A stretch of DNA of 64,000 nucleotides, taken from positions 370,844 through 434,843 of the forward strand of contig JBFWVR010000005.1 in NCBI GenBank assembly GCA_050246635.1, given 5' to 3'. Below, piece after piece: positions 1 to 64,000 of the stretch; position 1 is the first letter of the stretch; the number at the start of each line of letters is the position of its first letter. A model generated the notes under the pieces. The model searched no databases. It had not been told where the DNA came from and saw only the letters and a program-made list of their open reading frames with translations. A program made the position numbers and the translations under genes. This DNA comes from Vicinamibacterales bacterium. Lineage in GTDB: Bacteria; Acidobacteriota; Vicinamibacteria; Vicinamibacterales; UBA2999.

Positions 1-212
1 GGAAGGGCCGCGCGGGCGAGGCGGCCGGCCAGGCGTGGCAGCACCGCGAAGATCAGGACGAGGACGGCGAGCTCGACGCTGAACGCCCAGGCCCAGGTGA
101 TCTTCGGCGTCGGCCAGACGTTGGCGAAGGTCAGCGAGGCGTTGAGGACGAGCAGGGCCAGCGCGGCGGCGGGCCACGTGGTCCACGGGGACGGGTGCGT
201 GCGGGTGTTCAC
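1..212 (-). CDS. membrane protein, N-terminal fragment (continues past left window edge)
   Basis: My own translation of the minus strand from GTG at 212 gives (M)NTRTHPSPWTTWPAAALALLVLNASLTFANVWPTPKITWAWAFSVELAVLVLIFAVL..., with two hydrophobic helices and no stop before position 1. It lies 29 nt downstream of ribA. It is absent from the ORF track because it is truncated. No clear SD. Confidence 0.3.
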   Translation of the reverse strand, partial: MNTRTHPSPWTTWPAAALALLVLNASLTFANVWPTPKITWAWAFSVELAVLVLIFAVLPRLAGRLARAAL

Positions 213-240
213 GGGGTGGAGCGGCCACCCGGCCGCCGGA

Positions 241-891
241 TCAGACCGACGACAGCAGGTGCCCGAGCTTGTCCTTCTTGGTCTTCAGGTAACGCCGGGT
301 GCCATCGGTGGCTGCAATCTCGAGCGGCAGCCGTTCGGTGACCGTGAGGCCTTCGCCGGTGACGGCGGCGAGCTTGCGCGGGTTGTTGCTGAGCAGCCGC
401 ACCGACCGCACGCCGAGGTCCCGCAGCATGCCGATCGCGGCACGGTAGTCACGGATGTCGGCGGGAAAGCCGAGGCGTTCGTTGGCCTCGACGGTGTCGC
501 AGCCCTCGTCCTGCAGGGCGTAGGCGCGGATCTTGTTGGCCAGGCCGATTCCGCGGCCCTCCTGGTTGAGGTAGAGCAGCACGCCACGTCCTTCCTCGGC
601 GATGCGCGCGAGGGCGGCGTTCAACTGGTGGCCGCAGTCACAGCGCGCCGAGTGCAGGATGTCGCCGGTCAGGCAGGAGGAGTGCACGCGGGTGAGGAGG
701 TTCTCGCCGTCGCCGATCGTGCCGCGCACGAGGGCGACGTGCGTCTGGCCGTCCACCGGGTGCTCGTAGACGTGGATGGTGAAGTCGCCGTACTCGGTCG
801 GCAGCTTCGCGGTCGCGACGCGCTGGATGATCGGTCGGCGGATGACGGTGTTGACGAGCGCGAGGGCGTGCGTACGGACCCACAGAAGCAT
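241..891 (-). CDS. ribA: GTP cyclohydrolase II
   Basis: 216 aa with an ATG start. Zn-site residues are present (SSCLTGD, CDCG). The blocks LLYLNQEGRGIGLANKIRAYALQDEGCDTVEAN and DIRDY are characteristic of RibA. Confidence 0.9.
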   Translation of the reverse strand: MLLWVRTHALALVNTVIRRPIIQRVATAKLPTEYGDFTIHVYEHPVDGQTHVALVRGTIGDGENLLTRVHSSCLTGDILHSARCDCGHQLNAALARIAEEGRGVLLYLNQEGRGIGLANKIRAYALQDEGCDTVEANERLGFPADIRDYRAAIGMLRDLGVRSVRLLSNNPRKLAAVTGEGLTVTERLPLEIAATDGTRRYLKTKKDKLGHLLSSV

Positions 892-1034
892 GGCGGTTTC
901 CAGACCTGCTCAACCGTAAGCTCTCATCGTAGAAGGGGATACGTATGGTGTCAAACCTGTGTCGGCCAGGTGGCGGTGCCCCCCCGCGCCCCGCGCCCGC
1001 CAGGAGGCAAGCGCCTGCGGGGTAAAATGCGGCG

Positions 1035-2012
1035 GTGCCCGAACCGTTGCGCCTGGCCTTCCTCGGCTGTGGCTTCATCACCGAGGTCCACAGCCGGCAC
1101 CTCCGGAAGCTGGGTGGGGCATTCCAGCCGAGCTACGCCAGCCGCGACCGCACCCGCGCCGAGACCTTCCGCCAGCGCCTCGGCGGCGCCCGGGCCTTCG
1201 GGAGCTATGTCGAGGCCATCGAGGATCCCGCCATCGACGCGGTGTCCGTCGCGGTGCCACCCAGGTTCCACCTGGACCTGGTGCGGCGGGCGCTCGAGGC
1301 CGGCAAACACGTGCTGGTGGAGAAGCCGGCGTTCCTCACGATGGCCGACTACGAGACCGTGCTGGCGGCGCGCGATCGCGCCGGCCGGGTGATCATCGTG
1401 GGCGAGAACGACCACTACAAGCCGCTGGCGGTCTGCCTGCGGCAGCTCCTCGCCGAGCGCCGCATCGGCGATCTCGTCTTCGCGCATTTCACGACGCTGG
1501 CGCGGCGGCTGAAGGCCGCGGATGACTGGCGGAACGACGAGTCGATGGCCGGGGGCGACGCCTTCTTCGAGGAGGGCATCCACTGGCTGCACATCGCCGG
1601 CAGCCTGGGGCCGCGGATCGTCGACATCCACGGCTATCGGCCGCTGCCGTCCCGCGAGGGGCCGGACCGACGGGTGAAGAGCATGATGGTGGCGTTCCGC
1701 TACGACACCGGCGCGGTGGGCGCGTTGTACTACTCGCGGGAGGTGCCCTCGCTCCTCCGGGGCCTGCGCGTGTCGAAGCTGTTCGGGCGGGACGGCATCA
1801 TCAGCTTCGAGTCGAACGGCGCGTTCGTCGTGCTGCGCGGCCGCGGCGGCCCGCGGGTGATCGTCCCGGGCCTCCGCGACATTCGCGGCTACCAGGCGAT
1901 GTACCGCGACTTCGCGCGCGCGATTCACGTCGGCGGGCAGCCGGAGATGAGCCTCGAGCGGGCCATCGACGACCAGCGCCTCATGGATCGGATCTACGCG
2001 ACCGTCGCCTGA
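1035..2012 (+). CDS. Gfo/Idh/MocA family NAD(P)-dependent oxidoreductase
   Basis: 325 aa with a GTG start. It has the N-terminal Rossmann segment LRLAFLGCGFI and the family EKP motif (HVLVEKPAF). Confidence 0.8.
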   Translation: MPEPLRLAFLGCGFITEVHSRHLRKLGGAFQPSYASRDRTRAETFRQRLGGARAFGSYVEAIEDPAIDAVSVAVPPRFHLDLVRRALEAGKHVLVEKPAFLTMADYETVLAARDRAGRVIIVGENDHYKPLAVCLRQLLAERRIGDLVFAHFTTLARRLKAADDWRNDESMAGGDAFFEEGIHWLHIAGSLGPRIVDIHGYRPLPSREGPDRRVKSMMVAFRYDTGAVGALYYSREVPSLLRGLRVSKLFGRDGIISFESNGAFVVLRGRGGPRVIVPGLRDIRGYQAMYRDFARAIHVGGQPEMSLERAIDDQRLMDRIYATVA

Positions 2013-2023
2013 TCGAAACGTCG

Positions 2024-3562
2024 ATGCGCCACGATTACTACGACATCTTGATCATCGGCAGCGGGGCGGGCGGCGGCACGCTCGCCCGGGCCCTCGCGGG
2101 CACGCCGGCCCGCGTGCTGCTGGTCGAACGGGGCCAGCCCGTGCCGCGGGAGCCGCAGAACCGCGACCCCGAGGCCGTGTGGCGGGACCTGCGCTACCGG
2201 GCCACGGAGCGCTGGCTCGACGATCGCGGGGAGGCCTTCCAGCCGTATACGCACTACAACGTGGGCGGCAACACGCGGTTCTGGGGCAGCGTGCTGTACC
2301 GGCTGCGCCGGGAGGACTTCGGCACGCTCGCGCTGGCCGACGGCGAGTCGCCCGCCTGGCCGATCGACTACGACACGCTCGCCCCCTATTACGACCGCGC
2401 CGAGCGGATGTACGAGGTGCACGGCGAGGCCGGCGCGGATCCGACCGATCCGCCACGCGGCCCGTTCCCGTTCCCGCCCATCCCGCACGCCGCCGGCATG
2501 TCGGGCCTCGTCGACCGCCTGCGCGGGTTCGGCCTCCATCCGTCGCCACTGCCGCTGGGCCTGCTCGGCCCGGGCACCCCCGGCGGCTGCGAGCTCTGCA
2601 ACACCTGCAACTCGTTCCCGTGTCACCTCGACGCCAAGAGCGACGCCGACGTCTGCGGCGTCCGTCCGGCGCTGGCCGCCGGCAACGTCACGCTGTGGAC
2701 CGGGGCGCGGGCGCGGCGCCTGCTGACGGACCCCTCCGGCCGCCGCGTCGCCGGCGCGGAGATCGAGCGGGACGGCGCGTTCGTCCGGGTCGACGCCGGC
2801 CTCGTCATCGTCTCGTGCGGGGCGGTCAACTCGGCCGCGCTGCTGCTCGCGTCCGCGACCGACCGGCATCCGCAGGGCCTCGCGAACTCGTCCGGCCTGG
2901 TGGGCCGCCGCTACATGGCGCACCTGGCGACCATGATGCAGGGGTTCCATCCCTTCCGCGTGAACACGGACGTGTTCCAGAAGACGGTGTCGATCAACGA
3001 CTACTACTTCCAGGGGCCGGACGGGGGGCCGCCGCTCGGGCAGATCCAGTCCCAGGGACGCACGCACGGCGTGATGGCCCAGACGGTCGTGCCCTGGATC
3101 CCGCGGTGGGCCTACGACGCCTGGGTGGCGCGCGGCGTGGACTGGCTCGTGATGTCGGAGGACCTGCCGACGCCGGAGAACCGGGTGGTGCTCACGCCGG
3201 ATGGCACCGTGCAGCTCGTCTATCATCCGAACAACGTCGGCGCGCACGAGCGGCTCGTGGGGGAGATGCGGCGGCTGCTGCGGCGGCTCGGCTTCTGGAT
3301 CACCGTGGCGCACTCGCACAAGACGCGCAACACCACCCACCAGTGCGGCACCGTCGTCTTCGGTACCGATCCCCGCACGTCGGTGCTCGATCCCTACTGC
3401 CGCACCCACGACGTCGAGAACCTGTTCGTCGTCGATGCCTCGTTCTTCCCCTCGTCTGCGGCGGTGAACCCGGCCCTGACGATCATCGCCCAGGCGCTGC
3501 GGGTCGGAGACCACATCAAGGCGACGGTGCTCCGGGAGGGTCCCGGAGGAATGGAGAATTGA
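2024..3562 (+). CDS. GMC family FAD-dependent oxidoreductase
   Basis: 512 aa with an ATG start. The N-terminal FAD fold is YDILIIGSGAGGGTLA. The C-terminal GMC signature region is HQCGTVVFG...LFVVDASFFPSSAAVNPALTIIAQALRV. Confidence 0.85.
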   Translation: MRHDYYDILIIGSGAGGGTLARALAGTPARVLLVERGQPVPREPQNRDPEAVWRDLRYRATERWLDDRGEAFQPYTHYNVGGNTRFWGSVLYRLRREDFGTLALADGESPAWPIDYDTLAPYYDRAERMYEVHGEAGADPTDPPRGPFPFPPIPHAAGMSGLVDRLRGFGLHPSPLPLGLLGPGTPGGCELCNTCNSFPCHLDAKSDADVCGVRPALAAGNVTLWTGARARRLLTDPSGRRVAGAEIERDGAFVRVDAGLVIVSCGAVNSAALLLASATDRHPQGLANSSGLVGRRYMAHLATMMQGFHPFRVNTDVFQKTVSINDYYFQGPDGGPPLGQIQSQGRTHGVMAQTVVPWIPRWAYDAWVARGVDWLVMSEDLPTPENRVVLTPDGTVQLVYHPNNVGAHERLVGEMRRLLRRLGFWITVAHSHKTRNTTHQCGTVVFGTDPRTSVLDPYCRTHDVENLFVVDASFFPSSAAVNPALTIIAQALRVGDHIKATVLREGPGGMEN

Positions 3563-3575
3563 GAAAGCGAATCGG

Positions 3576-3636
3576 GAAAGGAAGTGCGGAATGGGGAATT
3601 CAGAACTTCCTCATTCCGGCCTTCCTTTCTTGATTC
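3576..3636 (+). terminator. long imperfect hairpin plus T-rich tail downstream of the GMC oxidoreductase gene
   Basis: The arms gaaaggaagtgcggaatg (3576-3593) and cattccggccttcctttc (3612-3629) pair at 16 of 18 positions. An inner ggaa/ttcc pair extends the stem. The tail is ttgattc. The hairpin starts 14 nt after the TGA at 3560-3562, in an unusually AT-rich stretch. Confidence 0.45.
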
Positions 3637-3691
3637 GAGATTCTCGATTCTGAATTGTCCTCTGTGTCGGCAACCGCAAGGAGATGAGATC

Positions 3692-4222
3692 GTGAGAGCC
3701 CGGTCGTTCAGCCACGTCGGCATCACCGTGAGGGACTTCAACCAGTTCGTGCAGTTCTACTGGGACGTCTTCGGCTGCCCGCTCGTCGGCGTCGCGGACA
3801 CGGCTCCGGACCGCGTCCGCGCCTTCTTCGGCGTCGACGCGGAAGCTCCCTCCTGCAAGATTGGATGGATTCGCGTGCCGGGTGGCGCCGTGCTCGAGAT
3901 CTTCGAGTTCCAGCCGCAGCAGGGCGCGATCGACGTGCCGTGGAACCGCGTCGGGCAGACGCACTTCTCCTTCAACGTCCGCAACACCCAGAAGTGGCAC
4001 GACTATCTCGTGAGCAAGGGCGTCGAGATCGTCAGCCGGCCGGAGCGCTCACCGCGGGGGCACACCTTCTTCTTCGCGCGTGACTGCGACGGCAACCTCA
4101 TCGAGCTGATGGACCTCGGCTACATGCACCACGTGCTCGGCTGGCTCGGCCCCCTGGGCGGATGGTTGTTCCGCCGCGGGATGTACAAGTCCTACTACGG
4201 CGAGAAGGCCGTGCGGGGCTGA
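3692..4222 (+). CDS. VOC (glyoxalase/bleomycin-resistance/dioxygenase) family protein
   Basis: I moved the start to GTG 3692, which has AAGGAG 8 nt upstream. The track ORF from 3584 runs through the terminator hairpin. The paired beta-alpha-beta-beta-beta modules are visible (FSHVGITVRDF...; HFSFNV...DCDGNLIELMD). Confidence 0.75.
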   Translation: MRARSFSHVGITVRDFNQFVQFYWDVFGCPLVGVADTAPDRVRAFFGVDAEAPSCKIGWIRVPGGAVLEIFEFQPQQGAIDVPWNRVGQTHFSFNVRNTQKWHDYLVSKGVEIVSRPERSPRGHTFFFARDCDGNLIELMDLGYMHHVLGWLGPLGGWLFRRGMYKSYYGEKAVRG

Positions 4223-4229
4223 GGCCGGG

Positions 4230-5201
4230 CTACTTCTTGTCGCCCGGGCGGCGGGGCCACCGGTGCGTGGCCAGGGCCTGCAGCGTCGCCTCGTCGAGGG
4301 GCGCGGCGTCGGCAGCGGCCAGGTTCGCCTCCACGTGCCGGACGCGGCGCATTCCGGGAATGGTCGTGGTCACCGCCGGGTGGGCGAGCACGAAGCGCAG
4401 GGCGAGCTCGGGCAGCGCCATCCCGCGATCGGCGGCGAGCGCCTCGAGCGGCGCGAGGCGCGCGAGCGTGTCGGCGAGGTGGCCTGGCGTGAAGTAGCCG
4501 TTCCTGAAGTCGCCCTCGGGCCAGCGGCTGCCGGCCGTCAGCGTGCCCGTCAGGCTCCCTTCGTCGAAGGGCACCCGTGCGATCACGCCAATGCCTCGCT
4601 TCGCACAGGCGGGAAAGAGGACATCGGCGGCCGACTGGTCGAAGACGTTGTAGACGACCTGCACGGCGTCCACCGCGCCCGTCTCGATTGCCGCCAGGAC
4701 GTTCTCCGGGTCCCAGCGCGTCACGCTGATTCCGAACGCCCGGATGAGCCCGCGGCGCTTCAGGTCGGCCGCGGCCCGCTGCCAGCCGTCCGCGCCTGCC
4801 CAGCGGTCGTGCCAGACGTGCAGCTGGAGCAGCCCCATCGTGGACGTCCCGAGGTTGGCCAGGCTCTTCTCCGCGAACTCGATGATGTGGTCGTACGGGT
4901 AGACCTGCTCGACGGGCGTGTCGGCGCGCGCCGGCCAGACGCGGTCACGGGGCGGCACCTTGGTGGCCGCGACGAGATCCCGCGAGCGGTGCCGCGCCAG
5001 GAGCGCACCGAGAAGCCGCTCGCTGTGGCCCTCCCCGTAGGCCCAGGCCGTGTCGAAGAACGTGCAGCCGCACGCGACCGCCCGATCGAGCGCGCGGGCC
5101 GACTCCGCGTCGTCGGACCCGCTCCAGGCCCCCATGCCCCACATGCCGTAGCCGATGGCCGACCAGGGATCGCCGATGCGCGCCGCCGTCCGGTACTGCA
5201 T
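4230..5201 (-). CDS. aldo/keto reductase
   Basis: The start is ATG 5201 (MQYRT...); the track start at 5207 is a GTG. The protein has an AKR-like N-terminus, then FFDTAWAYGEGHSE and the later GVIARVPFDEGSLTG and IPGMRRVRHVEANL blocks. Confidence 0.85.
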   Translation of the reverse strand: MQYRTAARIGDPWSAIGYGMWGMGAWSGSDDAESARALDRAVACGCTFFDTAWAYGEGHSERLLGALLARHRSRDLVAATKVPPRDRVWPARADTPVEQVYPYDHIIEFAEKSLANLGTSTMGLLQLHVWHDRWAGADGWQRAAADLKRRGLIRAFGISVTRWDPENVLAAIETGAVDAVQVVYNVFDQSAADVLFPACAKRGIGVIARVPFDEGSLTGTLTAGSRWPEGDFRNGYFTPGHLADTLARLAPLEALAADRGMALPELALRFVLAHPAVTTTIPGMRRVRHVEANLAAADAAPLDEATLQALATHRWPRRPGDKK

Positions 5202-5325
5202 GCACACAGCTTACCCGAGCGCTGGCGGGCGGGCGTTCCGACGGGACGTGGTCAAGCAGGTGGAGACGGGAGGCGAGGGGGAAGGGACGACACGAGAAGG
5301 GGGATGGTCTCGTGTCGCGGGCCGA

Positions 5326-6822
5326 TCAACCGGCGGCGCCCGACGACTGCGACGGGCCGTCGCGTGCCAGCCGCAGTCCTGGCCGGCCCGGCGCGTCGTC
5401 CTCGAGGCCGTTGTCGCGAATCTTGGCGAGCAGGGTCTTGTAGCTGACCCCGAGCCGCTTGGCGGTGGCCTTGCGGTTCCAGCGCATCTCCTTGAGGATG
5501 CCGAGAATCAGCTCGCGTTCGACCTCGCGTGCGGCGGTGCGGGACGCCGACTTGAGCGACGGCGTCGTGTTGCGGTCGGCCGCCGTCGCCCGCGGCTGCG
5601 CGGGGGCCACCTGCACCTCGCGGGTCGCCACCCGGGGCGCGGGAGGCTTGGCGGCGTTGCCGGCGAGCCCAAGGGCGATGTCCTCGCGGGCCTGCGCCTC
5701 GGTGCCGAGGATGATCATGCGCTGGATGATGTTCTCGAGCTCCCGGATGTTGCCCGGCCAGTGGTACTCGAGAAAGAGCCGGAGGGTCTCCGGCGAGATG
5801 GGCATGTACGGCTTGTCGTACTGCACCGAGTACTTCCGGACGAAGTGCTCGGCGAGCACGGGAATCTCGTCGATGCGCTCCCGCAGCGGGGGCAGCACGA
5901 TCGAGATGACGTTCAGGCGGAAGAAGAGGTCCTCGCGGAAGCGGCCCTCGGCGATCTCCTGCTCGAGGTCGCGGTTGGTGGCGGCGATGATGCGGACGTC
6001 CACGTGGGTGTCCTGGGTGCCGCCGAGCCGCGAGAACTCGCCGTCCTGCAGCACCTGCAGCAGCTTCGCCTGCATGCCGCCGCCGAGCTCCCCGATTTCG
6101 TCCAGGAAGATCGTGCCCTGGTTGGCGAACTCGAACTTCCCGAGCTTGCGCTGGGTCGCGCCGGTGAAGGCGCCCCGCTCGAAGCCGAAGAGCTCCGACT
6201 CGAGGAGCTCCGTCGGCAGCGCCGCGCAGTTGACCTTCACGAAGGGGCGGCCTTCCCTCATGGTGGAGGCCGCAATCTCGCGAGCGACGAGCTCCTTGCC
6301 CGTGCCGCTCTCGCCGCGCACCAGGACCGTGCAGTCGACGTCGCGCACGTTCTCGATGATGCGGCGGATCTCCGCCATCCGGCTGCTCTGCCCGAGCAGC
6401 AGCCGGCCGCGCGGCCCCGTGTTGTCGGACCCGCCGCCAGGACGATCCGCTCGCCGCTGCTTGAGGACCGACGCCACCCGGACCGTCAGGTCGATGGCAT
6501 CGAAGGGTTTGCTGACGAACTCCGAGGCGCCCAGCTTCATCGCCTGGACGACAACGGACGTCTCGCTGTGGCTCGAGACCACGACCACGGGCAACGCCCG
6601 GTCGAGGCGCTTGAAGGCCGTGAGGCCGGCCGGCCCGGCCGGGCCGTCGGGGCCCGCCATGTCGAGCACGACGAGGGCGGGGGAAGTGCGTCGCGCCGAG
6701 ACCAGACCGTCCTCATGGGTCGAGCACTCGACGAAATCGTAATCATCGGAGAACGACGCGCGAAGCACGCCGGTGAGCGCCGGGGCGCAGCAGACAAGAA
6801 CAATGTGTGGCTTACCGGTCAT
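5326..6822 (-). CDS. sigma54-dependent Fis-family response regulator (EBP1)
   Basis: 498 aa; ATG with AGGAG 5 nt upstream. The receiver is followed by an AAA+ domain with Walker A GESGTGKE, an intact GAFTGA loop (ELFGFERGAFTGA), Walker B FLDEI and FREDLFFRLNV. The C-terminal Fis-type HTH is RWNRKATAKRLGVSYKTLLAKI. The receiver acidic pair is replaced (IVLVCCAP). Confidence 0.9.
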   Translation of the reverse strand: MTGKPHIVLVCCAPALTGVLRASFSDDYDFVECSTHEDGLVSARRTSPALVVLDMAGPDGPAGPAGLTAFKRLDRALPVVVVSSHSETSVVVQAMKLGASEFVSKPFDAIDLTVRVASVLKQRRADRPGGGSDNTGPRGRLLLGQSSRMAEIRRIIENVRDVDCTVLVRGESGTGKELVAREIAASTMREGRPFVKVNCAALPTELLESELFGFERGAFTGATQRKLGKFEFANQGTIFLDEIGELGGGMQAKLLQVLQDGEFSRLGGTQDTHVDVRIIAATNRDLEQEIAEGRFREDLFFRLNVISIVLPPLRERIDEIPVLAEHFVRKYSVQYDKPYMPISPETLRLFLEYHWPGNIRELENIIQRMIILGTEAQAREDIALGLAGNAAKPPAPRVATREVQVAPAQPRATAADRNTTPSLKSASRTAAREVERELILGILKEMRWNRKATAKRLGVSYKTLLAKIRDNGLEDDAPGRPGLRLARDGPSQSSGAAG

Positions 6823-6863
6823 CGCAGCTCCTGGGGGGAGTGCACTTTACGGGGCATCCTTGA

Positions 6864-6878
6864 GCAAGCACGATGCCA
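6864..6878 (-). promoter_or_regulatory. sigma54 (-24/-12) promoter upstream of EBP1
   Basis: The minus strand reads TGGCATCGTGCTTGC(T), with GG and GC at the consensus spacing. The predicted TSS is near 6852, 30 nt before ATG 6822. Confidence 0.55.
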
Positions 6879-7153
6879 CTAGTGAATCGCCAATGTACAT
6901 GGGGCCCTCGGAGCGGGACCTCAGCGCGCAGGCGACGCGCGGGGGGCATGTGCTGGCGCATGTGACCCCTCCGAGTGCACAACTGTGACACCACGTTCAC
7001 GGTTGCGGCGGCAGGACCGCGGGAGGGCCGGCGTGATGGGTCTCGCGGTGCCTCTTGAGAGCAGACACCGGACGACACGAGTCACCCCGGGATGCGTGCA
7101 AGGGCCGACCCGGACCGTGGCATGCCGCGTGCAGCCGCCGTGGCATTCCTTCC

Positions 7154-8491
7154 ATGGACCGTCTGCTTCTCATCCAGGACGACTATGACGGCGCCGCGAG
7201 CATCGAGGCCGCGCTCGCCGCGTCAGGCGCGAGCACGTGTGTCGTCCAGACCCTGGCCACCGTCGACGCCGCAGCCGCGGCGTGCCGCGCTCGTGAGGCC
7301 GCGGCCGTCGTCATGGACCTCGGCGGGACGATGCGGCCAGCGCATGCCGCGGTGGCATCGGCCCGTCGCGCGGTGCCGCACCTTCCGCTCGTCGTGATCG
7401 CGTCGGCGGCGATGCGCGCCAGTGCGCTGGACAGCGGGGCCGATGAGTGCCTGACGCCGGAGGAGGTCAGGCACGGCTCAGCCGGACGCGCGATCCGCCA
7501 CCTGCTGGCCCGGCGTGCGGCCGAGGACGCGCTGTACGTGGAGCGCGAGCGGGCCCGCGCCATCCTGGCGCACCTGGGCAGCGCCGTGATCACGACCGAT
7601 GGCGACGGACGGATTGTCGAGTGGAATGCCGTGGCCGGGGACCTGACGGGTCGGCGGGCCGCGGATGTGCAGGGGCGGCCGTTCACCGAGGTCTGTCCGC
7701 TGCATGACGGCGAGGCCGGCGCGCTCGTCGCCGACCCGCTCACGCTCGCGCACGGCACGACGTGCCGGCTGTGCGCGGTCGATGGGAGTGAACGGGTCGT
7801 GCGCGTGGCCGCTTCGCCGATCACCACACGCACCGGCGCGGTCGCGGGCGCCGCTATCGTCCTCAGGCCGGCGGACGTTCGCGGACCCGAGGCCGCCGCA
7901 CCGCGCGTGGACGCGCTGACGGGCCTGCCCGATCGCCTGCGGCTCGACGATCGCCTGAGACAGGCGATGGCCGTGGCGCGGCGCCAGGGCCGTCCCCTGG
8001 CGGTGCTGTTCGTCGACCTCGACGGCTTCAAGCCGGTGAACGACACGATGGGGCATGCCGCCGGCGACGCGCTGCTCCGGATCATGGCCGAGCGCCTGGT
8101 CGGCGCCGTGCGCCGCTCGGACACCGTGAGCCGCTACGGCGGTGACGAGTTCGTGATCATCCTGCCGGATGCGGATGGCGTCGAGGACACACGCACCGTG
8201 ATTGAGAAGATCCAGGAGACGCTGTCGGCGCCCTGCCTTGTCGCAGGCCGCACGGTCGCCCTGACGGCCAGCATCGGCGCGAGCCTCTTCCCGGATGCGG
8301 GGCACACGCCGGAAGACCTGCTCGAGCGTGCGGACGTCGCGATGTACGTGGCGAAGGCGTCAGGGGGCGGCTGCGCGCGGATCTTCGAGGATGGGATGCG
8401 CCTGCCGGGCACGCCGGCGGCGGCCTGGGTGAGCGCGCCGGGGAGCCCGGCCCGCCCACCCGGGACGCCCTACCAGCAGATGCCGCGATAG
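7154..8491 (+). CDS. response-regulator diguanylate cyclase (REC-PAS-GGDEF)
   Basis: I set the start at ATG 7154 (MDRLLLIQDDYDG); the track start at 7055 is a TTG. The receiver has an Asp in VVMDL, and a PAS-like segment (AVITTDGDGRIVEWN) follows. The GGDEF domain carries an intact RYGGDEF active site, with an RxxD I-site (RRSD) 5 residues upstream. Confidence 0.85.
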   Translation: MDRLLLIQDDYDGAASIEAALAASGASTCVVQTLATVDAAAAACRAREAAAVVMDLGGTMRPAHAAVASARRAVPHLPLVVIASAAMRASALDSGADECLTPEEVRHGSAGRAIRHLLARRAAEDALYVERERARAILAHLGSAVITTDGDGRIVEWNAVAGDLTGRRAADVQGRPFTEVCPLHDGEAGALVADPLTLAHGTTCRLCAVDGSERVVRVAASPITTRTGAVAGAAIVLRPADVRGPEAAAPRVDALTGLPDRLRLDDRLRQAMAVARRQGRPLAVLFVDLDGFKPVNDTMGHAAGDALLRIMAERLVGAVRRSDTVSRYGGDEFVIILPDADGVEDTRTVIEKIQETLSAPCLVAGRTVALTASIGASLFPDAGHTPEDLLERADVAMYVAKASGGGCARIFEDGMRLPGTPAAAWVSAPGSPARPPGTPYQQMPR

Positions 8492-9789
8492 TCGGCGGGA
8501 ATCGCGCCAGCCGGCGTCGGCAGGCGGACGAGGTCGATCACGATCTGGTCCGGCCGCGTCCGCGTCAGCGCATCGGCGAACTCCCGCGAGCGGTTCCCGA
8601 CCACCAGCACTTCCGCGTGCGCCAGGACCTCGTCAATCGACTCGCAGAGCAGCGACGAGAGATGCGGGATGCGCTCCTCGATGTACGCCTTGTTGGCGCC
8701 GACCAGCCGGGCCGAGAAGACGTTGCGGTCGTAGATGCGCAGGTCGAGGCCTTTCCCCAGCAGCGTCTCGGCGAGGCTGACGATCGGGCTCTCGCGCAGG
8801 TCGTCCGTGTTGGCCTTGAAGCTGAACCCGAGCAGGCCCACCCGATGCCGGCCCGTGGCCAGCACGTCGTCGATCGCGTGCTCCACCTGGAGGCGGTTGC
8901 TCGGCAGGATCGAGGAGATCACGGGGAGCTCGACGTCGTGCTCCTTGGCGCAGTACTGCAGCGCGCGGACGTCCTTCGGCAGGCACGACCCACCAAACGC
9001 AAACCCCGGCTTCAGGTAGTAGGGCGACAGGTTCAGCTTGTCGTCCTGGCAGAAGATGTCCATCACGTCGTGGCTGTCGATGTCGAGCGACCGGCAGACG
9101 TTGCCGATCTCGTTGGCGAAGCACACCTTCAGCGCGTGCCAGGTGTTGCTGGCGTACTTGATCATCTCGGCGACGCGGATGCTGGTGTGGACCAGCGGGG
9201 CCTCGAGCGAGTCGTACAGCGCCGTCGTGCCGGAGAGATCGGCCGCGTGGTTGTGCCCCACGAGGGTGAGCGGGGGCTGCCGGAAGTCACGGACGGCCGT
9301 GCCCTCCCGCAGGAACTCCGGGTTCACCGACACGCCGAAGCCCTCACCGTACTTCAGCCCTGAGGCCGATTCGAGGGCGGGGATGACGACCTCGTGGGTG
9401 GTGCCCGGCAGCACCGTGCTGCGCACGACCACGAGGTGGTATCCCGTGCCGCCGGCCAGGGCCTCGCCAATCTGCTCGGACACGCGGCCGAGGTGCGTCA
9501 GGTCCAGCTTGCCATTGCGCTGGCTCGGCGTGCCGACGCAGATGAGCGACAGCTCGCTCGCGTGCACCGCGTCGGCCGCGTCCGTCGTCGCGCGCAGGCG
9601 GCCCGCCGCCGCGCTCTCGCGCACCGACTCGGCCACGCCGGGCTCGATGATGGGGCTGCGCCCCTCGTTGATCGCCGCCACCTTCTCGCGGTTGACGTCG
9701 ACGCCGACCACCTCGTGACCGTCGGCGGCGAGCATTGCCGCCGTGACCGTACCCACGTACCCCAATCCGAATACTGCGACTCGCATCAT
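8470..9789 (-). CDS. algD: GDP-mannose 6-dehydrogenase (AlgD-like nucleotide-sugar dehydrogenase)
   Basis: This is the C-terminal part of the 930-aa track ORF. The start ATG 9789 (MMRVAVFGLGYVG) overlaps the upstream stop (ATGA). It aligns along its whole length with AlgD as I recall it. Shared blocks: VGTPS, NPEFLREGTA, AEMIKY, the catalytic FGGSCLPKDVRAL, TDDLRESP and the terminal GICW. Confidence 0.85.
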   Translation of the reverse strand: MMRVAVFGLGYVGTVTAAMLAADGHEVVGVDVNREKVAAINEGRSPIIEPGVAESVRESAAAGRLRATTDAADAVHASELSLICVGTPSQRNGKLDLTHLGRVSEQIGEALAGGTGYHLVVVRSTVLPGTTHEVVIPALESASGLKYGEGFGVSVNPEFLREGTAVRDFRQPPLTLVGHNHAADLSGTTALYDSLEAPLVHTSIRVAEMIKYASNTWHALKVCFANEIGNVCRSLDIDSHDVMDIFCQDDKLNLSPYYLKPGFAFGGSCLPKDVRALQYCAKEHDVELPVISSILPSNRLQVEHAIDDVLATGRHRVGLLGFSFKANTDDLRESPIVSLAETLLGKGLDLRIYDRNVFSARLVGANKAYIEERIPHLSSLLCESIDEVLAHAEVLVVGNRSREFADALTRTRPDQIVIDLVRLPTPAGAIPADYRGICW

Positions 9790-11090
9790 GCCCCTTCCGT
9801 TGGCGCCGGGCCCGGGAGGGGCCGTGCCGGCTTGCCGGTGAACGCCGGTGCGCCGGCGCGGTTCCAGGCCGACGGGGCCGCCGACGCCGCGAGGCGGCCG
9901 AGCGCCGCCTCGAGGTCGTCGGCGACGGCCGACCAGTCGAATGTACGGGCCACGAGGTCGTGGGCCGTGTCGCCCAGGCGCCGGCGCTCGCCGGCGTCGC
10001 CGAGCAGGCGCACGACCGCCGCCGCGAAGGCGGCGGGGTCGTCTGCCAGCACCAGGTGTCGGCCGTCCTCGATCGGCAGTCCCTCCGCGCCGACGCGCGT
10101 GGAGACGACCGGCTTGCCCATGGCCATGGCCTCGAAGATCTTCAGCCGCGTGCCGCCGCCAATCCGGAGCGGCACGACATAGACCGCCGCGTCGGCGATG
10201 AACGGTCGCACGTCCTCGACCCGGCCGGTGACGACGACGCCGGCCTCCGCGGCCAGGCGCACCACGGCGGGCGTCGGCGCCCGCCCGACGATGTCGAGCC
10301 GGACATCGGGCACCCCGGCGCGGATGGCCGGGAGGACGTCGCGACAGAACCACACCATCGCGTCCTCGTTCGGCAGCCAGTCCATCGACCCGGTGAAGAC
10401 GAGCGTGCGGCTCTCGGCGGGCGCGGGTTCCGGCGCGAAGTAGGCGGTGTCGACACCGGTCGGCACCACGTGCACGTCCCCGGCGCGCACGCCGTCGTAG
10501 AGCCGCGCGAACGTCTCGCGATCGGCGTCGGACACGGCCAGGATGCCGTCGACGTCCCGGAGGGCCTGCGCCTCGTAGCGCAGCATCCGGCGATACTGCG
10601 CGGCGTAGAGCGCCCGTCGGAGCGGGCTGCCCGCCGTCTCCGCGTGGCGTCGCCAGATCTCCGACTCGACGTTGTGCGTGAACAGCACGACGGGACAGGG
10701 CAGGCGCTTCGGCAGGTTCACCGCCGAGCACAGGAAGTCGGCGACGACGAGGTCGAAGGTCTCCGTCGCGAGCAGTTGCTCGATCCGGCGCCGGTAGGCC
10801 GCGGAGCGGTACTGGCCGACGGCATACGGCAGGGGGTCCGCGAGGTGGCGGGCGGCGCGCGCGTAGAACCGCAGCGAGCCCTTTGGCGCCTCGATCCGCG
10901 GCACGACCTCGACGCGATCGGCCACCTCGTGCATGCCCTCGATGTGCGCCTGCGGCTCGTCGGGGGCCGCGAACGCGAGGTACGTCACCTCGTGCCTGGC
11001 GGCCAGCTGCTTCATCAGGTGCCAGGTCCGCAGCTTGCCGCCCTTGTCGAGGGGCAGCAGCAGGTCGGACTTCAGCCAGAGGATGCGCAT
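9786..11090 (-). CDS. GT4 (group 1) glycosyltransferase, stp-like (exosortase-locus type)
   Basis: The start ATG 11090 (MRILWLKSDLLLPLDKGGKLRTWHLMKQL) overlaps the upstream TGA by 1 nt. The C-terminal GT-B motif is GGGTRLKIFEAMAMGKPVVSTRVGAEG. Confidence 0.8.
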   Translation of the reverse strand: MRILWLKSDLLLPLDKGGKLRTWHLMKQLAARHEVTYLAFAAPDEPQAHIEGMHEVADRVEVVPRIEAPKGSLRFYARAARHLADPLPYAVGQYRSAAYRRRIEQLLATETFDLVVADFLCSAVNLPKRLPCPVVLFTHNVESEIWRRHAETAGSPLRRALYAAQYRRMLRYEAQALRDVDGILAVSDADRETFARLYDGVRAGDVHVVPTGVDTAYFAPEPAPAESRTLVFTGSMDWLPNEDAMVWFCRDVLPAIRAGVPDVRLDIVGRAPTPAVVRLAAEAGVVVTGRVEDVRPFIADAAVYVVPLRIGGGTRLKIFEAMAMGKPVVSTRVGAEGLPIEDGRHLVLADDPAAFAAAVVRLLGDAGERRRLGDTAHDLVARTFDWSAVADDLEAALGRLAASAAPSAWNRAGAPAFTGKPARPLPGPAPTEGA

Positions 11091-13066
11091 CAGGCCCGGA
11101 CTCCTCTCTGGTCGATGGTGGCGGCGGCCGGCGCCACGCTGGCCGCGGGCCGGGGCCCGGGCAGCGTCTGGACGCCGTCGCCGTCGATGAACGTGCGGAA
11201 CCAGAGCTCGAGGTTGAGCAGGCTCCAGATGCGGTCGCCGCCGCGCACGCGGCCGGCGGCATGGTCGTCGAGCAGCCGGGCGACGGCGCCCGGCTCCAGC
11301 ACGCCGCGCTGGCGGCACCGGCGGTCCAGCAAGACGTCGCGCGCCACCTGGTTCCAGCGCCCGCCGACCCAGCCGGCGAACGGCACCGGGAACCCCAGCT
11401 TGGGCCGGTGGAGGATGCTGTCGGGCAACACGCCCTTCATGGCCTCCCGCAGCACGCGCTTCGTGGTCCATCCGGACAGCTTCCAGCGATCGGGGAGCCG
11501 CGCCGCGAACTCGACGAGCTCGTGATCGAGGAAGGGCACGCGACTCTCGATGGACGCCGACATGCTCATCCGGTCCTGCTTCATCAGCAGCTCCACCAGG
11601 TAGGTCTTGATGTCCGCGTACAGGAGGCGATCGAGGAACGTGCTGTCGGCCGGCGCGGCGTCGTAGAGGTGCCGGCAGGCGTCGTACGCGGCCGCCCGGC
11701 CGGCGGCGGCCGCGGAGCCGGGGAACAGCAGGGCGTCCTGTTCGGCGAGTCGCACCGACGCGAAGTTGTCGAAGAGCATCGCGTCCGGCGTGCGGGGCAT
11801 GGCAAGGAAGCTGCGCGCGGCATAGCGCCCCAGCTTGCCCGGGAGGTGCGGCAGCACCCGGGCCAGCGCCCGGCGGCCGGCCGCGGGCACGGCCTGCTCG
11901 TAGATGCCGCCGGCGCGCCAGTTCAGGGCCGTGCGCGGGTACTTGCCGTAGCCGGCGAGGAGCTCGTCGCTGCCTTCACCCGTCAGCACCACGGTGACGT
12001 GGCGGCGTGCCAGCTCCGAGACGAAGTGGAGCGGCACGCTGGAGGGATGGGCAATCGGCGTGTCCTCGTGCCAGACGAGCCGCGGCAAGGCGCCGAAGAA
12101 GTCCTCGTCGTCGATCACGATCTCGTGCGACTCGGCGCCGATCGCACGCGCGACCTGCCGGGCGTACTCGAGCTCGTTGAAGGCGCGGTCCTCGAAGGCG
12201 ACCGAGAAGGTGCGGATGGGCGACGACACGTGCCGTGCCATCAGGGCCGCGATGGCGCTGCTGTCGATGCCACCCGACAGGAACACGCCGAGTGGGACGT
12301 CGCTCATGAGCCGCAGCCGCACCGACTCGTCCAGCAACGCGCGGAACCGCGGGACCACGTCCGCGTCGCGCAGGTGCTCCGGCCGGTCGCCGGCCGGCAC
12401 GTCCCAGTAGCGGGACGTGCGCACCACGCCGCGCTCGAACACCAGCTGGTGACCGGGCTCGAGCGCCTCGATGCCGCGGAACAGCGTGGCGTCGCCCGAG
12501 ACGAAGCGAGTGGCCAGCACCTCGGGGATGGCGCCTTCCCGCGCCTCGGCCGGCACACGACCGCTGGCCAGGATGGCCTTCACCTCGGAACCGAAGAGCA
12601 GGGTGTCGCGCCGCCGCGCCCAGTAGAGGGGCTTGATGCCGAGCCGGTCCCGCACGAGCAGCAGGCGCCGCGCGGGGGCGTCCCAGAGCGCGATGGCGAA
12701 CATGCCGCGCAGGCGACGTACGAACCCGTCCCCCCATTCCTCGTAGGCGTGGACCAGTGTCTCGGTGTCCGAGCGGGTCCGGTACCGGTGGCCGCGCGCC
12801 TCGAGCGCCTCACGCAACTCCGCGTGGTTGTAGATCTCGCCGTTGAAGGCCACCTGCACCGAGCCGGTCTCGTTCGCGAGCGGCTGCCGGCCGCCGGCGA
12901 GATCCACGATGCTGAGGCGGCGGTGGGCCAGGGCGGCCCGGTCGTCCGACCAGAGGCCGAAATCGTCGGGCCCCCGGTGGGCGAGGACGTCGCGCATGCG
13001 GGCCGCGCACGCGGGTGCCTCCGGATCGAGGCCCGTGGCGGAGACGAGTCCAGCGAGACCACACAT
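11090..13066 (-). CDS. asparagine synthase (glutamine-hydrolysing) family amidotransferase 1
   Basis: 658 aa. The MCGLAG N-terminus supplies the Ntn catalytic Cys2. The PP-loop SGGIDSS is present in the synthetase domain. Confidence 0.9.
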   Translation of the reverse strand: MCGLAGLVSATGLDPEAPACAARMRDVLAHRGPDDFGLWSDDRAALAHRRLSIVDLAGGRQPLANETGSVQVAFNGEIYNHAELREALEARGHRYRTRSDTETLVHAYEEWGDGFVRRLRGMFAIALWDAPARRLLLVRDRLGIKPLYWARRRDTLLFGSEVKAILASGRVPAEAREGAIPEVLATRFVSGDATLFRGIEALEPGHQLVFERGVVRTSRYWDVPAGDRPEHLRDADVVPRFRALLDESVRLRLMSDVPLGVFLSGGIDSSAIAALMARHVSSPIRTFSVAFEDRAFNELEYARQVARAIGAESHEIVIDDEDFFGALPRLVWHEDTPIAHPSSVPLHFVSELARRHVTVVLTGEGSDELLAGYGKYPRTALNWRAGGIYEQAVPAAGRRALARVLPHLPGKLGRYAARSFLAMPRTPDAMLFDNFASVRLAEQDALLFPGSAAAAGRAAAYDACRHLYDAAPADSTFLDRLLYADIKTYLVELLMKQDRMSMSASIESRVPFLDHELVEFAARLPDRWKLSGWTTKRVLREAMKGVLPDSILHRPKLGFPVPFAGWVGGRWNQVARDVLLDRRCRQRGVLEPGAVARLLDDHAAGRVRGGDRIWSLLNLELWFRTFIDGDGVQTLPGPRPAASVAPAAATIDQRGVRA

Positions 13067-13067
13067 G

Positions 13068-14171
13068 TCAGGCCGCCTGTCCGTAGAGACGATCGAAGGC
13101 GTCCACCATGCGATCGAAGGAATATCGGTCGCGGACCTCGCGCCGGGCCGCCTCGCCCAGCCGCGCGCCGAGGCTGGCGTCGTCCATCAGGCGCACGAGC
13201 CGGTCGGCGAGGACCGGGGGGTTGTCCGCCGGCACGAGCAGCCCGCTGCGGCCGTCGTCAATCACGTCCACGAGGCCGCCGACGGCGGACGCCACGACGG
13301 GCAACCCGGCGGCCATGGCTTCCAGCACCGCGTTGGGCAGCGATTCGGTACGCGACGGCAGCACGAAGATGTCGGCGGCGGCCAGGACCTCCGGGATGTC
13401 GTCCCGCGGTCCCAGGAACCGCACCCGGTCGCCGAGCCCTCGCTCGGCGGCCCGGGCCGCAATGCGCTCGCGTTCCGGGCCGGCGCCCACCAGGTCGAAC
13501 GAGGCGTCCGGGTGACGGGCGAGGACCGCGGCGGCCGCGTCGACGAGCACGTCGTGCCCCTTCTCCGGACGCAGGTTCGCCACCGTGACGACGCGGCGGA
13601 GCGGCTCCCGACCGGCGTGGAGCCTGGGGCGGAAGCGGTCGCAGTCGATGCCGTTCGGCACCACGGCGACCTTGCCTGCGGGCACACCTTCCTCGCGGAG
13701 GCGCGTGGCGGCCGCCTCCGAGTTGGCGACCACCGCGTGCGCGCACGAATAGGCCGCCGTCTGCAGGGCGCGTTGCGCGGGGCTCCGATCGCGATTCAGC
13801 CCGCGCCGGTTGCCCAGGCGCCGCCGCACGCCTGCGAGGCGCGCGGCCGGCAGCGCGAAGATGTTCGTGTAGAGGTCGCTCGCGTGCACCACCGTGATGC
13901 CCAGCCGCCGGCACCACCGGGCAAACGCCAGCGCCTGGCGCCACGATGCGGCCCGGCGGAAGCTGCGCACGGGGAACTCGGTGACCGACGCCGCTGACGC
14001 CGTCACGCGGTCGCGCCACGGCCCCTCGGCCCGGAGGCACGCCACATGGACGGTCCATCGATCCGGGGACAGGCGCCGGACGAGCTCGATCATCTGGCGC
14101 TCGGTGCCGCCGGTGTCGAAGCTGGTCATCACGACGGCGAGTGGAGCGGGCACGCAAGTGGGCACACGCAT
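13068..14171 (-). CDS. GT4 (group 1) glycosyltransferase
   Basis: The start is ATG 14171 (MRVPTCVPAPLAVVMTSFDTGGTERQ), residue 195 of the 561-aa track ORF. The C-terminal motif is PSRTESLPNAVLEAMAAGLPVVASAVGG. The start is uncertain; see the sigma54-like site at 14178-14192. Confidence 0.75.
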   Translation of the reverse strand: MRVPTCVPAPLAVVMTSFDTGGTERQMIELVRRLSPDRWTVHVACLRAEGPWRDRVTASAASVTEFPVRSFRRAASWRQALAFARWCRRLGITVVHASDLYTNIFALPAARLAGVRRRLGNRRGLNRDRSPAQRALQTAAYSCAHAVVANSEAAATRLREEGVPAGKVAVVPNGIDCDRFRPRLHAGREPLRRVVTVANLRPEKGHDVLVDAAAAVLARHPDASFDLVGAGPERERIAARAAERGLGDRVRFLGPRDDIPEVLAAADIFVLPSRTESLPNAVLEAMAAGLPVVASAVGGLVDVIDDGRSGLLVPADNPPVLADRLVRLMDDASLGARLGEAARREVRDRYSFDRMVDAFDRLYGQAA

Positions 14172-14177
14172 GGTCGA

Positions 14178-14192
14178 GCAAAGCAGATGCCA
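14178..14192 (-). promoter_or_regulatory. sigma54-type promoter match in the AsnB2/GT4 gap
   Basis: The minus strand reads TGGCATCTGCTTTGC(T). The predicted TSS (~14166) falls just inside the GT4 ORF as annotated, so either the GT4 starts at 14129/14132 or the match is not functional. Confidence 0.35.
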
Positions 14193-14224
14193 CGATCCGG
14201 CGCGCAAACGCGCCACTTCCGGCG

Positions 14225-16165
14225 TCACGTCGCGCCCACGACGGCATCGAGCGGAAGATTGGGTGCGCACTGTGGAAGCGGAGTGCCCGGCGTTCCCAGG
14301 TACAGGGCGTGCCAGCGCTCGAAGACGATGAGCTGCCACAGGCGCAGCGTGTGATCGCGACGCCCGTGCAGGTGCTCGTCGACGAGCCGTCGCACGGCCG
14401 CCGGCTCGAAGTAGCCCCGGGTGAGACTCTCGCGCGAGAGCAGGGTGTCGGCGAAGAGCTCCCGCGTGCCGCCGCGGAACCAGGCGCCCAGGGGCGCGCT
14501 GAACCCGCGTTTCTTCCGGTCGATCAGCGCGGCGGGCAGGAGGCGCGCCGCGACCTCCTTGAGCACGTGCTTGCGGCGGCCGCCCTGGATCTTGCGGGAC
14601 GCCGGGAGCGTCGCCGCGAAGTCCACGACGTGGTTGTCGAGCAGCGGCACCCGTGACTCGAGCGAGTGCGCCATGCTCATGCGGTCCACCTTCACGAGCA
14701 CGTCCTCCGGCAGGTAGGTGTCCGCGTCCACGTGCATCATCTGGCTGGCCCACGGCAGGTGCGCGTACGGCGTGAAGTGCGCGTGGAGGCGCGCCTCGGG
14801 CGCCGCCGGTCGCAGCCGGCCGCGCAGGTCGCTGGTCAGCAGCGCCGCCTTGTCATCGGGGCCGAAGAACCGCATGTCGTCCACGTAGCGGCTCTGCGGG
14901 TCCATCGCCACGTGCCGCAGGAAGGCGCGGCCACGCGCCCCCCGGGGCAGGATCGCGGCGGCCGCGCCGGCGAGCCGCCCCGCGCCCGGCGGGCTCCAGC
15001 GGTCGAACGCCGCGACGCGAGGGTGCGGCAGGTAACGCTCGTAGCCGCCGAAGAGCTCGTCGCCGCCGTCCCCGGACAGCGCGACCGTGACATGCCGGCG
15101 CGCGAGCTCGGACACGTACCAGGTCGGGATGGCCGAGGCATCGCCAAACGGCTCGTCGAAGTGCGAGACGAGCGCGTCGAGGATGCGCAGGGCGTCGGGC
15201 TCCACGACGAACTCGTGGTGCTCCGTCCCGTACCGGCGGGCGACCTCACGCGCGTACGGCCGCTCGTCCCCGCTTCCGCCGGCGAAGCCGATGGAGAAGG
15301 TGCGGACCGGGCCCTGGCCCGCCTGCGCCATCAGCGCGACCACCACGCTCGAGTCGATCCCGCCTGACAGGAACGCGCCGAGCGGGACGTCGCTGACCAT
15401 GTGCGAACGCACGGCGTCCCGCAGCACGTCATGAAGCGCCTCCACGGCCTCTTCCGGTGAGCCCGTGAACGTCTCCGACGCGGGCGGATCCCAGTACCGG
15501 CGCACCCGCATCGTGCCGTCGCGCCACTCGAGGAGGTGTCCCGGCGGGAGCTTGCGGATGCCGGCGAAGATCGATCCGTCCCGCGGCGTGTAGAGGAACG
15601 ACAGGTAATGATCGAGCGCGGCGGGATCGAGCTCCCGCGGCACACCGGGGAGCGCGAGGAGCGACTTGATCTCGGATGCGAAGGCGAGGCGCCCGCCGCG
15701 TTCATGGACGTAGAGAGGCTTGATGCCCATCCGGTCCCGCGCGACCAGCAGCGAGCGGTCGCGGGCATCCCAGACGGCCAGGCCGAACATTCCCCGCAAC
15801 CGCGAGACGACGTCCGCGCCCCACTCCTCGTAGCCGTGGACGATGACCTCGGTGTCGCTTGCGCTGCGGAAGTGGTGCCCACACGCCGAGAGCTCCGCGC
15901 GCAACTCGCGGAAGTTGTAGATCTCGCCGTTGAAGACGGTGCAGACCTGCCCGTTCTCGCTGAAGATCGGCTGCTGGCCGGTCGCGAGGTCGATGATGCT
16001 GAGCCGACGCATCCCCAGCGCGACGCCGTCGCCCACCCACGTGCCCTCCTCGTCCGGGCCACGATGGCGGATGGCGTCGCACATGCGGGTGAGGCTGTCG
16101 CGTGCCGGCTCGGCGGGATGGGATCCCGTGCCCGGCGCGTCCACGAATCCGGCGATTCCACACAT
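14225..16165 (-). CDS. asparagine synthase (glutamine-hydrolysing) family amidotransferase 2
   Basis: I moved the start to ATG 16165 so the protein begins MCGIAG (Cys2 nucleophile). The SGGIDSS PP-loop is present. It is a paralog of 11090-13066. Confidence 0.9.
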   Translation of the reverse strand: MCGIAGFVDAPGTGSHPAEPARDSLTRMCDAIRHRGPDEEGTWVGDGVALGMRRLSIIDLATGQQPIFSENGQVCTVFNGEIYNFRELRAELSACGHHFRSASDTEVIVHGYEEWGADVVSRLRGMFGLAVWDARDRSLLVARDRMGIKPLYVHERGGRLAFASEIKSLLALPGVPRELDPAALDHYLSFLYTPRDGSIFAGIRKLPPGHLLEWRDGTMRVRRYWDPPASETFTGSPEEAVEALHDVLRDAVRSHMVSDVPLGAFLSGGIDSSVVVALMAQAGQGPVRTFSIGFAGGSGDERPYAREVARRYGTEHHEFVVEPDALRILDALVSHFDEPFGDASAIPTWYVSELARRHVTVALSGDGGDELFGGYERYLPHPRVAAFDRWSPPGAGRLAGAAAAILPRGARGRAFLRHVAMDPQSRYVDDMRFFGPDDKAALLTSDLRGRLRPAAPEARLHAHFTPYAHLPWASQMMHVDADTYLPEDVLVKVDRMSMAHSLESRVPLLDNHVVDFAATLPASRKIQGGRRKHVLKEVAARLLPAALIDRKKRGFSAPLGAWFRGGTRELFADTLLSRESLTRGYFEPAAVRRLVDEHLHGRRDHTLRLWQLIVFERWHALYLGTPGTPLPQCAPNLPLDAVVGAT

Positions 16166-16181
16166 AGTCTGGCGGTTCCTC

Positions 16182-18680
16182 TTATCCAATCAGCGACGCC
16201 GCGGCGCCGCCCGCGGCGGCCACGGGCAACGTCACGCCGTCCACGGCCACGCGCACGTCCGCGAGGGCCCCCTGCAGCACCACCGCGGGCCGCGTCGCGC
16301 CGTGGGGCGACCGCACCGCAAGGTGCAGGTGTCCGGCGGCCCGCGGGGACGTCACCTGCACGCGGCCGCGTCCGCCCGCGAGCGCGGTCGTGCCCTCCAC
16401 CATGGCCAGTTCGTCGAGCCCCCCGTCCCGGCGCTCGCGGGCGAACAGTAGCCGGGCGTCGCATTCGATCCCGCGGATCCGCCACCGGGTCGGCTCCGTG
16501 TCCCGCGCGGGCTCCGCGAACACGACGTGATCCGTCGACCGGGCCCGCACGACCCGCACGCCCGCGGAGGGCGACAGCGCGCCGGCCTCGGCGATCACCG
16601 GCACGGACTCGACGTGGCGGACCGCGTTCGCGGCGTCGAGGCCGAAGACGCTGATCACCCAGAGCGGGCACGAGCCCGAGGCCGTGAGGCGGAGCGTCGT
16701 CGCCGGCTCGAGCCGCCCATAGACCGGGGCATGCCACCCGAGGCCCGTGGTCACGTCGCCGCGCCAGCTCGCCAGCGTCCCCGAGGGCGCGGTGAGGCTC
16801 ACCAGGTCGCGCCCGCGGCGAAGTTCGGCGCCGCCGAGTTCCGCTGCGACCGTCCAGTCCGGGTGCACGTGCCAGTGCACGGCGGCGTCGTGCGTCTCGT
16901 GGTCACCGGTCACCAGGTCCGCGACGACGAGCAGGTCGTCGTGCAGGGCGAAGATGCGGCGGCGGTGGACGAGCGGCGCGTAGCCGTCCTCGGTGGCGTC
17001 GAGGTAGTCGAAGCGGCCGTTCACCAGCCAGTTCCGCACGCGGCCATCCGCGACGTGCTGCCAGTGGAACGGCCCACGCGGCACGGACTGCGAGCGGCCG
17101 TCGAGCGTCAACGTGTTGTGGAAGGCGCTCGAGCGGAAACGATCCCGGGTGCGCCCGTCAATCGTGTAGCAGGCCGTGCCGGGATCGATCAGCAGCGGGT
17201 GTCCGTGGCGGCCGAACGTGAGGGACAGCGCGTCGGCGTGCGCATGGCCGCCGTTCAGGTACCCATGCGGTCCGGCGTCCACCACGAGGTGGTCGGCGCC
17301 CGATCGGGAGATCCAGTAGCCGGTGTCGGGCAGGCCGCCCGACAGCGGCGGCGCCTGTGGCCCCTGCCGTTCGAGCCGGTCCAGGGCGCCCGCGAACCGG
17401 CGGTGGCCGAGCAGCCACCAGACCTCCTCGGGAGGTGGACCGATGGCCAGGGCGTCCCGCCCCGTGAGGATGGCCGCCATCGCCAGGCTGTCCGCCGCAT
17501 CGTCCGGCTCGCGGCCCGTCAGCGGCAACAGCATGCCGCCGTCGTCGTCGCCGAGGTGGGGCAGCACGCCGTGGCCGTCGGCCAGCAGCCGTGCCGCGCC
17601 GCCAAGCCGCCCCACGACCTCGCGCAGCTGACCGGCCGCGGGGTCGTTGGTGATGTCGGCGACCGCCAGCGCGAGGACGTAGAAGTCGAGCGCGTAGCGG
17701 TGATAGTGCGCCGACCGTTCCGCGTGGCCGCCGTCGGGCAGCACCTGCCGCGTGGCCTCCTGCATCAGGATACGGCGGCCGAGGGCCTCCCGCCGCGGGC
17801 TGGCCGCCAGCTCCGGCAACGTCCGGCCCGTGACGTACAACGCGAGGCCTTCGCCCAGCAGGTGCGTGTTGGGGCTGAAGTAGTGGGAGAGGTGCCGCTC
17901 GACGTGGCCGAGCTGCATGTCGAGGCCGAGGAGGAGGTCGACGAGCCAGGGCGCCTCGTCCTCCGTGTCGCGGTCCACGAAGAGGTGCAGGGCCCAGAGC
18001 CAGGAGAGGCACCGGAAGGCGAGCTCGAGCGCGCTCGCCCAGTTGATGCCGTCTCGTGGCGGGTTGTCCTCGAGCCAGGTGCCAAGCTGTGTGAGCACTG
18101 CGTCGCGGCACCGGCGGTCACCGGTCAGCCAGTAGGCCCGGCCGAGGGCGAGCCAGTGCTGGTGCCGGTTGAGCTCCCAGATGATCTTGTGATCGCCGCA
18201 GCCCGGATCGAGGAAGGGAACCCGCGACCAGAACACCCGCGGCGGACGGCGCCGGTGGACCGGATCGAACTGCCAGTCGCGGCCATCGAACGGCACGTCA
18301 CGGTACCCGAGCACGTCGTACCGGCCGGCGAGCAGCCGCTCCGCGCGGCGCGCGGCGCCCGCCGCCGCCGCGGGAAAGCGGGCGCGGATGCGCGGGGCCA
18401 GCGACCGTCGCCGGTGCGGGGCGATGACGAACCGGCCGGGCCGGTCGTGGAAGTAACGCGCCAGCGCGGCCTGCGCCGTGGACCAGTCCTCGCGGCCCAC
18501 CGCGCGGCGGGCGTCGGCCAGCAGCGGATCGGGCGCGAGGGCGGCCGCCAGCGACCGCCTGTGCCACCGCGGTGCCCGCAGCCGTGCTGCCGCGCGCCAG
18601 CGCAGGTTGTCGGCGGCGGCGCGTGCGCGCCAGGCAACTTCCGGTGCGGTCATCGCGCCAAGGCGCCGCAGGTTAACCAT
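16182..18680 (-). CDS. heparinase II/III-like family protein (no signal peptide)
   Basis: 832 aa. The central block DHKIIWELNRHQHWLALGRAYWLTGD and the following alpha/alpha-toroid-like region plus beta-rich C-terminus are typical of heparinase II/III-like proteins. The N-terminus is hydrophilic. Confidence 0.7.
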   Translation of the reverse strand: MVNLRRLGAMTAPEVAWRARAAADNLRWRAAARLRAPRWHRRSLAAALAPDPLLADARRAVGREDWSTAQAALARYFHDRPGRFVIAPHRRRSLAPRIRARFPAAAAGAARRAERLLAGRYDVLGYRDVPFDGRDWQFDPVHRRRPPRVFWSRVPFLDPGCGDHKIIWELNRHQHWLALGRAYWLTGDRRCRDAVLTQLGTWLEDNPPRDGINWASALELAFRCLSWLWALHLFVDRDTEDEAPWLVDLLLGLDMQLGHVERHLSHYFSPNTHLLGEGLALYVTGRTLPELAASPRREALGRRILMQEATRQVLPDGGHAERSAHYHRYALDFYVLALAVADITNDPAAGQLREVVGRLGGAARLLADGHGVLPHLGDDDGGMLLPLTGREPDDAADSLAMAAILTGRDALAIGPPPEEVWWLLGHRRFAGALDRLERQGPQAPPLSGGLPDTGYWISRSGADHLVVDAGPHGYLNGGHAHADALSLTFGRHGHPLLIDPGTACYTIDGRTRDRFRSSAFHNTLTLDGRSQSVPRGPFHWQHVADGRVRNWLVNGRFDYLDATEDGYAPLVHRRRIFALHDDLLVVADLVTGDHETHDAAVHWHVHPDWTVAAELGGAELRRGRDLVSLTAPSGTLASWRGDVTTGLGWHAPVYGRLEPATTLRLTASGSCPLWVISVFGLDAANAVRHVESVPVIAEAGALSPSAGVRVVRARSTDHVVFAEPARDTEPTRWRIRGIECDARLLFARERRDGGLDELAMVEGTTALAGGRGRVQVTSPRAAGHLHLAVRSPHGATRPAVVLQGALADVRVAVDGVTLPVAAAGGAAASLIG

Positions 18681-19788
18681 GGTCGTGGCTCGGGTTCACG
18701 GTGGCGTGCGCGGCCGTCGACGGCAACACGCTGCGATAGAGGCGCAGCCACTGGTCACGCAGCACGGGCCAGGTACGCGCGGCGCAGGTGGCGTGCGCCT
18801 GCCGGGCCAGCCGCTCCCCGAACGCCGGCTCCTCGAGCAACGTCAGGACGTGCGCGGCGAGACCGTCGTGATCGTCCGCGGGGGCCAGCAGCCCGTGCTC
18901 GCCTGGCGTAAGGATGGCGCGGATGCCGCCCACGTCGGTCGACACCACGGGCAGCCCGCTCGCGAACGCCTCGAGCAGCGAGGCCGGCATGTTGTCGATG
19001 TCGGGGCTCTGCAGGTAGATGTCGTGGTCCGCGTAGTACTCGTGGATGCGCCCGGGCGCCACGCGCCCCGCGAACGTGACGCCGTGCAGGTCCAGCTCAC
19101 CCGCCAACGCGCGGATCCGCGGTTCCTCCGAGCCACTGCCGACGAGCGTCAGCGTCGCGCCGGGCCACCGGTCCTGGATGCGGCGGAACGCCCGCAGCGT
19201 GCACGCGACGTTGTAGAGGGGCTCGAGATTGCGCGTGCACAGCAGGCGCGGCCTGAGCGGGGTGCGGGCCCGGAACCGGAAGCGCTCCGTGTCCACGACG
19301 TTCGGGATGACGGAGGCGTCGATGCCGTGCCGGGCGAAGACATCCACCAGGAAGCGCGACGGCACCACGTTGTGATCCACCCGTCGCAGCACCGTGCGGG
19401 CCACGGCCGAACGCGCGAGGTGGTCCGGCGCCTCGCCGCTCCGGTAGTTGAGGATCACCGGCCGCCCGAGCAGCCGCGCCACCGCCACCGCCGGCAGGGG
19501 CGCGAGGAGGAACGACGTGTAGCTGGCGGAGAACACGTGCGCGATGTCCACACGGCTGAGCTCGCGCAGCAGCAACGGGCCGTAGGTCGCCTCGGTGGCG
19601 AGGGTGCGCGCGTACTTCACGCGGCACGCATGGCGCAACGGGCCAGGCGGCACGGGGTTGACCGGCACGAGCCGGCAATCGACTTCAGGATCGTCACGCC
19701 AGGCCGCGATCAGGCGATCGGCCTGTACGGCCTGTCCCCCGAGAATGTCGAGCGACGGCGCGACGAGGGCCACACGGAGTTTGCGCAT
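18673..19788 (-). CDS. GT4 (group 1) glycosyltransferase
   Basis: The start is ATG 19788 (MRKLRVALVAPSLDILGGQ), with GGAGG directly upstream. The C-terminal motif is DNMPASLLEAFASGLPVVSTDVGG. The stop overlaps the heparinase-like start by 8 nt. Confidence 0.8.
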   Translation of the reverse strand: MRKLRVALVAPSLDILGGQAVQADRLIAAWRDDPEVDCRLVPVNPVPPGPLRHACRVKYARTLATEATYGPLLLRELSRVDIAHVFSASYTSFLLAPLPAVAVARLLGRPVILNYRSGEAPDHLARSAVARTVLRRVDHNVVPSRFLVDVFARHGIDASVIPNVVDTERFRFRARTPLRPRLLCTRNLEPLYNVACTLRAFRRIQDRWPGATLTLVGSGSEEPRIRALAGELDLHGVTFAGRVAPGRIHEYYADHDIYLQSPDIDNMPASLLEAFASGLPVVSTDVGGIRAILTPGEHGLLAPADDHDGLAAHVLTLLEEPAFGERLARQAHATCAARTWPVLRDQWLRLYRSVLPSTAAHATVNPSHDHG

Positions 19789-19842
19789 GCCTCCACCGGG
19801 TACGGACCGGCGGACCATCCGCACCGGGCCGTCCCGGAGAAG

Positions 19843-19858
19843 TGCAAGGCGTACGCCC
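19843..19858 (-). promoter_or_regulatory. weak sigma54-type promoter match upstream of the GT4 gene
   Basis: The minus strand reads GGGCGTACGCCTTGCA. GG/GC spacing is correct and TTGCA is perfect, but the -24 box is poor. The predicted TSS is ~44 nt before ATG 19788. Confidence 0.3.
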
Positions 19859-19970
19859 GCGCCGTAGCAGGCTATTCAGGGGGATCAGGGTGACTTTGGT
19901 GGAACTAGTGGGCAGGACGTTGCCCTGTTGCGCCCCGTGGGTGAACGGCGGGTGCCGCCGGACACGCCCC

Positions 19971-19999
19971 GGGACGACGCCGGCGTGCGGCGTCGCCCC
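19971..19999 (-). terminator. GC-rich hairpin 10 nt downstream of the beta-helix paralog 1 stop
   Basis: The arm gggacgacgcc (19971-19981) pairs with ggcgtcgcccc (19989-19999) at 10 of 11 positions around a 7-nt loop. There is no U-tract. Confidence 0.35.
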
Positions 20000-20008
20000 G
20001 GAAGCGGG

Positions 20009-22168
20009 TCACGGGGTGAGTGTCACGGCAATCTCGTTCGAGGGTGCGCTCGTCCGCGCGCCGTACGCCGCGAGGACACGTACGTAATATGTGCCCGGTG
20101 CGCCCGCCGACTCGACCGTGGGCAGCGGACCGATCGGTCCGAAGTACACGTCCTGCGCGCCGGGCGCGGTGCCGACCGACAGGATGTACTGCTGAGGTTG
20201 GCAGCCTCCCGGCGGCGCCTCCCAGTCGAGACGGACCCGCAGCCCGGCCGTCGAGGCCCGCAGGCCGATCGGCGGATCGACCGCACTGCAGGCGGCGGGA
20301 CCGCTGCCGACGAGCAGCGCCACCTCGTCCGATCGGGCGCTGATGCCGGCGGCATTCACCGCCCGCACGCTGATGAAGTAGCGTCCGGGGGCGACGCCGT
20401 CGCGCACCACGGCCGTGCCGGGAGAGCCGGTGTCGAAGATGCCCGAGTCCGTGAGGCCGGGGGCCGTGCCGGCCTCGATCACGTAGCTCGAGGGCGGGCC
20501 GCCGGTCCCACCCGCGGCCCAGGCGAGCGAGACGCGGGCGCCATCGGTGGTGGCGCTCAGGATACGCGGCGGCGCGGGAGGCGCGACCGGGTTCGGCGCA
20601 GGGCCCGGGCCGGCGGGCGCGCCGAGCTGGCTCACGTCACAGCCGATGTCGAGGCCGTCGAGGGCGCGGCCGCGGAAGGCGCTCCTCGCCGACAGGCGGA
20701 AGTCGCCGCCGCCGAAGTCGACGAACCCGACCGCCTGCAGGTCTGCCGGGAAGAAGTTGCCCGCCGGGTACAGCGCGGGCGCCCCGCCCGCCAGCACGTT
20801 GCCCGTGACGACCGCGCCGGGGAAGTAGCGGCCGATCGTGCCCAGGCCCTCCGCGGTGCCCGATCCCTTGAAGCCCCAGCTGTGCGCCTGCACGATGTTG
20901 TTGGTGAAGACGAAGCCCCGCGAGGCCTCGCCGTCGGCGAACACGGTACCGGAGCCGTCGCTGTCGACCGTGTTGTGGTCGATCGTCACGTCGATGCCGC
21001 CGTTGATCAGGAGGAAACGGCCGTTGCCGCCGTAGCGTGCGGCGCTGATGCCGGTGAAGAGGTTGTGCCGGAAGGTCAGCCCCCGGGCCTCGATTGCCGG
21101 ATAGTGCGTGTCACGGCCCAGGATGTTGATCGCGGACGACACGTGCCGCACGACGTTGTGCTCGAACCGCACGTCCTGCACCGTGCTCCACGGCGCCCGG
21201 CCGTCCTGGTTGACCGACTTGAGGAGCAGCGCGTACCCGGACTGTGCCGCGGGCCAGTTGTGCTCGAAGACGTTGCCGCGCACGGTCACGCGCTGCGCGT
21301 TCTTGAGCTCGAACAGGTTCTTCACCACCCAGGGGCCGCCCCGCCAGGCCTCGGCCTTCACCACGTGGTTGCCCACCATCGTGATGTCGGCCGGCACGAG
21401 GCCCTGGATGGCGGGGTCCGCGCCGCCGAACATGACGTTCTCCCCGGCGGCTTCCAGGTAGTTGTTGGCGATCAGGTAAGGGCCGGGCCCGTTCCAGCCG
21501 CAGATGGCCTGCGAGTCCTGGCCCCGCGCCTTGATCTCGCCGATGTGCGAGTTGAGGATGCTCGTGGCGGCGCTGTTGAGCGCGATGCCGCGCTTCTGGC
21601 CGTCGCCGGGATCCCCGTGGATGTAGACGCGGTCCATGACGAGGTCGTGCGGCACCTGGTCGAGGCGGTACTGGCGGCTCGAGCCGTCCCCGAGGGCCAC
21701 GATCGTCCCGGCGCCCCCGGCGTTGGCCTGGAACTCGACGAACTGGATCACGTAATGGTGGGCGCCGTCCTCGGTCGCGAGTGCGGGCTGTGTGTTGGGC
21801 GAGCGCAGGATCGGGAAGTGCACGGCGTCGGCCGGCGTCACCCGCGTGGAGGTGCCGGGGAGCACCGCGTCGGGGGCCGCCGACCGGATCGTGATCGTGC
21901 CGGGCTCCGCCTTGGCCCGCAGGACGAAGTTGCCGACGTAGGTCGCGCCGGGCGCCAGCAGGATGGTGTCGCCCCCGCGCGCCTGGTCGATGGCGGCCTG
22001 CAGGTCGCCGCCGGGGCCCACGGAGAGGGCCGCGCCGGCCGCGGCGGCCCCCGAAGGGGCCGCCACGATCGATGCGGCGAGCAGGACGATGCCGGTGAGC
22101 CTTGCCAACACCGGGATCACCACGGCCACAGCGCGCCCAGCGCCGCGCGGAGGGCGCCGATGTCGCAC
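20009..22168 (-). CDS. secreted right-handed beta-helix enzyme, paralog 1 (core + 2x Fn3)
   Basis: 719 aa. The N-terminus looks like a signal peptide (IVLLAASIVAAPSGAAAAG). The core is shared with the two upstream genes (DSQAICGWNGPGPYLIANNYLEAAGENVMFGG). The C-terminus has two Fn3-like repeats. The track start at 22168 is a GTG; GTG 22120, overlapping the upstream TGA (GTGA), is an equally good start. Confidence 0.75.
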   Translation of the reverse strand: MRHRRPPRGAGRAVAVVIPVLARLTGIVLLAASIVAAPSGAAAAGAALSVGPGGDLQAAIDQARGGDTILLAPGATYVGNFVLRAKAEPGTITIRSAAPDAVLPGTSTRVTPADAVHFPILRSPNTQPALATEDGAHHYVIQFVEFQANAGGAGTIVALGDGSSRQYRLDQVPHDLVMDRVYIHGDPGDGQKRGIALNSAATSILNSHIGEIKARGQDSQAICGWNGPGPYLIANNYLEAAGENVMFGGADPAIQGLVPADITMVGNHVVKAEAWRGGPWVVKNLFELKNAQRVTVRGNVFEHNWPAAQSGYALLLKSVNQDGRAPWSTVQDVRFEHNVVRHVSSAINILGRDTHYPAIEARGLTFRHNLFTGISAARYGGNGRFLLINGGIDVTIDHNTVDSDGSGTVFADGEASRGFVFTNNIVQAHSWGFKGSGTAEGLGTIGRYFPGAVVTGNVLAGGAPALYPAGNFFPADLQAVGFVDFGGGDFRLSARSAFRGRALDGLDIGCDVSQLGAPAGPGPAPNPVAPPAPPRILSATTDGARVSLAWAAGGTGGPPSSYVIEAGTAPGLTDSGIFDTGSPGTAVVRDGVAPGRYFISVRAVNAAGISARSDEVALLVGSGPAACSAVDPPIGLRASTAGLRVRLDWEAPPGGCQPQQYILSVGTAPGAQDVYFGPIGPLPTVESAGAPGTYYVRVLAAYGARTSAPSNEIAVTLTP

Positions 22169-25100
22169 CCGGGATTGCCGCCATCGTCGGCCGCGCCCGC
22201 ATACAGGCTCGCCGGGGCGAGGCCGTAGTCACCCGAGGCGGGCGCGACGAACCCGACGGCGTCCAGTGACGCGGGGAAGTCGTTGCCCGTGGGATAGGCG
22301 GAGGCGCGGGCCCCGGCGAACAGGTTCCCCACGACCAGGCCGTTGGGGAAGTAGGCCGTGATCGTGCCGGTGCCGACCGCCGTGCCGGAGCCCTTGATGC
22401 CGTAGGCGTTGTCGGGCATGACGTTGTTCGTCAGCGTGAAGCCCGTGACCGGGTTCGCGTCGGCGAAGATCGTCGTCGAGCCGTCGTTCAGCACGGTGTT
22501 GTGGTCCACCGTGATGTCGCGCCCGCCGTTGATCAGGAGGAAGCGCCCCACGCCCCCGTAGCGGGCGCCGCTGACGTCCTCGAACAGGTTGTTACGCACG
22601 ATGATGTTGCTCGCTTCGATGGCGGGATACGCGGGATCCCGTCCGAGGATGTTGATCGCCGAGGAGACGTGGCGCACGACGTTGTTGGTGAACGTGACGT
22701 CGCGCACGACGCTCCAGGGCGCAGTGCCTCCCTGGTTCACGGACTTCAGCAGCACCGCATACCCGGCCTGGGCCGCCTGCCAGTGGTTCTCCAGGAGATT
22801 GCCGTCGACGACGACCCGCTGGGCGCTCTTCAGTTCGAAGAGGTTCTTGACCGACCAGGCCTCCGACCGCCACGCGAGTGGCTTCGCCAGGTGGTTTCGA
22901 GTGAACGTGATGTCGGACGGGACCAGCTGGGGGATAGCTGGATCCGCTCCGCCGAACATGACGTTCTCGCCCGCGGCTTCGAGGTAGTTGTTCGAAATCA
23001 GGTAGGGGCCCGGGCCGTTCCAGCCGCCGATGGCCTGAGAGTCCTGGCCCACCGCCTTGATTTCGGAGACGTGGGAGTTTAGCACGGTGGTCGACGCGCT
23101 GTTCAGGCCGATCCCGCGCTTCTGCCCGGTCACCGGATCGCCGTGGATGTAGACCCGGTCCACCACGAGATCGTGCGGCACCACGTCCAGGGTGTCCTGG
23201 TCGGCGCCGCCGCTGCCGAGGGCGAGAATCGTGCCCGCCCCGGCCGCATTGGCCTGGAGTTCGAGGAACAGCAGCCGGTAGTGATGGGCGCGCGGTGCCG
23301 TCGCCAGGGCCGGCGAGGAGTTCGGGGACCGCAGCTTGGCGAGCAGCGGTACCGCCGCGGGCGTGATGCGCGTCCCCGCCCCCGGCAACAGCGCGTCCGG
23401 TGCCGCGGAGCGGATGGTGACGTAGGCCTCGCCGGCCTTCACCGGCAGCACGAAGTTGCCGACGAACGTGGCGCCGGCCTCGAGCAGGAGCGTGTCGCCC
23501 GGCGCGGCCGCGTCGATCGCGGCCTGCAGGTCGGCCCCGGCCGGCACGTAGGCGGTTGCGGGCGCCGGCGCGCCCTGCACGGGCGGGTCGGCTTCCGGCA
23601 GCTGCGCCTCCGGTGCCACGGGCGGCGGCTCCACCGCCGCCGGCGCCGGCGCGGAGAAGCGCATGGCGCCGATGTTGAACCCACCCACGTCCACGGCGAC
23701 GCGGACGATCTGCACGCCCTCGGACAGCGTCACCGGCACGGTGATCGTCGTCCACGCGAACCAGTCGCCGGTCTGGGGCACGGCGGTGACGGCCGAGGCC
23801 ACGCCGTTGGCCTCGAGGTGCAGGCGCCCGTCGGCGACTGGCGAGGCCACCGCGAACTCCACGACATATTCGCCGGCCGTGGCCGCGTCCACCGAGTACT
23901 CCAGCCACTCGCCATCGGCGATCCAGCCGATGTCGAGCCCGTAGGGACGGCTGTTCTGGATGTCCACGCGCGTCTGGCGGAACTGGCCGCCGCTGTTGCC
24001 CGCCGTGGTGTCGTGATAGGACACGCCCTCCGGTCCCAGGTCGAAGGCCTCGGGCCGCACGTCACCAGGGACCGGGGCCGCGACGCCGCCGTACGGCGTC
24101 GGGACATGACGGGTGATCCGGAGCGCCGAGAGGTTCCCGACCTCCCGATCCCCGAACCGGTCGAACACCACCCGCAGGGTCTGGCGGCCGGCCTCCAGGT
24201 GGACCTGCCGGTAGACGGACGTCCAGTTCTGCCACCCCCCCGTGTCGGGAATCGTCAGCAGGCCGGTGAGGTTCACGCCGTCCGCGTCGACGTGGAAGTC
24301 GCCGCCGCGTCCCGGTGAGGACACGATGGCCTCGAGGTCGTACCAGCCGGTCGCTGCCACGTCGACCGTGTAGGCCAGCCACTCGCCCGGGCGAATCCAG
24401 CCGACGTCGAGCGTGCCGTCGCTCGCGGGCTCGAGGTCGACCCCGGTGTCACGGCCCGTCGCGCCCTCGTTCGCCGGCGTCGCGTCGTAGTAGGCGACGC
24501 CGTTCGGGCCCTCGTCGAAGTCCTCGGCTTCGATCAGCCCTGGCACCGGCCACGGCGTGCCCCCGCTGGGCGTCGACAGGATCCGCGGCGGGTGCGCGAC
24601 GGGCGTCTGGTCGCCGGACGCCGCGCCGGGGGCGGTGGTGAGGAACGCCCCGGGACTGAGGACGATCTCGTCCACCTGCACGCCGTCCTCGCGGGTCTGC
24701 AGCCGCAGCGTCTGCGGTCCGCTGGTCGCGAAGCGGATCGTGGATGGCTGCGAGAGCCAGTATGCGCCGTCCTTCCAGCCCCACCCGCTGCCACAGCCCG
24801 TGCACGAGAGCAGGTTCACGAGCAGCGCGTCGGTCGTGCCGATGCGATAGAGCGGTGCGCCCGTCCCGTCGATGGCGTCGGAGAACTGCAGGAAGACGGA
24901 ATCGTTATATTTCGAATCGCCATCGGCGCGCAGGCGGACCCACACGCGATACGGCGTGTCGGCAGCGGCGGCAAACGTGTATTCGACATAGTTGGCCGGG
25001 CTGCCGACAGCGCCAGCCGTGTTCGCCCAGCCCTCGTCGGGCGTCGCGAGCCGCACGCCGTCGGCCGTGTCGCTGTCGGCGACACGCGTCCAGTGGCCGT

Positions 25101-25221
25101 GCAGGTGGGAGGCATCGACCGCGGACAACACGATTTCCGCGGGCGCTGCGTGCAAGCGCGGGATGACGAGCGCCAGAAGGGCACACGTCGTCCCTGCGCG
25201 CAGGAGGGTGTTCTTGCGCAT
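22117..25221 (-). CDS. secreted beta-helix enzyme, paralog 2 (unassigned module + 2x CBM6-like + core)
   Basis: The start is ATG 25221 (MRKNTLLRAGTTCALLALVIPRLHA, a signal peptide). Residues ~28-208 are the shared module. Two CBM6/35-like domains follow (IEAEDFDEG...GWQNW; PEAFDLGPEG...TGDWFAW), then the beta-helix core. Confidence 0.8.
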   Translation of the reverse strand: MRKNTLLRAGTTCALLALVIPRLHAAPAEIVLSAVDASHLHGHWTRVADSDTADGVRLATPDEGWANTAGAVGSPANYVEYTFAAAADTPYRVWVRLRADGDSKYNDSVFLQFSDAIDGTGAPLYRIGTTDALLVNLLSCTGCGSGWGWKDGAYWLSQPSTIRFATSGPQTLRLQTREDGVQVDEIVLSPGAFLTTAPGAASGDQTPVAHPPRILSTPSGGTPWPVPGLIEAEDFDEGPNGVAYYDATPANEGATGRDTGVDLEPASDGTLDVGWIRPGEWLAYTVDVAATGWYDLEAIVSSPGRGGDFHVDADGVNLTGLLTIPDTGGWQNWTSVYRQVHLEAGRQTLRVVFDRFGDREVGNLSALRITRHVPTPYGGVAAPVPGDVRPEAFDLGPEGVSYHDTTAGNSGGQFRQTRVDIQNSRPYGLDIGWIADGEWLEYSVDAATAGEYVVEFAVASPVADGRLHLEANGVASAVTAVPQTGDWFAWTTITVPVTLSEGVQIVRVAVDVGGFNIGAMRFSAPAPAAVEPPPVAPEAQLPEADPPVQGAPAPATAYVPAGADLQAAIDAAAPGDTLLLEAGATFVGNFVLPVKAGEAYVTIRSAAPDALLPGAGTRITPAAVPLLAKLRSPNSSPALATAPRAHHYRLLFLELQANAAGAGTILALGSGGADQDTLDVVPHDLVVDRVYIHGDPVTGQKRGIGLNSASTTVLNSHVSEIKAVGQDSQAIGGWNGPGPYLISNNYLEAAGENVMFGGADPAIPQLVPSDITFTRNHLAKPLAWRSEAWSVKNLFELKSAQRVVVDGNLLENHWQAAQAGYAVLLKSVNQGGTAPWSVVRDVTFTNNVVRHVSSAINILGRDPAYPAIEASNIIVRNNLFEDVSGARYGGVGRFLLINGGRDITVDHNTVLNDGSTTIFADANPVTGFTLTNNVMPDNAYGIKGSGTAVGTGTITAYFPNGLVVGNLFAGARASAYPTGNDFPASLDAVGFVAPASGDYGLAPASLYAGAADDGGNPGCDIGALRAALGALWPW

Positions 25222-25290
25222 CGGTCGGCTCCAGTTGCTGTTCCGGATTAGGGGACGAGGGGGGGAACCTCGACGCTGATCAACGGATCG

Positions 25291-25305
25291 GCAAGTGGAG
25301 TGCCA
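25291..25305 (-). promoter_or_regulatory. sigma54 (-24/-12) promoter upstream of beta-helix paralog 2
   Basis: The minus strand reads TGGCACTCCACTTGC. The predicted TSS is ~25279, 58 nt before ATG 25221. Confidence 0.55.
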
Positions 25306-25535
25306 GCTTGAACGGGAATCGCGCGGCACCGGCCGCCGGGCACCGTGCGCAACAGACTTGTGATCGTGGCGCCAGGATTGTCAGCGCCGATCGACGCCTG
25401 GTGGATCAGGACGGCGCAGGAGAGGACGAGCGGCACGACGCCGGCGCGGCGCGGAGGGATCACGCCGCCACGGGACGTCGGGCGGCGCAGGCACGGGTGC
25501 CGTGCGCAATGGGCCGCGGCGCCGTGCGAATGCGC

Positions 25536-27050
25536 TCAGCGCACGTTGGCGCGTGCCGTGCCGGCGAGCGCGCGCCGCGCGGCGTCGAGCACGGCCGCCA
25601 CGTTCGCGCCGGCCGCGTCGGCCGCGGCGCGCCGCTGCGCCTCCGCGGACAGCACGGGCAGGTCGTGCGCGCCGGCGAACCACGATGCCCATCGCGCGTC
25701 GGCGGGAAACTGGTTGTCGCCCGGGTAGCGCCCGGCCGGGCCACCCGCGAACACGTTCCCGCTGACCTCACCGCCAGGGAAGTAGGTCGCGATCGTGTCG
25801 TCGCCGACACCGGCGCCATCGCCCTTGATGCCGTAGCGGTTGTGGCGCACCAGGTTGTCGCGGAAGACGAAGCCCGTCGTGGGGCGGCCGTAGGCGCTGA
25901 TCACGTTGCCCGAGTGGACGACGGTGTTGCGCTCGACGTGGATGTCGGTGGCGCCGTCGCCAATCAGCAGGAAGACGCCGTTGCCCCCCCACGCCGCGGC
26001 GTCGACGTCGTAGAGCACGTTGTTGGCGATCGTCACCTGGCGGGTCTGCCGGCTTGGCGCGTTGTCGTCGTGCCCCAGGATGTTGAACGCGGCCGCGACG
26101 TGCCGGACGACGTTGCCCTGGAAGACGACGTCCTCGATGCCGCTCCAGGGGGCGCCACCTTCCTGGTTGCGCGGCGTGAACACGATGGCCGGCCCCGGCT
26201 GCGCCGCCTGCCAGTTGTGCTCGAACAGGTTGCCCTCGATCCGGACACGGCGGGCGTTCTTGAGCTCGAACAGGTTCTTGACGTCCCACGGCCCCCCACG
26301 CCACGCGACCGGCTTGGCGAGGTGGTTGCCGATGACGCGGATATCCGAGGGCACGAGCCCGCGAATCGACGGGTCGCCACCGCCGAACATGACGTTCTCG
26401 CCGGCGGCTTCCAGGTAGTTGTTCACGATGTCGAACGGGCCCGGGCCGTTCCACCCGCCAATCGCCTGTGAGTCGACACCGTCGGACTTGATGTCGGCGA
26501 TGTAGGAATTGCGGATCGTGGTCGAGGCGCTGTTGAGCGCGACGCCACGCCGTTGGCCGCGTTCCGGCGCGCCATGGATGTAGCAGCGGTCGATCTCGAG
26601 ATCGTGGGGCACGTCGGCGGCGCGTTGCCGCTGCCCTTCACCGAAGGCGACCACGTCGCCGCCGCCGGCGGTCGGGCCCAGCTCGAGCAGTCGCAGCCGC
26701 CAGTGGTGGGCGCCCGGTGCGGTACGCAGGGCGGGCTCGTCATTGGGGGAGCGAAGGCGGGCGAGGCGTGCCGCGTCGGCCGGGCGAATTCGCCGTCCCT
26801 CCGTCGGGATTCCGTCACTGCTGGCCGACGAACTGACGGTGATCCAGGCGTCGCCGTCCTTCGCGGGCAGGACGAAGTTGCCGCTGAACGTCGCCCCCGC
26901 TTCGACAAGAATCGTGTCGCCGGGCCGCGCGGCATCGAGTGCGGCCTGGAGGTCGTCTCCGGCGGAAACCCGCAGAACGCGGTCTTGAACGGCCAAATCC
27001 GCGGTCGCGAGCACCAGGGCCACGAGCAGGAGCAGGTGTCGGACGTGCAT
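25536..27050 (-). CDS. secreted beta-helix enzyme, paralog 3 (core only)
   Basis: 504 aa, ATG start, signal-like MHVRHLLLLVALVLATADLA. The core blocks are conserved (DSQAIGGWNGPGPFDIVNNYLEAAGENVMFGG, VKNLFELKNARRV). Confidence 0.8.
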   Translation of the reverse strand: MHVRHLLLLVALVLATADLAVQDRVLRVSAGDDLQAALDAARPGDTILVEAGATFSGNFVLPAKDGDAWITVSSSASSDGIPTEGRRIRPADAARLARLRSPNDEPALRTAPGAHHWRLRLLELGPTAGGGDVVAFGEGQRQRAADVPHDLEIDRCYIHGAPERGQRRGVALNSASTTIRNSYIADIKSDGVDSQAIGGWNGPGPFDIVNNYLEAAGENVMFGGGDPSIRGLVPSDIRVIGNHLAKPVAWRGGPWDVKNLFELKNARRVRIEGNLFEHNWQAAQPGPAIVFTPRNQEGGAPWSGIEDVVFQGNVVRHVAAAFNILGHDDNAPSRQTRQVTIANNVLYDVDAAAWGGNGVFLLIGDGATDIHVERNTVVHSGNVISAYGRPTTGFVFRDNLVRHNRYGIKGDGAGVGDDTIATYFPGGEVSGNVFAGGPAGRYPGDNQFPADARWASWFAGAHDLPVLSAEAQRRAAADAAGANVAAVLDAARRALAGTARANVR

Positions 27051-27158
27051 GGTTGCCTTTCACGAGGGCGGAAAGATTTACACACCCACCCACGAATTTC
27101 GTAGTTGTCCCGTCTGTCCGTCAGCGGGCAGATCCCGAATTACCGCGCCTTCTGGAGT

Positions 27159-27174
27159 TGGCGACACCCTTGCT
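27159..27174 (+). promoter_or_regulatory. sigma54-type promoter match upstream of the EEP-family gene
   Basis: TGGCGACACCCTTGCT has exact GG/GC spacing and a perfect -12 TTGCT, with two mismatches in the -24 box. The predicted TSS is ~27185, 142 nt before ATG 27327. Confidence 0.4.
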
Positions 27175-27326
27175 TTGGGCCTGTCGGCGCCTCGATGAAC
27201 GGTTGAGGTGCCGAGCCCACGACATGAACTAGCACGACGGCACAGACGGACCCCAGCAGACGCGATTCCCCCCGCCCTCCTGCAGCAGTCCCGATCACAG
27301 AACGACCGATCTGGAGGAAACGCTCG

Positions 27327-29738
27327 ATGACATCACGGGGGATTACTGCCCGGCTGCGCGCCTGGTCCGGCATGCGCGGCCTCCTGCCTCTCACGGCCCT
27401 CGTTGTTCTTGCACTCGTTGGCACGGCTGGCCGCCTGCAGGCCGCCGCGGCCGACATCGTGCTCTACGCGTCGGACGTCACGTCGCTCGCCGGCAACTGG
27501 CGGATCGCCAACGACAGCACCGCCGCCGGCGGCAAGCTCCTGCAGAGCGACGACAACGGCTTCAAGCAGACCGACACGGCGCTCGCCTCGCCGTCGCACT
27601 ATTTCGAAATCGACTTCGACGCCCCGGCCGGCACCCCGTACCACGTCTGGCTGCGGCTGCGGGCGCGTGGCAACTCCAAGTGGAACGACTCGGTGTGGCT
27701 CCAGTTCTCCGACGCCGTGAACACGAGCGGCTCCGCCGCCTACGGGCTGGGCTCCGGGTCCGGCCTGCTCGTGAACCTCGAGCCGTGCAGTAACTGCGGG
27801 GTGTCGGGCTGGGGCTGGATGGACGGGGCCTATTGGCTCCAGAGCGCCCCGGTGGTCAGCTTCGCGAGCGGCGGCACGCACCGGCTTCGCGTGCAGACGC
27901 GTGAGGACGGCGTCGAGATCGACCAGGTCGTGCTGAGCCCCGCCACCTACCTGAGCAACGCTCCCGGCGCGGGCTCGGGGGACGCGACGATCGTGGCGAA
28001 GGGGAGTGGCGGCGCCTCCAGCCCGTTCTACGGCAGCGCCCAGGCGGTGCCCGGCACCATCCAGGTGCGGGACTACGACCTCGGAGGCGCCGACGTCGCC
28101 TTCCACGACACGACGGCCGGCAACTCCGGTGGCGCCTACCGCTCCGACGACGTCGACCTGCAGTCGAGCGCGGATGGCGGCCACAACGTCGGCTGGTTCG
28201 CGGCGGGCGAGTGGATGAAGTACTCCGTGAACGTCGCCACCGCGGGGACCTACACGGCGACCCTGCGCGTCGCGTCGCCCAACACGGGCACGACCGTGCG
28301 CCTGATGTTCGACGGCAACAACGCGTCGGCGACCGGCGAGGTCCCGAAGACGGGCGACTGGCAGACGTGGCGGGATCTCCAGATCCCGGTCACGCTGCAG
28401 GCCGGACCGCAGGTGATGACGCTGCGTTCGGACCTGGGCGGGTTCAACGTGAGCCGGGTGACCCTGGCGCTCGTCGAGAGCAACGGCGGGTCCGGCGGCG
28501 GCAGTGGCAGCGGTGCGCTGGCCCCGTACGGCGGCACGCCCGTGGCGCTGCCCGGCACGGTGCAGGCCGAGCGGTACGACGAGGGCGGCGCCGGCGTCGC
28601 CTACGGCGACGCGACCGCGGGCAACAGCGGCGGCCAGTTCCGCGCCGACGATGTCGACATCGAGAAGTCGGGCGAGGGCGGCTACAACATCGGCTGGACC
28701 GACGCCGGCGAGTGGCTGAACTACACGGTGCAGGTCGCCAGCGCCGGCAGCTACACCGTGGGCCTGCGCGTCTCGTCCACTGCGGGCGGCACGATGCACG
28801 TCGGCTTCAACGGGCCCAGCAGCGTCTGGCAGAGCGTCAGCATCCCCAACACGGGGAGCTGGCAGAAGTGGACGACGGTCAACCTGCCGGTGTCGCTCGG
28901 GGCGGGCACGCAGCAGATGACCGTCCGGTTCGACACCGGCAAGGTCAACCTGCACCACATCGCGGTGACCGCCGGGACGAGCACGCCGCAGCCCCCCGCT
29001 TCCGGCGGCTCCAGCGACACCTTCCGCATGATGACGTGGAACATCCAGCACGGGGAGAAGAAGAACGGCAGCTACGATCCCCGCGCGCAGGCGCAGTTCA
29101 TCGCGAGCCAGCACCCCGACGTCGTGGCCCTCCAGGAGGTCCAGACCTGGGACGAGAACCAGCCGGAGAAGTACCGCAGCCTGCTCGAGGAGTTCACCGG
29201 CGACAACTGGACGCTCCAGTGGGCGCCCGTGAACAGCAAGTCGTCCACCGAGGGCAACATCCTGCTGATCCGGCTGCCGGTGATCTCGTCGACGTACCAC
29301 CAGATGCACGCGACGAGCGACTGGGACGCGATGTACGTCAACCGCTCCGTGGCGCAGGCGACGATCGCGGTGGGCGGCCGGTCGGTGCATGTCTTCAGCA
29401 CCCACGTCGACTACTACAGCACCAGCGCCCGCACCCTCCAGGTGGCCGACCTCATGGACTGGTCCGCCGGCTTCGGCGGGCCGCGCATCGTCGGCGGCGA
29501 CTTCAACTCCTGGTGGGGGGAGTCGTGGATCAAGTCGATGATGACGGAGTACACCGACACCTGGCAGGACGTGACCGGCAGCAACCAGAACGGCTACACG
29601 GTGAACAACGCGGTGCGGTTCGACTACCTGTTCCGCGCGAAGACCGGCGCCTCCCAGGTGACGCCGATCAAGTGCTTCGTGCCCGTCACCGACCTGTCGG
29701 ACCACAACCCGGTCGTGGCCGACTACCGCGTGCAGTAG
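27327..29738 (+). CDS. secreted endonuclease/exonuclease/phosphatase (EEP) family enzyme with unassigned module + 2x CBM6-like
   Basis: 803 aa and the only plus-strand gene inside the locus. It has a signal peptide (an alternative start is ATG 27372). The shared module is at residues ~42-223, followed by two CBM6/35-like domains. The C-terminal EEP domain carries WNIQHG, ALQEV, GGDFN and SDHNPV. Confidence 0.8.
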   Translation: MTSRGITARLRAWSGMRGLLPLTALVVLALVGTAGRLQAAAADIVLYASDVTSLAGNWRIANDSTAAGGKLLQSDDNGFKQTDTALASPSHYFEIDFDAPAGTPYHVWLRLRARGNSKWNDSVWLQFSDAVNTSGSAAYGLGSGSGLLVNLEPCSNCGVSGWGWMDGAYWLQSAPVVSFASGGTHRLRVQTREDGVEIDQVVLSPATYLSNAPGAGSGDATIVAKGSGGASSPFYGSAQAVPGTIQVRDYDLGGADVAFHDTTAGNSGGAYRSDDVDLQSSADGGHNVGWFAAGEWMKYSVNVATAGTYTATLRVASPNTGTTVRLMFDGNNASATGEVPKTGDWQTWRDLQIPVTLQAGPQVMTLRSDLGGFNVSRVTLALVESNGGSGGGSGSGALAPYGGTPVALPGTVQAERYDEGGAGVAYGDATAGNSGGQFRADDVDIEKSGEGGYNIGWTDAGEWLNYTVQVASAGSYTVGLRVSSTAGGTMHVGFNGPSSVWQSVSIPNTGSWQKWTTVNLPVSLGAGTQQMTVRFDTGKVNLHHIAVTAGTSTPQPPASGGSSDTFRMMTWNIQHGEKKNGSYDPRAQAQFIASQHPDVVALQEVQTWDENQPEKYRSLLEEFTGDNWTLQWAPVNSKSSTEGNILLIRLPVISSTYHQMHATSDWDAMYVNRSVAQATIAVGGRSVHVFSTHVDYYSTSARTLQVADLMDWSAGFGGPRIVGGDFNSWWGESWIKSMMTEYTDTWQDVTGSNQNGYTVNNAVRFDYLFRAKTGASQVTPIKCFVPVTDLSDHNPVVADYRVQ

Positions 29739-29750
29739 CCCCCGCATCGA

Positions 29751-30773
29751 TCACCCGCCCGCCGTCACGGCGGGCGGGGACCCGGCCGTGGCCCGCCGCA
29801 GGTGCCGCAGCCGCCAGCATCCCGCAATCAGGCCGAGGAACTGCAGCGATCGCAGTTCCTCGGTCAGTGTCTCGAGCGCCGGCGCGCCGACCCGCAGCGA
29901 GCGCAGCCAGCGGCCCCACTGCTCGAACGCCTGCCGCCAGAGGAACCTCGGCATCCCGCCGATCCGGGCCACGCGCGTCATGTCGATGTCGCTGTAGACG
30001 TCCTGCAGCATCAGCGCGTGCGTGCGCCCGCTCCAGAAGAACCACTGCCGGAAGTACGTCCGCGTCAGCCGCCCGGGCGGCACGTAGTGCCGCACGCTGC
30101 TGCCGGGATCGTAGTACCCGGCATAGAGCCCGAACCGGCGGAGGCGGCAGAAGATCTCGTGGTCCTCGCCGGAGGTCAGCGTGTTGTCCACCCGCCCCAG
30201 GTCGGTGCGCCACCCGCCGACGGCCTCGATGGCGGTCCGCGCGAACGCCAGGTTGGCGCCGATGGGCAGGCGCTGGCCCGTCAGGTCCGCGCGGTAGTCC
30301 GCGGGCTCGTCCCCGTAGTCGATCAGGGCAAGAGGGCCCCAGATGTCCTGTGCCGGGCGGGTGAGCAGCTCGGGGGGCGGCGTCACGCTCCAGCGAGGCA
30401 GCACCTTGCCGAAGGTGAAGGTGACGTCCCGCGCGCGGAAGACCTCGACGATCCGGCACAGCCAGTCGCGCGCGGGCCGGACGTCGTCGTCGGTGAGCGC
30501 CAGCACGTCGCCACGGGCCGCGCCGAGCGCGGTGTTCAACGCGAAGCTCTTGCCCTGCGCCGGCTCGTGGAGCGCCCGGACCGGGAACGGTCCCGCCGCG
30601 CATGCGTCGCCGATGACGCGCGGGGTGTCGTCGGTGGAGTTGTTGTCGACGACGAGGATCTCGACCGCGCAGTCGTGCGGCGGGTCCAGCTCCTGCAGGG
30701 CCGCCAGGGTCTCGCGCAGCAGGGCCGCGCGGTTGTACGTGCAGATGACCACCGACACGTGGTGGACGATCAT
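29751..30773 (-). CDS. GT2 family glycosyltransferase
   Basis: The start ATG 30773 (MIVHHVSVVICTYNRAALL) overlaps the upstream stop (ATGA). DNNSTDDT and LTDDD motifs are present. This is the downstream half of the 737-aa track ORF. Confidence 0.85.
   Translation of the reverse strand: MIVHHVSVVICTYNRAALLRETLAALQELDPPHDCAVEILVVDNNSTDDTPRVIGDACAAGPFPVRALHEPAQGKSFALNTALGAARGDVLALTDDDVRPARDWLCRIVEVFRARDVTFTFGKVLPRWSVTPPPELLTRPAQDIWGPLALIDYGDEPADYRADLTGQRLPIGANLAFARTAIEAVGGWRTDLGRVDNTLTSGEDHEIFCRLRRFGLYAGYYDPGSSVRHYVPPGRLTRTYFRQWFFWSGRTHALMLQDVYSDIDMTRVARIGGMPRFLWRQAFEQWGRWLRSLRVGAPALETLTEELRSLQFLGLIAGCWRLRHLRRATAGSPPAVTAGG
29754..29778. terminator. perfect 11-bp GC hairpin at the convergent EEP/GT2 junction
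   Basis: The arms cccgcccgccg and cggcgggcggg flank a 3-nt loop (tca). The hairpin begins 16 nt after the EEP stop and lies inside the last codons of the convergent GT2 gene. There is no U-tract. Confidence 0.45.
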
Positions 30774-31756
30774 GATGCGCCTCCCGTCGAGCGCGCCGCC
30801 GCGGTCAGGCCGCGGGCGGTGACGCCCCAGCGCGTGGCCGCGTAGCCCGCCACGAACGCGACGTCGATCGCGCGATCGAGGGCCTCGACCGGTGCGCCCG
30901 TCGCAATCCGGCCCACCACCGCGGCCGCGCCGGTGAGCCCCCGGCGAATCAGGTGGAACGGCAGGCCGAAGACGGCGCGCGCCGGCGCCGGGCCGGCCTG
31001 GCCGTCCATCACGGCGTTGGTGATGCCCGACCAGTAGAACCAGCGCAGGAAGTAGCTGACGCGCGCGCGGTGCGCCGGCACCCAGTGACGGACGCGGACG
31101 TCCGGCAGGTAGAGCGCCCGGTACCCGGCCTGCTGGATGCGCTGGCACAGCTCGTGGTCCTCGCCCGAGAGCAGCGTGCCGCGCAGTTTGCCGAGATGGG
31201 TCGCGAATCCGCCGAGCGCCGTGAACACCTCGCGCCGGACGGCCATGTTGGCGCCGAGGAAGGTCCGCGGGCCGAGTGGCGACGGCGCGGGGCCGTAGTC
31301 GAGCAGCGCCAGCGGCGCGCCGAGGCGCGCCCGGCGTGTCGCCGCCTGCCGGATCCAGCCCGGCACGCCGTCCTGCCATCGGGGCGTGACCGGGCCGCCC
31401 ACCAGCGCGACGGCCGGATCGGCCAACCCGCTTCGCAGCGCGTCCAGCCATCCGTCCGCGACGTTGACGTCGTCGTCGGTGAACGCCAGGACGTCCCCCC
31501 GGGCCACGGCCAGCGCGGCGGCGAGCGCGTGCGACTTGCCGGGGCGTGGTTCGTAGATCAACCGGAGGGGCACCGGGAACGACGCCTGGTGCCGTTCCAC
31601 GACGGCGCCGGTCTCGTCTCGTGACCCGTTGTCGACCACGATCAGTTCGTCGGCCTCGACGAACGGCTGGCGCGCGAGGTGCGTCAGGCACTCGTCGAGG
31701 AGCGTCGCGCGGGTGAAGGTGGCGATGATTACGCTGATCGACGGGGCGTTGGTCAT
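30770..31756 (-). CDS. GT2 family glycosyltransferase
   Basis: 328 aa beginning MTNAPSISVIIATFTRATLL, with DNGSRDET and FTDDD motifs. It is a paralog of the downstream GT2. The start overlaps the flippase stop (ATGA). Confidence 0.85.
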   Translation of the reverse strand: MTNAPSISVIIATFTRATLLDECLTHLARQPFVEADELIVVDNGSRDETGAVVERHQASFPVPLRLIYEPRPGKSHALAAALAVARGDVLAFTDDDVNVADGWLDALRSGLADPAVALVGGPVTPRWQDGVPGWIRQAATRRARLGAPLALLDYGPAPSPLGPRTFLGANMAVRREVFTALGGFATHLGKLRGTLLSGEDHELCQRIQQAGYRALYLPDVRVRHWVPAHRARVSYFLRWFYWSGITNAVMDGQAGPAPARAVFGLPFHLIRRGLTGAAAVVGRIATGAPVEALDRAIDVAFVAGYAATRWGVTARGLTAAARSTGGAS

Positions 31757-33348
31757 GAGACAGCCTCCGAGAGCCGGCCGCGGCCGAGGGGAGTCGCGCG
31801 CAGGGCCTGCCGCGCGTAGCCGAGATACCGCGTCCGCAGGTCCCGATCGACGCCGACGAGGGCGACGACGGTGAGGTAGAGGGCGCCGACGGCCGCGCCC
31901 TCGAGCAGGACGCCGGCGAGTGTCGTGGGCGGCCAGGCGGTGCGCACCAGGGCGCAGGCCGCAATCGCGGGCACCAGGCCCGCGGCGGGTGCGCGACCGA
32001 CCGTCCAGAGGAACACGGGCGTCGGCACGCCCGCGCGGCGGCAGGCCACCGGCAGCAGGATGAACAGGTTCGCGACGAGCACGGGAATGGCCGTGCCCGC
32101 CGCCACGCCGTTCATGCCGAACGGGCCCACCAGGATCAGGCTGAGGCCGAGGTTGGCCAGCGCCTCACCGAGCGACGCGAAGGCAACGAGCCGATGGTGC
32201 CCGCTCCCGAGCAGGACGTTGCCGAGTGGGCCCTGGCCGACGAGCACGACGCCCGCCACCGCAAGGATGTAGAGCGGCGTGACGGCGCCCCCGAAGCCGG
32301 GGCCGATCCACAGCTCGATCAGCGGAGCCCCGAACCCGACCACCACGACCGTCGCGCCGGTCACGAGGATCAGCGCGATGCGCGTCGTCTCGATGAGCAT
32401 CGTGCGCACGGCCTCGGACTGCCCGCGCGCCTGCAGGGTGACCACGATCGGGAACAGGAAGCCGTTGAACTGGTTGCAGAGGCGCCGTTGGTACTCCGCG
32501 AGGCGGAGCGCCACGGCGTAGACGGCCACCGCGGACGTGCCCAGCGCGGCGCCGATCACGAGGTTGTCGAGGTTGAAGCCGATCTGGACCGCGATGTCGA
32601 TGACGAACAGGTAGAGGCTGAACGTCGTCACCTCGGCCACGAGGGCGCGGCTGAACCCCGAGGGCCGGATCCGCAGCTCCGGCATCGCGACCCGCGCGGT
32701 CCAGGCATACGCCGCATAGCTTGCGAGGCCGACCGTGGTCGTGGCGGCGACGAGCGGCAGCAGGCCATGACCGCTCGCCAGCACGACGTAGGTCACCAGG
32801 CCGTTCACGAGGGCCACCGCGATGGCCACGCCGTTGTTGAGGGCGAAGCGCTGCCGGGCGGTGGTGGCTGCGCCGAACACCGTCATCGGGAAGCCGACGG
32901 CGATTCGCACCCCGAGAATCGCCAGCACCCACTGCCCCTGCTGGATCTGTCCCGGGTCGAGGTTGGGGAACCGCGGGATCACCCAGGTCACCAGCGCGGC
33001 GACGCCCACCGCGGCGAGCAGGCCCAGGCCGGCGTGCACGACGACGAAGGTGCTGAGGATTCGGTTGACGCGGGTGGTGTCGCCGCGGGCATCGGCGTCC
33101 GACACGTGGCGCACGATGCCCGTGCCGTAGCCGAGGTCGAGCAGCTGGAAGTAGTACGTCAATGACGCGACCAGCATCCACAGGCCGTAGTCCTCGGTGC
33201 CGAGGTGCCGGATGGTGAACGGCATCAGCACCAGGCCCAGGCCGATGTTCACGGCCAGGAGCGCATACTTCGTCACGGTGCCCGTGAGCACGTTCCGGAC
33301 GGGCGAGCCGGCCGGGCCGCCGCCGGGCGTCGGCACGGTGGCGCTCAT
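31753..33348 (-). CDS. Wzx-type polysaccharide flippase (MOP superfamily) 1
   Basis: The start is ATG 33348 with GGGAGG upstream. The ~531-aa protein is highly hydrophobic with many TM helices. Its N-terminus (VTKYALLAVNIGLGLVLMPFTIRHLG..YGLW) is typical of polysaccharide-biosynthesis flippases. Confidence 0.8.
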   Translation of the reverse strand: MSATVPTPGGGPAGSPVRNVLTGTVTKYALLAVNIGLGLVLMPFTIRHLGTEDYGLWMLVASLTYYFQLLDLGYGTGIVRHVSDADARGDTTRVNRILSTFVVVHAGLGLLAAVGVAALVTWVIPRFPNLDPGQIQQGQWVLAILGVRIAVGFPMTVFGAATTARQRFALNNGVAIAVALVNGLVTYVVLASGHGLLPLVAATTTVGLASYAAYAWTARVAMPELRIRPSGFSRALVAEVTTFSLYLFVIDIAVQIGFNLDNLVIGAALGTSAVAVYAVALRLAEYQRRLCNQFNGFLFPIVVTLQARGQSEAVRTMLIETTRIALILVTGATVVVVGFGAPLIELWIGPGFGGAVTPLYILAVAGVVLVGQGPLGNVLLGSGHHRLVAFASLGEALANLGLSLILVGPFGMNGVAAGTAIPVLVANLFILLPVACRRAGVPTPVFLWTVGRAPAAGLVPAIAACALVRTAWPPTTLAGVLLEGAAVGALYLTVVALVGVDRDLRTRYLGYARQALRATPLGRGRLSEAVS

Positions 33349-33379
33349 GCGCGACCTCCCGTCCGGTGTGGCCTGGTGC

Positions 33380-34432
33380 TCACGCCGGCTCCTGGCGCGT
33401 GGCGCTCGTGTCGCGGACCGCGGTGTCGGATGCGTGGCCGCCAAGCCAGGCTTCGCGAAGGTAGCCGCACAGCCACACCAGGCGGACCGACCCGGCAAAA
33501 CGTCCCGCGGGGTCGCCGGCCGCCGCGGCGCGGGCGGCCTGCCAGCCCCGGCTGGCGGCGTCCCGCCAGAGGTAGCGCGGAACGCCCAGCAGGTGCGGGA
33601 CGGGCGGGCGCGCCGTGGCCGCCAGTCGCGCGACGTCTCGGCCGTTCTGGAAGAGCCAGCGACGGCAATACTCGCGCGTCAGGCGCGCGCGCGGCACCCA
33701 GTGACGCACGACGGCCTCCGGCTCGTACACGCCGCGATACCCGGCGTCGAGGAGCCGGAGGAACAGGTCATGGTCCTCGCCGGTGCGCAGCGTGCCGGCA
33801 AGCTTGCCCAGGTCGGCGCGCAGGCCGCCGACCGCCGCCATCGCCGAGGCGCGCACGGCCATGTTCGCGCCGATGGGCACCACCTGGGGGTGCGCCTGGT
33901 CGATGGGCAACCGGGTGTCGCCGTTGTCGGGGATCGCCAGCACGCCGTGCAGGGCCGGTGACATCCAGGACGGGGGCGGGACTTCCCAGTTCGGGCGGAT
34001 GCGCCCGGCCACGAAGTCGGCGCCGGATTCCGCGCTTGCGGCATCGAGCGCCGCGAGCCAGTCCCGGGACGGCTGCACGTCGTCGTCCGTGAAGGCGAGC
34101 AGGTCGCCCGTCGCGTGTGCCAGGGCGGCGTTCACGGCCTGCGACTTGCCGGGCGCCGCGACGAAGAGGTAGTGGACCGCCGGCGCGTCCGGACGCCTGG
34201 CGAGCTGGCGGACGGTCTCGGCGGTGGTATCCGTCGATCCGTTGTCGGCCACGACGATCTCGAACCGGTTGCGTGGCCAGCGCTGGGCCACGAGCCCCTC
34301 GAGCGTCGTGCGCAGCAGGGCCTGCCGGTTGCGCGTCGCGACAATGACGGAGACGGTCCGATGCACTGGAACCTGGCCTTTCCGGAGGGAAGTGCGGGGG
34401 GCGGCCAGCCGCCGTCCCCCGCGTCCCGTCAC
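33380..34432 (-). CDS. GT2 family glycosyltransferase
   Basis: The protein contains VSVIVATRNRQALL, DNGSTDTT and FTDDD. The GTG start at 34432 overlaps the upstream TGA (GTGA); an internal GTG (VHRTVSV) is also possible. Confidence 0.8.
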   Translation of the reverse strand: MTGRGGRRLAAPRTSLRKGQVPVHRTVSVIVATRNRQALLRTTLEGLVAQRWPRNRFEIVVADNGSTDTTAETVRQLARRPDAPAVHYLFVAAPGKSQAVNAALAHATGDLLAFTDDDVQPSRDWLAALDAASAESGADFVAGRIRPNWEVPPPSWMSPALHGVLAIPDNGDTRLPIDQAHPQVVPIGANMAVRASAMAAVGGLRADLGKLAGTLRTGEDHDLFLRLLDAGYRGVYEPEAVVRHWVPRARLTREYCRRWLFQNGRDVARLAATARPPVPHLLGVPRYLWRDAASRGWQAARAAAAGDPAGRFAGSVRLVWLCGYLREAWLGGHASDTAVRDTSATRQEPA

Positions 34433-37400
34433 GGCTTCGGCACGATGGTGCCGTCGTTGGTGTTCGAGCCCGGGGCCGCCGTCAGGTACGTGGTCGGGCT
34501 CAGGACGATCTGGTCGAGGCTGACGCCGTCCTCACGCACCTGGATGCGCAGGGTCTGCGGCGCGGAGGTGGGGAACGTCACGGTCGTGGTCTGGTTCAGC
34601 CAGTACGCGCCGTGTTCCCAGCCCCACCCGTTGAGGCTGCTCGCGCCGGAGTCCGACGCGAGGTTGACCAGCAACCCGGAGGTCGTGCCGATCGGGTAGA
34701 TGGCGCTGCCGTTGGACTGGGCATCCGAGAACTGGACCCAGACGGCGTCGTTGTACTTCGAGTTGGCGGCGGCCTTGAGCCGGAGCCAGATCGTGTACGG
34801 CGTGCCGGCCTCGGGGGTGAACGTCACGTCCACATAGTGGATGGGCGCGGCGAGGGCCGTGTCGGTGTGCGCGTAGCCGTTGTCCGGCGTCGCCAGCCGC
34901 ACGCCGTTCGGTGAGGCGGCGTCGCTGGCCGTGGTCCACGCGCCGTGCAGCGCCGAGGTCGGGACGTCGCTGGCGTAGATGACGATGTCCGACGGCGGCG
35001 GGGGCGGCGTGGTGAACGACCATACCGGCCCCGCGGTACTGCCGTAGCTGTTGGTCGCCACGATCTGCCAGTAGTAGGTCTGGTCGGCTGCCAGCGTGTC
35101 GGGGGTGTACGACGCCTCGGCCTGCCCGCTCGACACGGTGGCGGGGGACGGCGACGTGCCGAACCGGACGTCATACGTCGTCGCGCCGGCGGCGTCCCAG
35201 CTCAGTGTCGGCTCCAGCGTGTCGATCGTCGTGCCGTTGGCCGGTGACGGAGACGTCGGCGTGGCCGGCGGATCGCTCGGCGGGTCGGTCGTGGTGAACG
35301 ACCAGACGGGGCCGTCGGTGGTGCCACCGCCGTTCTTCGCGACGACCTTCCAGTAGTAGGTGGTGCCATAGGCCAGCGAGGACGGCGCGTACGAGGCGCT
35401 CGGCGAGTCGGCCTGGACGAGCGGCGGCGTCGGGCTGGTGCCGAACGACACGTCGTAGGACGTGGCCCCGGCCGCGGTCCAGCCGAGCGTGGCGCTGGTG
35501 CTCACGCCGGTCGCGCTGTCGGCCGGCGACGGGCTGGCCGGCGCGCCCGGCGCGGCCGGCGGCTCCGGCCGCGGCACGATCGTGGTGTCGCCGCTCGGTG
35601 GTCCGGGCGGGGCATCGCGGTAGGTCGACGGGCTGATGACGATCTGGTCGATGTAGGCGCCGTCCTCGCGCGTCTGCACGCGGATGGTGTGGGTGCCGCT
35701 GTTCTGGAACCACACCTCGCCCGTGTCACCGAGCCAGTACGCGCGGTTCTGCCAGCCCCAGCCGATGCTCTGGCAGTCGGAGCAGGTCCAGAGGTTCACG
35801 AGGAGCGCGCCGGTCGTGCCGGAGCGATAGACCGGGACCCCGCCGCTGGTCACGCTGTCGGAGAACTGCACGAACACGGAGTCGTTCCACTTCAGGTCGT
35901 CCTGCGCGTGGATGCGGAGCCAGACCCGGTAGCGGGTGCCGGCCACGGCGTCGAAGGTCGCTTCGAAGTAGTTCGTGGGGCTCGACAGGGCCGGGTCCAC
36001 CGTGCCGGCGCCGGCGTCCGCGTGATGCAGCGCCACGCCGTCCGCGGCGCCCGCCGCGCTCACCTTCGTCCAGCCGCCGTGGAGGTTCGTGACATCGGCC
36101 GCGTGGATCACGACCTCGTCGGCGGTCTGGCCACCAGCGCCGGTCGTGAACGACCAGACGGGACCGGCGGTGTTACCGCCACTCGAGACCGTCGTCACCT
36201 GCCAGTAATAGGTGGTGGCCGCGGCAAGGGTGCCGGGGGCGTACGACGGGCTGGTCAGCCCCGTGGCCACGACCGACGGTGTCGTGGACGTGCCGAAGGC
36301 CACGTCATAGGTGGTGCCCTGCGGGCCGGCGGCCCAGCTGAGCGTCGGTGAGGTGCCGACCCCCGTCGCGCCATCCGGCGGGGCCGGGCTCGTGGCGCCA
36401 GGAGGCGGTCCCGACGGCCCACCGGTCGTGAACGACGAGGTCGTGGACGCGGCCTTCAGGGACGGATCCGCCACGGTGGCGTTGGTCAGCGCCACGATGC
36501 GCCAGTAGTACGTGGTCGCGGGCTGGAGGGGCGTGTCGGGTTTCCAGGAGTAGGTCTGCGGCGGGTCGTTGACCAGCTGCGCTTTCACGTTCGCCACCTT
36601 CGTGAGGTTGGCGGGCGAGGTGCCGAAGAGCACGTCGTAGCTCACGGCGAACGGCGCGCGGTTCCAGACGATGGCCGTGTCGGTCGGCACGTCGGTCGCG
36701 GCCCCGGCGGGCGAGGCGAGCGACGGCGTGTCGGGTGCCTCGGGATGGAAGTCGGCGAAGCCGGACGCGTCGTTCCACATGATGCCGAACCGGTCCTTCA
36801 TCGCCTGGTAGATGGCCGGCTTCGTGCCCGCGGGGACGAAGTAGTTGTGATCCCGCTGCCAGGCGGCGGCCAGGTTGGAGGAGGCGTTGGTGGCCACCGA
36901 CGAGGTGACCAGCATCTTCATGTGGGTGAGCCCGGTGTGGATGCGCTTCTTGATCGGCACGCCGGCCGCCCAGAGCTTGTCCATGTAGGCGTGCGTCAGC
37001 CAGAACTCCGGCCACTTCTTGTTCCGGTACTCGTTGGGCTCGAGGATGATCCGGACCGGCACGCCGGCCTGGTGCTTCGCCAGCAGGGCGTCGGTGATGT
37101 TCGGCACCGTGAGCCGGTAGATCACGAAGTCGATGAAGTTCGGTTCGGCGTTGATCTCCTGGATCAGCCGGTTGTTGAAGAGCGGTCCCTGGCCCCAGAC
37201 CATCTCCGGCGGCATCGGGTAGTCGGGCTCGAGCCGGCTGGTGTCGATCACCATCGGGGTCGGGTTGGGATACTGCGTCGCGTAGTCGGAGCAGGCGCTC
37301 TCGAGCGCGCAGGCCTCGTCCCAGTCGAGGAAGTACGGCGGCTCCGACACCCGGCTGTAGGGTTCCGGCGTCGTGTCGTTCCAGTAGCGGTCGAACCGCG

Positions 37401-37947
37401 TCTTGAAGGCGTTCACGAGGTCCGGATCGTCCGTGAACAGCACGGTCTCGTCCTTGTAGTTGGTCGACGAGACCGGCGCGAGCTCGAACGGCGTGTAGTT
37501 GGCCGAGCCGAACGTCAGCAGGTTCTGGCCGACGAAGATCGTCGACTTCCAGTGGTCGATCTCCGGGTACCACGTCGGGTGGTATCGCAGGCGGATCGGG
37601 ATCCCGTGGCTGGCCAGCCAGTAGAACTCCGCCCGGGTGTGCGGATCGATCTCGAAGATCGACCCGCGGTCGCCGATCAGGCGCACCTGGACGCCGGCCT
37701 GGAAGCGGTCGAGCAGCGCAATCGAGATCGCGTGCTCGGTCAGGTACCAGGCCGACATGTCGATCCGGACCGTCTCCGCGTAGATCTTGTCGACGAGGAT
37801 CTGGCGGACGTTGTCGACGGCCGGGAAGTAGATCTGGTCGTCCGCGGCTGCGGGGGTGGCGCGTCCCGCAAGCAGCAGGGCGAGGCCCAGCACGGTGGCG
37901 ACGAGCCGCCGCGACGAAGGACGTGGAGCGTGGGTCAGTGTAGGCAT
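34429..37947 (-). CDS. secreted phospholipase D-superfamily enzyme with 4x Fn3-like repeats and 2x unassigned module
   Basis: 1172 aa; ATG start and signal peptide (LGLALLLAGRATPAAA). The two-lobed PLD fold has two HxK...(G/A)SxN motifs (IDHWKSTIF...GSAN; LTHMKMLV...ASSN). The architecture is SP-PLD-Fn3x2-module-Fn3x2-module. Confidence 0.8.
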   Translation of the reverse strand: MPTLTHAPRPSSRRLVATVLGLALLLAGRATPAAADDQIYFPAVDNVRQILVDKIYAETVRIDMSAWYLTEHAISIALLDRFQAGVQVRLIGDRGSIFEIDPHTRAEFYWLASHGIPIRLRYHPTWYPEIDHWKSTIFVGQNLLTFGSANYTPFELAPVSSTNYKDETVLFTDDPDLVNAFKTRFDRYWNDTTPEPYSRVSEPPYFLDWDEACALESACSDYATQYPNPTPMVIDTSRLEPDYPMPPEMVWGQGPLFNNRLIQEINAEPNFIDFVIYRLTVPNITDALLAKHQAGVPVRIILEPNEYRNKKWPEFWLTHAYMDKLWAAGVPIKKRIHTGLTHMKMLVTSSVATNASSNLAAAWQRDHNYFVPAGTKPAIYQAMKDRFGIMWNDASGFADFHPEAPDTPSLASPAGAATDVPTDTAIVWNRAPFAVSYDVLFGTSPANLTKVANVKAQLVNDPPQTYSWKPDTPLQPATTYYWRIVALTNATVADPSLKAASTTSSFTTGGPSGPPPGATSPAPPDGATGVGTSPTLSWAAGPQGTTYDVAFGTSTTPSVVATGLTSPSYAPGTLAAATTYYWQVTTVSSGGNTAGPVWSFTTGAGGQTADEVVIHAADVTNLHGGWTKVSAAGAADGVALHHADAGAGTVDPALSSPTNYFEATFDAVAGTRYRVWLRIHAQDDLKWNDSVFVQFSDSVTSGGVPVYRSGTTGALLVNLWTCSDCQSIGWGWQNRAYWLGDTGEVWFQNSGTHTIRVQTREDGAYIDQIVISPSTYRDAPPGPPSGDTTIVPRPEPPAAPGAPASPSPADSATGVSTSATLGWTAAGATSYDVSFGTSPTPPLVQADSPSASYAPSSLAYGTTYYWKVVAKNGGGTTDGPVWSFTTTDPPSDPPATPTSPSPANGTTIDTLEPTLSWDAAGATTYDVRFGTSPSPATVSSGQAEASYTPDTLAADQTYYWQIVATNSYGSTAGPVWSFTTPPPPPSDIVIYASDVPTSALHGAWTTASDAASPNGVRLATPDNGYAHTDTALAAPIHYVDVTFTPEAGTPYTIWLRLKAAANSKYNDAVWVQFSDAQSNGSAIYPIGTTSGLLVNLASDSGASSLNGWGWEHGAYWLNQTTTVTFPTSAPQTLRIQVREDGVSLDQIVLSPTTYLTAAPGSNTNDGTIVPKP

Positions 37948-40197
37948 CTAAGTCGCATCCAGTGAAGTGGTCACGGCGCGGGGGACCACCGCTTCCGCGG
38001 CCGCCCGGGGGGCGGGTGCAGCCAGGGCCAGCAGGTCGTAGATACAGGCGGCGGCACGCGCGCTGGCGCCGCCGGGGCGATAGAAGAGCTCAGCGGCAAT
38101 CGCGCGCCGCCGTGGCGCGAACCGCCGCGGGTCATCGAGGCCCCGGCGGACCGCCGCGGCGACGCTCGCGCCGTCGGGCACGACGTCCGCGGCGCTGCGG
38201 AGCAGCGCCGCCTTCTGCGGGTTGATCCCGCCGTGTCTCAGCAGGTCGGGGCAGTCGATGATGACCACCGGCCGGTCGAGCAGCATGAACTCGAAGCCGA
38301 CGGAGCTGTGGTCCGTCACCAGCGCATCGGCGACGAACAGGTACGGGGACGCGTCCGCGCCGGTGGCGAGATGGACCCGCTCCGGGCGGCACAGGCGGCC
38401 GAGCCGGGCGCGCCAGTCCACGCCGCCCGACGCCCGCGTGGTGGGGTCGAGGGACCGGTCGTGGAGCTTGACGATGACGTTGACGCCCAGACGGCCGAGC
38501 CCCGCGATCACCGCTTCGCCGTGGGAGTTGAGCGAGGAGTGCGGTGACCACGTCGGTGCGTACAACACCGTGCGCGCCGCCGGGTCCAGCCCGAGCGATT
38601 CGAGGATCGCCCGGCGGTCGAGGCTGCCATCCACGAGGCAGTCGACCTTCGGATATCCGATGACGGTCCCCGTGGGGGTGCGGGGATCGACGAGGCCGGC
38701 TTCAGTGTAGCGCATGAGCCGGTCGTGGTTCGGGAACAGCAGCCGGTCGAAGGTCGCCACCACCGGCGCAATCTCCACCGGCGCGTCGAGGCCGTACTTG
38801 CCGGCCACGCCGTGGAAGAGGTGGATGCGCCGTGCCCGGCGCGGCAGCCACAGCGAGCTCCAGAAGTCGGTGTTGATGTAGGCGTCGAACTTCTGCCAGC
38901 GCGCGTCGCGGGGGCTGATGAGATCACCGGTGAGGCCGGCGTCCGCGAAGATCGTCGCCGCATCCCAGGCTTCATCGTTGGCCGTGAAGCGGAACTCGAG
39001 GCGCGGGTCGTCACGCAGCCGCTCGTACACCGGCCGGAACACCGCCAGGCTGAGCGGCGACGCGGCCTCGAACAGGATCCGGCGCCGGCCGCTGCCCGCG
39101 CGGCTCAGCCAGTCGTCCGCCGCGTGGACGGCGCGGACCACCGTGCGCCGCGTGCGGCGGTAGGCCGTGTCATGCACCAGCGGCGTGCGCGGCAGGTCGT
39201 GCGGCCGGGGCTCGCGCCGCGTCAGCCCGAGCGACCGGAGGCCGCTGCGGATGGCCTTCAGGGGGAGGAGGGCCGGCGAGCCCGCGAGCGCCGCCAGGTA
39301 GTAGCCGCGGGCGCGGCGGTCGGACGGGTCCTCCGCCAGCGCGAGGCGATAGGCGTCGCGAGCCGCGCGCGCCTGCCCCTTCCAGAACCGCTCGTATCCC
39401 AGCTCCGAGTACAGGCGGTGCCGCCGGGCGCGCAGGCAGCCGGCGGCATCGTCCCGATGCCGCGCGCACGTGTCCGCGCAGCCGCCCGCCATCTTCTCGA
39501 TGACCAGCGACTGTCCATGGAACGTCTTCTCGACTTCGCTGCTCATCGCGCCGCCGGGCCGGTGGACGGCCAGCGGCTCCGGCAGGTAGCCCACCGGGTG
39601 CCGGGACGCGATACGCAGCCACAGGTCCCAGTCCTCGACGTGCAGTTCCCGCCGCTCGTCGAAACCTCCCGCCTCGGCGATGACCTCGCGCGGCGCCATC
39701 ACCGTCAGCGTGCGTACGGTCTGGTCGCAGTGGAAGAGCGCGCAGAACTGATCCGAGGGCGGCGCGGCTGCCGCGGGGCGTGCGCCCGTGACCGGCATAT
39801 ACAGCCGCGCCACGGGCGCATCGCTCACGTGGGCCCCGGTGTGCAACAGGCCCGTCTCGGGATGGCGTGCGAAGTAGTCGACCTGGCGCTCCAGCTTGTC
39901 CGGCAGCCAGACGTCGTCGGCGTCGAGGAACGCCACGAGGCGCCCACGCGCCATCGCCAGGGCGGTGTTCCGCGCCCGGGCGGGGCCGCCGTTCGGCTGC
40001 CACCGGTAGCGCACCCGGTCGCCCCACGCCGCCACCCGCGCCTCGAGGTCGTCGGTCGAGCCGTCGTCGACGACGAGGACCTCGAAGTCGTGCCAGGTCT
40101 GGGCGAACACCGACTGCAGCGCCGCATCGATGGTGCGCCCGGCGTTGTAGGCGGGGATGACGACCGAGACGGCCGGACCGGTGGCGGACTGGATCAT
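37948..40197 (-). CDS. bifunctional GT2 glycosyltransferase / TagF-like CDP-glycerol glycerophosphotransferase
   Basis: The start ATG 40197 ([23 protein letters not shown]) overlaps the upstream stop (ATGA). The N-terminal GT2 domain has DDGSTDD and LDADD. The C-terminal half has the [16 protein letters not shown] and [22 protein letters not shown] blocks typical of the Glyphos_transf family. Confidence 0.8.
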
Positions 40198-41660
40198 GCG
40201 GGGCTCGCCTCCGGGTGGGACGCCAGCGTGCGGTGGCGCCTGGTGGGGGACGCGGGAGCTGGCGCCGTTTCGGTGGCGCGATCGCGCACGAGCTCGCGCG
40301 ACGCCACCAGGAACGCCAGCAGGTAGTAGAAGGTCCAGCTGTAGGCCACCGACGCGAAGAGCGCGCACGTGAACCAGCCGGCCAGGCCGGCGGTCAGGGC
40401 AATCGCGAGCACGTGCAGCGTGTGGCGCTCGTCGTCGGTGAGCCCCGGCACGCCGTCCGGCGCGGCGCCCCGGCGCCGCCGCACGGGCCGCAGGCGGCGG
40501 CGGAGCCAGGCCGACGTGTAGCCGGCGCGGGCGAGCAGCAGGCAGAACAGCAGCAGGCCTGCGATGCCGGTGTCGGCCGCGACCTGGATGAGCACGTTGT
40601 GCGCCTCGCGCCACTTCTCCTGGCGGCCCGGATAGTTGTAGTTCGGGAACTGGCCGGGGCCCACGCCCGTGAACGGGTGGGTGGCGAAGGTGTAGATGCC
40701 CTCCTGCATGACCGTCCAGCGCGCTTCCCGTGACCCGGTGTAGTGCAGCTCGTCCTGCCGCGGGTTCACGATCGTCTCCATGCGGTCCCAGAACGAGTGC
40801 GGCAGGAACGGTGCGGCCAGCACGACGGCGGCGAGCACGGCCGCGCCGAACGCCGGGCGCACCGTGCGGGTGAGCAGCGCCAGCGTCAGCACCATCACCG
40901 CCAGCCCGAGGAACCCGCCGCGCGACTGGCTGAAGACGACGGTCGCCAGCATCAGCACGAACGCGCCGGCACCCGCCAGCCGGAGCACCGTCGCGTGCCG
41001 GCGCGACATCGCGAGGATCGCGCCGAGTGGCATGAACGCGACCATGTTGGTCGCCAGGTCGTTCGGGTTCCCGAAGATGCCACCCACCGGCCCGGCCAGC
41101 CGGCCCCCCTCCACCAGGTTCTGGCCGCGTGCCCAGTCGAAGACCGCCTCGGCGGCCACGATGCCCGCGCAGACGAGCACGAGGCCGGCGAAGCGCTCGA
41201 TGCGTCGCGGGGTCGTCAGCGTGTTCATCATCAGCACGAAGACGAGCAGCACCTTGAGGTAGGAGTTCAGGACCTCCTGCACGGCCCCCCCGGGCCAGAT
41301 CGAGAATGGCGCCACGCCGAGCATCACGACGCCCAGGGCGGTGAGCGTCACGGTCTCCGGCGTGACCCGGAAGACGGGCAGGCGCCGCACGAAGCGGTGG
41401 ACGACCATCGGCATGACGCCGGCGAGCGCGAACAGCTCGGCCAGATGGAGCGAGGCGAGGCCCGGCACGTGATCCTGCGGCCGCAGGAGCAGCACGGTGG
41501 TGAACGCCAGCAGGCCGGTGTAGCCCCAGTCGCGCGGCTCGCTGCGGGCGGCCGTGGGGAAGCTGTCACCGGTGTGGGGCGCCGCGGCCGCGGTGGCCGC
41601 CGGTGCGCCCGGCACGGCGGGACCGCCGAACGAGAACGCTAGCCGCTCGTGCGGGGCCAT
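40194..41660 (-). CDS. O-antigen ligase/polymerase (Wzy_C) family membrane protein
   Basis: 488 aa with about 10 hydrophobic helices. The [10 protein letters not shown] loop is followed by a large periplasmic loop ending [17 protein letters not shown], as in the O-antigen ligase family. Confidence 0.8.
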
Positions 41661-41797
41661 CAGCGCCAGACCTTCCTGCGCGTCAGCGCGGCCAGCGTGC
41701 CGGCGACGGCGGAGTAGTTCAGGACCAGGAACGTGTACGCGATGCGCGCGGCCCGTTCCACGATGCGGCGCGGGGCCCGTGTCCGGGTGCTCGACAT
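41660..41797 (-). CDS. 45-aa ORF encoding what looks like the detached C-terminal TM segment of the upstream GT2
   Basis: ATG 41797 is preceded by AAGGAGG, which begins immediately after the GT2 TGA. The product is MSSTRTRAPRRIVERAARIAYTFLVLNYSAVAGTLAALTRRKVWR. The ORF lies in the -1 frame relative to the GT2, and its stop overlaps the next gene's ATG by 1 nt. Confidence 0.4.
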   Translation of the reverse strand: MSSTRTRAPRRIVERAARIAYTFLVLNYSAVAGTLAALTRRKVWR

Positions 41798-41808
41798 GGA
41801 GGCCTCCT

Positions 41809-42930
41809 TCACGCGGTCACCGCCGGACGGGTCGACAGCCACGCGCCGTACCCGCCGAGGGCATAGAACGCCAGCTGCGCGGCGAGCGCCGCCGCGTAGA
41901 GCAGCGCGTCGCCGGCCAGCACGATGCTCGAGACGAGCAGCGCCGCGAGCCCGTAGGGCACGAGGAGCCGCCCGAGCTTGTGCGATACGTACTGCAGCCA
42001 GACGGGGTTCACGAACGGCAGGAGCAGCCGCGGCTCCAGCCACAGGATCTGGACGTTGCCGGCCAGGGTGCGGATCTTGCGGCGCATCTCCGTGCGAGGC
42101 TCGGCCGGGGCCTGGTCGACGGCCTTCGCCCGGTCCTCGAACACCACGACCGACCCGTCGAGCACCGCGCGCATCGGCGCCAGCACGTCGTCCAGGATCG
42201 TGTCGGCCGGCAGGGGACGCCACAGGGACCGGCGCATCGCGTAGATGGCGCCTGTCGCGCCGAGCGTCGAGGCGATGGCGCTCTCCAGCCGCCGCAACGC
42301 CTTCTCGTACTGCCAGTAGAGCCCGACGCCATCGGCGACGGCCGACGGCGCGGTGCGGCGGTCGTGCCGACGGCGGTCCCCGTCAGGGGCACGGCCGGGG
42401 CCGCGCCGCCGCTCGACGCCGCGGCGACGGTTGACCGACGGCTCGGATGCCAGCAGCAGCTCGCCGGTGACCGCACCCACCCGCGGATCGCGGAAGGGCG
42501 CGGCGAGGGCCCGGAGCGCGCCCGGCGCGAACCGCTGCCGGGCGTCCGCGAAGACGAGCAGATCGTGGCGCGCGCGGGCCACACCGGCGTTCAGCGCCGC
42601 GGCCTTGCCGCGTGCCGGCTGGCGCACCAGCTCGACCCGCGGGTCCGCGGGCAGCGCGGCCGCCGGGTCGTCGGTCGATCCGTCGCAGACCACGATGACC
42701 TGGCGGTCGCCGGGGTAGTCGAGGCCGAGCAGGTTCTCCACGCGCGCGCCGAGCCGCGCGGCCTCGTTCCGGACCGCGATCACGATGGACACCGGCGGGG
42801 TCGGCGCCGCGCCTGGCACCGGCGGCACCCGGCGCGGCGACACCCGGGCCCACACCGCGAGCAGCAACGGATAGCCCGCGTAGACGTAGAGCACGAGTGC
42901 CGCCGATGACCAGAAGATCGCCTGCATCAT
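41809..42930 (-). CDS. membrane-anchored GT2 family glycosyltransferase (COG1215-like), apparently C-terminally truncated
   Basis: 373 aa. The N-terminal TM helix is followed by VSIVIAVRNE, DGSTDD and ADARQ blocks, a catalytic-domain motif (RRKIRTLAGN) and two C-terminal TM helices. Confidence 0.8.
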   Translation of the reverse strand: MMQAIFWSSAALVLYVYAGYPLLLAVWARVSPRRVPPVPGAAPTPPVSIVIAVRNEAARLGARVENLLGLDYPGDRQVIVVCDGSTDDPAAALPADPRVELVRQPARGKAAALNAGVARARHDLLVFADARQRFAPGALRALAAPFRDPRVGAVTGELLLASEPSVNRRRGVERRRGPGRAPDGDRRRHDRRTAPSAVADGVGLYWQYEKALRRLESAIASTLGATGAIYAMRRSLWRPLPADTILDDVLAPMRAVLDGSVVVFEDRAKAVDQAPAEPRTEMRRKIRTLAGNVQILWLEPRLLLPFVNPVWLQYVSHKLGRLLVPYGLAALLVSSIVLAGDALLYAAALAAQLAFYALGGYGAWLSTRPAVTA

Positions 42931-42954
42931 GATCCGTGTCCTTCGTGTCTCCCT

Positions 42955-44340
42955 CTAGGCGATGCGGCTGGCCGCGGCCTCGGCCGGCTGCCACGGCTCG
43001 GCCTCGGCCGGATGGGGGGCGCCGAGGCGGAACACGTGCGGGTGCGTCCCGCGCACGGCGTTGCGGGTGTCGACCACCAGCGGCGCATGGGCGACGATGG
43101 CGTCGTAGTCGAAGGTGCGGTGATCGGTGAGGATCGCCACGCAGTCCACGCTCGCGAGCTGCTCCACGTCGAGCGGCGTCGAGGTGAGGGCGTAGCCGCC
43201 CGGCCACGCGCTGGCGCCGAGTTCGGGCACGTACGGGTCCGCGTAGGAGAGCCGCACGCCCCGGCGCTGGAGCAGGCCCATCACGTCCAGGGCCGGGGAC
43301 TCCCGCACGTCGTCGATGTCACGCTTGTAGGCGACGCCGGCCACGAGCACGTGCGAGCCGCTGAGCGGCTTGCGCTGCACGTTGAGCGCGTGGCCGATCT
43401 TCTCGACCACGGCGTGGGGCATCGCGGCGTTGACGTGTCCGGCGAGCTCGATGAAGCGCGGCTCGAACCCGCTCTGCTTCGCCTTCCACGACAGGTAGTA
43501 CGGGTCGATCGGGATGCAGTGGCCCCCGAGCCCGGGACCCGGGTAGAACGGCATGAAGCCGAAGGGCTTGGTGCGCGCCGCGTCGACGATCTCCCAGACG
43601 TCCACGCCGAGCGCGTCGCACATCAGCGCCATCTCGTTGACGAGCGCGATGTTCACGGAGCGGAAGGTGTTCTCGAGCAGCTTGACCATCTCGGCCACCC
43701 GCGGCGAGCTCACCGGCACGACCGTGTCGAGCGCCGACTGGTACAGCGCCCGCGCCGCGTCGCTGCACGCGGGGGTGACCCCGCCGACGACCTTGGGCAC
43801 CGTCCGGGTCGTGAACGTGGCGTTGCCGGGGTCCACCCGCTCCGGCGAGAAAGCCAGGCCGAAGTCGTCCCCGGCGTGCAGACCCGTGGCCTCGAGCAGC
43901 GGCCGCACGAGCTCGTCCGTCGTGCCCGGGTAGGTCGTCGATTCGAGGATGACCAGCATCCCGCGGTGCAGGTGCGCGGCCACCGCCTCGACCGCCGAGA
44001 CCACGTAGGACATGTCCGGGTCCTTCGTCTTCCGCAGCGGCGTCGGGACGCAGATGTTGACGGTGTCGAGCGACGCGACCGCCGCGAAGTCGGTCGTCGC
44101 GGTGAGCCGTCCCTCGGCGACCAGCGCGGCCACGTCGGCCGACGGCACGTCCGCGATGTAGGACTCGCCCGCGTTGATGCGGTCGACCTTGCGGGTGTCG
44201 AGATCGATGCCGGTCACGGCGAAGCCGTGCTTCGCGAACTCGACGGCCAGCGGCAGGCCGACGTAGCCGAGGCCGATGACGCCGACGCGCGCCTGGCGCG
44301 ACTGGATGCGGTGGAGCAGTTCGGTAAGTGCGGACGACAT
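42955..44340 (-). CDS. UDP-N-acetyl-hexosamine 6-dehydrogenase family (WecC/TviB/WbpA-like nucleotide-sugar dehydrogenase)
   Basis: The start is ATG 44340 (MSSALTELL...) with GAGGAGG upstream. The Rossmann segment is VGVIGLGYVGLPLA, the catalytic block is GPGLGGHCIPIDPYY, and DDVRESP is present. Confidence 0.85.
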   Translation of the reverse strand: MSSALTELLHRIQSRQARVGVIGLGYVGLPLAVEFAKHGFAVTGIDLDTRKVDRINAGESYIADVPSADVAALVAEGRLTATTDFAAVASLDTVNICVPTPLRKTKDPDMSYVVSAVEAVAAHLHRGMLVILESTTYPGTTDELVRPLLEATGLHAGDDFGLAFSPERVDPGNATFTTRTVPKVVGGVTPACSDAARALYQSALDTVVPVSSPRVAEMVKLLENTFRSVNIALVNEMALMCDALGVDVWEIVDAARTKPFGFMPFYPGPGLGGHCIPIDPYYLSWKAKQSGFEPRFIELAGHVNAAMPHAVVEKIGHALNVQRKPLSGSHVLVAGVAYKRDIDDVRESPALDVMGLLQRRGVRLSYADPYVPELGASAWPGGYALTSTPLDVEQLASVDCVAILTDHRTFDYDAIVAHAPLVVDTRNAVRGTHPHVFRLGAPHPAEAEPWQPAEAAASRIA

Positions 44341-44393
44341 GGGCGCTGAACCTCCTCGGGGCCCGCCTCTGCGGGCTCGTGTTGCGATGACTC

Positions 44394-45806
44394 TCACTTG
44401 CCGGACAGGGCGGTGCGGAAGAATCCGCGGCCCAGCCGGGCCCAGACGGTGGCGCGGTGCTCCCCGCCGGTCGCCGCGAACAGGCTGCGCGACGAGGAGG
44501 GGCCGGGCCACCCGCCAAGCGGCTCCGGCGCACGGGACCAGGGACGCGTCGGATCCACGCCGCCGGCGTCCGGGACGCGTCCCGGGTCACGATCGCGCGG
44601 CGGCTCGGTGGCGGGCGCCGCGGTCCCGGGCGCGGGCGCCGGCGGCGCGGGTGCGGGCGCGGGGTCCCGTGGGCCCTGGCCTTCGGCCGGCTCCGGCGCG
44701 TTCGCGTTCGGCGGCGTCGCGGCGCGCCGGGGCTCGCCCGGCACCGGCGCGTCGTCGGCGGCGCGGCCGGCCTCGCGCGCGGCGGGGGTCGCCGCGGGCC
44801 GCTCGGCCATCGCGGCCGTCGCCTGGATCTCCCGGCGCATGTGGAGCAGCCGGCTCTGCTCGAGCACGATCCGGTGCTGCGTCGCGAGCAGCCGTTCCTC
44901 CCGGGCGAAGAGGTCGTCGGGGGCCGTCGGGCGTTCCGGCGCGGCCGGGCGGGCCGGCGGCTCGGCGGCCGCGGGCGTCTCGACGGGCTGGAGCAGGCCC
45001 CCGGCCCGCAACTCGTCGATCGCGGCCCGGGTGATGGGCAGCCCGATCGTGCGCTGGCCCTCCCCGTAGCCGTAGAGCAGCACGGCATCGGCGATGACGT
45101 TGATCGTGCGCGGCACCCCGCGGCTGTGCTCGTGGATGAGATCCGTGACCGCCCGCGGGAAGACCAGCGGCACGCCCGCCGCCGCCCGCTTCAGGCGGTG
45201 GTTGATGTAGGCCTCGGTCTCCTCGACGTCGAGCGCGGGCAGGTGGTAGCTGACCGTGATCCGCTGGCGCAGCTGCTCGAGCTCGCGGCTGGCGAGCAGC
45301 GCCCGCAGGCCGGGCTGCCCGATCAGTGCAATCTGGATCAGCTTCGAGCGTTCCGTCTCGAGGTTCGACAGCATGCGGACCTCCTCGAGGGCCGCGAGGC
45401 TCAGGTTCTGCGCCTCGTCGATCACGAGGAGGGCAAGCCGCCCTGCGACGCGTTGCTCGACCAGATACCGGCCGAGGTCGCGTAGCAGGCGCGGCTTGCT
45501 GGCGCCCGGTTCCGGCGTGAGGCCGAAATCGAGCATCACCGCTTCGATGAGCTCGCGGGCATCGAGCATCGTGCTCACCAGCCGCGAGACGGAAGTCCGC
45601 GTGTTGACCCCGCGCAGGGCCGTCTGCAGCAGCGTCGTCTTGCCGCTGCCGATCTCCCCGGTGATGACGATGAAGCCGGCGCGGCCCTCGATGCCGTAGC
45701 GCAGGTAGCTGAGCGCCTCGGTGTGCACCCGGCTGGGGTACAGGTAGTCGGGGTCGGGGCTCAGCGAGAAGGGCCGCTCGCGCAGGTTATAGAAGCGTTC
45801 GTACAC
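44394..45806 (-). CDS. ExeA-like AAA ATPase (exosortase-locus secretion ATPase type) with Pro/Ala-rich C-terminal extension
   Basis: The start is GTG 45806 (VYERFYNLRERPF), residue 29 of the track ORF. Walker A is GEIGSGKTT and Walker B is LLVIDEAQ. The last ~170 aa are low-complexity Pro/Ala/Arg with one predicted helical stretch. Confidence 0.8.
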   Translation of the reverse strand: MYERFYNLRERPFSLSPDPDYLYPSRVHTEALSYLRYGIEGRAGFIVITGEIGSGKTTLLQTALRGVNTRTSVSRLVSTMLDARELIEAVMLDFGLTPEPGASKPRLLRDLGRYLVEQRVAGRLALLVIDEAQNLSLAALEEVRMLSNLETERSKLIQIALIGQPGLRALLASRELEQLRQRITVSYHLPALDVEETEAYINHRLKRAAAGVPLVFPRAVTDLIHEHSRGVPRTINVIADAVLLYGYGEGQRTIGLPITRAAIDELRAGGLLQPVETPAAAEPPARPAAPERPTAPDDLFAREERLLATQHRIVLEQSRLLHMRREIQATAAMAERPAATPAAREAGRAADDAPVPGEPRRAATPPNANAPEPAEGQGPRDPAPAPAPPAPAPGTAAPATEPPRDRDPGRVPDAGGVDPTRPWSRAPEPLGGWPGPSSSRSLFAATGGEHRATVWARLGRGFFRTALSGK

Positions 45807-46599
45807 GATGGAACATCCTTGAGAAGAGGGCCTCACCCAGGGCGGACCCCGTGATCCGGTCGGGGTCCACCGGTGCCGTGCCGGCGGCAATGGCCGGCCA
45901 CACCTCCCGGCACGCCTTCCGGTAGTCGTGCGGGAAGTCGATCTCGATCCAGGGGAGGGTGCCGGTCTCCACCACGTGCAGGGGGCGCCGCTGGGCGAAC
46001 GCGTGGAAGGCCCGCGGCAGCCAGTCGCGGGCGCCCCCCTGGGCGATGAGCGCGTTCATCTCGTCGACGAGCACCGCGGCGCCCTCCGGGCCGAACTTGG
46101 CGATGCCGACGTTCTCGCCGTCGATGTCGGGATCGGGCAGGCGCTTGTCCATGGCGCACACCCGCCCGTCGCGCACCGTGACCTTCATCTCCTCGTCGCT
46201 GTAGGTCGTCTCCGGCTCGCGGGCCGCGAGCAGCAACGCGTCCTCGTGGGCGGAGCCCAGCAGCCGCGTCAGCAGGTGCGGGTGGAACAGCACGTCGCAG
46301 TTGAGGACGAGGAAGCCGTCGCGAAGCAGGTGGCGCGCCAGCCAGAGCGAGTAGAGGCTGTTGGTCTGCGCGAACCGCGTGTTGTGCACCACCTCGATGT
46401 CGCTGCCGCACGCGCGCTCCACGGCCTCACGCTGGTGGCCGAGCACCGTCACGACCTCCGTGACGCCGCAGGCGTGCAGGGTCTCGATCTGGCGCGCGAT
46501 GAGCGTGCGGCCGCCCACCTCCGCGAGGCACTTCGGGCCCGCGCCGACGATCGGCCGCAGGCGGCTGCCGCGGCCGGCGGCAAGGATCACGGCTTTCAT
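45787..46599 (-). CDS. sugar-phosphate nucleotidyltransferase family protein (LicC/cytidylyltransferase-like)
   Basis: The start ATG 46599 (MKAVILAAGRGSRLRP) has GGAGGTGGG upstream and overlaps the flippase stop (ATGA). The NTP_transferase signature G-x-G-(S/T)-R is present. Confidence 0.75.
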   Translation of the reverse strand: MKAVILAAGRGSRLRPIVGAGPKCLAEVGGRTLIARQIETLHACGVTEVVTVLGHQREAVERACGSDIEVVHNTRFAQTNSLYSLWLARHLLRDGFLVLNCDVLFHPHLLTRLLGSAHEDALLLAAREPETTYSDEEMKVTVRDGRVCAMDKRLPDPDIDGENVGIAKFGPEGAAVLVDEMNALIAQGGARDWLPRAFHAFAQRRPLHVVETGTLPWIEIDFPHDYRKACREVWPAIAAGTAPVDPDRITGSALGEALFSRMFHRVRTLL

Positions 46600-48194
46600 C
46601 CCACCTCCGAGGTCGCCCGGGCGGCCAGGGGCCGGCGCCAGGCGAGCAGTTGCTGCGCGCGCTCGGCGAACAGCCGGCGCTCGGCCGCCGTGACGGCGAG
46701 CGCCATGAACGTCAACGCGTAGACGGCCGCCGACGCCACCATGAGCGCGCCGACCACGACGAGCGAGCCGTCGGCGACGTATGGGCGCAGCAGGAGCACG
46801 AACGCCGTCATCACCGCGACCGGCCAGAGCGCGGGCCAGACGGCCTCGCGCCACGCTCGCACCAGCGGCAGGTCCACCTGCCGGCAGCCGGTGGGGAAGA
46901 TCACCAGGATGGAGCCGAGCGTCACCGGCACCAGCGTGCCGACAGCCACGCCGGTCAGCCCGTACGGCCCGATGAGCGCCACGCTGAGCGACAGGTTGAC
47001 GACGGCCGTCGCCACGTTCGTGCCCGCCACGAGCTGGTGACGGTCGGTGCCCTTCAGCACCGTGCTGGCCGTGGCCGCGCCGACGCGCGCGATCACGCCG
47101 AGCGTGAGCACCTGCAGGATGAGCACGCTGTCGGCGAAGTTGCTGCCCACCCAGGCCCGCACGAGCGGGCCGGCCATCAGGATCAGCGTCCCGCCGATCG
47201 GCAGGATCATCGCCAGCGAGAGGCGGGTACCCACGACGAGGATGGCGCGCAGCCGGTCGCGCCGGCTCGCCGCCTCGTTGTCCACCACCGTGGGGAACAG
47301 CACCTGGCTCAACTGGTTCGTCAGCCGGAGGGCCGCGTCCGTCAGGCGCTGGGCGACGGTCCAGACGGCCACCGCCGTCGTGTTGAGCAGCGCACCGATC
47401 AGGAGCACGTCGACCGAGTAGTTCAGCTTGTTCGCCCAGTCGATGACGAACATGTGGAAGCTGAACGGCGCGATCTCGCGGAGTCGCGCCTTCCGCACGA
47501 GGCTGGCCCGCACGTGGAGGCCCGGGAACACCCGGTAGGCATTGGCCCGATACGCCCAGTACGTCAGCACGCGCACGATCGTGGTCGCGGCCACGAGCTC
47601 GATGAGGCCGTAGCCGGCGAGCAGCACCGCCACGTTGACCGCGGCCGTCACCAGCGTGCTCGCCATGCCCACGAGGTTGTTGAGGTCGTAACGCTGGAAT
47701 CCGTTGATGACGCCGCCGAAGACGCCGAACGCCAGGCCGGTCGCGACGTGCACGCTGATGATCAGCAGCACCGCCCGGCCCAGCTCGACCTGCGCCGGCG
47801 TGAGGCTGAACAGCGTGCCGAGGTTCAGCGCGACCGCCGCCGCGATCAGGTAGGTGATCACGGCCAGCGTCGTGAAGACGAAGAAGATGGTGCTGAGGAT
47901 CTCGTTCAGCGCCTGCGCGTCACGCCGTGCGCGGTACTGCGCCACGAACTTGACCAGGCCGTTCGAGAAGCCCAGGTCGAGCACCGAGAAGTACACGGTC
48001 ACCGAGGCGGTCAGCATCCAGAGGCCGTAGGCCGCCGCGCCGAGGTGCGCCAGGTTGAACGGCAGCACCAGCAGGCCGACGACCATCTCCGCGACGATGG
48101 CGAGGTAGCGCGTCGACACGTTCCGCGCCACCGTCAGCGTCTCCTCCTCCGGCGGTGCGCCGAGGAGGCCGGTCCCGGGGGGAGCCTGGGTCAC
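46596..48194 (-). CDS. Wzx-type polysaccharide flippase (MOP superfamily) 2
   Basis: 532 aa. The GTG start overlaps the upstream TGA (GTGA). The protein is multi-TM, and its N-terminal region (YLAIVAEMVVGLLVLPFNLAHLGAAAYGLW) parallels flippase 1. Confidence 0.8.
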   Translation of the reverse strand: MTQAPPGTGLLGAPPEEETLTVARNVSTRYLAIVAEMVVGLLVLPFNLAHLGAAAYGLWMLTASVTVYFSVLDLGFSNGLVKFVAQYRARRDAQALNEILSTIFFVFTTLAVITYLIAAAVALNLGTLFSLTPAQVELGRAVLLIISVHVATGLAFGVFGGVINGFQRYDLNNLVGMASTLVTAAVNVAVLLAGYGLIELVAATTIVRVLTYWAYRANAYRVFPGLHVRASLVRKARLREIAPFSFHMFVIDWANKLNYSVDVLLIGALLNTTAVAVWTVAQRLTDAALRLTNQLSQVLFPTVVDNEAASRRDRLRAILVVGTRLSLAMILPIGGTLILMAGPLVRAWVGSNFADSVLILQVLTLGVIARVGAATASTVLKGTDRHQLVAGTNVATAVVNLSLSVALIGPYGLTGVAVGTLVPVTLGSILVIFPTGCRQVDLPLVRAWREAVWPALWPVAVMTAFVLLLRPYVADGSLVVVGALMVASAAVYALTFMALAVTAAERRLFAERAQQLLAWRRPLAARATSEVG

Positions 48195-49555
48195 CGGGCC
48201 CCCTTCCCGAAGAGCACCACCTTGACCGTGTCGATGAGGATGGCGAGGTCGAAGCCGAATGACCGGTGCTTGATGTAGTAGAGGTCGTAGCGCAGCTTCT
48301 CGCGGGCGTCCTCGACCGAGGCGCCGTACTGGTAGCGCACCTGCGCCCAGCCGGTCACCCCGGGCCGCACCGCGTGCCGCGTCTCGTAAAAGGGGATTTC
48401 CCGCGCGAGCTGTTCGACGAAGAACGGCCGCTCCGGCCGTGGCCCGACGACGCTCATGTCCCCGCGCAGCACGTTCCAGAGCTGGGGCAGCTCGTCGAGC
48501 CGCGTCTTGCGGATGAAGCGGCCCACGCGGGTGACCCGATCATCGCCGCTCGTCGCCCACACGGGGCCGGACGACTCGGCGTCGGTGCGCATCGACCGGA
48601 ACTTGCAGAGCGTGAAGGGCCGATCGTGCTGGCCGACGCGCTCCTGGCAGTAGAGGATGGGCCCCGGCGACTCGAGCCGGATGGCCAGCGCGGTCAGGGC
48701 CATCAGCGGCGCCGCGAGCACGAGCCCCACCGCGCCGACCACGAGGTCGAAGGCACGCTTGAGGAACCCGGCGCCGCGCGCCACGCCGAAGCCGTCCGCG
48801 AAGATCAGCCAGCTCGGCCGGATGCTCTCGACGGCGACCTTGCCGGTGAGCCGCTCGTAGGTGGCCGTGGCCTCCTCGATCGACACGCCGGCCAGTCGCG
48901 CCTGCAGCAGCATCTCCACCGGCAGCGTGCCGCGGCGATCGGCGACGCTCACGACGATGCGGTCCACCTGGTGGGCCCGCACGATCTCGGGGAGCGTGTC
49001 GATGGTGCCGAGCACAGCCGGGTCCGAGGGGGCCCCACCGGTGCCATCGGCGACGAAGCCGACGACGTCGTAGGGGAAGTCCGCCTGGCTCTCGATGTTC
49101 TCGGCGATGGACCGGGCGCGGGCCCCGGACCCGAGAATCAGGACCCGCTCGTGGAACCCCGGGTCGCGCGTGACCCGGTCCACGACGAGGCGCCCGGCGG
49201 GGACCGCCACGAGGAGCAGCGCGAGGGCCGTCAGCATCGGCGCGGATCCGAACCCGAATGACGGCAGCACCGCGGCGAGCCCCGCCAGCAGGATCGTCGT
49301 CGCGCCCGCGCTCTGGAGCACGCGGGCCAGGCGCTCGGTGGCGCTCCGCACCGCGGTGAAGTCGTAGAGCTCGTGGTAGTAGAAGACCAGCGCGAAGAGC
49401 CCGGTGACCACGGCGACCCGCGCGGCCGCGGTCGTCCCCTCGTGGAACGAGCCGTGGACGAGTCCCGCCGTGACGATCGAGCCTGCGACGAGCAGGGCGT
49501 CGAGCCCGAAGACCGTCACGCCACGTGCCGGGAGGTCGCGGTTCAGCAGTTGCAT
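48191..49555 (-). CDS. initiating undecaprenyl-phosphate sugar phosphotransferase (EpsB/WbaP type)
   Basis: 454 aa with an ATG start. N-terminal TM helices are followed by a CoA_binding-like region and the C-terminal bacterial sugar transferase domain (KFRSM, DELPQLWNVLRGDMSVVGPRPE, PGVTGWAQV). Confidence 0.9.
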   Translation of the reverse strand: MQLLNRDLPARGVTVFGLDALLVAGSIVTAGLVHGSFHEGTTAAARVAVVTGLFALVFYYHELYDFTAVRSATERLARVLQSAGATTILLAGLAAVLPSFGFGSAPMLTALALLLVAVPAGRLVVDRVTRDPGFHERVLILGSGARARSIAENIESQADFPYDVVGFVADGTGGAPSDPAVLGTIDTLPEIVRAHQVDRIVVSVADRRGTLPVEMLLQARLAGVSIEEATATYERLTGKVAVESIRPSWLIFADGFGVARGAGFLKRAFDLVVGAVGLVLAAPLMALTALAIRLESPGPILYCQERVGQHDRPFTLCKFRSMRTDAESSGPVWATSGDDRVTRVGRFIRKTRLDELPQLWNVLRGDMSVVGPRPERPFFVEQLAREIPFYETRHAVRPGVTGWAQVRYQYGASVEDAREKLRYDLYYIKHRSFGFDLAILIDTVKVVLFGKGAR

Positions 49556-49569
49556 CGGTGTCCGCCTGC

Positions 49570-50385
49570 TCAGTGGATGTCGTTGAGGACGAGGCCCATG
49601 AGGCGCTCGTCCGCGAGCCGGTCGATCGCCTCGTGGATCGCCGGGGTGGTCGTGCTGCCCGCGCGTACGACCAGCACCACGCCGTCGACGAGTGGCGCGA
49701 GCAGCGCCACATCGGCCAGCGGCGCCGCCGCCGGCGCGTCCACGACGATGCGGTCGAAGCGCGTGCGCAGGGTCTGGAGCAGCCTCGCCATCGCCGGCGT
49801 GTCGAGCAGCTCCGCGGGATGCGCGGCCCCGCCGGGCGCGCCCGCCGCGAGCACGCTCAGGCCCTGGTCCTCCAGGTCCACGAGCGCCTCGTCCAGTGAC
49901 GCCTCGCCGGTGAGCACGTCGGCGAGTCCCGGTCCGGGGGGCAGGCCGAGCAGCTCGCTCATCCGCGGGTGTCGCAGGTCGGCCTCCAGGACGCAGACCC
50001 GCCGCTCCCGTTCCTGGGCCATCGTCAGGCCGAGGCAGAGCGTCGTCTGGGTCTTGCCGTCCCCGCGGCCGGGGCTCGTGACGAGCACGGTCTCGGGCGC
50101 GTGCCCGCCGACCGGGTGCAGCAGCCGCGTCCGCAGCGTGCGGTACTGCTCCGCGGAGGTCGAGCCGGGACGGAGAGCGGCGTCGAGGGCGGGCGCCAGG
50201 GCGCCGCTCGCCTTGCGCCGGTTGGCCGGGGCGCTCTCGACCGCTGGCGCGGCCGGGAGCGGGTGGGGCGGCGTAACGGGCTGGCCGCCCGACGCCGGCG
50301 GTGTCCCGAGCGGCACTGGTGCGGCCGCGGGCGGGATGGCGCCGTCGCGTTCGGCGCGTTCGAGGATGCGCTGGATTCGGCTCAT
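49570..50385 (-). CDS. BY-kinase-like P-loop ATPase (exosortase-locus type), no C-terminal Tyr cluster
   Basis: 271 aa. Walker A is SPGRGDGKT, Walker A-prime is VLEADLRHP and Walker B is IVVDAP. The protein ends ...LVLNDIH and has only one Tyr overall. Confidence 0.8.
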   Translation of the reverse strand: MSRIQRILERAERDGAIPPAAAPVPLGTPPASGGQPVTPPHPLPAAPAVESAPANRRKASGALAPALDAALRPGSTSAEQYRTLRTRLLHPVGGHAPETVLVTSPGRGDGKTQTTLCLGLTMAQERERRVCVLEADLRHPRMSELLGLPPGPGLADVLTGEASLDEALVDLEDQGLSVLAAGAPGGAAHPAELLDTPAMARLLQTLRTRFDRIVVDAPAAAPLADVALLAPLVDGVVLVVRAGSTTTPAIHEAIDRLADERLMGLVLNDIH

Positions 50386-50403
50386 GATGTCGGTCCCCCT
50401 CGG

Positions 50404-51834
50404 TTACGCCGAGACGTGGGTGACTTCACCCAGGACCGGCACGTCGAATTCGTCGGCCAGGTCGTGGGTGGTGTGGACGGATCGGTCGAGGTACTCGCGG
50501 CCCAGGGCCGCGGTGCCGCCGAGGAAGACGCCCGCGACGAGGGCGATGAGGAGCACCCGCCAGGCCACCGGGCTCACCGGCGCGGCGGGCATCGATGCGG
50601 GGTAGAGCACCGTGAACTGCTCGCCGCCCTGGTCGCGCGCGACGCTCTCGGCCAGCCGGGCCGAGTCGAGCTTTGCGGCGATGTCGTCGTACTCGGCCTC
50701 GGCGCGGTCGTACTCGCGCTGGACGGATGCCAGGCGCTGTTCGACCATCGGGGCCGCGTCGACCCGCGCCTGGTAATCGCCGATCTGCCGCCGGGTGCCC
50801 GTCGCGGCGCGTTCGAGCTCCCGGACGCTGAGGCGGAGCTGGTCCCGGTCGGCGAGGAGCTGGCGGTACGACGGGTTGCGCATCAACTGCGCGCGCCGGT
50901 CGGGGGCCGCGCCGCCGGCCGAGGGCGTGACCTCGCCGCGCGCGGCCTCGAGCTCCTGCCGGAGCCGGACCACCTCGGGGTGCTTCTCCGTGTAGCGGGT
51001 CCGCGCATTCGCCAGTTGTTCCTCGAGCTCCAGCACGCGGGACGCCGGCGAGCCGTCCGGCACCGCGGCCGCCGTGGCATCGAGGCCGCTGCCTTCCTCC
51101 ATCGCGCTGATCTGGCGTTCGACCATCGAGAGGCGGTCCTGCTGCGCGCGCAGCGACGCGGCATTCGCTTCGAGCTGGCCACGCAGGCCGGTGAGCGTCT
51201 GCAGGTTGGCGTCGGTCTGGCCCGGCAGGCTCCCGGCGTACGCCTCCTTGGCCTGGCGCAGCCGGCCCTCGATCTCGTCGAGCCGCGCCTGCTTCTCGTC
51301 GAGCTCGGACGCGAGGAACGCCGAGGTGTTCTCGGCGTGCACCCGCCGCGCGCGCGCGTTCTCGGCGACGAACAGGTTCACCAGCCGATCGGCGACGCGC
51401 TGCGCCCGCTCCGGCGTGTCGGAGCGGTAGGACAGGACGAAGGCGTCGAGTCGCCGGCTGTTGGTGCCCGCCAGCGGGTCGGGCACCCGCAGCTCGATGG
51501 CGCTCTTGAGCGCCGACACCCGGTCGGCCATCGGACGTCCCGGCCACAGGTTCTCGTCGGTGACCACCCGCTCGAGGACATGGCGGCTGAGGAGCTGCTG
51601 CGAGAGCGCCCACAGCCGGTCCTCGTTGTCGAGCACGGACGACTGGCTGAGCAGGCTCGGCGAGACCGACGGCGCCGAGACGCCGACGGTGGCGGTCGAC
51701 TCGAAGGTCTGCGGGAGGAGCTGGAGCGCGATGACACCGGCCACCACGGCGGCGGCCAGGGGGACGATGAACCACCACGCGCGCCGGCGGATCATCGAGA
51801 GGTAGTCGAGGGCGTGAACGGGTGCGTGTGGCAT
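50404..51834 (-). CDS. polysaccharide chain-length determinant (Wzz/PCP family)
   Basis: The start is ATG 51834 (MPHAPVHALDYLSMIRRRAWWFIVPL), residue 71 of the track ORF. It overlaps the upstream TAA by 1 nt. An N-terminal TM helix is followed by a long coiled-coil region and a C-terminal TM helix (VLLIALVAGVFLGG). Confidence 0.8.
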   Translation of the reverse strand: MPHAPVHALDYLSMIRRRAWWFIVPLAAAVVAGVIALQLLPQTFESTATVGVSAPSVSPSLLSQSSVLDNEDRLWALSQQLLSRHVLERVVTDENLWPGRPMADRVSALKSAIELRVPDPLAGTNSRRLDAFVLSYRSDTPERAQRVADRLVNLFVAENARARRVHAENTSAFLASELDEKQARLDEIEGRLRQAKEAYAGSLPGQTDANLQTLTGLRGQLEANAASLRAQQDRLSMVERQISAMEEGSGLDATAAAVPDGSPASRVLELEEQLANARTRYTEKHPEVVRLRQELEAARGEVTPSAGGAAPDRRAQLMRNPSYRQLLADRDQLRLSVRELERAATGTRRQIGDYQARVDAAPMVEQRLASVQREYDRAEAEYDDIAAKLDSARLAESVARDQGGEQFTVLYPASMPAAPVSPVAWRVLLIALVAGVFLGGTAALGREYLDRSVHTTHDLADEFDVPVLGEVTHVSA

Positions 51835-53024
51835 TAGCGGATCCTCGCCGTGGCGGACGTGGTGACCTGGATGCCGTAGCGGAAGCGGTCCAGCGTGCCG
51901 CCCGGCCGATCGATGGTCTGGTGCGCGCCGCTGACGAAGCCTTCGACGCGCATCCAGGGGGTGAAGGCGTAACCGACGGTGCCGTCGAACCAGAGCGTCT
52001 CGAGCGACAGCTGGCCAGGCTCGAGCGGGTCGTTCGACCGCCACGCGGCGGCGGTGGTGACCCAGGCGCGACGGCCGATCGGCAGGCGCAGCCGGCCCGT
52101 CACGTCCTCGTTCTGCAGCGTGCCGCCGAAGCCGTAGGAGGGCACATACGAACGGCTGTAGATGATCGAGACCCCCGCGCGGCGGAAGTCGCGCGCGAGC
52201 CCCGCGCGCCAGGCCGGGCCGGTCTGGCCGTCGCTGCCGAGCCCGAGCCGGGAGAACCCGGCCTCGCCGAAGACCGTGAGGTCATCGCTCAGCCGGTGCT
52301 GCACGCCGCCCCAGCCGACCTGCACGGCGAACGTCTCGCCGTCGGCCAGTGACGCGCGGTCGAGCCGGTACTCGCCGGTGACGGCCGTGCGCGGCGTGAC
52401 ATCGTGGGTGACCTGCACGTTGGCGCCGTGGCTGTAGCCCCCCATCAGGCGCGCGGGCCCCTGCTGCCGGTCGAAGTCGACCCACTGGAAGTGGTAGGCG
52501 GCCGAGACGTCGGTGCGGCGCGAGGCGGCGAACTCGACCCCGGCGTTCAGGTCCTGGAGGCGCGAGCCCACCCGCGTGTACGGGATGCCCTGGAGCTCGA
52601 GCAACTCGGTTGTCGGCAGCGCCGCGGCGCTGTGGCGGGCGAACACCGTGGTCCGGCGCGACACCATGTGGCGCGCGCCGAGGGTGACGCGCTGCTCGTA
52701 GCTGTTCAGCGACGACAGGTCCTGGTGCGCGACGTAGCTCCCCAGGTAGCGGCCGCCAAACTCGGTGCGGCGGTTGCGGAAGCCGAGCGTCACCGCGGGC
52801 TGGACGACGCTCACGGTCTCGGCCACCGGCTGCGCCTCCTCGTCGTCGAAGAGGACGTTGTCGTCGCGCACGGCGGAGAAGCCGAGCGCCGGACTGATCG
52901 TCCATCCCGCCGTCTGCCGCTCGTTGCCGCCCTCGACGGGGGCGCGGCGGGTCTCCTGCGCCGCCGCCGTGCCGGCCAGCGACAGCGAGAGGAGAACGAT
53001 GGCGATGTGTCGCCCTGGCATCAT
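51834..53024 (-). CDS. outer-membrane beta-barrel protein (exosortase-locus conserved hypothetical type)
   Basis: The start is ATG 53024 (MMPGRHIAIVLLSLSLAGTAAAQ, a signal peptide) with GGGGAGG upstream. The rest of the protein alternates amphipathic beta-strand patterns rich in Y/R/G/T. Confidence 0.65.
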   Translation of the reverse strand: MMPGRHIAIVLLSLSLAGTAAAQETRRAPVEGGNERQTAGWTISPALGFSAVRDDNVLFDDEEAQPVAETVSVVQPAVTLGFRNRRTEFGGRYLGSYVAHQDLSSLNSYEQRVTLGARHMVSRRTTVFARHSAAALPTTELLELQGIPYTRVGSRLQDLNAGVEFAASRRTDVSAAYHFQWVDFDRQQGPARLMGGYSHGANVQVTHDVTPRTAVTGEYRLDRASLADGETFAVQVGWGGVQHRLSDDLTVFGEAGFSRLGLGSDGQTGPAWRAGLARDFRRAGVSIIYSRSYVPSYGFGGTLQNEDVTGRLRLPIGRRAWVTTAAAWRSNDPLEPGQLSLETLWFDGTVGYAFTPWMRVEGFVSGAHQTIDRPGGTLDRFRYGIQVTTSATARIR

Positions 53025-53050
53025 GGCAGCCTCCCCACGGTCCCGATGTC

Positions 53051-53680
53051 TCACGGCACGACGACCGTGTCGCCGGCCTGCAGGAAGAGCCGGGCGTCCG
53101 CCGCCCCCTTGAGGGCGTCGTCGTAGTCGAAGTCGATGGTGCGCACGCCATCCGGGGTGTTGCGCAGGATGCGGATGTCCCCCTTGTGGGCGAACTCGGT
53201 GACGCCGCCCGCCAGGGCCAGCGCCTGCAGGACCGTCATCGGCCGCTGGAGCGCGACGGCGCCGGGCTGGCGCACCTCGCCCATCACGTAGGCGGTGGCG
53301 ATCGTGGCCTCGACGACGATCACCGTGACCACCGGGTTGGTCATGTACTCCTTGAGGTCGGTGGCAATCGTGTCGCGCAGCTCCGCGGGGGTCCGTCCGC
53401 TGGCCACGAGGTCGCCGAGCAGCGGCAGCGTGATCTTGCCGTCGGGCCGGACCTGGACCGACTGGGACAACTGGTCGTCCTTGTAGACCTCGATGCGGAG
53501 CTTGTCGCCCGCCGCCAGGTGGTAGTCGGGCGCCGTGTCGGTGCCGGCCGCGGCGGTCGTGCCGGCCGGGTGCTCGCGCGCGGCGGCGTCGGCCTGGGCC
53601 GCGGCGGGCAGCGGGAGCAGGAGGCACCCGGCGACGAGCGCCAGCAGTGCCGGTCGGGCGGGAAGCCTGGTGTGTGTCAT
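53051..53680 (-). CDS. short Wza-like polysaccharide export protein (Poly_export + SLBB)
   Basis: The start is ATG 53680 (MTHTRLPARPALLALVAGCLLLPLPAAAQA). The protein contains YHLAAGDKLRIEVY...VRPDGKITLPLLGDL.ASGRTPAEL and the G.V..PG SLBB block. At 209 aa it lacks the long C-terminal domains of E. coli Wza. Confidence 0.85.
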   Translation of the reverse strand: MTHTRLPARPALLALVAGCLLLPLPAAAQADAAAREHPAGTTAAAGTDTAPDYHLAAGDKLRIEVYKDDQLSQSVQVRPDGKITLPLLGDLVASGRTPAELRDTIATDLKEYMTNPVVTVIVVEATIATAYVMGEVRQPGAVALQRPMTVLQALALAGGVTEFAHKGDIRILRNTPDGVRTIDFDYDDALKGAADARLFLQAGDTVVVP

Positions 53681-53790
53681 GGCAGGCAGTCTCCGGGGCC
53701 GCACGGCCCCAAGGCGTGGCGCCGGGGCGGGCGCGAGGCTCGCGGGACGCCGACGGGTCAACGGGAGGGAATACGTGGTCATGGCTGGTC

Positions 53791-55179
<1,389 letters not shown>

Positions 55180-55254
55180 TCGTAATGGATCCCGGGCGGT
55201 GCGTTCGTCGGACTCGCCTGGCGCCGCCGACGGGCGACTGCGTCAGTTGGGTGA

Positions 55255-55269
55255 GCAATGGCGGTGCCA
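55255..55269 (-). promoter_or_regulatory. sigma54 (-24/-12) promoter upstream of EBP2 and the EPS operon
   Basis: The minus strand reads TGGCACCGCCATTGC(T). The predicted TSS is ~55243, 64 nt before ATG 55179. Confidence 0.55.
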
Positions 55270-55476
55270 CGTTCGGCGCCCGGATGTCGTGACGTGCACG
55301 ACAGGCGTGGAAACGCGCCGGTATTTCGCGCGTCATTCGCGGCATTTGGTGGCTGTCGGCACTGGTGGCGACACGCGTCCGGGGGAAGTGACCTTCCACC
55401 ATGCGGTCCCTCGCTATCGTGTGACGCCGGTGGAGTTCTCCTGCATGCGCCCGATCGAGGGGACAGGTGGACACCT

Positions 55477-55500
55477 CGATCACGCGTGTGCTCGTGATCG
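55477..55500. promoter_or_regulatory. perfect 8-bp inverted repeat, candidate activator (UAS) site
   Basis: The sequence is CGATCACG-cgtgtgct-CGTGATCG. Its centre is about 66 nt upstream of the predicted TSS of the 55528-55543 promoter. Confidence 0.35.
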
Positions 55501-55527
55501 TCGCGTCGATGCGCGACAGAGGATGCG

Positions 55528-55543
55528 CGGCACGCCGCTTGCT
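55528..55543 (+). promoter_or_regulatory. sigma54 (-24/-12) promoter upstream of the small PEP-CTERM-like gene
   Basis: CGGCACGCCGCTTGCT matches GGCACG-N4-TTGCT exactly apart from the first T. The predicted TSS is ~55554. Confidence 0.6.
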
Positions 55544-55641
55544 CCCTCGATACGTGGACCGCGCCGGGTGACGCGATGTGCGATCGCACGGCAGATGAAC
55601 ACCTCCACCCTGATGCGCGCTCCGAGGACAGTCAGACGCCC

Positions 55642-56001
55642 ATGCGAACTCGACGAACGACGGCGTGGCTGGTCGCGATGGCCGTGACGGCCGCGGCTGG
55701 TCTTGCACTTGCCTTTCTCCTCGACGTGTCAGGTGGCGCGGCGCCGCTCGCGCCCGGACCGGCGGCGCCTCGTGCCACGTCCACGCACACCAACGGGATG
55801 CACACCACGGGAACCGGCCATTCGTTCGCGGCCACCGCGCTGGCCGCGGTGCCCGACACGGTGTGGCTGCTGGCGACCGGGCTCGCGTTGCTCGGCCTCG
55901 CCGCCGAGGTCCGCCGGCGTGGACGTCGTGCCCGCCGGCACTGGCGCGGCCAGGCGCGCGTCGTCGAAGCGCGCTCCGGAACGGAGCGCCTCTCGCCGTG
56001 A
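55642..56001 (+). CDS. small secreted protein with PEP-CTERM-like C-terminal sorting signal
   Basis: ATG 55642 gives MRTRRTTAWLVAMAVTAAAGLALAFLL (signal-like). A short Thr/His/Gly-rich region follows. Then comes [31 protein letters not shown]: a VP(D/E)-type motif, a hydrophobic helix and an Arg cluster. About 20 further residues follow that. The SD (GAGGA) sits 13 nt upstream. The track ORF starts earlier, at 55576. Confidence 0.45.
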   Translation: MRTRRTTAWLVAMAVTAAAGLALAFLLDVSGGAAPLAPGPAAPRATSTHTNGMHTTGTGHSFAATALAAVPDTVWLLATGLALLGLAAEVRRRGRRARRHWRGQARVVEARSGTERLSP

Positions 56002-56374
56002 GATCGATCGCCGGTCCCGGGGGAGGGAGGAACGCGCGCGCGTGCCTCTCAGGCGTGGGGAACGCAGCGCGGCCGTGCATCGACAGACGAGAGGGATCAG
56101 GGGAGAACGAGCGGTGGCAGGGGAGGCCTCCGCGGAGAGGTCGACCGGTGCTCTCTCGGACCTCAGGAATCAGGATCGTCTGACATGGTGAAATTCCTTC
56201 CATCGTGACCACCGGTCGAACGCGTACCGGCTGTCGGCGGTCCAGTTGAGCAAGAACCGGTCCGCCCCGAAAGACCACCGATTCCCCGCGGCGGCCGGCA
56301 CCCGAGGGAAGAACTTCGGCGCCTAGTGGTCGCCGACGACACAAGTTCTACGGTCGCGCTAACCCACCGCCCCG

Positions 56375-56421
56375 CCGCACCTCTGCGGCAACCCCCCCGT
56401 GCGGCACCTCCCGTGCGGCAC
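56375..56421. repeat. cluster of short TGCGGCA/GTGCGGCAC palindromic repeats
   Basis: CCGCAcctcTGCGG lies at 56375-56388. GTGCGGCAC lies at 56399-56407 and again at 56413-56421, a 14-bp period. The cluster is in the non-coding gap ~185-230 nt upstream of the MCP gene. Confidence 0.4.
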
Positions 56422-56604
56422 CCCGTCCGACTGACTGCACCTCACCACTCCGGTGTAGAGGCCTCCCCGCAGTGAGGGGAACTGCGTCCTGGCCCGTCCG
56501 AACGATGTTCCGCGGCCCCGGCGTGTCGATTACCCACGCGGACGGGCAGGACCGGGGTGGCCCCTGGAACGGCCCCTGTGCCTCATGTCAGGCAGGAGAC
56601 TTGG

Positions 56605-58149
56605 ATGAGACGTTTGGCCCTTCGCACGAGACTGGTCGGGGCGGTTGGCGGGTTGGTGGTGCTGTTCCTCGTCGCGGGCGCGACGGCGCTCGTGCTGCTG
56701 GGAAACGTGAATGACAGCCTGGAGGAAGCGGGGGGCAGCGGAGCGGAGCGCCTCGCGTATGCGAGGGACGTCGACGAGCTGGCGGACACCCTGCTGGTTC
56801 ACGAGCGCGGCGCGCTGCTCGGTGCGACCCTGCACAAGCCGGAGCTGCTCGCGACGTCCCGGTCCGAGATGCAGCGGATCGAGGCGGACATCACGTCGGC
56901 GCTCGACGCGCTCGACGCGCGCGTGGAGCGCTCGGACGCCAGGGCCGCGATCGCCGACGCGCGGGCGCACCTCGTTGCCGCGGTCCGGGAGTGGACGACC
57001 GCCGACCGCCTGATCGCCGCCGGCGACGTGGAGGGGGCCTTCGCGCACGCGGCGGCCCGCGTGAAGCCGGAGATCGACGGCGTCAATGCCGCGGCAGCGA
57101 CGCTCGCGCAGGTGGAGGACGGTGTGTTCGAGGGGCTGGTGGCGCACGGTCACGCCTCGTACCTGCGGGCCCTCATCGTCCAGGGCGGCATCCTGGGCCT
57201 GGCGCTGCTCGTCGCGGCCGGGATCGGCTGGATGGTGATCGGCGTCAGCCGGGAACTCCAGGCGATCTCGGCGGAGCTCGGGGTCGGCGCCCAGCAGGTG
57301 GCCGCGGCCTCGTCGCAGGTGGCGACGGCGGCGCAGGGCCTGTCGTCCGGCGCGACCGAGCAGGCGGCGTCCCTGGAGGAGACCTCGGCGTCGATGGAGG
57401 AGATGACGTCGATGTCGCACCAGAACGCCGAGAACGCGCGGGCGGCCGCCGGCGCGACCGACGCCGTGTCCGGCGAGGTCTCACGCAGCAACCAGGCGCT
57501 CGGTGAGCTCGTGGGCTCGATGGCCGCGATCAAGGAATCGAGCAACAACATCGCGCGCATCATCAAGACCATCGACGAGATCGCGTTCCAGACCAACATC
57601 CTCGCGCTCAACGCCGCCGTCGAGGCCGCGCGCGCCGGCGAGGCCGGCATGGGCTTCGCCGTGGTCGCCGACGAGGTGCGGAATCTCGCGCAGCGGTCCG
57701 CCCAGGCCGCGAAGGACACCGCGACGCTCATCGAGGAGTCGATTGACCGGGCCGGGCAGGGCGCGGTCAAGGTCGACCAGATGAGCCGCGGCATCGCGGC
57801 CATCACGCAGCGCATGTCCGAGGTGTCGCAGCTCGTGCAGAGCGTGACGACGGCGAGCCAGCAGCAGTCGCAGGGCGCGGGCCAGATCACCGAGGCGCTC
57901 CAGCAGATGGAGCGCGTCACGCAGACGAATGCCGCCACCGCGGAGGAGAGTGCCGCGGCCTCGGAAGAGCTGAGCGCCCAGGCCGAGACGACCCGGGCCA
58001 TCGCGGCACGCCTCGAGCGCATGGTGCACGGCGACCAGAGCGGCGAGCCCGCCCCTCACGGACCCGTGCGCCAGGGGCGGCTCGCGGCCGTGGTCCACGG
58101 GTTCGACCGCCACCGCGGCGTGATGGACGAGGAGGAGCGCGCCGCCTGA
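56605..58149 (+). CDS. methyl-accepting chemotaxis protein
   Basis: The start is ATG 56605 ([23 protein letters not shown]) with AGGAG upstream. A four-helix-bundle-like sensor is followed by a second TM helix and a HAMP domain. The signalling domain has the highly conserved [41 protein letters not shown]. Confidence 0.9.
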
Positions 58150-58187
58150 GGTGCGCCCTCCGCCCACGTGGCGCGGTGTTCGCGAAC

Positions 58188-58203
58188 CGGCAACCCTCTT
58201 GCA
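58188..58203 (+). promoter_or_regulatory. sigma54-type promoter match upstream of the DUF1440 gene
   Basis: CGGCAACCCTCTTGCA has correct GG/GC spacing and a perfect TTGCA. The predicted TSS is ~58214, 29 nt before ATG 58243, which has a GGGAGG SD. Confidence 0.45.
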
Positions 58204-58242
58204 GCCGTCCCGGCCGAACCATCGAGTGGCAGGGAGGTTGGG

Positions 58243-58782
58243 ATGTGGGAGCATCGGAATGAGCACGCGCCGGTCAGAGGATTGGTGGCCGGCCTGGTTG
58301 CGGGGGCGGTTGGCACCTGGGCCATGACCCGGATGCAGTCGGGCATGTCGGCGGCGTCGAAGGCCTGGCAGGACGAGGCGGAGGCCGAAGCGGAGGCGCA
58401 TCGGCCGTTGTCCCGGGAACAGCCGTCCGAGCCGGCGACGGCGAAGGCGGCGGACATGGCCATGCGCACGGTCGGCGGCCGCTATCTCACGGAGCGGGAA
58501 AAGGCGCGCGTCGCTCCTCTGGTGCACTACGCCTTCGGCACGCTCATGGGCGGAGTCTACGGACTGCTGGCCGAGGTGGTGCCGTCCGTGACGACCGGCG
58601 GGGGCACCGGATTCGGCACGGCGCTGTTCATCGGCGCCGACGAAGTGGCCGTGCCCGCCCTCGGCCTGTCAGGCACGCCCGGCGAGATGCCGGCGTCGAG
58701 TCACGCGTTCGGCCTGGCGTCCCACCTCGGCTACGGTCTGGTCGTCGAGCTGGTGCGCCGGAACGTGCGTGACGTGATGTAG
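58243..58782 (+). CDS. DUF1440 (YagU-like) inner-membrane protein
   Basis: The start is ATG 58243 (MWEHRNEH...). It has 3-4 hydrophobic helices. The layout HYAFGTLMGGVYGLLAEVVP...HLGYGLVVELVRRNVR resembles E. coli YagU as I recall it. Confidence 0.6.
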   Translation: MWEHRNEHAPVRGLVAGLVAGAVGTWAMTRMQSGMSAASKAWQDEAEAEAEAHRPLSREQPSEPATAKAADMAMRTVGGRYLTEREKARVAPLVHYAFGTLMGGVYGLLAEVVPSVTTGGGTGFGTALFIGADEVAVPALGLSGTPGEMPASSHAFGLASHLGYGLVVELVRRNVRDVM

Positions 58783-58831
58783 GTGCGGCCGCGTGGGGGC
58801 CTCCAGCGGGCCGCCTGCGGCCGGGCTCGGG

Positions 58832-59236
58832 TCATGGGGACGCCAACGCGTCCAGGATCCGGCAGTCCGCAATCGTGCCGCCACCCCGGCACGCCCGCTT
58901 GATGCGACGGAGCCGTTGCGCCAGCCGTCGCAGGTCGTCGATCTTCCGCTCGATGGTGATCAGGTGCGCCCCCGTGAGCCTGTCCACCGCGTCGCACGCC
59001 TGATCATGCCGCGAGGCCAGTCGGAGCAGGTCGCGGACCTGATCCAGCGCGAACCCCAGCTCGCGGCACCGTCGCACGAACTGCAGGCGGTCGCGATGTT
59101 CCGCCTCGTAGACGCGATAGTTGCCGGCCGAGCGGCGGGGCGCGGGGAGCAGGCCGATGCGCTCGTAGTAGCGCACGGTCACGGGCTTGGTGCCCGTCGC
59201 CCGCGCGAGCTCTCCGATGGTCATCCCTTCCGACAT
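58832..59236 (-). CDS. MerR family (metal-responsive type) transcriptional regulator
   Basis: 134 aa. The N-terminal wHTH is MTIGELARATGTKPVTVRYYERIGLLP...NYRVY, followed by a coiled-coil dimerisation helix. Cys residues are positioned as in metal-sensing MerR/CueR/ZntR-type proteins (ACDAVD; ACRGGGTIADC). Confidence 0.85.
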   Translation of the reverse strand: MSEGMTIGELARATGTKPVTVRYYERIGLLPAPRRSAGNYRVYEAEHRDRLQFVRRCRELGFALDQVRDLLRLASRHDQACDAVDRLTGAHLITIERKIDDLRRLAQRLRRIKRACRGGGTIADCRILDALASP

Positions 59237-59254
59237 GCGTGTGCCTCCTCGACC

Positions 59255-59285
59255 TTGACCTTATAGCAACTATAGGGTCGATGCT
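59255..59285 (+). promoter_or_regulatory. MerR-type promoter/operator (19-bp spacer with dyad)
   Basis: TTGACC (-35, 59255-59260) is followed by a 19-bp spacer carrying the dyad ACCTTATAG-caa-CTATAGGGT (8 of 9 complementary). GATGCT (59280-59285) follows the spacer. The architecture matches the CueR/copA-type promoter. Confidence 0.45.
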
Positions 59286-59291
59286 TGGTCC

Positions 59292-61508
59292 ATGCCTGCG
59301 CACCTCGGCTCCCGATCTCCAGGTTTCCACCGATGCGCCCCCGGATTGCTCTGGGGGCCGTTGCTGTGCGTGCTGGTGCTGCTGTGCCTGGGGATGTCAG
59401 AGGCGGCGGCGGCCCAGGCCGGTGGTCCTTCGGCCGGCCTCGTGGTGTCCGTCACGAGCGGGCGTGGCCTGCCGGTCGTCGGCGCCCGCGTCGAGACCGG
59501 CGGCGTCGTTACGGAGACGGGCGCCGACGGCGTGGCCCGACTCGAGGTGCCGGCGGGAACCGTGACGGTGCTGGTCACCGCGGAGGGTTACGTACCGGTC
59601 GGTGCGTCCCTCGAGGCCACCGGCGGGCAGACCGCATCGCTCGATGTCGTGCTCGTGTCCCCGGTGCGTACGGAAGAGGAGGTCATCGTCTCCGCGACGC
59701 GCACGGAAGGACGGCTGGACGATCAGCCCACGCGCGTCGAGGTGCTCGGGCGCGAGGAGATCGAGGAGAAGATGCTCATGACGCCCGGTGACATCGTCAT
59801 GATGCTCAACGAGATGGGTGGGCTTCGCGTGCAGGCGACGGCGCCGTCGCTGGGCGCGGCCTCGGTGCGGATCCAGGGAATGCCTGGCCGTTACACCCGC
59901 TTTCTCGCGGACGGGCTGCCGCTCTTCGGCCAGCAGGTCGGCGGCCTCGGGCTGCTCCAGATTCCGCCGATGGATCTCGGACAGGTGGAGGTCATCAAGG
60001 GTGTCGCGTCGGCGCTGTACGGCGCCGGCGCGATGGGCGGCGTCGTCAACCTGCTGTCGCGGCGCCCAGGGCCGGAGGCGGTGCGCGAGGTCCTCGTCAA
60101 CCAGTCGACGGCCGGGGCCACCGACGCGGTCGCCTTCCTGTCGGGAGCGGGCGGACAGGGATGGAGCGCGACGCTGCTCGCGAGCGGGCACCGGCAGTCG
60201 GCCACCGATCGGGACGGCGACGGCTGGGCCGACCTCGCCCACTACCAGCGGGCTGTCGTCCGGCCACGGGCGTTCTGGGAAGACGCGGGAGGCCGGTCGC
60301 TGTACCTGACGGCCGGCGTGACGGTCGAAGACCGGGTCGGCGGTACGGTGCCTGGTGCACGCCTCGCCGCGACGGGGCTGCCATACCGCGAGGCCCTCGA
60401 CACGCGCCGGCTGGACCTGGGGGCCTCGGGCCAGGCCATCCTGGCCTCGGGCCACGTGGTCACGATGCGCACGGCGGCGGCGTGGCAGGCGCACACGCAC
60501 CAGTTCGGCGAGGTCGGCGAGCGCGACCGCCACGACACGTTCTTCGGTGAAGTGGCGGTGCGCGGAGCCGCGGGCCGCCACACGTGGGTGGCGGGTGCCG
60601 CCCTCGAGCGAGACGGTTACGACGCGACCGACCTGCCGCGCTTCAACTACGCCTTCTGGGTGCCAGGGATCTTCCTGCAGGACGACGTCACGCTCGCCCC
60701 GTGGGTGTCCTTGTCGCTGAGCGGCCGCGTCGACGTGCACAGCGAGTACGGCGCGTTCGCCAGCCCGCGTGTGTCCGCCCTCGTGCGGCAGGGTGGCTGG
60801 ACCAGCCGCGTGTCGGTCGGCCGCGGCTTCTTCGGCCCGACGCCGCTCGTCGAAGAGACCGAGGCCGCCGGTCTCAGTCGCCTCTCGATCGCGGGACCGC
60901 TCGAGCCGGAGGCGGGGACAAGCGTCTCCATCGACCTGACGCGCGTCCTCGGGCCGGCCTCGCTGACCGCGACGGCGTTCGCCGCTCGCGTGGCCCACCC
61001 GGTGCGCGTGCGGCGCGATGACGCGTTCGTCCTGCGCAACCTGGACACGCCCGCGACGACTGCCGGCGTGGAGCTGCTGGGGACTTGGCGCCAGGCGCCG
61101 TACGTGGTGACAGGCACCTATACCTACGTCAATGCCCGCGAACGGGAAGGGGGGCGCCTGGTGGAGACCGCGCTCACGCCGCGGCACAGCGCCGGCATCG
61201 TGGGGATGGCCGAGTCGGAGGAGGTCGGGCGGATCGGCGTCGAGCTCTACTTCACTGGCGCCCAGCGGCTGGAGGCCAATCCGCGCCGCGCCCGTTCGGA
61301 GGCCTATGTCGTTGTCGGCCTGCTCGCGGAACGTCGCTTCGGGCGCTGGAGCCTGTTCGTGAACGCCGAGAACCTGACGGACGTACGACAGAGCGACTGG
61401 GAGCCGCTGCTTCGCGCGGAGCGTGCGATCGATGGCCGCTGGACGGTGGACGCCTGGGCGCCCCTCGATGGACGCGTCATCAACGGGGGCATTCGCGTCG
61501 GCTTCTGA
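59292..61508 (+). CDS. TonB-dependent outer-membrane receptor with N-terminal carboxypeptidase-regulatory-like domain
   Basis: 738 aa; ATG start and signal peptide. A CarbopepD_reg-like beta-sandwich is followed by the plug domain (VIVSATR...RVEVLGREEIEEK...LRVQ...IRIQGM...GPMDLGQVEVIKGVASALYGAGAMGGVVNL). The beta-barrel ends ...GIRVGF. Confidence 0.85.
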   Translation: MPAHLGSRSPGFHRCAPGLLWGPLLCVLVLLCLGMSEAAAAQAGGPSAGLVVSVTSGRGLPVVGARVETGGVVTETGADGVARLEVPAGTVTVLVTAEGYVPVGASLEATGGQTASLDVVLVSPVRTEEEVIVSATRTEGRLDDQPTRVEVLGREEIEEKMLMTPGDIVMMLNEMGGLRVQATAPSLGAASVRIQGMPGRYTRFLADGLPLFGQQVGGLGLLQIPPMDLGQVEVIKGVASALYGAGAMGGVVNLLSRRPGPEAVREVLVNQSTAGATDAVAFLSGAGGQGWSATLLASGHRQSATDRDGDGWADLAHYQRAVVRPRAFWEDAGGRSLYLTAGVTVEDRVGGTVPGARLAATGLPYREALDTRRLDLGASGQAILASGHVVTMRTAAAWQAHTHQFGEVGERDRHDTFFGEVAVRGAAGRHTWVAGAALERDGYDATDLPRFNYAFWVPGIFLQDDVTLAPWVSLSLSGRVDVHSEYGAFASPRVSALVRQGGWTSRVSVGRGFFGPTPLVEETEAAGLSRLSIAGPLEPEAGTSVSIDLTRVLGPASLTATAFAARVAHPVRVRRDDAFVLRNLDTPATTAGVELLGTWRQAPYVVTGTYTYVNAREREGGRLVETALTPRHSAGIVGMAESEEVGRIGVELYFTGAQRLEANPRRARSEAYVVVGLLAERRFGRWSLFVNAENLTDVRQSDWEPLLRAERAIDGRWTVDAWAPLDGRVINGGIRVGF

Positions 61509-61594
61509 GCGGCCCTGTCGGCACACCCGGCGTCCTGCTGGTGGCGGTCCGGCTTCGCGTCGCAGTCCTCACGCGCTGCCGGAGCCCTTCATCC

Positions 61595-61888
61595 TCAGCG
61601 CGGCAATCCCTTCGCCGTGACGCTGGTCCAGCCGTTGCGCAGGAGTTCCTCGCGGCGCTCGTCGGCGTGAAGGCGCAGCTCCGAGCCCGGCGTCGCATCC
61701 GACCGGAAGAGGCGCGACCAGACGAGGGTCAGCAGGTCGGAACCCGGAGAGGACATCAGGAGCCGGAGTTCCGTGCCGTGTGGCCTCGTCCGGGCACGGG
61801 CTTCCGCGTGCGCGGATCCGTTGCCGAGATGCCACAGCACCTCTTCGGTGTTCGTGGGCGATGCGGTGGAGCCGGAGTCGAAGTGCAT
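61595..61888 (-). CDS. hypothetical small protein
   Basis: ATG 61888 (MHFDSGSTAS...) gives a 97-aa product. Its composition is not shadow-like (W, H, F, N, L-rich). I do not recognise the family. Confidence 0.3.
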   Translation of the reverse strand: MHFDSGSTASPTNTEEVLWHLGNGSAHAEARARTRPHGTELRLLMSSPGSDLLTLVWSRLFRSDATPGSELRLHADERREELLRNGWTSVTAKGLPR

Positions 61889-62194
61889 GGTTGGGAATCG
61901 CTGATCCAAAGGTGCCCCATTCTGCGCTGCCGCCGTTGGAGGGTCCACCCCTAACTGCGGGCTCGTCGACACCTGTGTGCAAATGTCAGCCTGCTTGTCA
62001 CGATCCCCGGCGCCGCGTGAGCGATTCGCCCATGGGTCTCGAGACAACGGGCGACCGTCCACCAGCGGGGCAGGTTCGGCTGCGCCGCCGCGCCCGGGCG
62101 TACCCGCGCGCCGGGTGCTCGACCTGCGATGTCCACTTGGAGGTCAGGGCCGATGGGGGACGGCCAGGGGGGCGCGGGAGAATTCGGAAAAACG

Positions 62195-62270
62195 TGGAGC
62201 CGGCGGTCGGACTCGAACCGACGACCTGCTGATTACGAATCAGCTGCTCTACCAACTGAGCTACGCCGGC
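62195..62270 (-). tRNA. tRNA-Thr (anticodon CGT)
   Basis: The reverse complement folds as a canonical cloverleaf. The parts in order are acceptor GCCGGCG, then TA, D-arm GCTC-AGTTGGTA-GAGC and A. The anticodon arm is GCTGA-TTCGTAA-TCAGC, followed by AGGTC. The T-arm is GTCGG-TTCGAGT-CCGAC, followed by acceptor CGCCGGC, T and an encoded CCA. Total length is 76 nt. Confidence 0.9.
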
Positions 62271-62473
62271 CTGGCTCTCTGACGGCGCGCAGGGCGCGCG
62301 CAGACCACCGATACTAGCACACTCCAGCCCGGCCGGGGCGACGGCTCGCCGGGGCGCCCCTTCTTGATACCGTCTTCCTGATTCTCCATTCTCCTCTCGC
62401 GCCCGTGGAGGGAGCCAGCTCCGCAGAAGTGATACAGTGAGGCCCGCAATCCTCCAAGCGGAGACACGACTTC

Positions 62474-64000
62474 ATGGCTGCGGAACCTCGCCTCCAGCGG
62501 CCCCGGCATCGGTCCATCCGGTGGCGGCTGCCGGTGCTCATCTGTGTGCTCATGCTCGCGGCCGTCGCGGCCTTTGGCTGGGCCGCGTACGGCGCCGTCG
62601 AGCAGGTCCTGCTCACGGCCGGCCGCACCCGCGTGGCCAACGTCGCCCAGCAGGTGGGACAGCTCCTCGACAACGCGATCGTGACGCGCCTCGAGGAGAG
62701 CCGGCGCCTTGCGAGCCGGCCGGGCGTCGCGACCGTCTTCGCCGAGCAGACACCCGAGACCCTCGCCCGGGCCGCCCAGTCGCTCGACACCTATCTCGGG
62801 GCCAGCCCCCAGACGATCAGCGTGGCCCTCTGGTCCGCCGACGGCCGCAAGCTCGTCGAGCGGCCCGAGCTCTCGCGCGGCACCGACTCGCTGGCGCAGG
62901 ACAGCCCGCCGGCCGCGGCCGGTGTCGGGGCCATTTACGAGACGGATGGCATCGCCTACTACGACGTCGCCGTGCGGGCGCCCCTCGAGGAAGACGGCGG
63001 GCCTGGTGGGTTTCTCGTCACGCGCCGCCGCACCGCCACGGCTGGCGCCGGGGAGGCGCTGCGGGGCCTGATGGGAGGCAACACCACCCTGGCGATCGGC
63101 ACGGCCGAGACCGGCGTGTGGACCAACCACTCGGAGGTCATCCCCGCCCCGGCATTGCCCGCCGTCGATGGCGCCATCGACTTCGCTGATCCGCGCACCG
63201 GCGAGACCGAGATTGGCGTCGCCCGGCGCGTCGGCGACTCGCCGTGGACGATGTGGCTGTACACGCCACGGTCGGCCATCCTCGCGCCCGCCCGGCAGTT
63301 CCTGCTCGGGATGATCCCGTTGACGCTGCTCATCGTGGGGCTCGGCGCCGTGATCGCGTGGGTCACGGCGGGCCAGATCCTCAGCCCCCTGACGGAGCTC
63401 ACGGCCACCGCCCGCGGCGTGTCGCAGGGCGACCTGTCGCGCCGGGTCGACGCCAGCCGGCAGGACGAGTTCGGGGTCGTGGGCGAGGCGTTCAACACCA
63501 TGCTGGCGCGTGTGCAGGCCAGCCACGACGAGCTCGACGCCCGGGTGCACGAGCGGACCCGCGACCTGCGCGAGGCGCTGGCGACCCTCGAGCAGACCCA
63601 GGCCGAGCTCGTGCGGCGCGAGAAGCTCGCCATGCTCGGGCAGCTCGCGAGCAGCGTCGGCCACGAGCTGCGCAACCCGCTGGGCGTGATGACCAACGCG
63701 GTGTACGTGCTCGAGATGGTGCAGCCCGGCGCGCCCGACCAGGTGCGCGAGTACTACGGGCTGCTGCGGGCCCAGATCGGGCTCGCCGAGAAGATCATCA
63801 GCGACCTCCTCGACTTCGGCCGCATCAAGCCCCCGCAGCGGGAGGCCGTGGCCCTCCGGACCATCGTCGACGAGCAACTGGCCCGCGCGGGTGATGCCGC
63901 CGACATCGAGGTGATACGTGATTTCCCGGAGCCGCTGCCACGGGCGTTCGTCGACCGGTTCCAGGTGGGACAGATCGTCCTGAACCTGATCGTCAACGCG
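62474..64000 (+). CDS. sensor histidine kinase (TM-sensor-TM-HAMP-HisKA-HATPase), 3' end outside the window
   Basis: This is my own translation from ATG 62474; the gene is not in the ORF track because no stop occurs before 64000. The product begins MAAEPRLQRPRHRSIRWRLPVLICVLMLAAVAAF... and has a second TM helix (MIPLTLLIVGLGAVIAWV). A HAMP domain (LTELTATARGVSQGDLSRRV...FNTML), an H-box (SSVGHELRNPL) and an N-box start (LNLIVNA) follow. Confidence 0.85.
   Translation, partial: MAAEPRLQRPRHRSIRWRLPVLICVLMLAAVAAFGWAAYGAVEQVLLTAGRTRVANVAQQVGQLLDNAIVTRLEESRRLASRPGVATVFAEQTPETLARAAQSLDTYLGASPQTISVALWSADGRKLVERPELSRGTDSLAQDSPPAAAGVGAIYETDGIAYYDVAVRAPLEEDGGPGGFLVTRRRTATAGAGEALRGLMGGNTTLAIGTAETGVWTNHSEVIPAPALPAVDGAIDFADPRTGETEIGVARRVGDSPWTMWLYTPRSAILAPARQFLLGMIPLTLLIVGLGAVIAWVTAGQILSPLTELTATARGVSQGDLSRRVDASRQDEFGVVGEAFNTMLARVQASHDELDARVHERTRDLREALATLEQTQAELVRREKLAMLGQLASSVGHELRNPLGVMTNAVYVLEMVQPGAPDQVREYYGLLRAQIGLAEKIISDLLDFGRIKPPQREAVALRTIVDEQLARAGDAADIEVIRDFPEPLPRAFVDRFQVGQIVLNLIVNA

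Follow-up and report, generated by a model that had tools for sequence, protein, structure and literature searches.

Organization of the locus

The window analysed here, a 64,000-nucleotide stretch of a Vicinamibacterales bacterium genome of landfill metagenome origin, carries an XrtA/PEP-CTERM-type Wzx/Wzy exopolysaccharide (EPS) cluster (Table 1), although the window itself showed no recognisable exosortase or PEP-CTERM protein. The upstream part of the operon encodes a GT2, a UDP-glucose dehydrogenase, the XrtA-associated ATPase, a nucleotidyltransferase (NTase) and a second Wzx-like protein, together with an EpsB_2 priming phosphoglycosyl transferase, a tyrosine autokinase, a chain-length determinant and an outer-membrane export protein, the last assigned by reading its translation and not by family models. 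A gene for a secreted phospholipase D (PLD)-superfamily phosphodiesterase lies within the operon, directly after a gene in which a GT2 is fused to a TagF-like phosphotransferase domain, as the original prediction had it. The TagF-like gene is translationally coupled to the upstream Wzy-like gene and to the PLD gene, whose start codon abuts the TagF-like stop codon (37948/37947) and whose stop overlaps the start of the next GT2 gene (34429-34432). The order of the GT2, Wzx and GT2 genes that follow is kept in relatives. The TagF-like gene starts with the ATG at 40197, preceded by a GGAGG ribosome-binding site; a longer mechanical open reading frame (37948-40614) was rejected since coding-type GC3 begins only at this ATG.

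The gene of a secreted EEP-family phosphoesterase forms its own transcription unit, convergent with the EPS operon, and is preceded by a GGAGGA ribosome-binding site and a sigma-54-type promoter motif. This motif occurs four times in the window against 0.32 expected (at least four in 0 of 100 shuffles), and two of the other three copies lie just 5' of two sigma-54 response-regulator genes. GC3 frame analysis backs the calls of both phosphoesterase genes. Three secreted right-handed beta-helix proteins encoded nearby are probably glycanases or lyases for the same polymer.

Table 1. Features of the EPS locus, with positions in the window.
Feature	Position	Strand	Details and basis
Three secreted right-handed beta-helix proteins	20009..27050	-	Pfam
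Middle beta-helix protein	22117-25329	-	probable start near 25221; X plus CBM6 plus CBM35, as in EEP
Sigma-54-type promoter motif TGGC-N7-TTGCT	27159..27174	+	about 153 nt 5' of EEP start codon
Secreted EEP-family phosphoesterase gene	27327..29738	+	803 aa; Pfam, translation/motifs, model
EEP putative signal peptide	27327-27455	+	aa 1-43
EEP X module	27456-28001	+	aa 44-225
EEP CBM6 plus CBM6/35 array	28032-28991	+	aa 236-555
EEP catalytic domain	28992-29735	+	aa 556-803
Operon genes downstream of PLD	29751..34432	-	Pfam
GT2 with uncharacterised N-terminal region	29751-31964	-	region of about 400 aa
Wzx flippase	31753-33498	-	
GT2	33380-34432	-	
Secreted PLD-superfamily phosphodiesterase gene	34429..37947	-	1172 aa; inside EPS operon; Pfam, translation, model
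PLD X module 2	34432-34977	-	
PLD two further Fn3	34978-35562	-	
PLD X module 1	35563-36132	-	
PLD second Fn3	36133-36402	-	
PLD Fn3-like domain	36403-36732	-	aa 406-515; resembles purple acid phosphatase N-terminal domain
PLD two-lobed domain	36733-37842	-	aa 36-405
PLD putative signal peptide	37843-37947	-	aa 1-35
Bifunctional GT2/TagF-like phosphotransferase gene	37948..40197	-	749 aa; Pfam, start-site analysis, profiles
TagF-like domain	approximately 37951-39087	-	
GT2 domain	approximately 39508-40197	-	
Wzy_C/O-antigen-ligase-like polymerase	40194..41660	-	Pfam 1.2e-23; TIGR03097
Upstream operon genes	41809..53760	-	Pfam and NCBIfam
LicC/IPCT-like nucleotidyltransferase	45787..46599	-	Pfam NTP_transf_3, PDB relatives

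The secreted phosphoesterases and their modules

The EEP protein matches Exo_endo_phos with 62.5 bits (cutoff 24.5), as well as CBM_6 (1e-37) and CBM_35_2 (8e-24). The predicted motifs WNIQHG, ALQEV, GGDFN and SDHNPV are all found in its translation, and the catalytic N, E, H, D-x-N, D and S-D-H positions are invariant across 27 homologues. The structural model adopts the expected fold with confidence (pLDDT 95.1) and aligns with EEP structures at TM 0.7-0.8 in Foldseek, where the nearest characterised relatives are TDP2 and nocturnin and the neighbours include BT3783 (PDB 3MPR). The PLD protein contains two PLDc_2 stretches (84.6 bits, cutoff 27) in addition to fn3 and Ig-like Pfam matches. 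Its motifs, HWK...GSAN and HMK...ASSN, have H, K, S and N invariant across 24 homologues; because both halves lack the canonical HKD Asp, the earlier description of two HxK...SxN motifs is accurate. This model is likewise confident (pLDDT 93.6) and matches PLD-fold structures with a Foldseek probability of 1.0, the nearest characterised relatives being phospholipases, PLD3/4 nucleases and phosphatidylserine synthase at just 10-16% identity. Both proteins carry the anticipated N-terminal features of a putative signal peptide, namely a positively charged segment, a hydrophobic segment and an Ala-rich site of the cleavage type.

The two enzymes and one beta-helix protein of the locus have in common an undescribed module of about 180 residues, designated X, with a weak match to GH115_C. 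The beta-helix and EEP proteins are 53% identical over the X module and 38% over the CBM array, and in distant loci X is conserved at 45-48% compared with about 26% for the EEP catalytic domain. The original prediction that both enzymes carry carbohydrate-binding or Fn3 modules in place of lipid- or nucleic acid-binding domains holds for the module types, except that no CBM was recognised in the window PLD, which has Fn3-type modules and two X copies instead. Among 17 sampled distant members of the PLD family, five have Pur_ac_phosph_N plus Metallophos fused to the PLD, and the remainder bear DUF1349, BACON, TIG, Big or CBM-like modules.

The phosphotransferase and nucleotidyltransferase

The fused protein matches Glycos_transf_2 (1e-33) and Glyphos_transf (PF04464, 54.5 bits, cutoff 22.1), and profile comparison relates its second domain to TagF (1.8e-10), Cps3D (5e-9) and TarL (2.6e-3). 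YAPTW and TD(H/Y)SS motifs are present, and His residues are invariant among homologues of the domain; H584 of TagF pairs with the VKLH histidine in three alignments. No equivalent of the catalytic H444 of TagF could be aligned by sequence, and over the N-terminal half of the domain no similarity in sequence to solved TagF structures was detected. The best solved relatives of the NTase, which had been described as cytidylyltransferase-like, are LicC (5.6e-14), a PntC-like enzyme and IPCT, all small phospho-alcohol cytidylyltransferases. The assignment stands in a narrower form, as LicC/IPCT-like and not TagD- or IspD-type. The NTase gene is kept in the locus across relatives and directly adjoins the TagF-like gene in L021 and L110-L124; its product probably supplies the TagF-like domain with its CDP-activated donor.

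Conservation of the gene linkage

Among 45 PLD-seeded genome loci, the TagF-like gene lies immediately upstream of the PLD gene in 18 distinct loci, with L002 and L018 taken as one because they share a contig, and two GT2 genes upstream of it in six more. All six loci of the window's clade have an opposite-strand EEP gene, 66-71% identical to that of the window. In TagF-seeded metagenome loci that extend 1.5 kb or more downstream, the PLD gene starts within 600 bp of the TagF-like gene in 29 of 43 cases and within 4.5 kb in 35 of 43. A distant lineage of 54-56% GC (L110-L124), with a PLD 28-32% identical to that of the window, shows the order NTase, TagF-like, PLD and has an X-EEP gene on the opposite strand. 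In locus L119 the cassette is found inside a Wzm/Wzt ABC-transporter locus, again with putative signal peptides on PLD and EEP. The linkage thus spans 44-72% identity in the TagF-like protein, 28-76% in PLD and 54-71% GC. Many of the loci stem from related MAGs, so that the counts do not represent independent events; the linked loci nonetheless fall into three distinct gene orders and use two routes of export. Gene order kept over such divergence supports the predicted functional link between the TagF-like protein, the NTase and the two secreted phosphoesterases.

To call the two enzymes dedicated to the polymer was, however, too strong, because PLD paralogues of up to 73% identity occur where no EPS gene lies within 10 kb; EPS-linked and non-EPS paralogues interleave in the tree. 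Of the 30 loci that are 12 kb or longer and hold both the TagF-like and PLD genes, just 13 had a detectable EEP. No description of a secreted PLD/EEP pairing at such a locus was found in the literature that could be searched, in agreement with the earlier view that the pairing had not been described.

A possible add-and-trim cassette and its alternatives

The conserved linkage suggests a polymer with phosphate-linked groups that are cut back extracellularly. We propose that the LicC-like NTase, the TagF-like protein, the secreted PLD and the secreted EEP form a four-part cassette that installs and then processes a phosphate-linked substituent on a cell-surface polysaccharide or exopolysaccharide, a proposal to which we give about an even chance of being right. 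The NTase would make a CDP-activated phospho-alcohol in the cytoplasm, CDP-glycerol being the most economical guess as the cassette has no further conserved gene for a precursor. The GT2/TagF-like enzyme would then place the alcohol-phosphate and a sugar on an undecaprenyl-PP-linked repeat unit primed by the EpsB_2-type transferase, after which Wzx would flip the unit and the Wzy-like protein polymerise it for export. Outside the cytoplasm, PLD, tethered to the polymer through its Fn3 and X modules, would cut the phosphodiester to a phosphomonoester. EEP, tethered by its X, CBM6 and CBM35 modules, would act as a second esterase. It might be a phosphomonoesterase, as is the EEP-fold sugar phosphatase BT3783, or else a diesterase that cuts the other ester bond of the phosphate. 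The phospho-substituent would thereby be trimmed or removed, possibly with recovery of phosphate. The PLD-purple acid phosphatase fusions suggest such a two-step route from diester over monoester to free phosphate. As to the remodelling or release originally predicted, release explains the fusions no better than trimming or phosphate recovery does.

The same fusions, resembling a machine for complete conversion of diesters to phosphate, would also suit general extracellular organophosphate degraders that release phosphate from foreign teichoic acids, DNA and phospholipid head groups in soil, their lectin-like modules serving merely as matrix anchors. The large size of the PLD family (540 clusters at 50% identity, E <= 1e-30) and the paralogues in housekeeping or unrelated contexts are in line with scavenging. 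Nevertheless, we consider it unlikely, as in most loci PLD follows the TagF-like gene immediately and is translationally coupled within a biosynthetic operon, this linkage persists over two export pathways, and no Pho-regulon genes lie beside the PLD paralogues inspected. Transphosphatidylation is a general property of the PLD superfamily, whose fold is also found in synthases, among them the structural neighbour PssA (TM 0.68), and PLD might accordingly be a transferase: the phospho-alcohol installed by the TagF-like enzyme would leave, and a new phosphodiester would tie the polymer to a protein, a surface glycan or a further chain, a ligation or cross-linking outside the cell that needs no ATP. 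An activated group that is first installed and then used would fit the close succession of the TagF-like and PLD genes, and the locus is of a protein-sorting-associated (PEP-CTERM) EPS type. The phosphomonoesterase fusions of relatives and the partner EEP hydrolase point to degradation instead, and neither an acceptor nor an exosortase/PEP-CTERM protein could be identified in the window, which makes the transferase very improbable.

Secreted EEP nucleases shape biofilms in other bacteria, and the pair could degrade extracellular DNA in the matrix, PLD as a Nuc-, PLD3- or PLD4-like and EEP as an ExeM-, Xds- or MnuA-like enzyme, with the EPS locus providing co-expression. Weak sequence matches to Nuc (1BYR, E 0.0019), NucT and MnuA, and PLD3/4 and TDP2 among the structural neighbours, agree with a nuclease role, which we hold to be quite unlikely: the 17 sampled family members have CBM-, lectin- or Ig-like modules of glycan-binding or adhesion type and none that binds nucleic acids or lipids, the window PLD is modelled as a 370-residue two-lobed monomer in contrast to the single-HKD dimer of Nuc, and conserved adjacency to the TagF-like and NTase genes would have no rationale. 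It is extremely unlikely that the enzymes are phospholipases acting on the cell's own outer membrane or vesicles, or on competitors, and placed in an EPS locus by coincidence. Although the best Foldseek match of PLD is a phospholipase D (7E0M), followed by Streptomyces and human PLDs, and homologues are labelled "cardiolipin synthase-like" by their sources, identity to those PLDs is just 10-16%, membrane- or lipid-binding modules are missing, and the TagF-like/NTase linkage and glycan-type modules would be left unexplained.

Comparison with known systems

The TagF-like domain has PF04464 in common with the teichoic acid polymerases TagF/TarL and with TagF-like capsule polymerases from Gram-negative pathogens, such as Cps3D (PMC5974469), including the conserved equivalent of H584. 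The GT-A/GT2 fusion resembles that of multi-domain capsule polymerases, and a deposited Staphylococcus epidermidis TagF sequence matches the GT2 part of the window protein. In contrast to these systems, whose loci are of the teichoic acid or group 2 capsule kind, the window gene belongs to an Acidobacteriota Wzx/Wzy (in L119 Wzm/Wzt) heteropolysaccharide locus, its donor would come from a LicC/IPCT-like instead of a TagD- or TarI-type enzyme, and a secreted PLD and EEP are coupled to it. Pneumococcal Wzx/Wzy-dependent capsule loci likewise put glycerol-phosphate side groups on the repeat unit by a dedicated cytidylyltransferase and a phosphotransferase, WchX, encoded with CDP-glycerol or CDP-2-glycerol genes (PMC1391919), but they are from another phylum and envelope type and encode no secreted phosphoesterases.

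The EEP fold is in common with BT3783, a phosphatase of phosphorylated mannan, and BT2630 from the yeast-mannan loci of Bacteroides thetaiotaomicron (PDB 3MPR/4C1R; TM 0.71-0.77), which are extracytoplasmic, act on glycan-attached phosphate and are encoded among glycan-active enzymes (PMC4978465). Identity to the window EEP is only 14-15%, however, and BT3783 is catabolic for a foreign glycan and carries no CBM6/35 or X modules. PLD has the bilobal two-HKD fold and the invariant His, Lys and Asn of Streptomyces PLD, PLD3/4, Nuc, PssA and vaccinia F13; it differs by its 10-16% identity, by replacement of the motif Asp in both halves and by a purple acid phosphatase N-terminal-like Fn3, predicted secretion and glycan-type modules, which are constant in its family.

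In teichoic acid turnover by GlpQ and PhoD of Bacillus subtilis, and with the pneumococcal phosphorylcholine esterase Pce beside LicC/LicD, the logic is the same: a CDP-alcohol pathway builds or decorates a phospho-polymer that secreted phosphodiesterases trim or recycle. Those enzymes have GDPD, PhoD-type and metallo-beta-lactamase folds, in contrast to PLD and EEP, and their genes are not arranged in a single cassette. In other EPS operons the glycanases and lyases AlgL, PslG, BcsZ and PelA are secreted polymer-cleaving enzymes encoded inside the operon of their own substrate, an arrangement that the proposed cassette, if correct, would parallel; they cut glycosidic bonds, whereas the enzyme embedded in the window's operon is of a phosphodiesterase superfamily.

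Gene layout and family assignment of the secreted enzymes

The GC content of the window (72%) produces spurious open reading frames in all frames, and third-position GC (GC3) was therefore used for gene calls. By this approach the genes of the EEP protein, the PLD protein and the GT2/TagF-like fusion are real and intact (table). For the TagF-like gene, the mechanical ORF 37948-40614 was not accepted, since the GC3 of its first ~140 codons is of non-coding type and these codons are rich in Arg; coding GC3 and a start at ATG 40197 with a GGAGG ribosome-binding site mark the extension to 40614 as an artefact. The ORF 13258-14247 is likewise spurious, and the real gene there is a GT4 in a different frame. 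The original prediction placed the GT2/TagF-like fusion directly upstream of the PLD gene, and indeed its stop codon abuts the PLD start codon, while the stop codon of PLD overlaps the beginning of the following GT2 gene, so that the PLD is translationally embedded in a long minus-strand operon.

Features of the window and of one homologous locus
Feature	Position	Strand	Description
EEP gene	27327-29738	+	803 aa: signal-peptide-like segment, X, CBM6, CBM6/CBM35, C-terminal EEP
PLD gene	34429-37947	-	1172 aa: signal-peptide-like segment, 370-aa two-lobed PLD, 2 Fn3-like, X, 2 Fn3, X
GT2/TagF-like fusion	37948-40197	-	749 aa
Linker of the fusion	38900-39500		aa ~230-370, between GT2 and TagF-like parts
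Nucleotidyltransferase (NTase)	45787-46599	-	NTP_transf_3 protein
X module copies	27456-28001; 35563-36132, 34432-34977; 24592-25140		in EEP; in PLD; in beta-helix protein
X module in locus L119 (soil metagenome contig)	11292-12992
Sigma-54-type motif sites	6863-6878(-), 14177-14192(-), 27159-27174(+), 55254-55269(-)		motif scan
GT2 protein	29751-31964	-	~400-aa N-terminal region without family match
Sigma-54 response-regulator gene	5326-6846		divergent from the PAS-GGDEF gene
PAS-GGDEF diguanylate cyclase gene	7037-8491		on the margin of the EPS locus
Genes suggesting a uronic-acid polymer	8470-19875, 42955-44511		2 UDP-glucose dehydrogenases, 2 XrtA-type AsnB-like amidotransferases, heparinase II/III-like protein

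The EEP protein is a member of the EEP superfamily according to its profile match, its conserved residues and the four-layer alpha/beta sandwich of its model, and catalysis is predicted. PF03372 matched with 62.5 bits (cutoff 24.5) over profile positions 1-204 of 225. All four motifs named in the original prediction are present (WNIQHG, LQEV within ALQEV, GGDFN and SDHNPV), and N13, E45, H134, D166, N168, D207 and H234, including the Ser-Asp-His positions, are invariant in 27 sequences. The AlphaFold model (pLDDT 95.1) resembles 4RUW, 3G6S, 3TEB, TDP2, BT3783 and nocturnin with TM of 0.70-0.80 in Foldseek, its structural neighbours including uncharacterised bacterial EEPs. The structure 3MPR shows BT3783 in its apo form; this phosphatase, whose substrate is phosphorylated yeast mannan (PMC4978465), ranked 19th (TM 0.71-0.77, 14-15% identity), TDP2 being at least as close.

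Similarly, profile, motifs and predicted fold establish that the PLD protein is a member of the PLD (HKD) superfamily, predicted to hydrolyse phosphodiesters or catalyse transphosphatidylation via a phospho-histidine. PLDc_2 matched in two stretches (84.6 bits, cutoff 27), and the two expected HxK...SxN motifs were found one per half, as HWK...GSAN and HMK...ASSN. Their residues H97, K99, S113, N115, H307, K309, S321 and N323 are invariant in 24 sequences, and the same catalytic residues are kept in the distant PLD of L119. The canonical Asp of HxK(x)4D is missing from both halves, with Val and Ser in its place. The Asp of the HKD motif is not universal across the superfamily, Tdp1 being one member without it, so its loss marks a divergent clade and is compatible with membership. 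The model (pLDDT 93.6, pTM 0.91) matched PLD-fold structures with Foldseek probability 1.0 and TM of 0.55-0.69, among them phospholipases D, PLD3/4 exonucleases, vaccinia F13 and E. coli PssA. A Nuc-type PLD nuclease, a ~155-aa single-HKD dimerising subunit, was ruled out by the two HKD-like motifs in one 370-aa unit; similarity to Nuc is weak (E 0.0019) and NucT scored 25.7 bits against a cutoff of 297. The Foldseek neighbours of both PLD and EEP are only 10-21% identical, which places neither enzyme in a functional subfamily and leaves the folds silent on substrate.

A new carbohydrate-binding family may be represented by the ~180-aa X module. Its four copies in the window are 51-53% identical. 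In distant X-EEP proteins it is 45-48% identical, compared with ~26% for the EEP catalytic domain. No match was found among PDB sequences at E <= 10, and Pfam returned no family of its own, only sub-threshold GH115_C and DUF1349. The list of homologues, mostly short fragments, did not reveal catalytic partners of X.

The TagF-like domain and the nucleotidyltransferase

The C-terminal domain of the GT2 fusion belongs to the CDP-alditol phosphotransferases (PF04464) by profile comparison, its activity and CDP-alcohol donor being predicted. PF04464 matched with 54.5 bits (cutoff 22.1) over the C-terminal part only (profile positions 162-291 of 367), and the L119 orthologue spans positions 84-290. 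A profile of 19 homologues matched S. epidermidis TagF (1.8e-10), the capsule polymerase Cps3D (5e-9) and TarL (2.6e-3). In S. epidermidis TagF the two catalytic histidines of the family are H444 and H584 (PMC5974469). Alignments by MAFFT (--add and --addfragments) and by Smith-Waterman all pair H584 with the invariant VKLHDR histidine; HMMER put it at a different position. The N-terminal half of the domain gave no relevant match among PDB sequences and no alignment to solved TagF, so the H444 equivalent cannot be placed by sequence; the candidate is an invariant His in a 10-residue motif that occurs also in L119, there within the Pfam-aligned region. The linker between the two parts of the fusion contains a TPR-like stretch without a Pfam match, reminiscent of the TPR domains known from capsule polymerases of the TagF-like kind. 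Several relatives have the TagF-like domain on its own or without the GT2 part.

The NTase had been described as cytidylyltransferase-like, and this agrees with its closest solved relatives, LicC (CTP:phosphocholine), a PntC-like phosphonate cytidylyltransferase and CTP:inositol-1-phosphate cytidylyltransferase (IPCT), which point to an enzyme acting on a small phospho-alcohol. Thus it appears to be of the LicC/IPCT type, not of the TagD or IspD type, with a predicted role in donor synthesis. Its conserved position near the TagF-like gene lends indirect support to a CDP-glycerol or CDP-ribitol donor for the TagF-like domain.

The surrounding exopolysaccharide locus

Most of its marker scores lie below curated NCBIfam cutoffs, and by these markers the locus appears to be an XrtA/PEP-CTERM-type exopolysaccharide system. 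The priming transferase EpsB_2 (TIGR03013) is the sole XrtA marker over cutoff (483.9 vs 393.35). The XrtA-associated ATPase (TIGR03015, 312 vs 324.5), chain-length determinant (TIGR03007, 242 vs 279), tyrosine kinase (TIGR03018, 134 vs 231), two amidotransferases (TIGR03108, 645 and 547 vs 817) and stp1 glycosyltransferase (TIGR03087, 299 vs 317) scored below it, each still being the top-scoring family for its protein. Among the subset of window ORFs scanned, no exosortase or PEP-CTERM protein was found. The locus further encodes two Wzx-like flippases, a Wzy_C polymerase, two UDP-glucose dehydrogenases, a heparinase II/III-like protein, two sigma-54 response regulators and an outer-membrane export protein, the last read from translation. 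Three secreted beta-helix proteins sit between its two halves, one of them with the same X, CBM6 and CBM35 array as EEP. The dehydrogenases, the amidotransferases and the heparinase-like protein suggest that the polymer contains uronic acid, possibly amidated; uronic acids are frequent ligands of CBM35 modules. The N-terminal region of the GT2 protein encoded at 29751-31964 is kept full-length in relatives (e.g. 93% coverage in L004, an Illumina MAG).

The sigma-54-type motif TGGC-N7-TTGCW occurs four times in the window (0.32 expected). The sites precede the two sigma-54 response-regulator genes, a GT4-led sub-operon and the EEP gene, which therefore looks like a separately regulated, sigma-54-dependent unit. 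Simple scans for sigma-70 promoters and terminators around the EEP gene gave no match. In addition, the PAS-GGDEF gene, divergent from a sigma-54 response-regulator gene, hints at c-di-GMP input into regulation of the locus. The window sequence was found only in landfill-metagenome DNA runs, and no RNA runs contained it.

Conservation of the cassette

A PLD-seeded scan of species-representative genomes, with the window proteins then mapped onto the hits, yielded 45 loci, and all relatives were Vicinamibacterales or Acidobacteriota MAGs. The TagF-like gene lies immediately upstream of PLD in 18 distinct loci, and in six further ones two GT2 genes intervene. The clade of the window keeps the order NTase, ATPase, UDP-glucose dehydrogenase, GT2, Wzy, (GT2-)TagF-like, PLD-X and GT2, with an EEP gene 66-71% identical to that of the window on the opposite strand; in L004, PLD is a single 1089-aa ORF with its domains arranged as in the window. 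Seeding with a TagF-like profile gave 80 metagenome loci, 43 of them with at least 1.5 kb of downstream sequence. In 29/43 of these the PLD start is at most 600 bp beyond the TagF-like gene, and in 35/43 at most 4.5 kb. Among the 30 loci of at least 12 kb carrying both genes, EEP was detected in 13. As many of these loci stem from related MAGs, they cannot be counted as independent events.

Several nanopore-derived MAG loci (MFD and ERZ250395xx records, including L002/L018, L009 and L047) have frameshifts that fragment the Wzy, TagF-like and PLD genes and were used for gene order only; such assembly frameshifts account for public gene calls with Arg-rich out-of-frame C-termini, e.g. P0002 and P0010. 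In L008 (10001-16784) and L054 the PLD-X gene is tandemly duplicated directly downstream of the TagF-like gene.

A distant lineage of 54-56% GC, with TagF-like proteins 44-47% and PLD 28-32% identical to those of the window, keeps the order NTase, TagF-like and PLD, with X-EEP on the opposite strand. In its member L119, a 55% GC soil metagenome contig, the module (1306-12992) lies beside Wzm and two Wzt genes with Wzt_C, neighbours which indicate an ABC-transporter-dependent glycan locus; thus the four-part module travels between pathway types. The L119 PLD consists of signal peptide, PLD, Fn3 and four TIG domains, and the L119 EEP of signal peptide, X, PKD and EEP. The phospho-alcohol in ABC-transporter systems might be a chain-terminating cap recognised by Wzt_C.

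Proposed function and alternatives

In what we infer to be the most likely mechanism, the NTase would make a CDP-alcohol, CDP-glycerol being the economical guess, and the GT2/TagF-like enzyme would attach the alcohol-phosphate to the lipid-linked repeat unit. After export, PLD, tethered to the polymer via Fn3 and X, would cut the diester, and EEP, tethered via X, CBM6 and CBM35, would serve as a second esterase or phosphatase, like BT3783 on phosphomannan. These steps might also permit recovery of phosphate from the matrix. As a general statement, action of both enzymes on the phospho-group that the TagF-like enzyme installs on a glycan of the same organism has an even chance in our view, the specific cleavage order being less certain. 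The wider PLD family is in keeping with hydrolysis in two steps. A profile search of 1.84 billion representative proteins returned 540 clusters (50% identity) at E <= 1e-30, part of which match only the Fn3 portion of the profile. Among 17 long full-length members scanned with Pfam, five fuse PLD to a purple acid phosphatase (Pur_ac_phosph_N plus Metallophos), and the Fn3-like domain that always follows PLD weakly resembles the N-terminal domain of these phosphatases. P0403, P0406, P0414, P0422 and P0425, distant members of the family, are single secreted proteins of this kind. Such a natural diesterase-monoesterase fusion suggests that the PLD product is a phosphomonoester which is then hydrolysed.

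The earlier interpretation of the two enzymes as dedicated remodelling or release phosphodiesterases for a polymer with teichoic-acid-like phosphodiester links is supported in part, and the conserved cassette and these fusions make it more specific, exclusive dedication excepted. PLD paralogues up to 73% identical occur in loci without EPS genes within 10 kb, and EPS-linked PLDs do not form a clade apart, as both kinds interleave in a neighbour-joining tree; hence the PLD family is not exclusively EPS-dedicated. General phosphorus scavenging by the two enzymes is unlikely in our view. That they are nucleases for extracellular DNA, a reading that the PLD3/4 and TDP2 folds bring to mind, is quite improbable, and that they are phospholipases, in line with the phospholipase D neighbours, is the least probable reading, a very slight chance: both leave the adjacency to the TagF-like and NTase genes and the glycan-type modules unexplained. 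None of the 17 PLD-family members scanned has a lipid- or nucleic-acid-binding module; beside the five phosphatase fusions, DUF1349 occurs in six, and the others carry BACON, TIG, Y_Y_Y, Big, FG-GAP or GH115_C-like modules.

A further alternative is that PLD is a transferase or ligase, using the TagF-installed phospho-alcohol as leaving group for ATP-free extracellular ligation or cross-linking of the exported polymer. The partner of the polymer would be another chain, the cell surface or a sorted protein, and EEP would then clear unused phospho-groups. We regard this as very improbable. The PLD-Fn3 family may comprise the first PLD-fold enzymes with a glycan phosphodiester as natural substrate.

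In soil, Vicinamibacterales and related Acidobacteriota rank with the most abundant bacteria, and we know of nothing on the chemistry of their exopolysaccharides. If the add-then-trim reading is true, the cassette predicts teichoic-acid-like, phosphorus-bearing matrix polymers in Gram-negative soil bacteria. Soil aggregation, cation binding and the organic phosphodiester phosphorus pool would then be affected. The cassette would also give a first function to a large uncharacterised secreted PLD-fold clade of hundreds of 50%-identity clusters and extend PLD superfamily substrates from lipids and nucleic acids to glycans. The prediction is directly testable with recombinant domains.

Comparison with known systems

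Our literature search found no description of an EEP/PLD pairing in an EPS locus, as originally supposed, no report of a PLD-family enzyme connected with exopolysaccharides or teichoic acids, and none on PEP-CTERM/exosortase EPS systems in Acidobacteria. Polymer-degrading enzymes embedded in operons are known. TagF-like enzymes in polysaccharide loci have been reported as capsule polymerases (PMC5974469), with the pneumococcal glycerol phosphotransferase WchX as a further example (PMC1391919), and EEP-fold glycan phosphatases are represented by BT3783 (PMC4978465). What appears to be new, as no description of it was found in the search, is the coupling of a secreted PLD-fold enzyme to a TagF-like pathway and the four-gene cassette as a unit. 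Other EPS operons have embedded glycanases, to which the mechanism proposed here would be a phosphodiesterase counterpart.
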